Source of the DNA: Sinorhizobium meliloti
GTDB lineage: Bacteria; Pseudomonadota; Alphaproteobacteria; Rhizobiales; Rhizobiaceae
Length of the DNA stretch: 32,000 bases
Assembly: GCF_017876815.1 (NCBI RefSeq)
Contig: NZ_JAGIOS010000002.1
Coordinates: 1,350,001 to 1,382,000, forward strand
Reading direction: 5' to 3'
In this document: one piece after another, positions 1 to 32,000 of the stretch
Layout: each line of letters opens with the position of its first letter
Numbering within the stretch: the stretch's first letter is position 1
Program-made: the position numbers and the translations under genes
The notes under the pieces: generated by a model
Told to the model about the DNA's origin: nothing
Seen by the model: the letters and a program-made list of their open reading frames with translations, nothing else
Databases searched by the model: none

Positions 1-378
1 AGGTGGCTTTTTGGAATTGACTGTCGGAGCTGATGCCACTTAGCTGGTGGCTCGAGGCCTTACAGGCGAGGAAGGTGGACGAGCCGCTGACACGGCAATC
101 TCCCTGGGTCAGCCCGCTTCCTCATTGCGCATCGCCCTTAGGAATTAGCTTGATCGTCGAGTGTTGAACTTGAATTGGGTCGGGCCGACACACGGGAGTG
201 AAAGGCAGTTTCAATTCCAACTGCAGCGCGGAAAACCTTCGAGCCCAGCCGCCGGGACTAGTTGGAGCCGAGGCTATGCATAGGACGCAATTGCGAGGGG
301 CATCGGCCCGAGTTTGCTGCAGTTTTCGCTTTCGATGAGGGGCGGGTTCGACGTTTCCGGCTAAGGAGTGGCCAGGCA

Positions 379-1119
379 GTGATTATATCCCATCGCCACA
401 AGTTCATTTTCATCCACGTACCGAAAACCGCCGGCAGCACGGTTTCTGCCTTTCTCGCTCGCGAATTCGGACCATGGGATCTGCAACTTGGGTCCTGGAA
501 GGATGCACTCGGAAATGGAGCCAAAGCCAATCGGCTGGCGCTGATTGCTATGTTCTGCCATCTGTCTCCACTTAAGATCGCCCAAACCCTCATCCGCAAC
601 CACAGTGTCGATTCATTGGCCGGTGTCGCTCTCAGCCGGCGTTTTGCAGGCAGACTCGCGGATCATTCGAGCGCAAGCGAAATCGAGGCCTTCGATCCCT
701 CTGCCTGGAAACAGTATTTCAAATTCTGTTTCGTGCGAAACCCGTTCGAGAGGGCTGTTTCTCTTTACAATTGGCACTACAGGAAGGCCGATACCCGGCC
801 GAGCTTCTCGCAAATGCTCTGCTTGATCGAAGCAGGTGCAGCTGAGAAAGAGCGTATTAATTGGAAATCGTGGCAGCTCTACACCAAGAACGACGAAGTT
901 GTTGTTGATTTCGTAGGTCGGCAGGAGCGCCTCTCGGAAGATCTACGCAACGTATGCGACAGACTCGGGCTGCCTTTCGATGAACGATTCCTGACCAGAG
1001 CGAAGGCGAACCCAAGGAGGCCGGATATTCGCAATTATTATAAACCCGGCGACCGGGAACGCGTCGAACGGCTGTTCGGCGCCGAGATCGAACATTTCAA
1101 GTATCGTTTCCCCGAGTAG
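379..1119 (+). CDS. Sulfotransferase (family 2-like), probable carbohydrate/polysaccharide sulfotransferase
   Basis: The ORF track gives 262-1119. The motif HKFIFIHVPKTAGST resembles the PAPS 5'-phosphosulfate-binding loop of Sulfotransfer_2-type enzymes. The likely true start is GTG 379, preceded by AAGGAG at 363-368, which puts the PKTAGS loop about 15 aa from the N-terminus as is usual. Confidence 0.8.
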   Translation: MIISHRHKFIFIHVPKTAGSTVSAFLAREFGPWDLQLGSWKDALGNGAKANRLALIAMFCHLSPLKIAQTLIRNHSVDSLAGVALSRRFAGRLADHSSASEIEAFDPSAWKQYFKFCFVRNPFERAVSLYNWHYRKADTRPSFSQMLCLIEAGAAEKERINWKSWQLYTKNDEVVVDFVGRQERLSEDLRNVCDRLGLPFDERFLTRAKANPRRPDIRNYYKPGDRERVERLFGAEIEHFKYRFPE

Positions 1120-1164
1120 AAGCATTTCCGCTTTTCGCCGAAGCGCGGAAGGGGCAACAACCTG

Positions 1165-1225
1165 TCGATCGCCGCCATTCCGGACGGAAAACCGCTGCGC
1201 ACTTTTCCGGGAATTGCTCTAACCT
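1165..1225. repeat. Possible copy of a dispersed Rhizobiales intergenic repeat
   Basis: The segment ccggacggaaaaccgctgcgcacttttccgggaattgctctaa reads EQFPEKCAAVFRPE on the minus strand. From memory it resembles a short element scattered through intergenic regions of Rhizobium, Agrobacterium and Sinorhizobium genomes. This was not verified. Confidence 0.3.
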
Positions 1226-1663
1226 TCGGCGCCGCGGCCTGCGGCTCGATTCTGTTTGCCTTGAAGACCTCCATCTCCGGAATCTCGGTCGCACCTTCTC
1301 ACCTATATGGCGGGCTTCAAACATCTCGAGGGCGCATTGAAGGCCGAGTTCGACGTCACCGGTGCCGGCGGCACAACCAGGGACCATATCCAATCGCTGC
1401 AGAGAACCGCCAATGTAGGATTTTCCGGATGGATCTCCGCCAAGGTGTTGTACTAGTGGGTTGCCGGTGAAGTCCGGCCGACATGCGTGTTCCCGACTGT
1501 TCACGAAATCCTTTGCCGTTGGCACACCGAGGTGTCCCGAATCGCAGAAATCGGCCGCGTCCGTAGTGCTCGTTGGGGCTTTTCGGTCTTCTCCGCCTCG
1601 GCGGCTCCCATCCGGTCTTGCCATCGCCAAGATCGAGTGCGGGGATGGCCAATCCACAGGGGC

Positions 1664-3178
1664 TCAGTTCTCGCGCATCCCGAGGCGGAACGCGTCCGCG
1701 AGAGGTTGAGTCAGGTAGGACAGAACGCTCCTCTCACCGGTAGCGACGATCACCTCCGCCGGCATGCCCGGCCTCAGCTTCGCTCGAACCTGGTCGGGAA
1801 ACTTCGAGACCTGCACGGAAACTTTCAGCTCGTAGTAAGGCTGACGCGTCACCTCGTCATGAAGCGCATCGGCAGCAACGCTCTGCACCTCTCCGATTGC
1901 GATTGGTGTTGATCGAGCCTTGAACGAAGGCAGTCGGATCTCGGCAGGAAGACCCTCTCCAACATTGTTGATGTCGACCGGCGACATCTTCGCCGAGACG
2001 ATGAGAGTGTCGTCATCAGGGACGATCTCCATCAAAGTCTCGCCGGGGCGAACCACAGCTCCTATCGTGTGAACCTTAAAGCCGATGACGCGGCCGGAAC
2101 GCGGTGCGCGTATTTCGGTGCGGTTGAGCACGTCATCAGCCACGCGCAGCTTTTCGCCAGCGTCGGCGAGCTTGGCGCTGGTCTCGGCGAGCTGTGCCGA
2201 AACCTCCTCGAAGACCTTGCGCCCTACTTGTTCGATCTGGAGCCGCGCCTCACTGATAGTGTGGCGCTCGCCCGCAATATCGGCAACGAACGCACCAAGC
2301 TGACCTTGGAGATCGGCTCGCTGGCGTTTGAGCTCCGTCAGCCGAGTGGCCGTAATGATACCCTTATCGGCGAGGGGCGCCAACTTGTCGTACTCTTCCG
2401 TGATGCTCTCGATCTGCACACGGACAGCCTCCCTTTGGGACTGCACGGCCTCAATCTTCTGCTCGGATTGGGCAATGCGCTCGTTCAAAATGGAAACGTC
2501 GTTGGTGCGGGCCGAGCGGCGCTTGAGGAACAGTCGCATCTGGTCTTCCATTGCGCGCTTGGCCAGAGGGCCGCTCGAAGCGCGCGTGAGCTCGCGCGGG
2601 AATGTGACCATTTCGGCTCCGTTCATTTCCGCCTGCAGCCGTGCCTGCTCAGCAATCAGCGAGAAGGTGGCGGACCTCGCGATTTCGCCCTGCGCCTGCG
2701 CCTCTGTGGAGTCAAGGCGCACGAGCACTTGGCCCTCGGTCACATGTGCATTGGGCTTCACGAGAACGTCGCGCACTATACCACCCGCCAGGTGCTGAAC
2801 CTCCTTGCGGTCGGTTTCGACCACAATTGTACCCTGAGCCACCACAGCGCTGTCGATGCTGGCCAGAGAGGCCCACCCCCCGAAGATGCCGAACGTCAGC
2901 ACGACGATGCCAAAGCCCATCCGAGCGGGCTTGCGCCAGTTGCCGGAGAGATTGGCTTGTGCCGGTTTATGGCTTGGGCCGGCAATATCTGACGGCGCGA
3001 ATATCTCTGGTAGGGGAGCTCGAGTTGCCCGTCTTGCTCGCAAGAGTACGGCGGACGTCGGCGCCAACGCGTTGGTACGAGCAAGGATCGAGCTGACGGT
3101 ACGTGCCACGAGCTCTCCACCGGCTGGGGTCCTTTTGGGGGTATCAGGTGTCATCGGTGGCCTCGGTGAACTATGCAT
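1664..3178 (-). CDS. HlyD-family type I secretion membrane fusion (periplasmic adaptor) protein
   Basis: ORF 1664-3280. It has one N-terminal TM helix (FGIVVLTFGIFGGWASLASI), long coiled-coil-like Q/E/A/R-rich segments, and a C-terminal barrel-type motif (IRAPRSGRVIGFKVHTIGAVVRPGETLMEIVP). The likely start is ATG 3178, overlapping the ABC stop (ATGCATAG); ATG 3154 is an alternative. Confidence 0.9.
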   Translation of the reverse strand: MHSSPRPPMTPDTPKRTPAGGELVARTVSSILARTNALAPTSAVLLRARRATRAPLPEIFAPSDIAGPSHKPAQANLSGNWRKPARMGFGIVVLTFGIFGGWASLASIDSAVVAQGTIVVETDRKEVQHLAGGIVRDVLVKPNAHVTEGQVLVRLDSTEAQAQGEIARSATFSLIAEQARLQAEMNGAEMVTFPRELTRASSGPLAKRAMEDQMRLFLKRRSARTNDVSILNERIAQSEQKIEAVQSQREAVRVQIESITEEYDKLAPLADKGIITATRLTELKRQRADLQGQLGAFVADIAGERHTISEARLQIEQVGRKVFEEVSAQLAETSAKLADAGEKLRVADDVLNRTEIRAPRSGRVIGFKVHTIGAVVRPGETLMEIVPDDDTLIVSAKMSPVDINNVGEGLPAEIRLPSFKARSTPIAIGEVQSVAADALHDEVTRQPYYELKVSVQVSKFPDQVRAKLRPGMPAEVIVATGERSVLSYLTQPLADAFRLGMREN

Positions 3179-4958
3179 CGACGGGCGGTCGAATAAGAGG
3201 AGTCGAGGCGGAAGCCGGCGGCCCGACGCGCCCTTCGTCTCGGATAGGCCGCCGCGGTGCCGGCGCCACATTCGCGCCAACGAGCGACGGCAGCAATTCG
3301 TCGCGACTGCCCATCTGCGCTATCCGTCCTTCTTGCATGATGATCACTCGATCCACCACGGACAGGAGGTTCGGCCTGTGGGTCACGATCACAACGGTTC
3401 GCCGGGCTCTCCGCAGCCCTTCGATGGCACGGATCAGTGCCCGATTGCCATCGCTGTCCAAATTGGCATCAGGTTCATCGAGTACGACGACGGCGGGCTT
3501 GCCGAATAGCGCCCGCGCGAGGCCGACCTGCTGCCGCTGCCCACCCGATAGTCCGACGCCATCCTCCCCGATCTCGGTCAAATAGCCGTTGGGGAGGCGT
3601 TGGATCATCTCGTGTGCAGAGGCGTGAGTTGCAGCCTCGATCACTTCAGCATCGGCTGCATCCGCTCGGAAACGCGCAATGTTGTCTCGCACAGAACCGG
3701 TAAACAGCTCGATACCTTGGGGCAGATAGCCGAGCGCAGTGCCGAGTTGGTCCGGATCGTAATGGCGCAAATCGTTGCCATCGAGCCGCACGCATCCCCG
3801 CGCCGACGGCCACGCACCTACAAGGGCACGCGCGAGCGAGGATTTACCCGAGCCCGATGGCCCGACAAGCGCAACGATCTCTCCAGCATCTAAAGTGAAG
3901 GTCGCGCCCATGACGACCGGCGTGTTCGCGCCGGGGGGAAGGACGACAAGGTTCTCGACGGAAACCGTACCCTTGGCGTCAGGCAGACGTATCCGTCCGA
4001 CAACCGCGGGATTTTCCTCAAAAAGCCGGTTGAGACGCGCATAGGCGCTGCGCGCGGACACAACGCTTTTCCATTGCGCCACCATGATTTCGATCGGGGC
4101 AAGCGCGCGACCCATGATGAGTGACGCCGCGAACAAGACGCCTGCGGAGATTTCCTGGTTGATTGCCAGGTAAGCGCCGACGCCGATCATAGCCACCTGA
4201 ATGGCCATGCGCAGGAACTTCGACACTGCCAGGAGGGTACCTCCGCGCTCGCCCGCGCTGACGGAGTGACCGAGCGCTTCCTCACGGATGCCGGTGCACT
4301 GTGACTGGATAGCACGCCCCATGCCGAGCGCCTGAATTGCCTCTGCATTGCGCAGCGACGAGCCCAGCCTTTCGATCGCGCGAATGTTCGTGCGCGAGGC
4401 TCGCGAGTGCAAGCCCTTCGTCGCTCGCTCATTTACGAGCGCGATTGTCACGACTGCCAACGCGCCGACGAGAGCCACAAGGCCGATCAATGGGTGAAGC
4501 AGGAAACAGATTACAAGGTAGATCGGAGCCCAGGGCACATCCATCAGCGCCATGGTGACACCGCCAGAAAGAACATCGCGCATGAGATCGAGATCGCGCA
4601 AGCTCTGTGCATGGTTCGATCCACGTACCCGCAGGGCCGAGGAAAGCGCCGCCTCGAATGCGGGGCCGGACAAGAGCCGGTCCAGCCGCACGCCAGCCTG
4701 CACGAGAATACGCGCCCGATAATGTTCGAGGGCCGCATAGGTCATCAGCAGAATAGCCACGATCACCGAGATCATGACGAGCGTGACGGCATTACGGCTC
4801 GTCAGCACGCGATCATAAATCTGCATCGTGTACAGCGGAGACACGAACATCAGAAGATTGACGAAGAGTGAGAGCCCGCCGGCCGCTACGAGGCCCGGAC
4901 GGATCTCGCGCAAGGCTCCCGCGAGCGGCGATGGCACCTGCAAGGAGGGATTTGTCAT
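3171..4958 (-). CDS. Type I secretion system ABC permease/ATPase, PrtD/PrsD-type (no N-terminal C39 peptidase domain)
   Basis: 595 aa. The N-terminal half is a six-helix-type membrane domain. Walker A is GPSGSGKSS, the ABC signature is LSGGQRQQVGLARAL and Walker B is VVVLDEPDANLD. It is translationally coupled to the HlyD gene. Confidence 0.92.
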   Translation of the reverse strand: MTNPSLQVPSPLAGALREIRPGLVAAGGLSLFVNLLMFVSPLYTMQIYDRVLTSRNAVTLVMISVIVAILLMTYAALEHYRARILVQAGVRLDRLLSGPAFEAALSSALRVRGSNHAQSLRDLDLMRDVLSGGVTMALMDVPWAPIYLVICFLLHPLIGLVALVGALAVVTIALVNERATKGLHSRASRTNIRAIERLGSSLRNAEAIQALGMGRAIQSQCTGIREEALGHSVSAGERGGTLLAVSKFLRMAIQVAMIGVGAYLAINQEISAGVLFAASLIMGRALAPIEIMVAQWKSVVSARSAYARLNRLFEENPAVVGRIRLPDAKGTVSVENLVVLPPGANTPVVMGATFTLDAGEIVALVGPSGSGKSSLARALVGAWPSARGCVRLDGNDLRHYDPDQLGTALGYLPQGIELFTGSVRDNIARFRADAADAEVIEAATHASAHEMIQRLPNGYLTEIGEDGVGLSGGQRQQVGLARALFGKPAVVVLDEPDANLDSDGNRALIRAIEGLRRARRTVVIVTHRPNLLSVVDRVIIMQEGRIAQMGSRDELLPSLVGANVAPAPRRPIRDEGRVGPPASASTPLIRPPVDA

Positions 4959-5492
4959 CTCTTATAATCCAATGAAAGCCGTCGCGCGCGTTCGACTACA
5001 ACGTCGCGCAACCTAATAAGCCCAAACGCCCCGATGGCCCCTTGAATGGCTGGGTGTCTTTCAACAGGAAGGAGGTTGAAGGCAGAGCCGGAACTGCTCG
5101 AGTGGGTCCAAGCGCAGGGCCATACTCATCCGCCGCAGGGAATGGCTGCCCCCAACCCTCAGGCTGTGTCGTTCCAAGTCGATGTGTGCCATTGGGGTGG
5201 CGGTGGGGCAACTCAAGTTCTTCAGCCTAAGTGCGGCGTCCGAAAATAACTCCATTTCTGAATACTTCCAGCTCATATAATCTCCATTTGGAATGCTTTC
5301 AATTCAGAGCAACCGTTGGTTGAAATAGATGCATCGACCATTAAGGGAGCTTATTGACTTGCCGAAAACTCTAACCGAACGGCGAAATAATTCGGGTGAG
5401 GGGCAAAATACTAACGTTGATGTCCAAAATGCGGCGCGGAAAAGGCTATACTGTGAGGCTCCACGGTAGGCGTCGCAGAAAAAAGCTTGCGC

Positions 5493-5980
5493 TTACGTCG
5501 GGTTGCAGACGTTAACTTGCGTTACTACTTTGGCGCCGTGGATTTTGCCACTTGTGCGAGGACCGCTGTCAGTCACCCGGGCTCCACGCGAGCTCTGCAC
5601 CGGTACCGCAGACGCCATGCCGGCCGTGCCGTTGAAGCTGACGGCGGTGACGGTCTTTGTGTCGCCGGCATCCGGATCGGTGTTCTCTGGTGAGCACGTT
5701 CCCAGTGGCCGGCGCGCCGCCGGAGCCGTTGAGAACGCCGACCTTCTCGGTGGCGTCGCCCGTATCGGCAACCGCCGTCGGCGCGCCGTTCGGCGTCGTC
5801 GAAACCGATGTTCAAGGTTGCGCTGGCGGCAACACTGCCGAGATCGTTGGCGGTGCCCCGGACGGAGATCGTACCGACATTGGTGGATGTCGGCGTGCCG
5901 CTGAAGGTCCGGGTCGAAGGGTTAAAGGAGAGCCAAGAGGGTAAGGCAGAACCACTGGCGGTGATCGCCGCCAGGTGCGC
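5493..5980 (-). pseudogene. Frameshifted fragment of a large cadherin-like / Ig-like repeat adhesin (T1SS-substrate type)
   Basis: The homologous text is spread over three minus-strand frames. Frame a reads ALPSWLSFNPSTRTFSGTPTSTNVGTISVRGTANDLGSVAASATLNI, a cadherin-like/He_PIG-type unit. Frame b reads TPNGAPTAVADTGDATEKVGVLNGSGGAPATGNVLT. Frame c reads ENTDPDAGDTKTVTAVSFNGTAG. There is no credible start codon or N-terminus. Confidence 0.55.
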
Positions 5981-6210
5981 ATACGCTGTTATAACCGCCC
6001 GATTCCTACGAGGGGGACCCCGAACAGAGTCAAGCAGGTCCTGATCTCGACGACACATATTTAACGCGTGGGCGACGAGGTGCCTATTAGCCTCTCGAAC
6101 AACTTTGTCCCAAGAATGCTGACCGGTTCTGATCCCGTTCGGCAATACCACCAAGACCGAAAGGCCGGACGCCGAATCTGCCAAGCTCAAAGGATCCCTT
6201 CCGGGAAGGA

Positions 6211-7113
6211 CTACATCCGGTTCCAGCGTTCGCTCAATCGAGCCGGGTTCGCACCAAAGGCGAGAGCCAGCATAAGCCCGGACCTATAGAGGCGAATTAA
6301 AACAACGCCAAAGAATGCAAGCCCCCGGGCGCGCCAGCCCTCCAGCCGATTCGAGAGGCCGATTCGAGCCACCTCGGCGACCGGCGAAAGTGCGACGGCC
6401 ACGCTGCGCATGATCCAGCGCAGCCGCCAGCCGCGTTTCGACTGCATGCGCACAAAATCGTGTGCTGTATGCCGCTCCCATTTGCGGGCGAGCTCTGCAA
6501 GGTTCCTGCGAGCCGGGTGATAGACAATCATGGTCGAACAATATTGTGTGCGGTAACCGAGCCACAATGCTCGCTGCCCCCAATCGCGATCTTCCGCAAT
6601 CTCAATTCCGCCAAACGGCCCGACCTCAGCGAAGATATCAGCTCGCACCGCCAAATTACCGGTGCCCGTAAATCCCTGCCTCGCGATGTATTCGTTCATG
6701 CGATACGCGAACACGCTCTCATACGCTTCTAGCAGCGTCGGGCGGCGCGGATCTTGACACGCAATTCGCACATCGCCGCCCAGGATGGCAATCTCGGCGT
6801 TTTCCGAAAAGCACTGCTCGATCTGGGACAGCCAACCTCCGTCGGCAAGGCAGTCCGCGTCGATAAATGCAAGAATATCGCCACTGGCGCGCGAGGCGCC
6901 CAGATTCCGCGCTGGCCCAGGACCCGGTGTTAGCTCCGACAAAACGATGACCCCCGGGAACGCAGAAGAAACGTCGTCCGGCATTATTTTCGAGCCGTTA
7001 TCGACAACGATGAACTCGACCGGCTCTCTAGGCCGTCTTTGAACGAAAAGCGATGCAAGGCACTGCTTCAGAGCGTCCGGCTGATCAAGATGCGGGATAA
7101 TGACGCTGATCAT
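6211..7113 (-). CDS. Glycosyltransferase family 2
   Basis: The N-terminus MISVIIPHLDQPDALKQCLASL...FIVVDNGS, followed by ILAFIDADC (DxD region), is the typical GT-A/GT2 signature. It overlaps the upstream GT4 gene by 29 nt. Confidence 0.9.
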   Translation of the reverse strand: MISVIIPHLDQPDALKQCLASLFVQRRPREPVEFIVVDNGSKIMPDDVSSAFPGVIVLSELTPGPGPARNLGASRASGDILAFIDADCLADGGWLSQIEQCFSENAEIAILGGDVRIACQDPRRPTLLEAYESVFAYRMNEYIARQGFTGTGNLAVRADIFAEVGPFGGIEIAEDRDWGQRALWLGYRTQYCSTMIVYHPARRNLAELARKWERHTAHDFVRMQSKRGWRLRWIMRSVAVALSPVAEVARIGLSNRLEGWRARGLAFFGVVLIRLYRSGLMLALAFGANPARLSERWNRM

Positions 7114-8314
7114 TTACGTTCAATCCGGACAGGAGCAGGTTTCGGTACACCTCAAGATACCGCCGGGCTTCGGCGGGCCACCGAAATTCGCGCTCGGCAA
7201 TGGCACGGCCCGACAACGCCATACGCCTGCGCCGTTCAGGGTCATCGATAAGCGCAAGTATGCCGTCAGTGAGCGCGCGGGGGGAGTGCTCCCGCACAAC
7301 CAAGGCGGCGTCGCCAGCTTCGCGTGTCGCTTGGCGCAAATTGAACTGAACGAAGGGCAAGCCCAGCATCATGTATTCAAACACCTTGTTCATGGATAGC
7401 TTGTCATTAAATTCGTTGGGCGGATCTGGTATGACGCCAATGCTTAGTGCCGACAGATGCGCGATGAGCGAAGGGCCGCTGAGATATCCGGTAAAACGCA
7501 CCGAGCTGCCCAAATCCAGTTCGGCGGCGATGTCCTTCAGCCGGTTGAGTTCCGGTCCGTCGCCGATAATAACGCAATTGATGTCGTCACGCTTTCGAAC
7601 ATGCAGAACCTCCGCTATGGCTCGGAGCAATGTTTCCACACCGTCCTGGGCGCCCATGATGCCTAAATAGCCTACGAGATGCTTTCCGGGGACAAAGAGC
7701 GAACGGTCTGGAGCCGCGCGCTTGAACTTGGCGGCCTCTGGATAGCTCTTCACGACAACGACCCTGTCGGGATTCATACTGCCGCGTGCCACGGCGATGT
7801 CGCGAAAGGTTTCATTGGTGGCGATGCTTGCATCGGCGATGCGAAAGGTTTGCCTCTCTAGGAAGCACATCAGCCAATAGAGGAAATCCTTTCGGCCAAA
7901 TTTGCTCAGATAGAGCTCCGGACCCAAGTCATGGTGATCGAACACGAAAAATGTGCCAAAGAGAACCTTATGAATGAGAGCCACGAGAAACATTAAATCC
8001 GGAGGATTGCATGCCTGTATGACGTCAATCCGCCTACGCCATCTTATCCGAAATGAAAGGTAAACCTGATGGCAAAGAGCGGTGAAATACTCTTGCATGT
8101 AGCCAATAGTGGAGTCCGCCTCCCGTAGGCGATGACGATATATATGAATACCCCCCATCACCTCGTAGGCGTTATCGTAGCCTTTTCCCTTGGGGCAAAT
8201 GACCGATACCTCATAGCCGGCCGCACATAAGGCTTGAGCTTCTTGCCAGACTCGCCGATCGAACGGGACGGGCAGGTTCTCAACCAAGATCAGAATATGG
8301 TGACGAATGGGCAT
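7085..8314 (-). CDS. Glycosyltransferase family 4 (GT-B fold)
   Basis: 409 aa. The N-terminus ILILVENLPVPFDRRVWQEAQALCAAGYEVSVICP and the C-terminal FEYMMLGLPFV (E-x7-E region) match GT4. The ATG at 8314 is preceded by GGGAGG. Confidence 0.88.
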   Translation of the reverse strand: MPIRHHILILVENLPVPFDRRVWQEAQALCAAGYEVSVICPKGKGYDNAYEVMGGIHIYRHRLREADSTIGYMQEYFTALCHQVYLSFRIRWRRRIDVIQACNPPDLMFLVALIHKVLFGTFFVFDHHDLGPELYLSKFGRKDFLYWLMCFLERQTFRIADASIATNETFRDIAVARGSMNPDRVVVVKSYPEAAKFKRAAPDRSLFVPGKHLVGYLGIMGAQDGVETLLRAIAEVLHVRKRDDINCVIIGDGPELNRLKDIAAELDLGSSVRFTGYLSGPSLIAHLSALSIGVIPDPPNEFNDKLSMNKVFEYMMLGLPFVQFNLRQATREAGDAALVVREHSPRALTDGILALIDDPERRRRMALSGRAIAEREFRWPAEARRYLEVYRNLLLSGLNVNDQRHYPAS

Positions 8315-8440
8315 GGCTGCCTCCCACGTGTCCGCAGATCACGTCCAGGCAAGACCATACGTTTCGCTATCAATAGCCTCCAGTTGCCAAATCGGATAGG
8401 GACTTGCACCTTTTGTCGAAGTACCTTTGCTCGTGAAGCA

Positions 8441-8459
8441 GCGATATATCAAGTATCGC
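8441..8459. promoter_or_regulatory. Inverted repeat GCGATA-N7-TATCGC in the divergent promoter region
   Basis: Read directly from the sequence (gcgatatatcaagtatcgc). It lies between the divergently transcribed GT4 gene (8314, minus) and the GNAT-like gene (8503, plus). Confidence 0.2.
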
Positions 8460-8502
8460 AATCCGTGCACGTTCTTGGGGCGGGTAGCTGGGGAGGTGGA
8501 GT

Positions 8503-9390
8503 GTGTCACACTCTGACTTGAAGAGGGTCGATTGGAGCATCGAGACATGCCCGATTACTTTTGCGGATGTGGCCCGGGTTGCCCAATTCCTCCACGATGA
8601 GTTGAACAGTCGGATCACACCGGAAACATGGGCTGCCGCCATCCAGCCGTCATGGCAGGTAGCATCGCCCAACCACGGCTTCATGCTTGTTTGTGGAGAT
8701 CGCGTGCTCGGCGTTTATCTTGCGTTTTACTCGCAACGGCTCGTTGAAGGTCGGTTGGAGAGGTTCTGCAACTTAGCCGCATGGTGCGTAACCAAGGAAT
8801 ATCGGTCGCATGGGCTGAAGCTTCTGAGAGCGGTGCTTGCTCAGGATGGCTACACCTTTACCGACTTGTCGCCTAGCGGCAACGTCGTCTCGCTGAATGC
8901 TCGCCTCAACTTCCAGCACCTGGATACGGCGACCATGTTGGTTCCGAACTGGCCGTGGCCGCGCTGGGCGACGCGCACGCGCGTAATCTCCGATCCGACC
9001 TCAATCGAATGCAGGCTTCGCGGGCGCGACCTTGAGATTTACCGGGATCATGCGCACGCAGCTGCAGCGCACCATTTGGTTGTGCTTCGAGATAATGAAT
9101 ATTGCTATGTGATTTTTCGACGGGACCGGCGGAAGAGCCTTCCGTTGTTCGCGTCGATCCTGCACGTGGGCAATCCCGAACTGTTTCAAAAAGCCGCCCG
9201 TCCTGTCTACAGCTATCTCCTTACTCGCTTCGGAGTCGTGGCGACGCTGGTTGAAGAACGCGTGGCCGGTTGGTGCCCGCGCTTCTCCGTCGCGCTTCGT
9301 TCGCCACGTCCCAAGATGTTCCGGAGCAGCCGATTACAAGCCAGCCAAATCGACTATCTCTACAGCGAACTCACATGCGTGCCGTGGTGA
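8503..9390 (+). CDS. GNAT-fold acyl-CoA/acyl-carrier N-acyltransferase-like protein
   Basis: 295 aa. GTG 8503 follows GGAGGTGGAG. A GNAT motif-A-like segment is present (NLAAWCVTKEYRSHGLKLLRAVL). It is the first gene of the plus-strand operon. Confidence 0.6.
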   Translation: MSHSDLKRVDWSIETCPITFADVARVAQFLHDELNSRITPETWAAAIQPSWQVASPNHGFMLVCGDRVLGVYLAFYSQRLVEGRLERFCNLAAWCVTKEYRSHGLKLLRAVLAQDGYTFTDLSPSGNVVSLNARLNFQHLDTATMLVPNWPWPRWATRTRVISDPTSIECRLRGRDLEIYRDHAHAAAAHHLVVLRDNEYCYVIFRRDRRKSLPLFASILHVGNPELFQKAARPVYSYLLTRFGVVATLVEERVAGWCPRFSVALRSPRPKMFRSSRLQASQIDYLYSELTCVPW

Positions 9391-9403
9391 CTGGAAGACG
9401 CAC

Positions 9404-10996
9404 ATGCAACCACTAATCAAGGTCAACCTGTCCGATTTGCCTCACCACGCAGCGCTGCTCCACGCGGCAGCTCCTGCTCTTACCTACAAGAACACGACTT
9501 ATAGGTATGCCGAGCTTTGGAGGCTGATTTGCGGATTCGCTTCTGGCCTGACAGCAACTGGGCTGCGTCGCGGCGATCGGGTGGCGATTCTGCTCGAAAA
9601 ACGTGTCGAAACGGTGGTCGCCATTTTCGGCACCGCTGCGGCGGGCGGCGTCTTTGTGCCGGTGAACCCGCTCCTAAGGCCGCAACAGGTAGCCTACATC
9701 CTGGCCGATTGCGGCGTGCGCGTGCTGGTGACCTCCGCCGACCGTCTGGCGCAGCTGCAAGATCATCTAAGCAGCAACAGTTTGATTGACCAGGTAATCC
9801 TTGTCGACGAAAGGTCCAGCGTGAGTGATGCGATCAGTTTCCCTGGCGGCCAGGTGCGCCACTGGAGGCAAATTTTTGCTGATAGCAATGTCGAGCTTCC
9901 CCGGATCTGTACGGTCGACTCCGAGATGGCGGCGATGCTCTACACGTCTGGTAGCACGGGTAAACCCAAGGGGGTCGTTCTCAGTCATCGCAATCTGATC
10001 GTCGGCGCAGAGAGCGTCAGCCATTATCTGCAGAACTCCCCAGCCGACACGATCCTTTCCGTCCTACCGTTAAGCTTCGATGCGGGGCTCAGCCAGCTGA
10101 CGACGGCATTCAACGCCGGCGCGCATGTCGTGCTGATGAACTATCTCCTGCCTGGCGATGTTGTACGGCTCTGCGAAAAACACCGGGTTACCGGAATTAC
10201 CGGTGTTCCTCCTTTCTGGATTCAGGTCGCGAACCTGGAGTGGCCGGCCGAGGTTGCCTCGCGGCTACGCTATTTCGCGAACACCGGGGGGCGAATGCCG
10301 AAGACTACGCTCGACAGGCTACGCGCTGTGTTTCCGAAGGCGCTGCCCTACCTGATGTATGGTCTCACCGAAGCCTTTCGCTCGACTTATCTTGATCCGG
10401 CCGAAGTCGACCGCCGGCCAGACTCGATCGGCAAAGCGATCCCCAATGCCGAAATCCTGGTCTTGCGACCGGACGGGTCGCGCTGTGATCCCGGGGAACA
10501 AGGCGAACTTGTGCACCGCGGTCCCCTAGTGGCATTGGGCTATTGGAACGATCCGGAGCGGACGGCGGCACGATTCCGGCCGATGCCGGGCCGTGATGCC
10601 GGCTGGCGTGCCCCCGAGATAGCTGTGTTTTCCGGGGACACGGTCGTGGCCGATGAGGAGGGGTTCCTGTTCTTTGTCGGGCGTAGGGACGAGATGATCA
10701 AAACCTCCGGGTATCGCGTCAGTCCGACAGAGATCGAAGAGGTTGCGTATAGCACAGCCCTGGTCCGCGACGCCGTCGCGCTTGGTGTCGAAGATCCGGT
10801 TTTGGGGCAACGCATCGTTTTGGTGGCGAGCGCGATAGGCCAAGGGCCGCTCGACATCTCGGCCCTGTTGTCTGAGTTCAGGCACGAGTTGCCACAGTAC
10901 ATGGTTCCTTCGACGGTGGTCGAAATGAAATCCATTCCAACGACGCCTAACGGGAAATTCGATCGCGTCCTGCTGCGGGAGCTGCTAGCGTCGTGA
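9404..10996 (+). CDS. AMP-dependent synthetase/ligase (ANL superfamily acyl/aminoacyl-carrier ligase)
   Basis: The ORF track gives 9251-10996, but ATG 9404 (MQPLIKVNLSD...) lies just after the upstream stop and is the likely start. The AMP-binding motif is MLYTSGSTGKPKGVVLSH. Other core motifs are YGLTE, GELVHRGPLVALGYWND, GDTVVADEEGFLFFVGRRDEMIKTSGYRVSPTEIE and the C-terminal PNGKFDR. Confidence 0.92.
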   Translation: MQPLIKVNLSDLPHHAALLHAAAPALTYKNTTYRYAELWRLICGFASGLTATGLRRGDRVAILLEKRVETVVAIFGTAAAGGVFVPVNPLLRPQQVAYILADCGVRVLVTSADRLAQLQDHLSSNSLIDQVILVDERSSVSDAISFPGGQVRHWRQIFADSNVELPRICTVDSEMAAMLYTSGSTGKPKGVVLSHRNLIVGAESVSHYLQNSPADTILSVLPLSFDAGLSQLTTAFNAGAHVVLMNYLLPGDVVRLCEKHRVTGITGVPPFWIQVANLEWPAEVASRLRYFANTGGRMPKTTLDRLRAVFPKALPYLMYGLTEAFRSTYLDPAEVDRRPDSIGKAIPNAEILVLRPDGSRCDPGEQGELVHRGPLVALGYWNDPERTAARFRPMPGRDAGWRAPEIAVFSGDTVVADEEGFLFFVGRRDEMIKTSGYRVSPTEIEEVAYSTALVRDAVALGVEDPVLGQRIVLVASAIGQGPLDISALLSEFRHELPQYMVPSTVVEMKSIPTTPNGKFDRVLLRELLAS

Positions 10997-12219
10997 ATTC
11001 GCATCCGACCATCGCACTGTACGACGTTGTGGGGAACTGGCTCTCCGTAGGTGGCATTCCCATCAACCGGCTTGCGGAGTGTGTCGGTGGCACACCGTTC
11101 TTCGCCTATGATCGCCAACTGATTACATCGCGTGTCAAGTTCCTTCGCTCTGTCCTGCCCTCGGACATTCATTTGAGCTATGCGGTGAAAGCCAATCCCA
11201 TGCCTGCGGTCGTTCAGCATTTGGCTCGGCTGGTCGATGCCTTCGACGTTGCATCGACGACTGAAATGAAGACGGCGCTTGATACGCCGACACCGGCATC
11301 GCACATCAGCTTCGCGGGGCCAGGGAAAACTATGGTCGAACTCACCCAGGCGGTCGCCGCCGGCGTGACTATCGAAATCGAATCCCCAACCGAAGCCGCA
11401 CGCGTCGTCGAGGTCGGCAGCCGGCTTGGAATTCGGCCGCGCGTTGCTTTACGGATCAACCCTGATTTCCAAATCAAAGGATCCGGAATGCGCATGGGTG
11501 GCGGGCCGCAGCAGTTCGGAATCGACGTCGAGGAGATACCGTCGCTGCTCCAAAAGCTTGCAGCCGCAGAGCTGGACTTTCTCGGTTTTCATGTTTTCTC
11601 CGGGTCGCAGAACCTTCATGCAGACATCCTTTGTGAGGCCTTGGCAAAGCATGTCTCACTCCTGATTAGGCTTGCCGGAGAATGCCCGTGGCCGGTCCGC
11701 TACCTCAATCTTGGCGGTGGGTTCGGGATTCCGTATTTCGAAAAGGACCGTCCACTGGACCTTTTTGCCATCGGGGAGACTCTGAGTGACCTGATGGAGT
11801 GCGCAGTCCGCCCGAATCTTCCCGACGCTCGCGTCGTCATCGAACTCGGGCGATATCTTGTCGGTGAGTCTGGGGTCTATGTCACGCGCGTTGTCGACCG
11901 CAAGGTGTCACGTGGAAAAGTGTATTTGGTCGTCGATGGCGGTCTTCATCATCAATTGGCCGCGTCCGGCAATTTCGGCCAAGTCATTCGCCGAAACTAT
12001 CCGATCGCTGTCGCGAACAGAATGAAGGAGACCGAGTTCGAGAACGTCTCGGTCGTTGGTTGCCTTTGCACACCGCTCGACATGCTGGGCGACAATATCA
12101 CACTTCCGCGCGCAGATATCGGTGACCTTTTGGTCGTGTTTCAAGCAGGTGCTTACGGTCTGACCGCCAGCCCGACAGCATTTCTCGGGCATCCACTTCC
12201 GGTGGAGATTCTCGCCTAG
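10993..12219 (+). CDS. Pyridoxal-phosphate-dependent decarboxylase, Orn/DAP/Arg decarboxylase family 2 (fold type III)
   Basis: The PLP-lysine motif is SYAVKANP. Other family motifs are HVFSGSQ, LNLGGGFGIPY, the Cys-containing VVGCLCTPLDMLGD and GAYG. The GTG start overlaps the ligase stop (GTGA). Confidence 0.9.
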   Translation: MNSHPTIALYDVVGNWLSVGGIPINRLAECVGGTPFFAYDRQLITSRVKFLRSVLPSDIHLSYAVKANPMPAVVQHLARLVDAFDVASTTEMKTALDTPTPASHISFAGPGKTMVELTQAVAAGVTIEIESPTEAARVVEVGSRLGIRPRVALRINPDFQIKGSGMRMGGGPQQFGIDVEEIPSLLQKLAAAELDFLGFHVFSGSQNLHADILCEALAKHVSLLIRLAGECPWPVRYLNLGGGFGIPYFEKDRPLDLFAIGETLSDLMECAVRPNLPDARVVIELGRYLVGESGVYVTRVVDRKVSRGKVYLVVDGGLHHQLAASGNFGQVIRRNYPIAVANRMKETEFENVSVVGCLCTPLDMLGDNITLPRADIGDLLVVFQAGAYGLTASPTAFLGHPLPVEILA

Positions 12220-12269
12220 GCGCCAGGTTTTATGCCCCATTTGGCTTTTTTAGGGAGCAGACGAACGTC

Positions 12270-12533
12270 ATGAACTCAAGCACATCAACACTCGACGAGG
12301 TGAAGGACATCATCATTCAGACGCTTGGTATAGAAGACGCAAGCAGGATTGCGGACGCTTCGACACCCTTGTTCGGTAGTATACCCGAGCTGGACTCATT
12401 TGCTGTACTCAACCTGGCCATGGCGATCGAATCGCGGTTCGGATTCGAGATCGATGATAGCGAGTTTACGGCTGAAGTCTTCGAGACCGTGGGATCGCTT
12501 GCCGGATACGTCGACTGCAATCGCCGTCAGTAG
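12270..12533 (+). CDS. Stand-alone acyl/peptidyl carrier protein
   Basis: 87 aa and acidic. It has a phosphopantetheine-attachment-type motif, GSIPELDSFAVLNLAMAIESRFG (Ser of DSF), with a helix II-like context. Confidence 0.85.
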   Translation: MNSSTSTLDEVKDIIIQTLGIEDASRIADASTPLFGSIPELDSFAVLNLAMAIESRFGFEIDDSEFTAEVFETVGSLAGYVDCNRRQ

Positions 12534-12548
12534 ACAGGGGGCCTCAGC

Positions 12549-13502
12549 GTGGTGAGAAATCAGCAAAAGATCGGCAGCAAGCGTGTGGGGAAGCCCTGTC
12601 CCCTGTCTGTTGTTGTCGTCACCTTCAACAACGCTTCCGCCCTTCCTGCATTACTCGACTCTCTGCCGGCAGGTCTGAAAGGCATCGACGATGTCAGGGT
12701 CATCGTCGTCGACAACGAGTCCGTGGATGACACGGCTGGGCTGGCAGAATCGCACCCAGTTAGGCCGGCAGTGATACGTATGGGTAGAAATGCCGGCTAT
12801 GCGGCGGCCATCAATGCAGCTGGGTCGACCACAGATTCCGATTCCGATATGCTGATCCTCAATCCCGACCTTCGGCTCTACCCAGGCGCGGTAAGACCGC
12901 TTGTCGAGCGTGCCGCAACCGCGTCCGTGGGCATTGCCGTTCCCAGAAATTTCCGGGAGGATGGAACGACCGATCCGACCCTGCGGCGCGAACCGTCCCT
13001 ATGTACGGCATGGGCCGATGCCGTTTTGGGCGGAACCCTCGCCGCCGGGCTCGGTTGGGGCGAGATTGTCGGCCAATCAAACAGCTATGATCGTAGCGGA
13101 TTGATAGAGTGGGCAACCGGATCGGCGTTGTTGGTTTCAGCTAAGGCGCGGCGCGTCGTCGGTGACTGGGACGAATCGTTTTTTCTCTATAGTGAGGAGG
13201 TAGATTATCAGAGAAGGGTCCGCGAGGCCGGCTTCGACATTGTCTATGAGCCGCGCTCGCAGGTCACACATACTGGTGGTGGCAGCGGAACCGATCCGCG
13301 GTTGTTCGCGCTGCTCACGGCAAATAGGATCCGCTACTACAGGCGCCATCACGGCGTTTTGCCGACGTCGTTATTCAGGCTGGGCATAGCTTTTGGCCAG
13401 GCCCTCAGGTGCTGGCGCGGATCGGCCCATAGGGCGGCGCTACAAAGCGCTGTGATGCCCTTGAGGCCAGCGTCGTACTTCCTGACAAAACGGCAGAGCT
13501 GA
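12549..13502 (+). CDS. Glycosyltransferase family 2
   Basis: Motifs are LSVVVVTFNNASALPALLDSL, VIVVDNESVDDT, NAGYAAAIN and LILNPDL. GTG 12549 follows AGGGGG. Confidence 0.88.
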   Translation: MVRNQQKIGSKRVGKPCPLSVVVVTFNNASALPALLDSLPAGLKGIDDVRVIVVDNESVDDTAGLAESHPVRPAVIRMGRNAGYAAAINAAGSTTDSDSDMLILNPDLRLYPGAVRPLVERAATASVGIAVPRNFREDGTTDPTLRREPSLCTAWADAVLGGTLAAGLGWGEIVGQSNSYDRSGLIEWATGSALLVSAKARRVVGDWDESFFLYSEEVDYQRRVREAGFDIVYEPRSQVTHTGGGSGTDPRLFALLTANRIRYYRRHHGVLPTSLFRLGIAFGQALRCWRGSAHRAALQSAVMPLRPASYFLTKRQS

Positions 13503-13504
13503 GA

Positions 13505-14188
13505 ATGCCGACGGCCTCGAGAAAATTCCGTGTTCTAAATTTCCACGGCATCGGAACGCCCCACCGCGTGCTTGATCCGCTTGAGGATGTTTTTTGGATC
13601 GGCATTGACCGCTTCCGCGATGTGCTCGACCGTATCGCTGTACATTCCGACCGCGAGCGACTGTTCATCACATTCGATGATGGCAACATCTCCGACTTCT
13701 TGATCGCGGTCCCGGAATTGCAGAGGCGCGGCCTCAGCGCCGAATTCTTTGTGCTGACGGGGCGCATCGGCGATCCGGGATCGCTCGGTCCCGAGGACAT
13801 CCGAGCTCTCCTGCAGATGGGCATGCGCATCGGCAGCCACGGCATTGCTCACCGCGATTGGACCAGTTTGTCTGCGAGAGAACTCAACAACGAGCTGAAT
13901 GCGTCGAAGGCGACGTTGGAGCGAATATGCGGCGAGCCCATTCGATGCGCTGCGATACCATTCGGGCGCTACAATGCCGCGGTTTTGGCGGCATTGCAAA
14001 GAGCCGGCTACGTAGCTGCCTATTCGAGCGATGGAGGCTGCATGCAAACAACTGCCTTTCTTAGGCCGAGAACCTCAATCCGGCACGATACTTTGGACGG
14101 CGAACTTACAGAGATATTGTCTGGGAAAATGTCCAATCTGCGATGGCTCCGCCGAGCCGCCGCCATGGCCATCAAGAGATGGGTTTAG
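13505..14188 (+). CDS. Polysaccharide deacetylase (NodB homology domain, CE4)
   Basis: CE4 motif 1 is ITFDDGNISD and motif 2 is GSHGIAHRDW, followed by IPFGRYN. The start is 2 nt after the upstream GT2 stop. Confidence 0.85.
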   Translation: MPTASRKFRVLNFHGIGTPHRVLDPLEDVFWIGIDRFRDVLDRIAVHSDRERLFITFDDGNISDFLIAVPELQRRGLSAEFFVLTGRIGDPGSLGPEDIRALLQMGMRIGSHGIAHRDWTSLSARELNNELNASKATLERICGEPIRCAAIPFGRYNAAVLAALQRAGYVAAYSSDGGCMQTTAFLRPRTSIRHDTLDGELTEILSGKMSNLRWLRRAAAMAIKRWV

Positions 14189-14349
14189 CCGCGAGGTCAA
14201 TATGAGCGGCCCGCGATGTCGGTGCTGAAACTTGCCATTCAGCATGAGGTGAATCTTCAATATGCGTGCCCGAAATGCCGGGCCACACGTCAGCCGTTCA
14301 TTTTTTTACGAAGAAAGAACAACCTCAGCAAGCTATTCACCGCAACAGG

Positions 14350-14970
14350 TTATTTTGGGGTCCGATAGAAGGCAACGATGTGCTTGTCTCCGTCCTCAAA
14401 CCGCTCGCAGCAGGTAAGCCATTCATGACGAGAAAACACCTCTTTATGCCCCACGCTCTCCATGACGAACGCCATTCGCGTAGCTCTGCCCTGTCTATCA
14501 GAGCGAATCTTGTTGAGAACGGAGTCCAGTAGGGGAGGTTCGAACGGATTAAAGAAGTAGAGCGCCGTAACGTCTGTATAGTCTGTCTCTTCCGCTGCCT
14601 GACAAAGGATTTTAGCGTCCGCTCTTCGCCCTCTAAGTCGCGCCACGTTCCGTTTGGCGACATCCGCACGCGTTGACGAATATTCGATCCCGATAGCCCG
14701 CTGTATCTTATGCCTGGCCGCGAGGCACACTACGCGACCCTTGCCGCAACCAACGTCTGCGAACGTGTCTGCCTCCGTCAGGTTCAGCTTCCGGAGGACG
14801 GATCGCGTGCAAGAGTAGGTGACCGTCGCGTAATACACGTGTCCCGGCAATTCCGCAGGGGCTGTTCCAGTTGTCGAAATGCCGAGCCACAAGTCCTGCA
14901 GATGGTTTGCGGCACGCCGAGCCGAGTGTCGAAGGACCGTGAGCACTGGTCTCCCCCTGGTATAGCTCAA
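14350..14970 (-). CDS. Class I SAM-dependent methyltransferase
   Basis: SAM-binding motif I is FADVGCGKGRVVCLAA, followed by an acidic residue motif (IGIEY). An alternative start is GTG 14946, preceded by GGGGGA. Confidence 0.75.
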   Translation of the reverse strand: MSYTRGRPVLTVLRHSARRAANHLQDLWLGISTTGTAPAELPGHVYYATVTYSCTRSVLRKLNLTEADTFADVGCGKGRVVCLAARHKIQRAIGIEYSSTRADVAKRNVARLRGRRADAKILCQAAEETDYTDVTALYFFNPFEPPLLDSVLNKIRSDRQGRATRMAFVMESVGHKEVFSRHEWLTCCERFEDGDKHIVAFYRTPK

Positions 14971-15198
14971 CTAGCGGCACGATACAGCGCTTCCGCGGGC
15001 TTGTCCCCGTCTCATCTTGGTACGGCTGGGAGGAAGCCGTATCGAGTCCGGCGCCCGCTCCGCGCACGGTGCTATCTTTGAACGACCCTTCTATCGTGCT
15101 GCAAATTACATGTAGAATAGCATAGCGGTACTCATCTTCACTGGTGCGGCGCCAGCATCGGAGCCGATCATGACACGTGGACCGATCTCCGGCTGGCG

Positions 15199-16056
15199 TC
15201 AATGTGTGCCGACCAGATGCTTCTTCAGGCGACGGAAGTTGCGGATCACCACCGGAGGGGCGAGTTCGACGGCCACTTCATTGATCTTGGTCCGCCAATC
15301 CACGCGGTCGGTCGTACCTGGACGGACCCGAAACTGTGTTGTTGTGTCCCGCTTCGTCTCGTCCCAAGTCGAGGTGTAATAGTAGAGCGCAATCGACCTT
15401 CGAGGGACCCTCTCGGGATGATTGATTGGCTGCGGATTTCCGTGCATGCTCTCCTGGGTCGTATTGAAAATTACACATCTGTTGAAAACCGGAACTATGG
15501 ACTGGGCGCATCTGGTCATGCCCTGATCCCACAGTTCGAGTTGGCCACCATACTCCGCTCGCCAGTCCTTGTTGAGGTAGATCAGCACATTGACGCGCCG
15601 CTCCAGATTCATCGGCTTGTGATGATTGAAGTCAGCATGCATTGACAGGTGACCGCCCTGATGGATGCGATGGAGGCCTGCGCCGGCAAAATATGGATCC
15701 GGAATGAGACCTTTTAATCCGGTAATGTTTTCAATGACGCGGATGAATGGGCGCGAGTTGAACGAGTAGAAGATCTGTCGTGTGGAAGGCGGGAGGATGT
15801 CTGGGTTGAAACTTTCCTTCTGCCGCTCCTGGTGTCTGTCGAATTTCTGTTCGGCGACGTCGGACCCGGCAGGAAAATCCCTGACACAAATCTCAAGCAC
15901 GTTGGACGGCAGGAATTCCTCTATCACTATGTGCGGGAAAGGGTCTGCACTCTGAAAGCTCTCGCGGAGTTCGCTGCCCTTGTCGCGGTCGATGTCGCCG
16001 GCAATCAGCCCGTTATTCTCATCCATTTCATGCAGATAGACCATGATATCCCCCAA
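15199..16056 (-). CDS. 2-oxoglutarate/Fe(II)-dependent oxygenase (prolyl-hydroxylase-like superfamily)
   Basis: The HxD...H facial triad context is GGHLSMHADFNHH, VNVLIYLNKDW, GGQLELWD and FNTTQESMHGNP, followed by RRSIALYY. The likely start is ATG 16044 rather than TTG 16056. Confidence 0.8.
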   Translation of the reverse strand: MGDIMVYLHEMDENNGLIAGDIDRDKGSELRESFQSADPFPHIVIEEFLPSNVLEICVRDFPAGSDVAEQKFDRHQERQKESFNPDILPPSTRQIFYSFNSRPFIRVIENITGLKGLIPDPYFAGAGLHRIHQGGHLSMHADFNHHKPMNLERRVNVLIYLNKDWRAEYGGQLELWDQGMTRCAQSIVPVFNRCVIFNTTQESMHGNPQPINHPERVPRRSIALYYYTSTWDETKRDTTTQFRVRPGTTDRVDWRTKINEVAVELAPPVVIRNFRRLKKHLVGTH

Positions 16057-16075
16057 GGAGAACCAGGTGGACCCG

Positions 16076-16187
16076 TATTTAGGCCGGACGAATCTACATG
16101 GCCAGCCATGCGCGGGACAATCGGCAAGGGATCAACTTAAGTGCCACCCGGGGCTACTCAATTAGAGGAAGTCGAGGTTACCCTAAT
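16076..16187. repeat. Diverged repeat block 1, copy A (partner at 30990-31098)
   Basis: Hand alignment: tatttaggccggacgaatctacatggccagccatgcgcgggacaatcggc...attagaggaagtcgaggttacc against tatttaggccgggagattccacatggcgagccatgcgccgggcaaacggc...aatagaggaagtcgtggttacc. Confidence 0.7.
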
Positions 16188-16285
16188 CCGTTTGCGCATC
16201 GGTTTGTGCTGGGTTCATACGGATGCCAGCCGACCTTGAACCGGCCGGCATCCCCCGGTCGGGCCGAAGCCCGCCCGAGGGCAGG

Positions 16286-16402
16286 CTAGCGGTTGGTGAA
16301 CAATCTCGAAACTTTCACCCACGAAGACGCCTCATCCAGCAGCGCGTGCCGATAGCCCTGCAAGGTTTCCTCGACGATGCGGATCTTCTCTGCATACGTC
16401 CA
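16286..16402 (-). pseudogene. Possible IS66-family TnpA (orf1)-like remnant
   Basis: The minus-strand frame reads WTYAEKIRIVEETLQGYRHALLDEASSWVKVSRLFTNR*. It resembles the RRRWSxEEKxRIVEES...SRSLLxxWRR pattern of IS66 orf1. It lies in the 336-bp segment present in repeat copy A and absent from copy B. Confidence 0.35.
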
Positions 16403-16523
16403 CCCCCCGCCGGCAAGTTAGGCCATCGGCAGGGCAGGACCTCAATTCGTGAAACAACTGAAGCGACAATGGCATGGAATTGTAGCACCGTCACGCGCGT
16501 ACGCGACAATCCCGCGGCCTCCC

Positions 16524-16626
16524 CTGCTATTATCCAAATTGCCGACTAGGCAACGCTAGTGATTTGACGTGTAATTGCGGCTGTGCGGCAAGTTCGGATG
16601 GATTGATCTTCGTCTCATCCGGAACG
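16524..16626. repeat. Diverged repeat block 2, copy A (partner at 31182-31285), the leader of the glycosyltransferase gene
   Basis: The first 45 nt are nearly identical in both copies (2 differences) and contain the palindrome TTGCCgactaGGCAA (16539-16553). The next about 58 nt are more diverged. Confidence 0.75.
16539..16553. promoter_or_regulatory. Conserved palindrome TTGCC-N5-GGCAA (candidate operator or small hairpin)
   Basis: It is perfectly conserved in both repeat copies (16539-16553 and 31197-31211) and sits in the best-conserved part of the leader. Confidence 0.3.
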
Positions 16627-16680
16627 GCGCCTTACTATGGGCCCGCCGAGACGGGAAGAAGTTGGGGGGCTCGCGAAGCG

Positions 16681-17928
16681 ATGGCGGCATCTGTTCTCGC
16701 AGCGTCTGTTGTCAATGCGGCGCGCCTTCAGCTCGGCCGCCGCGCGCGCCAGTTCAGTGCCATCCTGGCGAAGGACGGATACCAAGGAATCGTACGTCGT
16801 GTAAGGCTGAAGGCATCGGATTGGATCAGGCCCCGCAGCGTGGTTTGGTCCGTCTTTCCCGAGGACGTGATGGCGGCTGATCTTTTGCGCCCCCCGGTGA
16901 CCGTGGTTCCGAAGATTGCCCCCGGCGAGCCGATCGTAGTCAACTGGGTGATGGAAGCATCCGGCCGCGGATCCGGAGGCCATACGACGACTTGCCGGAT
17001 TATCAAGTACATGGAACGAAGGGGATATGTGAACCGCGTCTATTTGTATGATCCATTTGGTGGTGATCATAAATATTATCAAAGGATTTCGCGGGATTAC
17101 TACGGCATCACTTGCGAAATAAGTGACGTAAGGGCCGGAATGAAGGACGCTCACGCGGTGGTAGCCACCGCCTGGCCGTCGGCTTATGCCGTCTACAACG
17201 CGCGCTGTTCTGGAAAGCGGTTCTATTTTGTCCAGGACTACGAGCCGTTCTTCTATCCGGCCGGCACAAACAGCGTACTAGCCGAGAACACTTACCGTAT
17301 GGGCTTCCACGGTATCACCGCTGGGCGCTGGCTGGCTGAAAAGCTGTCGCATGAGTTTGGCATGATGACCGACTTCTTTCCGTTCGGATGCGATACGGCC
17401 CAATATCGCCGGCAGTCGTCATCCAAACGATCGGGAGTGGCATTTTATGCTCGAGCTGGCACCCCGCGCCGCGCGGTTGAATTGGGTCTGCTGGCGCTTG
17501 AACTGCTCGCAAATCGGCGACCAGATGTGGAGGTACACTTGTTCGGTGAACGAGTAGGACACCTCCCGTTCAAATTTCTGAATCACGGATTGGTAACGCC
17601 AGCCAAGCTTAGTGAGATCTATAACCGCTGCTTTGCTGGTCTTAGCCTGTCATTGACGAACGTTTCTCTGGTACCCTTCGAGATGCTTGCGTGCGGCTGC
17701 ATTCCGATCGTCAACGACGCCGATCACAATCGCATGGTATTGGATAACCCCCACATTCGCTATGCTCCTCCCACGCCTCACTCGCTCGCGACTGCACTGG
17801 AAGCGCTGGTGAATATGCCGGATTTCGAAGCAACCTCCAGACGGGCGGCTGAAAGCGTCGTGTCTGCATCGTGGGATGATGCCGGAGCGGCGGTCGACGC
17901 CGCATTCCGTCGGGCTTTGGGCGCGTAG
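16681..17928 (+). CDS. GT-B fold glycosyltransferase (GT4/WsaF-like)
   Basis: The ORF track gives 16564-17928 (TTG start). ATG 16681 is the first ATG. Motifs are SGRGSGGHTTTCRIIKYMERRGYVNRVYLYDP (the GGH nucleotide-sugar-domain start typical of WsaF-like enzymes) and the C-terminal FEMLACGCIPIVND. The start codon is uncertain. Confidence 0.75.
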   Translation: MAASVLAASVVNAARLQLGRRARQFSAILAKDGYQGIVRRVRLKASDWIRPRSVVWSVFPEDVMAADLLRPPVTVVPKIAPGEPIVVNWVMEASGRGSGGHTTTCRIIKYMERRGYVNRVYLYDPFGGDHKYYQRISRDYYGITCEISDVRAGMKDAHAVVATAWPSAYAVYNARCSGKRFYFVQDYEPFFYPAGTNSVLAENTYRMGFHGITAGRWLAEKLSHEFGMMTDFFPFGCDTAQYRRQSSSKRSGVAFYARAGTPRRAVELGLLALELLANRRPDVEVHLFGERVGHLPFKFLNHGLVTPAKLSEIYNRCFAGLSLSLTNVSLVPFEMLACGCIPIVNDADHNRMVLDNPHIRYAPPTPHSLATALEALVNMPDFEATSRRAAESVVSASWDDAGAAVDAAFRRALGA

Positions 17929-18798
17929 TGTCTCATGGTGAAACGACCTTGGATCCCTTCAGCTGGGCGATGGTAAAGTTGAGAAGAGGGCGGATCAGGG
18001 CGCCCTGCCTTTTGGATCGTGTGCCGCGCGTCAGTGTCGTCATCCCGTGCTATAATTATGGGCACTATCTGCGGCAATGCGTCGACAGCGTTACTTGAAA
18101 CCAGCCGGGCATCGAAGTCGAGGTTATCATAGTCGATGACAAGTCCACCGACGATCGCATTGCCGTAGCTCGATCGATCAAGGACCGCGACGAACGCGTA
18201 CGTCTGATCCTGCACGAGCAGATTAAAGGGCACATCGCGACCTACAACGATGGTCTCGATGGCGACGACGCCGGGCGCGCTTACCCGTGCCGCCGAACTG
18301 CTGGTTGCAGAGCCATCCGTCGGAGCGGTCTACGGAGACGCTTTTCAGCGGCGGTTTGCCTGCGCGCCGCACCGTTGGAAGAACCTGGATTATCTGGTCG
18401 GGTGTTGATTGGCTGCGTGACCGTTGCCGCACGGGGTACAATGTGGTTGCTTCTCCCGAGGTGGCCATGCGGACATTGGTACTGCGAACGATCGGTGGCG
18501 ACCGCGCGGATCTTCCGCACGCCGGTGCCGTCGAAATGTGCCTGCGGACATCCGCCGTGTCCCAGATCGGCTTTTTGGTGGGTGTGGATAGGCGTAACTC
18601 CCGCCACCACGCCGTCAACATGAATAAACGAGATTTCAGTCAGGCACCTTACACGGCCAACTTATCGACCTGAAACAGCGTTGGCAGTCCTTCGCGGCCG
18701 TGTTCGCGGGCGGTGGCGGCAAGCTGGACGACAGCGCCACGCTTTTACAGGTCGCCCGCAGAACCTTGGCGCGTCAAGCATTGGAGCGTGTCAACTAA
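17928..18798 (+). pseudogene. Decayed family 2 glycosyltransferase
   Basis: A GTG overlaps the upstream stop (TAGTG). The reading RVSVVIPCYNYGHYLRQCVDSVT is followed by an in-frame TGA at 18096-18098. It resumes as NQPGIEVEVIIVDDKSTDD...ILHEQIKGHIATYNDGL, then changes frame at least twice (WSGVDWLRDRCRTGYNVVASPEVAMRTLVLRTIGG...HAVNMNKRDFSQ; then LIDLKQRWQSFAAVFAGGG...ALERVN*). Confidence 0.7.
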
Positions 18799-19022
18799 TG
18801 CCTAGGCAAGATACTTTCGGGACTTTCGGGACTTCCATCAGCGGGGCGAGCACTCGCAAGGCGAAAGAGGCTTGGGATGGTTTCGCGGCCGCTTCATCCT
18901 CTTGTGGGCGCCATCAGCCATCGCTTTGCGCGTGGTACAAATGATGCGGCGCCATCGACAGCGGCGGATTGGCATATAGCTTCTCGACCGGTTAGAATTG
19001 GAAAACAAGCTGGGTTAGCCTA

Positions 19023-19150
19023 ACTCAGTAGCCGCAGACCAGACTTCTTCTTCCAATCGATGTAGGTCGCCTGGCTGATGCCCGCCTTGGCGCAGATTTC
19101 CGCAACCCGGCACATGAACGCCTTCTGCGCGTCCGAACGGTGATGGCTTC
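19023..19150 (-). pseudogene. IS3-family OrfA (HTH) fragment
   Basis: The minus-strand text DAQKAFMCRVAEICAKAGISQATYIDWKKKSGL resembles the IS3/IS407-group OrfA pattern EEQIAFALKQ...VAEVCRKxGISEATFYNWKKKYGGL. It is truncated at both ends and abuts the IS256 element. Confidence 0.45.
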
Positions 19151-19192
19151 GTCGTCTTCCGTTTGCTGTCGTCCGTCCCATCCCGCAGATTC

Positions 19193-20476
19193 GGTAGTGT
19201 GCTGAAGGTTCTGCAAATTCACTGAGAGAGGCGGTCATGGCAGGCTGGTGATGTTGACGTCACCTGATTCCCTGGAAGGAACGCCACCATGACCAAGACT
19301 GAAGGTAAGACAGCCAGCGCCGCCGTCAAAGACATTTTGCTTTCGAACCCCGATGGGCTGCGCGAGGTGATCCGCACGGTGATGCAGGAGGTGCTGGAAG
19401 CGGAGATGGACGAGGCGCTGGGAGCTGCGAAAGGCGAGCGCACGCCGGAGCGGCTCGGCTACCGTTCGGGCCACTATGGCCGCACGCTGATCACGCGGGT
19501 GGGCAAGCTCGAGCTGCGGGTGCCGCAGGATCGCTCGGGGCACTTCTCCACCGAATTGTTCGAACGCTATCAGCGCTCCGAGCGGGCACTGGTGGCAACC
19601 TTGGCGGAGATGTATGCCTTCTCGGCGTCATCGATCTCGGCGATCAACAAACGGCTGGACGAGAGCCTGAAGGCCTTTGCCGAGCGCCCGCTTCAAGAGC
19701 CGTTTGCCTACCTGATTCTCCATGCCCGTTATGAGAAGGTGCGCGAGGCCGGTGTGGTGATGAGCCAGGCGGTGTTGATCGCTGTCGGCATCGACTGGGA
19801 CGGACGGCGGCAGATCCTGTCGGTCGAGATGGCCGGCCGTGAAAGCCGTTGCGCCTCGAAGGACTTCCTCGTCAGGCTGAAAGGGCGCGGTTTGAAGGGC
19901 GTCGAACTGGTGGTTTCCGACGACCATGCCGGTCTCGTCGCGGCAATTGGCGAGGTGGTCCCGGAAGCTGCCTGGCAGCGCTGTTACGTGCATTTCCTCA
20001 GGAACGCCCTCGATCACCTGCCGCGCAAACATGGCGACGATTGCCTGCAGGAGCTTCGATGGCTCTATGATCGCCGCGACCCCGACGAGGCGAAGGCCGA
20101 TCTCGCCGCCTGGCTGGGAAAATGGTCGGTCCGCTATCCGCGCCTGACCTCCTGGGTTGAGGAAACCATCGAGCAGACGGCATCTTTCCCAATACCGAGA
20201 GCTGCCTACGCCTCGTCCGCGCGCTCGCCGTCGAAACCCACGAAAACTGGATGGAGGCCAATCGCTACATCAACATGGACGCTGACCTTCTTTCGTCTGC
20301 CGCGCCAGCATCACAAGCACCTCAAGAGCACCAACATGCTGGAACGCCTCAACGAGGAAATCCGCCGCAGAACCTACGTCGTGCGACCTGCGAGAGCACA
20401 AGAAACTCGCACTCCGTCAAGCCGCATGACCAGCACGCATGACCGCCCAATTTTGCAGAACTTGACGCACACAACC
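19193..20476 (+). mobile_element. IS256-family insertion sequence (1284 bp) with imperfect terminal inverted repeats and a flanking 6-bp direct repeat
   Basis: IRL at 19193 is ggtagtgtgctgaaggttctgcaaatt. The reverse complement of the right end at 20476 is ggttgtgtgcgtcaagttctgcaaaat, about 21 of 27 matches by hand. AGATTC is present on both flanks (19187-19192 and 20477-20482). Confidence 0.8.
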
Positions 20477-20497
20477 AGATTCACGATCATCAGATAA
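19289..20497 (+). pseudogene. IS256-family (Mutator-type) transposase, internally deleted and rearranged
   Basis: Family text is present: GYRSGHYGRTLITRVGKLELRVPQDR, VLIAVGIDWDGRRQIL, VVSDDHAGL, QRCYVHFLRN and STNMLERLNEEIRRRT. The near-universal QGVSTRKV...EELCG segment is missing after LAEMYA (about 19616). The IFPNTESCLRLVRALAVETHENWMEANRYINMD block sits out of frame upstream of the LTFFRLPRQHH block. The native stop would be 20427-20429. Confidence 0.75.
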
Positions 20498-20764
20498 GAA
20501 TTGTCGCGTGGGAGTAAAGGCAACCATTCCATCTATTCAGATTGCAGTTTTCCTTGAGTGCCTACTTCAATTGGTCGATCAGCCGTCCATTTGTCCAACT
20601 AGGATTCTGGTGGGCTTTGGGTATAAGTTAAGGGTTGCAAATCGGTCTGCGAGACAACCTGCTGAATTAAACGGGATTGCTTTTGCGTTCTTGCGCAATC
20701 GAATTGCAAAGCGTCGGCGGCAACGGTTATGCGGCGTCTCGCCGCCATTTGAGAGCACTCTGAT

Positions 20765-21784
20765 ATGGAACGATCGGTCGTCGCTGTCATCGTAACTTAC
20801 AACCGCCTTGATTATCTAAAGAAGTCTGTTGCGGCGGTGATGGCGCAGAGTTTCCCTATTTGCGAAGTAATTCTTGTCGACAATAAAAGTACCGATGGAA
20901 CGCCAAAGTTCCTTCAAGAGCTTGAACGATGTAACAGCACTTACCCCATACGCGTTGTCAATATGGAAAAGAACGAAGGTGGGGCAGGCGGCTTTGCACA
21001 AGGCATTGAGGAAGCCTATGAACGCGGCGCTGATTTAATTTGGCTTATGGATGACGATTGTGTGGCATACCATGATGCGCTTGAGAAACTTGTACGCGGA
21101 TTTGATGCACTGACTGAAAAGTTGCCCGTCTCTTCAGCGGAGCAGAGCGTCAGCACTGAGCCTGGCTTCGTCTGCTCTAACGTACGATGGAAAGACGGAG
21201 AAGTATGTGAAATGAATATTCCAAGAGCTACGGGGGATTGGAGTCGCTATTACCTTCCGGAAAGTCCTTATGTCCGTGTCAACCAGTGTTCTTTCGTTTC
21301 TGTCCTTGTTAATGCCCGAGCTGTCTCCTTGGTTGGTTATCCCGTTCGCGAGTTCTTTATCTGGCTGGACGACGTTGAATTCTCAGGGAGAATTGCGGAA
21401 AGATGTCCGGGGTTTGTCATTCTTGACAGCCTAGTCGTCCACGACATACCTCAGAATACAGGTGTCCACTTCGGCGATGTTAGTGCGAAGAATGTCTGGA
21501 AGTACCGGTACGGTATTCGCAATGAAGTGGCCTACTTAGCCTCTCGACCTTTGGGAGTGCTGAAGGCCGCGCGATATATCGTTTCACAGCTTTCTCAAAT
21601 GTCGGCAACCAAAGTTCCGTTCTCGCTTCGGGCGCAGATATTGTTTGCAGGACTGTCGGGATTTACCTTCTGCTATAAGTCCAAAATTCGCCTTCCGGCC
21701 GCCCGCAGTAGCTACTTGGACGTCAGGTCAAAACGCGAGCCGACGACGCGGCCGTTTTCTCCTGAACCTGAAGGTATGAAATAG
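20765..21784 (+). CDS. Glycosyltransferase family 2, candidate galactofuranosyltransferase
   Basis: Motifs are VVAVIVTYNRLDYLKKSVAAVMAQ, VILVDNKSTDGT, NEGGAGGF and WLMDDD. The stop is immediately followed by the glf start (TAGATG). Confidence 0.85.
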   Translation: MERSVVAVIVTYNRLDYLKKSVAAVMAQSFPICEVILVDNKSTDGTPKFLQELERCNSTYPIRVVNMEKNEGGAGGFAQGIEEAYERGADLIWLMDDDCVAYHDALEKLVRGFDALTEKLPVSSAEQSVSTEPGFVCSNVRWKDGEVCEMNIPRATGDWSRYYLPESPYVRVNQCSFVSVLVNARAVSLVGYPVREFFIWLDDVEFSGRIAERCPGFVILDSLVVHDIPQNTGVHFGDVSAKNVWKYRYGIRNEVAYLASRPLGVLKAARYIVSQLSQMSATKVPFSLRAQILFAGLSGFTFCYKSKIRLPAARSSYLDVRSKREPTTRPFSPEPEGMK

Positions 21785-22891
21785 ATGTATGATTGGTTGA
21801 TTGTTGGCGCCGGGTTTGCGGGAAGCGTTCTTGCGGAGCGCTTCGCGTCTGTCCGCAACGAACGGGTTCTCCTAATTGACCGGCGAAGCCATGTTGGTGG
21901 AAACGCATACGACCGCTACAACGATGATGGGATAATCGTCCATCAGTACGGGCCGCACATCTTCCACACCAACTCGAAACAAATTTTCGACTACCTGTCT
22001 TTGTTTACTGAGTGGCGGCCTTACGCACATAAGGTACTCGCCGAAGTAGACGGCATGCTTGTACCTATCCCGATCAACCTTGATACGGTCAATAAGCTCT
22101 ATGGGCTTAACCTCAACTCCGAGCAATTGGCGGAATGGTTCAAAGCTCGCGCGGAGAAGGTGGACTCTCTGCGCACGTCGGAAGATGTGGTGGTATCGGT
22201 TGTCGGTCGAGAACTCTACGAGAAGTTTTTTCAGGGGTATACGCGCAAGCAGTGGGGGCTCGACCCTTCAGAACTTGACAAGTCGGTCACCGCTCGGGTG
22301 CCAATCCGCACCAATCGTGACGATCTATACTTTGGGGATGAATATCAATGTATGCCTCTTTACGGTTATAATCGCCTATTTGAAAATATGCTACGCAGTA
22401 ACAATATTCATATAATGACCAAGACTGATTATCGTGACGTTAAGGACTACGTGCCGCATAGACGTGTAATTTACACTGGCCCAATCGACGAATACTTCGA
22501 CTTCCGTTTCGGCCGGCTGCCGTACAGATCGCTTCGGTTTGAACACGTCACGCGCGACCAACCTTGGCACCAGCCAGTCGCAGTCGTTAATTATCCGCAG
22601 ACAAATGACTATACTCGCATTACGGAATACAAGCATCTTACAGGGCAGCAGCATCCAAAGACGACGCTCACGTATGAATACCCCTCAAGCGACGGTGATC
22701 CGTACTACCCGGTTCCGAACGCGGCGAACCAAGAGCAGTTCAAGAAGTACGAACGCCTAGCACTTGCCACCCCTGGCGTGTGGTTCGTGGGACGTCTTGC
22801 CACTTATAAATACTACAACATGGATCAGGTCGTGGGTCAGGCGCTCAGCACCTTTCGGCGTATATGTGCTGCTGTTATGACGGTTCCATAG
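21785..22891 (+). CDS. glf: UDP-galactopyranose mutase
   Basis: The N-terminal FAD fold is YDWLIVGAGFAGSVLAERFA...LLIDRRSHVGGNAYD. Further matches are VHQYGPHIFHTN, YTRKQWG and FVGRLATYKYYNMDQVV. The length of 368 aa is typical. Confidence 0.95.
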   Translation: MYDWLIVGAGFAGSVLAERFASVRNERVLLIDRRSHVGGNAYDRYNDDGIIVHQYGPHIFHTNSKQIFDYLSLFTEWRPYAHKVLAEVDGMLVPIPINLDTVNKLYGLNLNSEQLAEWFKARAEKVDSLRTSEDVVVSVVGRELYEKFFQGYTRKQWGLDPSELDKSVTARVPIRTNRDDLYFGDEYQCMPLYGYNRLFENMLRSNNIHIMTKTDYRDVKDYVPHRRVIYTGPIDEYFDFRFGRLPYRSLRFEHVTRDQPWHQPVAVVNYPQTNDYTRITEYKHLTGQQHPKTTLTYEYPSSDGDPYYPVPNAANQEQFKKYERLALATPGVWFVGRLATYKYYNMDQVVGQALSTFRRICAAVMTVP

Positions 22892-22973
22892 CGCTTTAGA
22901 CCGAACCAGAAGGCGAACATCGCATATGTAATAGAGTCACCCAATGCCGCAGTTCTCAGGTCCCCGATTGACC

Positions 22974-25193
22974 TTAGTGGATCGCGACCGCGCTCGGGAT
23001 GTCGCCGAGCATTCCTTCATCCCACGCGAGCTGAGGCGTTAAGCGTCGGAACGTGGCATAACCAATCTTATCGGCGCAATCGTGCAGGACCATGGCAAAT
23101 TCGCCGCTGGCAATCAGCGCCTCCATCAGTTTCTGACCGCCCCTCGAATTCGAACCATCGACAAAAACCAGACCAGCAGAATCCGGGAGTCTGGTCAGAT
23201 CGACCAGACGAGCGGCCTTTCCTGTGACGTACACAAGATCGCCAGGACGAAACGCAAATTCGTACTTTTTTTGAGCGACTCCGCTAACGCGAACCTCAAC
23301 TAATTTTGGGCGCCAGGGACTGTTTCTCAGACTCCGTCTGAAAGATCGTTGACCGAGGTTCAGTGGCGAAGGCATTAAAATTACAGCGCGTACCGCCGGT
23401 TCGCACGTGGTGACCTTGTCGACATGCAAGGTCCAATCGTTCTCGGTAAGGCGCTTCCTCCAAGCACCCAGTCTCATCTTGGCCTGTTTCACAAGCACGC
23501 TAATAGCTGCCCTCGTGGCCCTTGCGTTCTCGAGGGAGTGAGGTTTGTTGCCGGCTCGTATTACGGAAATCGAGCTTGATAGATTGCCAGCTTGGATCGA
23601 CGACGCTAACGCGTCCTGGCCGCATGCTCGTAGCATCATCGTTAACTGCCCTCGCCATTCAGACTCCCCGAGAGTTGGTGTTGGTGCGATGGATGGCCGT
23701 TTGTTACTGCTGTTGGAAATTTCCGTGTCATCCAACCCGAGAACGGTGCGGATGCGGTCGAGTTCTCGGTGGCTGAGGTGGCGGAACTGCGATGCCCTTT
23801 CCATTGCTGCATCGACATGTCCACAACAGAGCGCAACCCTGATCCACATTGCCCATGCGACAGGATCTGGATCCTTGCATTCGTGATACAGAAAGATGAT
23901 GTCGAGCCATCTTTTAATGCTGTTTTGGGCGTTCTCAACGCTCCCTTGAAGCAACTGACAATAGCCGAGACCGACAAGGGCCTCGGGAATGATTGCGAAG
24001 TTCAGGCAGCGTAGGAAACTCTCCTCCGCAGCATCTAACGCAGAAGTACTGATTAGCTCCCAGCCCCTTCTGAGCAACAATCGATCCAGGCCCCCGCCAA
24101 CTACCTGGTAACTGGCCTGGCTGACAGGACCAGGTACTATTCGCAATCCGCCTGCAGGGCTCTCCTGCACGATTGTCTCGCCTGCTTTGAGCTGGCAGCT
24201 AAGATCGAACCACTCTCTAATCTGGCGTCTGTGGGCCATGGTGTGATGATTGTGAACCAGGTTATGCCCGGCCTTTATAATACGGTGCAATTGCTCGTCG
24301 TCCGCGAGCAGCGTGTCGAGTTTCCCGACAATGTCTTCAGGCGTGGCGAACACGCAGTTCTCCATATCACGAAAGCCAATTTTCTCCAGTGCCGCAGTGC
24401 GTTCAGTTACGAGACATGCCCCGGTTGCTGGGATCTCCAGATGTTTTCGGACGAGGTCCCGGGTTACTGAGCCGCAGGCCGGCACGAACGTTGCGGCATT
24501 AAGCAGTCGAGCATAGCTTTCACCGAACATGGTTTGTGAGGTACCGGACTGCGCGTTCCATCCCCCGTGCGGGCATATCATTGTAGGGTACCGTGCAGAC
24601 ACGATGCGTGAAATTGCGTTCCGCCATGGATAAAACCCGATCTGACTACCTGTGATTAGGACCGGTACATTCTTTTCAAGCCCATAGTCGCGAAAAATTG
24701 TGGGGTCGACAAAGTTGGGCCAAGTATAAAGGCGATCGGAAATTTCGGGAGTATACTCACCCAACGAAACAGAGTGCGTAAAAAAGGTCTCGACCCCCCA
24801 TTCGGCCATGTCGGCGATAAACGTCGCTCTTGCTGCGTCGAGTGCGTCGGCCAGAAGTAAACCCAGTTTGGGCGTTTGCGGGTGAGCAGAAACATTGCGG
24901 ATGTTCCGTTTCCCTGAATCGACGCCAGACTCGAGCAATACAAGATCTGGTTCGACTCGATCGCAGATTTCGTCGTAATCTCCAACCGGAGGTAATTCGA
25001 TTACCTCAAAAAATTGGCTGAGGCACCTACTCTGCTCGGTTACATGCACCTTCAGGAATTGCGGCATGCCGTTGCGCAGTGACCTAAAGAAGAGGAGTCT
25101 CGGCAGCCGCTCCTCCATACCTGTCATTAGCATTGAACGTAGCTCCTCAATCCTGAGCTGTGCTTTTCGCGGCAGCGATACACGCCCTTCCAA
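22974..25193 (-). CDS. Large multidomain protein: CgeB-like glycosyltransferase domain, helical/TPR-like middle, and uncharacterised C-terminal domain
   Basis: 739 aa from TTG 25193. ATG 25133 with GAGGAG upstream is more likely. Residues about 230-330 (NAATFVPACGSVTRDLVRKHLEIPATGACLVTERTAALEKIGFRDMENCVFATPEDIVGKLDTLLADDEQLHRIIKAGHNLV..HHTMAHRRQIREWF) resemble the Glyco_trans_1_2/CgeB C-terminal domain. The C-terminal third has LVFVDGSNSRGG, which is weakly methyltransferase-like. Confidence 0.65.
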   Translation of the reverse strand: MEGRVSLPRKAQLRIEELRSMLMTGMEERLPRLLFFRSLRNGMPQFLKVHVTEQSRCLSQFFEVIELPPVGDYDEICDRVEPDLVLLESGVDSGKRNIRNVSAHPQTPKLGLLLADALDAARATFIADMAEWGVETFFTHSVSLGEYTPEISDRLYTWPNFVDPTIFRDYGLEKNVPVLITGSQIGFYPWRNAISRIVSARYPTMICPHGGWNAQSGTSQTMFGESYARLLNAATFVPACGSVTRDLVRKHLEIPATGACLVTERTAALEKIGFRDMENCVFATPEDIVGKLDTLLADDEQLHRIIKAGHNLVHNHHTMAHRRQIREWFDLSCQLKAGETIVQESPAGGLRIVPGPVSQASYQVVGGGLDRLLLRRGWELISTSALDAAEESFLRCLNFAIIPEALVGLGYCQLLQGSVENAQNSIKRWLDIIFLYHECKDPDPVAWAMWIRVALCCGHVDAAMERASQFRHLSHRELDRIRTVLGLDDTEISNSSNKRPSIAPTPTLGESEWRGQLTMMLRACGQDALASSIQAGNLSSSISVIRAGNKPHSLENARATRAAISVLVKQAKMRLGAWRKRLTENDWTLHVDKVTTCEPAVRAVILMPSPLNLGQRSFRRSLRNSPWRPKLVEVRVSGVAQKKYEFAFRPGDLVYVTGKAARLVDLTRLPDSAGLVFVDGSNSRGGQKLMEALIASGEFAMVLHDCADKIGYATFRRLTPQLAWDEGMLGDIPSAVAIH

Positions 25194-25239
25194 TCGTCAT
25201 TGGCGATTTCCGCACATCATCTTCCGCACATCATCTTTG

Positions 25240-25470
25240 CGAGAGCGTGCGAGCGCCACTTCGTTGATACCAGATCGCGCGTCTTCGACACCCTGGCACC
25301 GGCCTGCTGCTCGGCGCTCTTGACCGGAACGAACCGCATGGTCGCCAGCGCGACAACCTCGCAGATGTTCTCCGCATCCGCCGCGTCGGTACCCACGGGA
25401 TCAAACCAATCCATCCTGCCATAGGCAGATCAGTGAGCCATGGGGGACGCATTAAATCCAGCCAGTTAAA
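25240..25470 (-). pseudogene. IS110-family transposase N-terminal fragment
   Basis: The minus-strand text GTDAADAENICEVVALATMRFVPVKSAEQQAG..SKTRDLV matches the conserved IS110 pattern K(T/N)DxxDAEAICEA..RPxMRFVxVKSxEQQ...HRxRxxLV. No intact ORF remains. Confidence 0.55.
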
Positions 25471-25560
25471 GCCTATCTCGGTCGAGGATATCGATTGCAC
25501 GCGCACCTTCCCGAGGGTGATGGGCGGCAACACGAGCAGGCGGTGGTGTAGCCAATCACC

Positions 25561-27096
25561 TCAAGAATAAAGTCGAAAATTATCAAGTCGCGGCTCCGGT
25601 GCGATGTTCCACGGCAACAAGTCGTCAATTCTGTTGATCGGATGATCGGCGCTGCCGGTAAGGACGTCGCACCTGGGGTTATCAATGCGAGGCCGAGGTC
25701 GTCCGGGTAATCCTCGACCTCTTACTACGAAGTTTTCCACTGACGAGTCCGCCAAGCTCTTCTCGCCAGGGCTTGCGTCCAATGTCCAGACACTGCTCCC
25801 CAATAGAAACATCAACCATACGTAGGTCGCACCGTGGAAGTGCACGGTGCATCCGACAAAAAAGAGGGCCATCAAACTTATGAGAAGAGAGAGCCGAAAG
25901 GTATCCTCTTTCTCGTCAAGTCCCTTCTTGAAGGCCATCGCGCCGGTTAGCCAAAGGCAGGAGCCCAACATCAGAACGACTGCCGGAATCCCGTGCCGGA
26001 TCGCAATGAGAAGCCAAAAATTGTCGACGCTGGCAGATCCCATCCATGACGGGCGTGCATACTCAGTGAGACCGATACCCAAGATGGGATGGTTAAGTAC
26101 TGAAGCTGATCCGAACTCCCATATGGCTAGACGATACCAGCCCGTCTGTGCGTCAAACGTAAAATGGGAGATATAGAATTTTACCGGCGTTTGGTTGGAT
26201 CCGAACTCCACGACAAGATAGGCAATAAAAGCAAGTCCCCACAGGATCTTCCACCGATACTTGATTTTTCCGAGGAACCAATTCCACCCTGTCAGGGCGG
26301 TCTGGATCATCAAGCCTGCAATAGGTGCCGACGACATCGACAGAAAGGCTGTGGCACCGACCGCCGCTGGCAACAGCCAGCGCAAAACACCTCTGCGACG
26401 GCCCAATATGACATAGGCGACCGCAAGAAGGCTCCCGCAGAAAAGACCGAATTCGATCGGATGACTGAACGGGCCCTGAACTCGCCAGAAACCCCATCGC
26501 GGGCCCATCGTGGTGATTTCAACCGTGGGGAAGATCGCGCTCAACGCCGTAAGAATTGGCTTACTGCCAGAGATCCACTCGTACAGAGCAAATGGCGACA
26601 AAAGAATCACCACTTTTGCCCAAAGCAGAGTCATTTTGTATAAATCTCCTGCAGACCTTATAAAGCAACGCCCGAGAAAATACGCGCCAACTGTTTCTAT
26701 GAATAGTATTCCGGCCGGTTCCACTGCAGAGTCAATGCCATGAGCGGCAACTAAGGTTATGCCGACCCAAAGGGAGAATAGGATAAATCCAATATCGGGA
26801 ACTCTGATGCGGCCGGCCTTGCCGCGCACCCACATGATCAGCGACAGAGGAAGCGTGCCGACGAGGACAAATCGGTAGACCGACAGGTTGAATGTGCCCA
26901 ACGGGATTACCCATGGAATGACGAGACCAATGAGGAAAATAGCTACCGGCAGACGCAATCCCGTTTTCGACTGCAGCGTCCCCGAGCGGTGGCTGGAGCG
27001 CAGGCCATATCTGCTGGCGCGCGGACGCATTTCGGCGGCCGTCCCTGAAGTGAGCGGATCCAATGGAGCTTCCGCTGCGCGTGCTACAATCTTCAT
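25561..27096 (-). CDS. O-antigen ligase/polymerase (Wzy-like) family integral membrane protein
   Basis: 511 aa with at least 10 hydrophobic helices, a large loop and a Wzy_C-like region (AFLSMSSAPIAGLMIQTALTGW). ATG 27096 is preceded by GAGGAG. Confidence 0.7.
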   Translation of the reverse strand: MKIVARAAEAPLDPLTSGTAAEMRPRASRYGLRSSHRSGTLQSKTGLRLPVAIFLIGLVIPWVIPLGTFNLSVYRFVLVGTLPLSLIMWVRGKAGRIRVPDIGFILFSLWVGITLVAAHGIDSAVEPAGILFIETVGAYFLGRCFIRSAGDLYKMTLLWAKVVILLSPFALYEWISGSKPILTALSAIFPTVEITTMGPRWGFWRVQGPFSHPIEFGLFCGSLLAVAYVILGRRRGVLRWLLPAAVGATAFLSMSSAPIAGLMIQTALTGWNWFLGKIKYRWKILWGLAFIAYLVVEFGSNQTPVKFYISHFTFDAQTGWYRLAIWEFGSASVLNHPILGIGLTEYARPSWMGSASVDNFWLLIAIRHGIPAVVLMLGSCLWLTGAMAFKKGLDEKEDTFRLSLLISLMALFFVGCTVHFHGATYVWLMFLLGSSVWTLDASPGEKSLADSSVENFVVRGRGLPGRPRPRIDNPRCDVLTGSADHPINRIDDLLPWNIAPEPRLDNFRLYS

Positions 27097-27113
27097 TGCG
27101 CTCCTCAGCAGGT

Positions 27114-27638
27114 CTAGATTGAAATATTGAAATCATATCGATGTAGAAATACGCGATCAGCTTGGCAAAAGGTCGAGTTAGCCCCCTCCATTTGACCGAT
27201 CGAAAGCGTGCCGCCCATGCCGGCACGGCCCGCCTTCAGCATCTTGCCGCGCGGACATTTAAGGGTATCGTGCTTGGCGTCGTAACGAAAACGGTGCATA
27301 GGCACAGGGCTAGGGATTGGCTCTGCATTTGCCGGAATAACCGCTTCGATCGCGCTTTGCTCCATACCTGCGACACGCGGCAGGGTCGGTGACTCAGACT
27401 TTCTTGTATTTGCCTGTTTTGCGGTTTTTTTCTCGCTCTCAGCGGCTTCGTTGGCGTCGGTGACCGCATCTATATGGCGGGCCGCAAGACTTTCCCAACT
27501 GACGTCGGCCCGGATGAGTGAGGCGTCGACATGAACGACCTCACCAATGTTGACTTTGGCCGCTACGCAGACCTTTACCGTCCGCTCAAAAATAGTTCGG
27601 AAACGTTCTGCACCCCAGCGCTGACGGATACGGGTCAA
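27114..27638 (-). pseudogene. IS5/IS1182-family transposase fragment
   Basis: The text TRIRQRWGAERFRTIFERTVKVCVAAKVNIGEVVHVDASLIRADVSW (DUF772-type N-terminal region) and FRYDAKHDTLKCPRGKML (Zn-ribbon-like segment) are both present. The DDE core between and after them is missing. Confidence 0.6.
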
Positions 27639-27919
27639 CGACGAATGGTCCGGGGGAGCAGCGAAATAGCGATACTAACTTGAGCCTCGCGTATCAACCG
27701 GCGGTCATGCAAGCATCAACCGGACTGCAACTTCCGGATCAATGCCGGGTCGACCAAATCCCGTCGCAGAGAGCTCATACTTCTTTAGGGAGGAGATCCC
27801 GAAAAGTGCCGCACACGTACAAGCTGATCGCGTTCCTTACGGCCGAGCATCGGGGAGGCTCCAGAGAATCAACGGATACTCAATGGAATAATGGAATCAG
27901 ATAGATAGCACTTCATCAA

Positions 27920-28382
27920 CAGCCCCGGGGTCCACTTCATGCGCAAGGTTCTTGCCCACGGCGGCAAGAGCGGCCGGCGTATCGTCTCCGCCTTCATCGC
28001 CCCGCCTCGCCCAGGAGACGCCAGAGCCGCCACCGCTCAATGGCGCGCCGTCGCCGACCAGATCCGGCCGGAGGTCCTCAAGCTCGCCGCCACTCGTGGA
28101 TGATGCCGAGAGAGCCGTTCTCGTCCACATGACCTTCCCGAAGGAGCACCTCGTCAAGCTGCACTCGACCAACCCGATCGAGCGCCTCAACGGCGAAATC
28201 AAGCGCAGGACCGGGGTCGTCGGCATCTTCCCCAATGATGACACCCTCGTCCGCCTCGCCGGCGCGATCCTGCTCGAGCAGAACGGCGAAAGGGTCGTCC
28301 ACGCGCCGGCTATAGAACGGTGGAAACCATGAGCCAGATGAGCGATGATCCGGTCGACAGCCTGCCAGCCGTGGCGCGCTGA
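27920..28382 (+). pseudogene. C-terminal fragment of a second, different IS256-family transposase, frameshifted
   Basis: Frame 1 reads VHFMRKVLAHGGKSGRRIVSAFIA. Frame 2 reads DDAERAVLVHMTFPKEHLVKLHSTNPIERLNGEIKRRTGVVGIFPNDDTLVRLAGAILLEQNGE. Frame 3 continues ...RTVETMSQMSDDPVDSLPAVAR*. The minus-strand ORFs here are antisense shadows. Confidence 0.7.
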
Positions 28383-28489
28383 TCATCCCGGCCCATGCCG
28401 GAGAACGCGGGGACCAAAGCCGCCACCTATACCACTTCCTGGGACATGATCCGGGCCTGGGTGTTGCCCGTGAGCTCGGCCGGTTATTA

Positions 28490-28680
28490 GGAGCGGCAAA
28501 CCGACGATGATCGTCAGCGAACCAAGGTGGATTGGCACTGCATCGCTCCTGGCAAGCCTCTCCAGAACACCTTCCTCGAGAGCTTCAATGGTCGGCTGCG
28601 AGACGCGTTCTTGAATGAAACCCTGTTCTCATCTCTGAACCATGCTCGATCAGCGCTTTCAATCTGGCGCCGCGGCTACT
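28490..28680 (+). pseudogene. IS3-family OrfB (integrase core) C-terminal fragment
   Basis: The text [49 protein letters not shown] matches the conserved IS3 tail [21 protein letters not shown]...F.SL..AR.....WR..YN. Upstream, GKPTMIVSE appears in another frame. Confidence 0.65.
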
Positions 28681-28831
28681 GTTTCATAACATCCACCTGT
28701 TTATGTCGTTGAAAGGAATAGTCTTTGCTGATCGGCATGCGATCCGGCGGGGTATGTCAAGCGAAGCGAGGAATTGACCCCCCTATTGCCTCACCCAGGA
28801 ATGTTACTGAAGTTGGGGCACCGAGATGCCA

Positions 28832-28865
28832 CGTATCTCCTCCGGCCGCGGCGGGAGGAGATACG
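28832..28865. repeat. Perfect 12-bp-stem palindrome (cgtatctcctcc / ggaggagatacg) with a 10-nt GC-rich loop
   Basis: Read directly from the sequence. It lies about 150 nt downstream of the beta-helix gene stop. No U-tract follows on either strand. Confidence 0.6.
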
Positions 28866-29011
28866 GACGCGCACTTCATCCAGTCGCCATTGATTATGAT
28901 CTGCCCGGCTATTTCCATACGCCAAGCCTCGACGGCCATCTGCACCGTCCGCAGCCGCTCGATGAAGCTTGCCCGCCAGTGAGGCGGACAAGCTCCCGCA
29001 GTTCCCAGTTC

Positions 29012-30418
29012 TTAAGCGGCGAAGTCCCAATTTGCAAAAGAGTGGTTGTGGGTGAAACCGTCGAACTGGTGCGCCGTGTAGTCATCCGATGCCGTCGTCG
29101 CATCGTCAGCCGATGCTGCAGTGGAGAATTCCTCCTCGGAATACGCGCCAGCAGCTTTGTCAGTGGAGGCCCAGGTAGGGGCCGCCGCATCCCTGCCAGT
29201 GTCGACAGCATCATGCTTGTTGGCACCGTTCGACAGCTTGTCGAACACGACGTGATCAACACCGCTCAGCCAAGTGTTCGCATTGGTATCGTTCGGATCA
29301 GGCGCGGTCGTCGACCCCGCGACGTGCGGCTCCTGCTGAGTAGAACTGCCACTGCCATTTGAAGCGGTTTCACCGGTCGATGCGCCTGACGGAACTCCGG
29401 ACGATATGCCATCATCCTCCGTGGACGTGCTTCCGCCCGTCAACTCGTCTGCCGATGTAACTTCTTGCACGGTAGTCCCGCCACTAGTCGTGGAAGCTTC
29501 TTCGCCGATAGAGGAAGACGTACTTTCAACTGTAGGTTCGATGGTGCCACTTGCTGGGGAGTTTGTGATTCCCGCTGATGTAGCATCGTCCGGGGCGAGG
29601 CCGGCCCCGACGCCTCCGCCGCTTATCTCACTCGGTGAGGTCCCCGCCGGAAGCTCGGTGTTGCCTGAAATTGTGGGGGAGGCGTTGTCTACTGAGTAGT
29701 AGCCGTACCCCCCCATCGAAAGGTGGTTGTCGGTGATGGAAACGTTCGTAATCGGACCGCCATTAGCTCTGCCGTCTACGTAGATGTCATACCCGGGAGT
29801 TCCGCCCAGAAAATTGTTGGTTACATTGACGTCATTAATTGCCCCAAAATCGTTCTTGATGAACACAGCCGACGTGTCGCGCGCGAGGATGGTATTACCC
29901 TCGATCAGAACGCCGTCCTGGCCACCCTGCACCGAAATGCCGTCATAGTGCGGATCGGAAGCGCTGTCTTCGAGATCGTGGATGTAGTTCCCCTTCACCG
30001 CGCTTGAACCGCCTGTCAACGTGATACCGTTCTCGACTTGGGAGATATCGTTGCGCAGGAAGGTCCCGCTGCCGAGGATAGCCGAGTTGCTGTCACCGGA
30101 GGAGCCTGGCCCTACGATATCGCTGTCCTGGATGGTGAAGTTGTTCGCGCCCTCGGCATCGACGCCCCAAGTCGAATCAAACGTGATCTCACTGTTTTTG
30201 ATCACCACATCGTCAGCCATGACACGGAGGGGTCCGTTGATGATCATGCCATCGATCACGGTCCCGTTCTCTGTAATGGTCATCGGTCCGGTGTATTCTG
30301 TCAGAGTTGTGCCGGCCGGAACGCCCGTATTCGTTGCATTAGGATATGTTGTTATTGTCACTTTCGAAGTACCTTTCTTTCTCGCCCCTACCCCTAAACT
30401 GATTGGTGCTTGAAGCAC
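29012..30418 (-). CDS. Right-handed parallel beta-helix repeat protein with acidic Ser/Thr/Gly-rich C-terminal region; candidate secreted polysaccharide depolymerase (glycanase/lyase)
   Basis: 468 aa. An alternative start is GTG 30361. PbH1-type repeats include IIKNSEITF, NFTIQDSDIVG, GITLTGGSSAVKGNYIHD, GISVQGGQDGVLIEGNTI and NVSITDNHL. No N-terminal signal peptide or TM helix was seen. The C-terminal about 200 aa are low-complexity, acidic and almost free of Lys/Arg, and end in ...NWDFAA. Confidence 0.8.
   Translation of the reverse strand: MLQAPISLGVGARKKGTSKVTITTYPNATNTGVPAGTTLTEYTGPMTITENGTVIDGMIINGPLRVMADDVVIKNSEITFDSTWGVDAEGANNFTIQDSDIVGPGSSGDSNSAILGSGTFLRNDISQVENGITLTGGSSAVKGNYIHDLEDSASDPHYDGISVQGGQDGVLIEGNTILARDTSAVFIKNDFGAINDVNVTNNFLGGTPGYDIYVDGRANGGPITNVSITDNHLSMGGYGYYSVDNASPTISGNTELPAGTSPSEISGGGVGAGLAPDDATSAGITNSPASGTIEPTVESTSSSIGEEASTTSGGTTVQEVTSADELTGGSTSTEDDGISSGVPSGASTGETASNGSGSSTQQEPHVAGSTTAPDPNDTNANTWLSGVDHVVFDKLSNGANKHDAVDTGRDAAAPTWASTDKAAGAYSEEEFSTAASADDATTASDDYTAHQFDGFTHNHSFANWDFAA
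29614..30329. repeat. Segmental duplication, copy 1 (inside the beta-helix gene)
   Basis: Positions 29651-30329 read identical to 31322-32000 in a line-by-line comparison. The 37 nt at the junction end differ by 1 substitution and a 1-nt indel. Confidence 0.95.
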
Positions 30419-30699
30419 CTTTGTGCGAGTTCGGCTAATACCTTCTTGATACGCCGAAAGCGGCTCTAGAGACGAAAAATGGCGCGTCTAGGGCAACAAT
30501 AATTAACCATCTCCATGAGATAGGACCGTTTCGGATGCCACATTTCGGCCACAAGCCCGAATGGGATATATTAAATATGACTAATTATTTTAATGAAATT
30601 AGTGCCATGTGTGCTGGTGGCGCACGTGCCGATGAGCACAAAAAGAAGCGTGGGCGAGAGGGTTGGTCACGCTTTTGTTGTGGACAAATAAAAAATTTT

Positions 30700-30900
30700 T
30701 CTTCGCCAGGTCGATGATTTGGCAGTCCGGGAGCGATGTAACTGACGGATTGCCGCTCTCTCCGGCATGGGCGGGGAAGATCCGCGTGCCACGGCGGGCG
30801 ACCTTATAGAGACAAACAAAGCCAAGGTCGTTTCAATGATCTCCTCGATCCGCACGAGGTGGCTCGGAAGGGAGCCGCGATTGGCTGTAGGGGTTTGGAG
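30700..30900 (-). pseudogene. Possible IS66-family transposase (TnpC) remnant
   Basis: The minus-strand text NRGSLPSHLVRIEEIIE resembles the RxxLPxHLPRxExxxEP segment of IS66 transposases. The downstream text is only vaguely similar in shifted frames. Confidence 0.3.
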
Positions 30901-30989
30901 TGTTGTCTGCTCGAAGGCGCCCGCCAATCATCTGCAATTGCCGAGCTACGCCATGCGGTTGGACACGACCAGGAGACAGATGGCACGCT

Positions 30990-31098
30990 TATTTAGGCCG
31001 GGAGATTCCACATGGCGAGCCATGCGCCGGGCAAACGGCTAGAGATCAACTTAGTGCCATCGGAAGTTTCCAATAGAGGAAGTCGTGGTTACCGCATC
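30990..31098. repeat. Diverged repeat block 1, copy B
   Basis: See 16076-16187. Confidence 0.7.
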
Positions 31099-31181
31099 AG
31101 TGCAACAAGAACGGCGCGGCCGTTGGACAAGCCGCTCCGGAAAGCTTTTTTGACTACTGTACCGCGGGAAATTCGGATCCT

Positions 31182-31285
31182 CTGCCATTATCCAGATTGC
31201 CGACTAGGCAACGCTAGTGATTTGACATGCAATTGCGGATCTGCGGCAAATTTGGACGGATTGATCGTCGTCCAATCCGGAACGT
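31182..31285. repeat. Diverged repeat block 2, copy B (contains the TTGCC-N5-GGCAA palindrome at 31197-31211)
   Basis: See 16524-16626. Similarity to copy A stops at ccggaacg (31284), exactly where the beta-helix duplication begins. Confidence 0.75.
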
Positions 31286-32000
31286 CTCCGCCGCTTATCT
31301 CACCCGGTGAGGTCCCGCCGGAAGCTCGGTGTTGCCTGAAATTGTGGGGGAGGCGTTGTCTACTGAGTAGTAGCCGTACCCCCCCATCGAAAGGTGGTTG
31401 TCGGTGATGGAAACGTTCGTAATCGGACCGCCATTAGCTCTGCCGTCTACGTAGATGTCATACCCGGGAGTTCCGCCCAGAAAATTGTTGGTTACATTGA
31501 CGTCATTAATTGCCCCAAAATCGTTCTTGATGAACACAGCCGACGTGTCGCGCGCGAGGATGGTATTACCCTCGATCAGAACGCCGTCCTGGCCACCCTG
31601 CACCGAAATGCCGTCATAGTGCGGATCGGAAGCGCTGTCTTCGAGATCGTGGATGTAGTTCCCCTTCACCGCGCTTGAACCGCCTGTCAACGTGATACCG
31701 TTCTCGACTTGGGAGATATCGTTGCGCAGGAAGGTCCCGCTGCCGAGGATAGCCGAGTTGCTGTCACCGGAGGAGCCTGGCCCTACGATATCGCTGTCCT
31801 GGATGGTGAAGTTGTTCGCGCCCTCGGCATCGACGCCCCAAGTCGAATCAAACGTGATCTCACTGTTTTTGATCACCACATCGTCAGCCATGACACGGAG
31901 GGGTCCGTTGATGATCATGCCATCGATCACGGTCCCGTTCTCTGTAATGGTCATCGGTCCGGTGTATTCTGTCAGAGTTGTGCCGGCCGGAACGCCCGTA
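31286..32000. repeat. Segmental duplication, copy 2 (runs off the window end)
   Basis: See 29614-30329. Confidence 0.95.
31295..32000 (-). pseudogene. Truncated paralog of the beta-helix protein: N-terminal beta-helix domain only, partial at the window edge
   Basis: The protein is identical to residues about 31-265 of the 29012-30418 product. A 1-nt deletion (cccc to ccc at about 31314) shifts the frame, so it ends ...SGNTELPAGPHRVR* and lacks the whole Ser/Thr-rich acidic tail. Confidence 0.8.

Follow-up and report, generated by a model that had tools for sequence, protein, structure and literature searches.

A six-gene cassette in a strain-variable polysaccharide island of the Sinorhizobium meliloti pSymB megaplasmid may well encode a cytoplasmic, carrier-protein-dependent pathway by which a small ω-aminoacyl group is added to a Wzy-type surface polysaccharide, a reading that we hold with about even confidence. 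In the proposed pathway, an ANL-superfamily ligase would adenylate the side-chain carboxyl of Asp, Glu or a close analogue and load the amino acid as a thioester onto the phosphopantetheine arm of an 87-aa carrier protein. A BtrK-like PLP enzyme would then take off the free α-carboxyl on the carrier, giving β-alanyl- or 4-aminobutyryl-carrier protein. A GT2 glycosyltransferase would put an N-acetylhexosamine on a lipid-linked repeat unit, a cytoplasmic CE4 deacetylase would remove the acetyl group, and the first gene product (ORF1) would use the carrier-bound aminoacyl unit to acylate the sugar amine so freed, with the polymer gaining positive charge. We infer loading and decarboxylation from close homology to characterised enzymes, and acceptor and transfer from fold and synteny and by analogy with NodC/NodB/NodA/NodF.

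Gene layout and conserved neighbourhood

The cassette occupies positions 8503–14188 of the window, the 32,000-nt stretch of DNA analysed here. Gene order and family membership can be read directly from the sequence. All six genes described in an earlier sequence-only reading were recovered from the ORF listing as a tightly packed set on the + strand, including the GTGA overlap between the GTG start of the decarboxylase gene and the TGA of the ligase gene. The ligase open frame begins at 9251 (TTG); translation from the ATG at 9404, 13 nt past the ORF1 stop, gives a protein of 530 aa that covers the family model end to end. A sequence scan detected no signal peptide or membrane-spanning segment in any of the six cassette proteins.

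Table 1. Genes of the cassette and flanking genes in the window, with the models matched in family scans
Feature	Position	Strand	Remarks
GT2, context only	6211-7113	-	Pfam; divergent from cassette
GT4, context only	7085-8314	-	Pfam; divergent from cassette
ORF1, tandem-GNAT fold	8503..9390	+	295 aa; no Pfam/NCBIfam model; AlphaFold2 + Foldseek
ANL-superfamily adenylating ligase	9404..10996	+	530 aa; TIGR03098, PF00501, PF13193
Fold-type III PLP decarboxylase	10993..12219	+	408 aa; TIGR03099, PF02784, PF00278
Stand-alone carrier protein	12270..12533	+	87 aa; Ser43 within LDSF; PF00550
GT2 glycosyltransferase	12549..13502	+	317 aa; PF00535
CE4 (NodB-type) deacetylase	13505..14188	+	227 aa; PF01522
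SAM methyltransferase, context only	14350-14970	-	Pfam; convergent on cassette
2OG-Fe(II) oxygenase, context only	15199-16056	-	Pfam; convergent on cassette

The genes for ORF1, ligase, decarboxylase and carrier protein form a near-obligate four-gene unit. In metagenome loci anchored on ORF1, the ligase gene lies directly downstream in 65 of 68, the decarboxylase is present in 40 of 40 and the carrier protein in 35 of 38. Among long metagenome loci, a GT2 homologue occurs in 20 of 24, mostly directly before the CE4 gene, and a CE4 homologue in 19 of 24 (11 of 13 genome loci). The four-gene unit forms one clade common to Rhizobiales and Actinobacteria; Mesorhizobium, Bradyrhizobium and Nakamurella have the same gene order, beside Wzy_C, Wzz, flippase and GT genes. 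Since the arrangement is found across phyla, it reflects more than chance. A GT4 gene also adjoins the cassette in these three genera, with an extra GT2 in Nakamurella and Mesorhizobium. The SAM methyltransferase and the 2OG-Fe(II) oxygenase are possible tailoring enzymes, listed here as neighbours of the cassette; the oxygenase was seen again in only one other locus (L005).

Proposed loading and decarboxylation on the carrier protein

The ligase scores 747 bits against TIGR03098 (curated cut-off 592) and the decarboxylase 580 bits against TIGR03099 (cut-off 478), in keeping with the families suggested from sequence alone, as are the matches of the carrier protein to PF00550 (36.9 bits) and of the CE4 protein to PF01522 (79.6 bits). 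DltC models match the carrier protein weakly. Its PELDS[FML] motif is invariant in ORF1-type loci and in the exosortase-associated (XrtA-type) loci considered below.

The best single-domain PDB match of the ligase is VinN, at 201 bits; the LgrA total is higher but sums two A domains. VinN loads 3-methylaspartate or Asp as a β-amino acid, via the side-chain carboxyl (PMC11253843). Ligase residues D226, T294 and R326 align with VinN D230, S299 and R331, and the alignment is gap-free for the amino-binding Asp (D230) and the carboxylate-binding Arg (R331). Both residues are invariant across 78 ligase family members, as are the SFD[AY]G and YGLTEAFRSTY motifs and the A10 Lys (n = 78); at the positions of VinN F231 and K330 the ligase has Ala and Phe. 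Because the ligase keeps D226 together with R326, at a specificity-code position, an acidic amino acid is favoured as substrate, and the pocket points to such a substrate instead of a plain dicarboxylic or fatty acid. The sequence-only reading had admitted either an amino or a dicarboxylic acid and held that the substrate could not be read from the sequence; the amino acid stands, the plain dicarboxylic acid is disfavoured by the pocket, and the choice narrows to acidic amino acids.

If the annotations were taken literally, the cassette would encode a fatty or organic acyl-CoA ligase and a diaminopimelate (DAP)/ornithine-type decarboxylase that turns a free substrate into a diamine for uronic acid amidation, the carrier protein being incidental. 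We regard this as very improbable. The NCBIfam name is indeed acyl-CoA ligase and fatty-acyl-CoA ligase models come next after TIGR03098, but they reach at most 300 bits against 747, the amino-binding Asp is part of an FD motif of the kind usual in amino-acid A domains, the carrier protein is co-encoded in nearly all metagenome loci and decarboxylase relatives occur as fusions with PP-binding domains.

The closest solved relative of the decarboxylase is BtrK (7ru7, 2j66), the L-glutamyl-[BtrI] decarboxylase of butirosin synthesis, with ~45% identity and 252 bits; the next scores 151 bits. The lysine of its AVKAN motif aligns with the KAN of BtrK. Related decarboxylases are fused to a ligase (P0296, P0353, P0356), to a PP-binding domain (P0342) or to an acyl-CoA dehydrogenase. 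In the BtrJ/I/K, CtaD/E/F and FlvN/L/O systems, an ACP receives Asp or Glu through the side chain of the amino acid, and α-decarboxylation follows (PMC11350588). The closeness to BtrK, the fusions to ligase and PP-binding domains and the dedicated PELDS carrier protein are together consistent with decarboxylation on the carrier, as had been suggested, and we propose that the enzyme α-decarboxylates a carrier-tethered amino acid. Side-chain loading is likewise deduced from this partner enzyme and the gap-free VinN alignment.

A different orientation, in which diaminopimelate or another acidic amino acid is loaded via the α-carboxyl, as by NRPS A domains, and loses its distal carboxyl to yield a lysyl- or related basic aminoacyl-carrier for transfer, seems to us improbable. 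It would fit the position of D226, which is the α-amino-binding position of standard A domains, and that of R326, which is part of the specificity code (position 330 or 331) under either alignment; the ligase loop length, compared with the α-amino-acid A domains A1 and A2 of LgrA, is ambiguous for loading orientation, and TIGR01048 (lysA) is the second-best family model for the decarboxylase. However, BtrK scores ~100 bits above every DAP decarboxylase, VinN is the best single-domain match of the ligase and gap-free through the pocket, and a cell that already has a pool of free lysine would have no need to make it on a carrier.

For side-chain loading, which we prefer, we slightly favour Asp and a β-alanyl product over Glu and a 4-aminobutyryl product, because a 4-aminobutyryl thioester lactamises easily and the cassette has no protecting second-ligation gene of the kind that guards this thioester in butirosin synthesis. 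We know of no S. meliloti polysaccharide with a β-alanyl or 4-aminobutyryl substituent.

The cassette resembles the BtrI/BtrJ/BtrK system (with BtrH) of Bacillus circulans in its small stand-alone carrier (BtrI is also 87 aa), the predicted side-chain tethering of an acidic amino acid, a fold-type III PLP decarboxylase for the carrier-bound substrate and, as proposed here, N-acylation of an amino sugar with the product. It differs in its ANL ligase, BtrJ being an ATP-grasp enzyme, in having no γ-glutamyl protection, hydroxylase pair, or BtrH or BtrG homologue, and in the acceptor, which is an aminoglycoside in butirosin and would be a polysaccharide here. The combination of ANL adenylation enzyme, stand-alone ACP and PLP decarboxylase is found in VinN/VinL/VinO (vicenistatin) and FlvN/FlvL/FlvO (fluvirucin), which yield β-aminoacyl-ACP from Asp or 3-methylAsp (PMC11350588, PMC11253843). 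The vicenistatin enzymes work with VinM/VinK/VinJ and a polyketide synthase, whereas the cassette has a tandem GNAT, a GT2 and a CE4 in a polysaccharide locus.

Proposed acceptor and transfer

ORF1 matched no Pfam or NCBIfam model in family scans, and its profile found no match among PDB sequences. Its AlphaFold2 model (pLDDT 82.6) retrieved the tandem-GNAT proteins Eis, N-myristoyltransferase (NMT) and MAB_4324 in Foldseek (E ~1e-7, TM ~0.5), and an R101-S-H-G104 motif after a β strand in the N-terminal half resembles the GNAT pantetheine-pyrophosphate loop. The earlier description of this protein as GNAT-like is valid at the level of fold only, because sequence matches to Pfam, NCBIfam and PDB are absent. 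There are ~2870 ORF1 homologues, with identity of at least 59% among the best 120. We propose that ORF1 is a putative carrier-protein-dependent aminoacyl transferase; counting against the pathway as a whole is that the modelled likeness to GNAT proteins reaches TM ~0.5 with no sequence-level relative of known function.

The CE4 protein contains TFDD and H-x-x-x-H motifs, and a sequence scan found neither a hydrophobic segment nor a signal peptide at its N-terminus. We propose that the GT2 adds a HexNAc residue that is modified afterwards, and that the CE4 enzyme exposes the acceptor amine in the cytoplasm. Nod-factor synthesis follows a similar logic: a GT2 (NodC) places GlcNAc, a cytoplasmic CE4 (NodB) removes one N-acetyl group and the freed amine is acylated by NodA from a dedicated carrier, NodF. 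NodA is unrelated to ORF1 in fold and family, the acyl group of Nod factors is a NodE/NodF-derived fatty acid, and the pathway ends in a diffusible lipo-chitooligosaccharide. An ANL ligase with a dedicated small carrier also delivers an aminoacyl group to an envelope glycopolymer in DltA/DltC (teichoic acid D-alanylation) and AlmE/AlmF/AlmG (glycine on Vibrio cholerae lipid A), conferring positive charge. Unlike the cassette, these systems have no decarboxylase and load the amino acid by its α-carboxyl; transfer relies on MBOAT/DltD or on LpxL-like enzymes, and in the Dlt case takes place outside the membrane.

Transfer by ORF1 to an amine exposed by the CE4 enzyme, the last part of the sequence-only reading, is consistent with the tandem-GNAT fold, the strict synteny and the co-conservation of GT2 and CE4, and is the weakest step; every other part of that reading also agrees with the computed evidence, several with independent support. 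ORF1 might instead be an acetyl-CoA-dependent N-acetyltransferase that caps the carrier-bound amine, with the CE4 enzyme removing the acetyl group later and another enzyme performing the transfer. The butirosin and vicenistatin pathways do mask the amino group while the unit is tethered and unmask it after transfer (PMC11350588, and in part general background), and the acetyl-CoA-dependent Eis is among the top fold matches of ORF1. We nevertheless think this role quite unlikely, as the conserved gene set leaves no candidate transferase and the partner of the CE4 gene is GT2 rather than ORF1.

The same on-carrier chemistry could also serve another acceptor (a small molecule, a lipid, a secreted protein, or a sugar hydroxyl to form an ester as in the D-alanylation of teichoic acids), with CE4 and GT2 acting independently on the polysaccharide. 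In Georgenia the four-gene core lies with ABC and MFS transporters, and neither a GT nor a CE4 gene lies within 10 kb; ~20% of long loci have no detectable CE4 or GT2 homologue, and XrtA-type loci pair the ligase, decarboxylase and carrier protein with two α/β hydrolases and other acyltransferases. Against this, the GT2–CE4 pair is co-conserved and usually adjacent, and all other loci with Pfam-annotated genes have Wzy, Wzz, flippase or GT genes around the core, and we judge a different acceptor unlikely.

Relation to exosortase-associated cassettes

The XrtA/PEP-CTERM-associated cassette comprises a TIGR03098 ligase, a TIGR03099 decarboxylase, a carrier protein and the hydrolases TIGR03100 and TIGR03101. 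The window shares the first three families, with ligase and decarboxylase above the curated cut-offs, and the same pocket and PELDS motifs. As the sequence-only reading had stated, the window is otherwise free of this system: Pfam scans covering the remaining ORFs of at least 150 aa revealed no exosortase or α/β hydrolase pair, and these scans and a motif scan revealed no PEP-CTERM protein or tail. PrsK/PrsR, found in XrtA-type loci, are likewise missing from the window. Nor were exosortase components seen in the four related loci with Pfam-annotated genes.

The window's version belongs to a clade separate from the XrtA-type. Its carrier protein gene is downstream on the same strand, whereas in XrtA-type loci it is usually upstream on the other strand, and it includes ORF1, which is usually absent from those loci (an exception is Zoogloea L033). 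A full-text literature search found no paper on TIGR03098 or TIGR03099 members. If correct, the pathway proposed here would suggest a function, open to test, for two families of enzymes so far named only ‘exosortase A-associated’.

Organization and setting of the cassette

The cassette is composed of six plus-strand genes encoding a predicted tandem-GNAT-fold protein (ORF1), a ligase, a decarboxylase, a carrier protein, a GT2 glycosyltransferase and a CE4 protein. We refer to the first four as the core and to the core without ORF1 as the trio. The ORF list of the window bears out all six genes as the sequence-only reading had described them, including the GTGA shared by the TGA stop of the ligase and the GTG start of the decarboxylase. 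The gaps along the cassette are, in order, 13, −4, 50, 15 and 2 nt. The ORF list opens the ligase frame at TTG 9251; the product starting from ATG 9404 fits its family model end to end. A scan of 8200–14500 for promoters and terminators gave nothing above chance. Signal peptides and membrane-spanning segments were found in none of the six proteins, which fits a cytoplasmic modification of a lipid-linked or nucleotide-linked intermediate.

Cassette genes and neighboring features in window coordinates
Feature	Position	Strand	Length	Match or setting
Sulfotransferase	262–1119			Pfam scan; left edge of window
HlyD of type I secretion pair	1664–3280	−		Pfam scan
ABC of type I secretion pair	3171–4958	−		Pfam scan
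He_PIG ORF	5573–6190	−	205 aa	One He_PIG Ig-like domain; adjoins type I secretion pair
GT4	7085–8314		409 aa	Pfam scan; with a GT2 gene, divergent from cassette
ORF1	8503–9390	+	295 aa	No Pfam or NCBIfam match
Ligase	9404–10996	+	530 aa	TIGR03098
Decarboxylase	10993–12219	+	408 aa	TIGR03099
Carrier protein	12270–12533	+	87 aa	PF00550; Ser43 in LDSF
GT2	12549–13502	+	317 aa	PF00535
CE4	13505–14188	+	227 aa	PF01522
DOT1/class I SAM methyltransferase and 2OG-Fe(II) oxygenase	14350–16056			Convergent on cassette end
ISRm5	19190–20478			IS256-like, Mutator-family transposase; between WsaF-like glycosyltransferase and GT2–glf pair

The remainder of the window encodes a WsaF-like glycosyltransferase, another GT2, a UDP-galactopyranose mutase, a large glycosyltransferase, a Wzy_C-type protein and two beta-helix proteins. 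The He_PIG ORF may be what is left of a secreted repeat protein; in strain Ak57 this region is ~1.15 kb longer and has no annotated CDS. The divergent GT4 gene, intact in the window, is annotated in the Ak57 locus (L001, 12085–13315) as two overlapping CDSs, suggesting a frameshift in that strain. The methyltransferase and oxygenase are possible tailoring enzymes that would N-methylate or hydroxylate the aminoacyl group. Beyond S. meliloti, the oxygenase was met again only in one Mesorhizobium MAG. The ISRm5 element is found on many Sinorhizobium replicons.

Positions 8000–15000 are 100% identical to pSymB-type megaplasmids of S. meliloti SM11, Rm41 and RU11/001, and no more than 27 plasmid records contain them; among the records listed, none was identified as pSymB of strain 1021. 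When positions 1–25000 were used as the query, most of the region was carried by only 22 of 177 Sinorhizobium records, and the sulfotransferase gene was more widely kept (87–93% identity). The cassette therefore lies within a strain-variable polysaccharide island.

Distribution of cassette loci and the exosortase label

The decarboxylase-anchored survey used one genome per species and a diverse decarboxylase alignment. It returned 80 loci at 48–71% identity, which were grouped by seed-based phmmer searches and a neighbor-joining tree. Greedy and GC-frame picking of ORFs were error-prone in GC-rich loci, and the arrangements described here were instead taken from the phmmer seeds and from loci whose called genes had Pfam matches. 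The sequence-only reading had proposed comparing trio neighborhoods with and without exosortase; both contexts were found, but the ORF-picking errors leave the census of exosortase A (XrtA)-type neighborhoods only partly informative.

In one clade, ORF1, ligase, decarboxylase and carrier protein are colinear on a single strand. The survey and an exact protein look-up together gave 13 ORF1-bearing loci (L001–L006, L010, L013, L023, L059 and L083–L085), from Rhizobiales (Sinorhizobium, Bradyrhizobium, Mesorhizobium) and Actinobacteria (Actinoplanes, Micromonospora, Nocardioides, Mycobacterium, Flexivirga, Solirubrobacterales, Nakamurella, Georgenia). Members of the two are interleaved in the neighbor-joining tree at ~70% amino-acid identity, with S. 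meliloti beside Nakamurella and Bradyrhizobium beside Georgenia, implying recent transfer between phyla. The Mesorhizobium loti locus has the gene order of the window (ORF1-ligase-decarboxylase-carrier-GT2-CE4), accompanied by Wzz, Wzy_C and a priming transferase, and a type I secretion pair flanks the cassette there too. The order in Bradyrhizobium is CE4-ORF1-ligase-decarboxylase-carrier, with Wzy_C, a flippase and glycosyltransferases, and in Nakamurella a GT2–CE4 pair diverges from the core, with Wzy_C and glycosyltransferases. Georgenia has the core alone, with transporters and no glycosyltransferase or CE4 gene within 10 kb.

A reciprocal, ORF1-anchored test of 80 metagenome loci gave a similarly constant core: the ligase lies directly downstream of ORF1 in 65 of the 68 contigs of sufficient length, the decarboxylase accompanies it in 40 of 40 loci and the carrier protein in 35 of 38.

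The genuine XrtA setting is seen in the second group, which has about 65 loci in beta-, gamma- and alpha-proteobacteria (Zoogloea, Accumulibacter, Thauera, Nitrosomonas, Thioalkalivibrio, Massilia, Sphingomonas). The ligase adjoins the decarboxylase, and the carrier homologue, where detected, is usually upstream on the opposite strand. The TIGR03100 and TIGR03101 hydrolases recur in these loci, and in Nitrosomonas marina the ligase and decarboxylase are surrounded by TIGR03013, PrsK, PrsR, an XrtA-type amidotransferase-like gene and a TIGR03694 acyltransferase. ORF1 is missing from this group except in Zoogloea sp. LCSB751 (L033, 570–11215), where the order is carrier-E1-E2-hydrolase 2-hydrolase 1-ORF1-like-...-ligase-decarboxylase; E1 is a fused 2-oxoacid dehydrogenase E1 alpha+beta and E2 is E2-like. 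Relatives of ORF1 are thus not restricted to exosortase-free loci.

Pfam and motif scans of the 32-kb window found no exosortase, hydrolase pair or PEP-CTERM tail, in agreement with the sequence-only reading, and no PrsK/PrsR. Nor did Pfam annotation of the genes within 10 kb of the Bradyrhizobium, Nakamurella, Georgenia and Mesorhizobium loci show an exosortase or hydrolase-pair family. The TIGR03098 and TIGR03099 names denote association with exosortase A, an association absent from the window and from these four annotated loci. PEP-CTERM systems have been reported only in outer-membrane bacteria (PMC1569441), and several members of the ORF1-type clade are Actinobacteria. The label ‘exosortase A system-associated’, placed automatically on many genomes through these two names, is an annotation carry-over for the two proteins of the window. 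Judged on the window and the four annotated loci, our analysis shows one distinct TIGR03098/TIGR03099 clade without an exosortase link. A full-text literature search found nothing on the function of TIGR03098 or TIGR03099 members or of the trio, and the ligase, decarboxylase and carrier genes go unmentioned in the original PEP-CTERM paper.

Ligase, carrier protein and decarboxylase

The ligase and decarboxylase score above the curated cut-offs of the two families that the sequence-only reading had singled out: 747 bits against 592 for TIGR03098 (profile positions 2–515 of 517) and 579.6 bits against 478 for TIGR03099 (5–397 of 398). The best single-domain PDB match of the ligase is VinN of vicenistatin biosynthesis (201 bits in one stretch), a stand-alone enzyme whose substrate, (2S,3S)-3-methylaspartate or Asp, is loaded as a beta-amino acid (PMC11253843). 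LgrA has the highest total PDB score, 288 bits, but was rejected as the closest structure because that total adds up three stretches in two A domains, none of them scoring above 149.

The ligase and VinN pockets align without gaps, chain indices being converted to the published numbering by an offset of 16. The aspartate that binds the amino group in VinN (D230) is kept as D226, and R331 of the shortened beta13–beta14 loop of VinN is kept as R326. Of the residues opposite this loop, T294 is counted as keeping S299 and A227 replaces F231; within the loop, F325 replaces K330. In the ligase the loop is 2 residues shorter than in LgrA A2; its length was dropped as proof of beta- or gamma-amino-acid binding because LgrA A1 equals the ligase in overall length. 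The SFD[AY]G, [AT]N[TS]GG and YGLTEAFRSTY motifs and the A10 lysine are essentially invariant in the 78 surveyed ligases, within which two co-varying pocket subtypes occur, A227/T294 and Y227/S294 (window ~10082 and ~10283). The first (FDAG with ANTGG) is found in every ORF1-type locus and in some of the XrtA-type loci, and the second (FDYG with TNSGG) in many XrtA-type loci; these residue patterns may mark two different amino-acid substrates. With Asp at specificity-code position 235 and Arg at 330 or 331, in a VinN-like or GrsA-like register, the ligase is expected to bind an amino acid bearing an anionic group and not a fatty acid.

The carrier protein matches PF00550 (36.9 bits, gathering score 20.8), as anticipated. 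It is a member of a dedicated family: the PELDS[FML] motif and its Ser43 are invariant in ~60 homologues from both locus types, and Ser43 is the predicted phosphopantetheinylation site.

In the PDB search, the closest solved relative of the decarboxylase is BtrK of butirosin biosynthesis, the L-glutamyl-[BtrI carrier protein] decarboxylase (252 bits over residues 33–407, ~45% identity), ahead by ~100 bits of SbnH and the DAP decarboxylases (151 bits). BtrK belongs to the DAP-decarboxylase clade of alanine-racemase-fold enzymes (PMC7857480). In the known scheme, Asp or Glu is adenylated by BtrJ, CtaD or FlvN, tethered through its side-chain carboxyl to the ACP BtrI, CtaE or FlvL, and alpha-decarboxylated on the carrier by BtrK, CtaF or FlvO to give gamma-aminobutyrate or beta-alanine (PMC11350588). 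The AVKAN lysine of the decarboxylase aligns with the KAN of BtrK. Across 36 relatives, H200, the GGGFG loop, E284, C359, D363 and Y388 show little or no variation, and we take these to be catalytic as in DAP decarboxylases.

A library-wide search of representatives found decarboxylase relatives, at 35–41% identity, joined in one protein to a ligase (P0296, P0353, P0356), a PP-binding domain (P0342), an acyl-CoA-dehydrogenase-like domain (P0381) or a sulfotransferase (P0352). The acyl-CoA-dehydrogenase-like fusion brings to mind the hydroxylation by BtrO in the butirosin pathway. The fusions to ligase and PP-binding domains speak for a functional unit of ligase, carrier and decarboxylase. Together with the co-encoding of a carrier protein in 35 of 38 metagenome loci, they lend indirect support to the prediction that the decarboxylase acts on a carrier-tethered substrate. 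Literal functions for the two enzymes, as an acyl-CoA ligase and a decarboxylase of free substrate, are an unlikely alternative to action on a carrier.

For alpha-decarboxylation by a PLP enzyme, the alpha-amino and alpha-carboxyl groups must both be free, so the thioester should involve the remaining carboxyl, the pattern known from the Btr, Vin and Flv systems. Side-chain tethering is argued here from the chemistry of the partner decarboxylase and not from the ligase sequence alone; alpha-loading of a DAP-like substrate is the competing, unlikely reading.

ORF1 and the proposed acceptor chemistry

The sequence-only reading had called ORF1 GNAT-like, a description that holds at the level of fold but not of sequence. 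GNAT models (PF00583, PF13480 and similar) gave no Pfam or NCBIfam match at E ≤ 0.01, and an ORF1 profile gave no match to PDB sequences at E ≤ 10. The AlphaFold2 model, built from 33 sequences (mean pLDDT 82.6, pTM 0.78), has 166 Foldseek matches in the PDB at E ≤ 0.001. The best 50 of these consist almost entirely of Eis, N-myristoyltransferase and further GNAT acetyltransferases (probability 1.00, TM 0.36–0.56), and include the tandem-repeat GNAT MAB_4324. The model thus identifies ORF1 as a predicted duplicated GNAT fold. In the N-terminal half, R101-S-H-G104 directly follows a beta strand, with R101 invariant among the aligned homologues; the motif is similar to the pantetheine-pyrophosphate-binding loop of GNATs. 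Tandem GNAT folds are characteristic of enzymes whose transferred group is larger than acetyl (NMT, FemX, MprF), and acyl-ACP donors are used by single GNAT-like folds as well (LuxI, FeeM, OlsB).

The family comprises ~2870 homologues, is strongly conserved and has no domain model, and it merits description in its own right. Identity to ORF1 is 59% or more in the 120 matches listed, one of which comes from the actinobacterium Nakamurella; none of those listed carries a Pfam domain. Flexivirga alba (L023) has three ORF1 paralogues (7546–8394, 11587–12405 and 12402–13280) around one ligase-decarboxylase-carrier set, suggesting that a single donor serves more than one acceptor or more than one transfer.

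The CE4 protein matches PF01522 (79.6 bits, gathering score 23.1), as foreseen, and contains ITFDDG and SHGIAH, corresponding to the TFDD and H-x-x-x-H metal/catalytic motifs. In metagenome loci of at least 12 kb, GT2 and CE4 homologues are present in 20 and 19 of 24, respectively, usually as an adjacent GT2–CE4 pair.

A four-step pathway is the best-supported reading of these observations. The ligase would load Asp or Glu, or a close analogue, onto the carrier protein through its side chain, and the BtrK-like enzyme would remove the alpha-carboxyl on the carrier to yield a beta-alanyl- or 4-aminobutyryl-carrier protein; close homology to characterized enzymes, fusions and synteny point to these two steps. 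GT2 would then place a HexNAc that the CE4 protein would de-N-acetylate in the cytoplasm, and ORF1 would move the aminoacyl group to the freed sugar amine, as suggested by fold, co-conservation and analogy with NodC/NodB/NodA/NodF. Two alternatives to this acceptor chemistry are delivery of the aminoacyl group to a different acceptor, which is less likely, and a protective-group role for ORF1 and CE4, which is unlikely.

In the butirosin work of Li et al. in 2005, 4-aminobutyryl thioesters reportedly lactamize readily and are protected by a second ligation. The conserved gene set has no gene for such a ligation, and we therefore lean towards Asp and a beta-alanyl product over Glu and a 4-aminobutyryl product.

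By mechanism, the cassette is closest to BtrI/J/K, VinN/L/O and FlvN/L/O, the on-carrier decarboxylation systems of butirosin, vicenistatin and fluvirucin. The logic of its acceptor side is closest to NodABC/NodF, and DltA/C and AlmEFG are the closest envelope-decoration systems. What is new is the combination of antibiotic-type on-carrier decarboxylation in polysaccharide loci with an undescribed tandem-GNAT family and a GT2–CE4 pair.

We put forward a broader proposal tentatively, as one we would not yet call probable: that the core is a widespread pathway making beta-alanyl or 4-aminobutyryl groups on a carrier and N-acylating surface-polysaccharide hexosamines, so that rhizobia and actinobacteria would carry cationic or zwitterionic glycans; that the XrtA-associated trio performs the same chemistry; and that ORF1 founds a new family of carrier-dependent sugar aminoacyl transferases. 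For TIGR03098 and TIGR03099, our analysis suggests a specific chemistry, known from antibiotic pathways, that lends itself to testing. The cassette lies in a strain-variable island in the genetically tractable strains Rm41, SM11 and RU11/001, so mutants and polysaccharide chemistry are feasible. If the proposal is true, the same chemistry would account for the trio that has long accompanied XrtA/PEP-CTERM floc and biofilm systems unexplained. If the four-step pathway is right, the cassette would put a free amine on a surface polysaccharide, a change in surface charge that would bear on biofilm and floc cohesion, cationic-peptide resistance and host recognition, including nodule-specific peptides in the symbiosis with Medicago.
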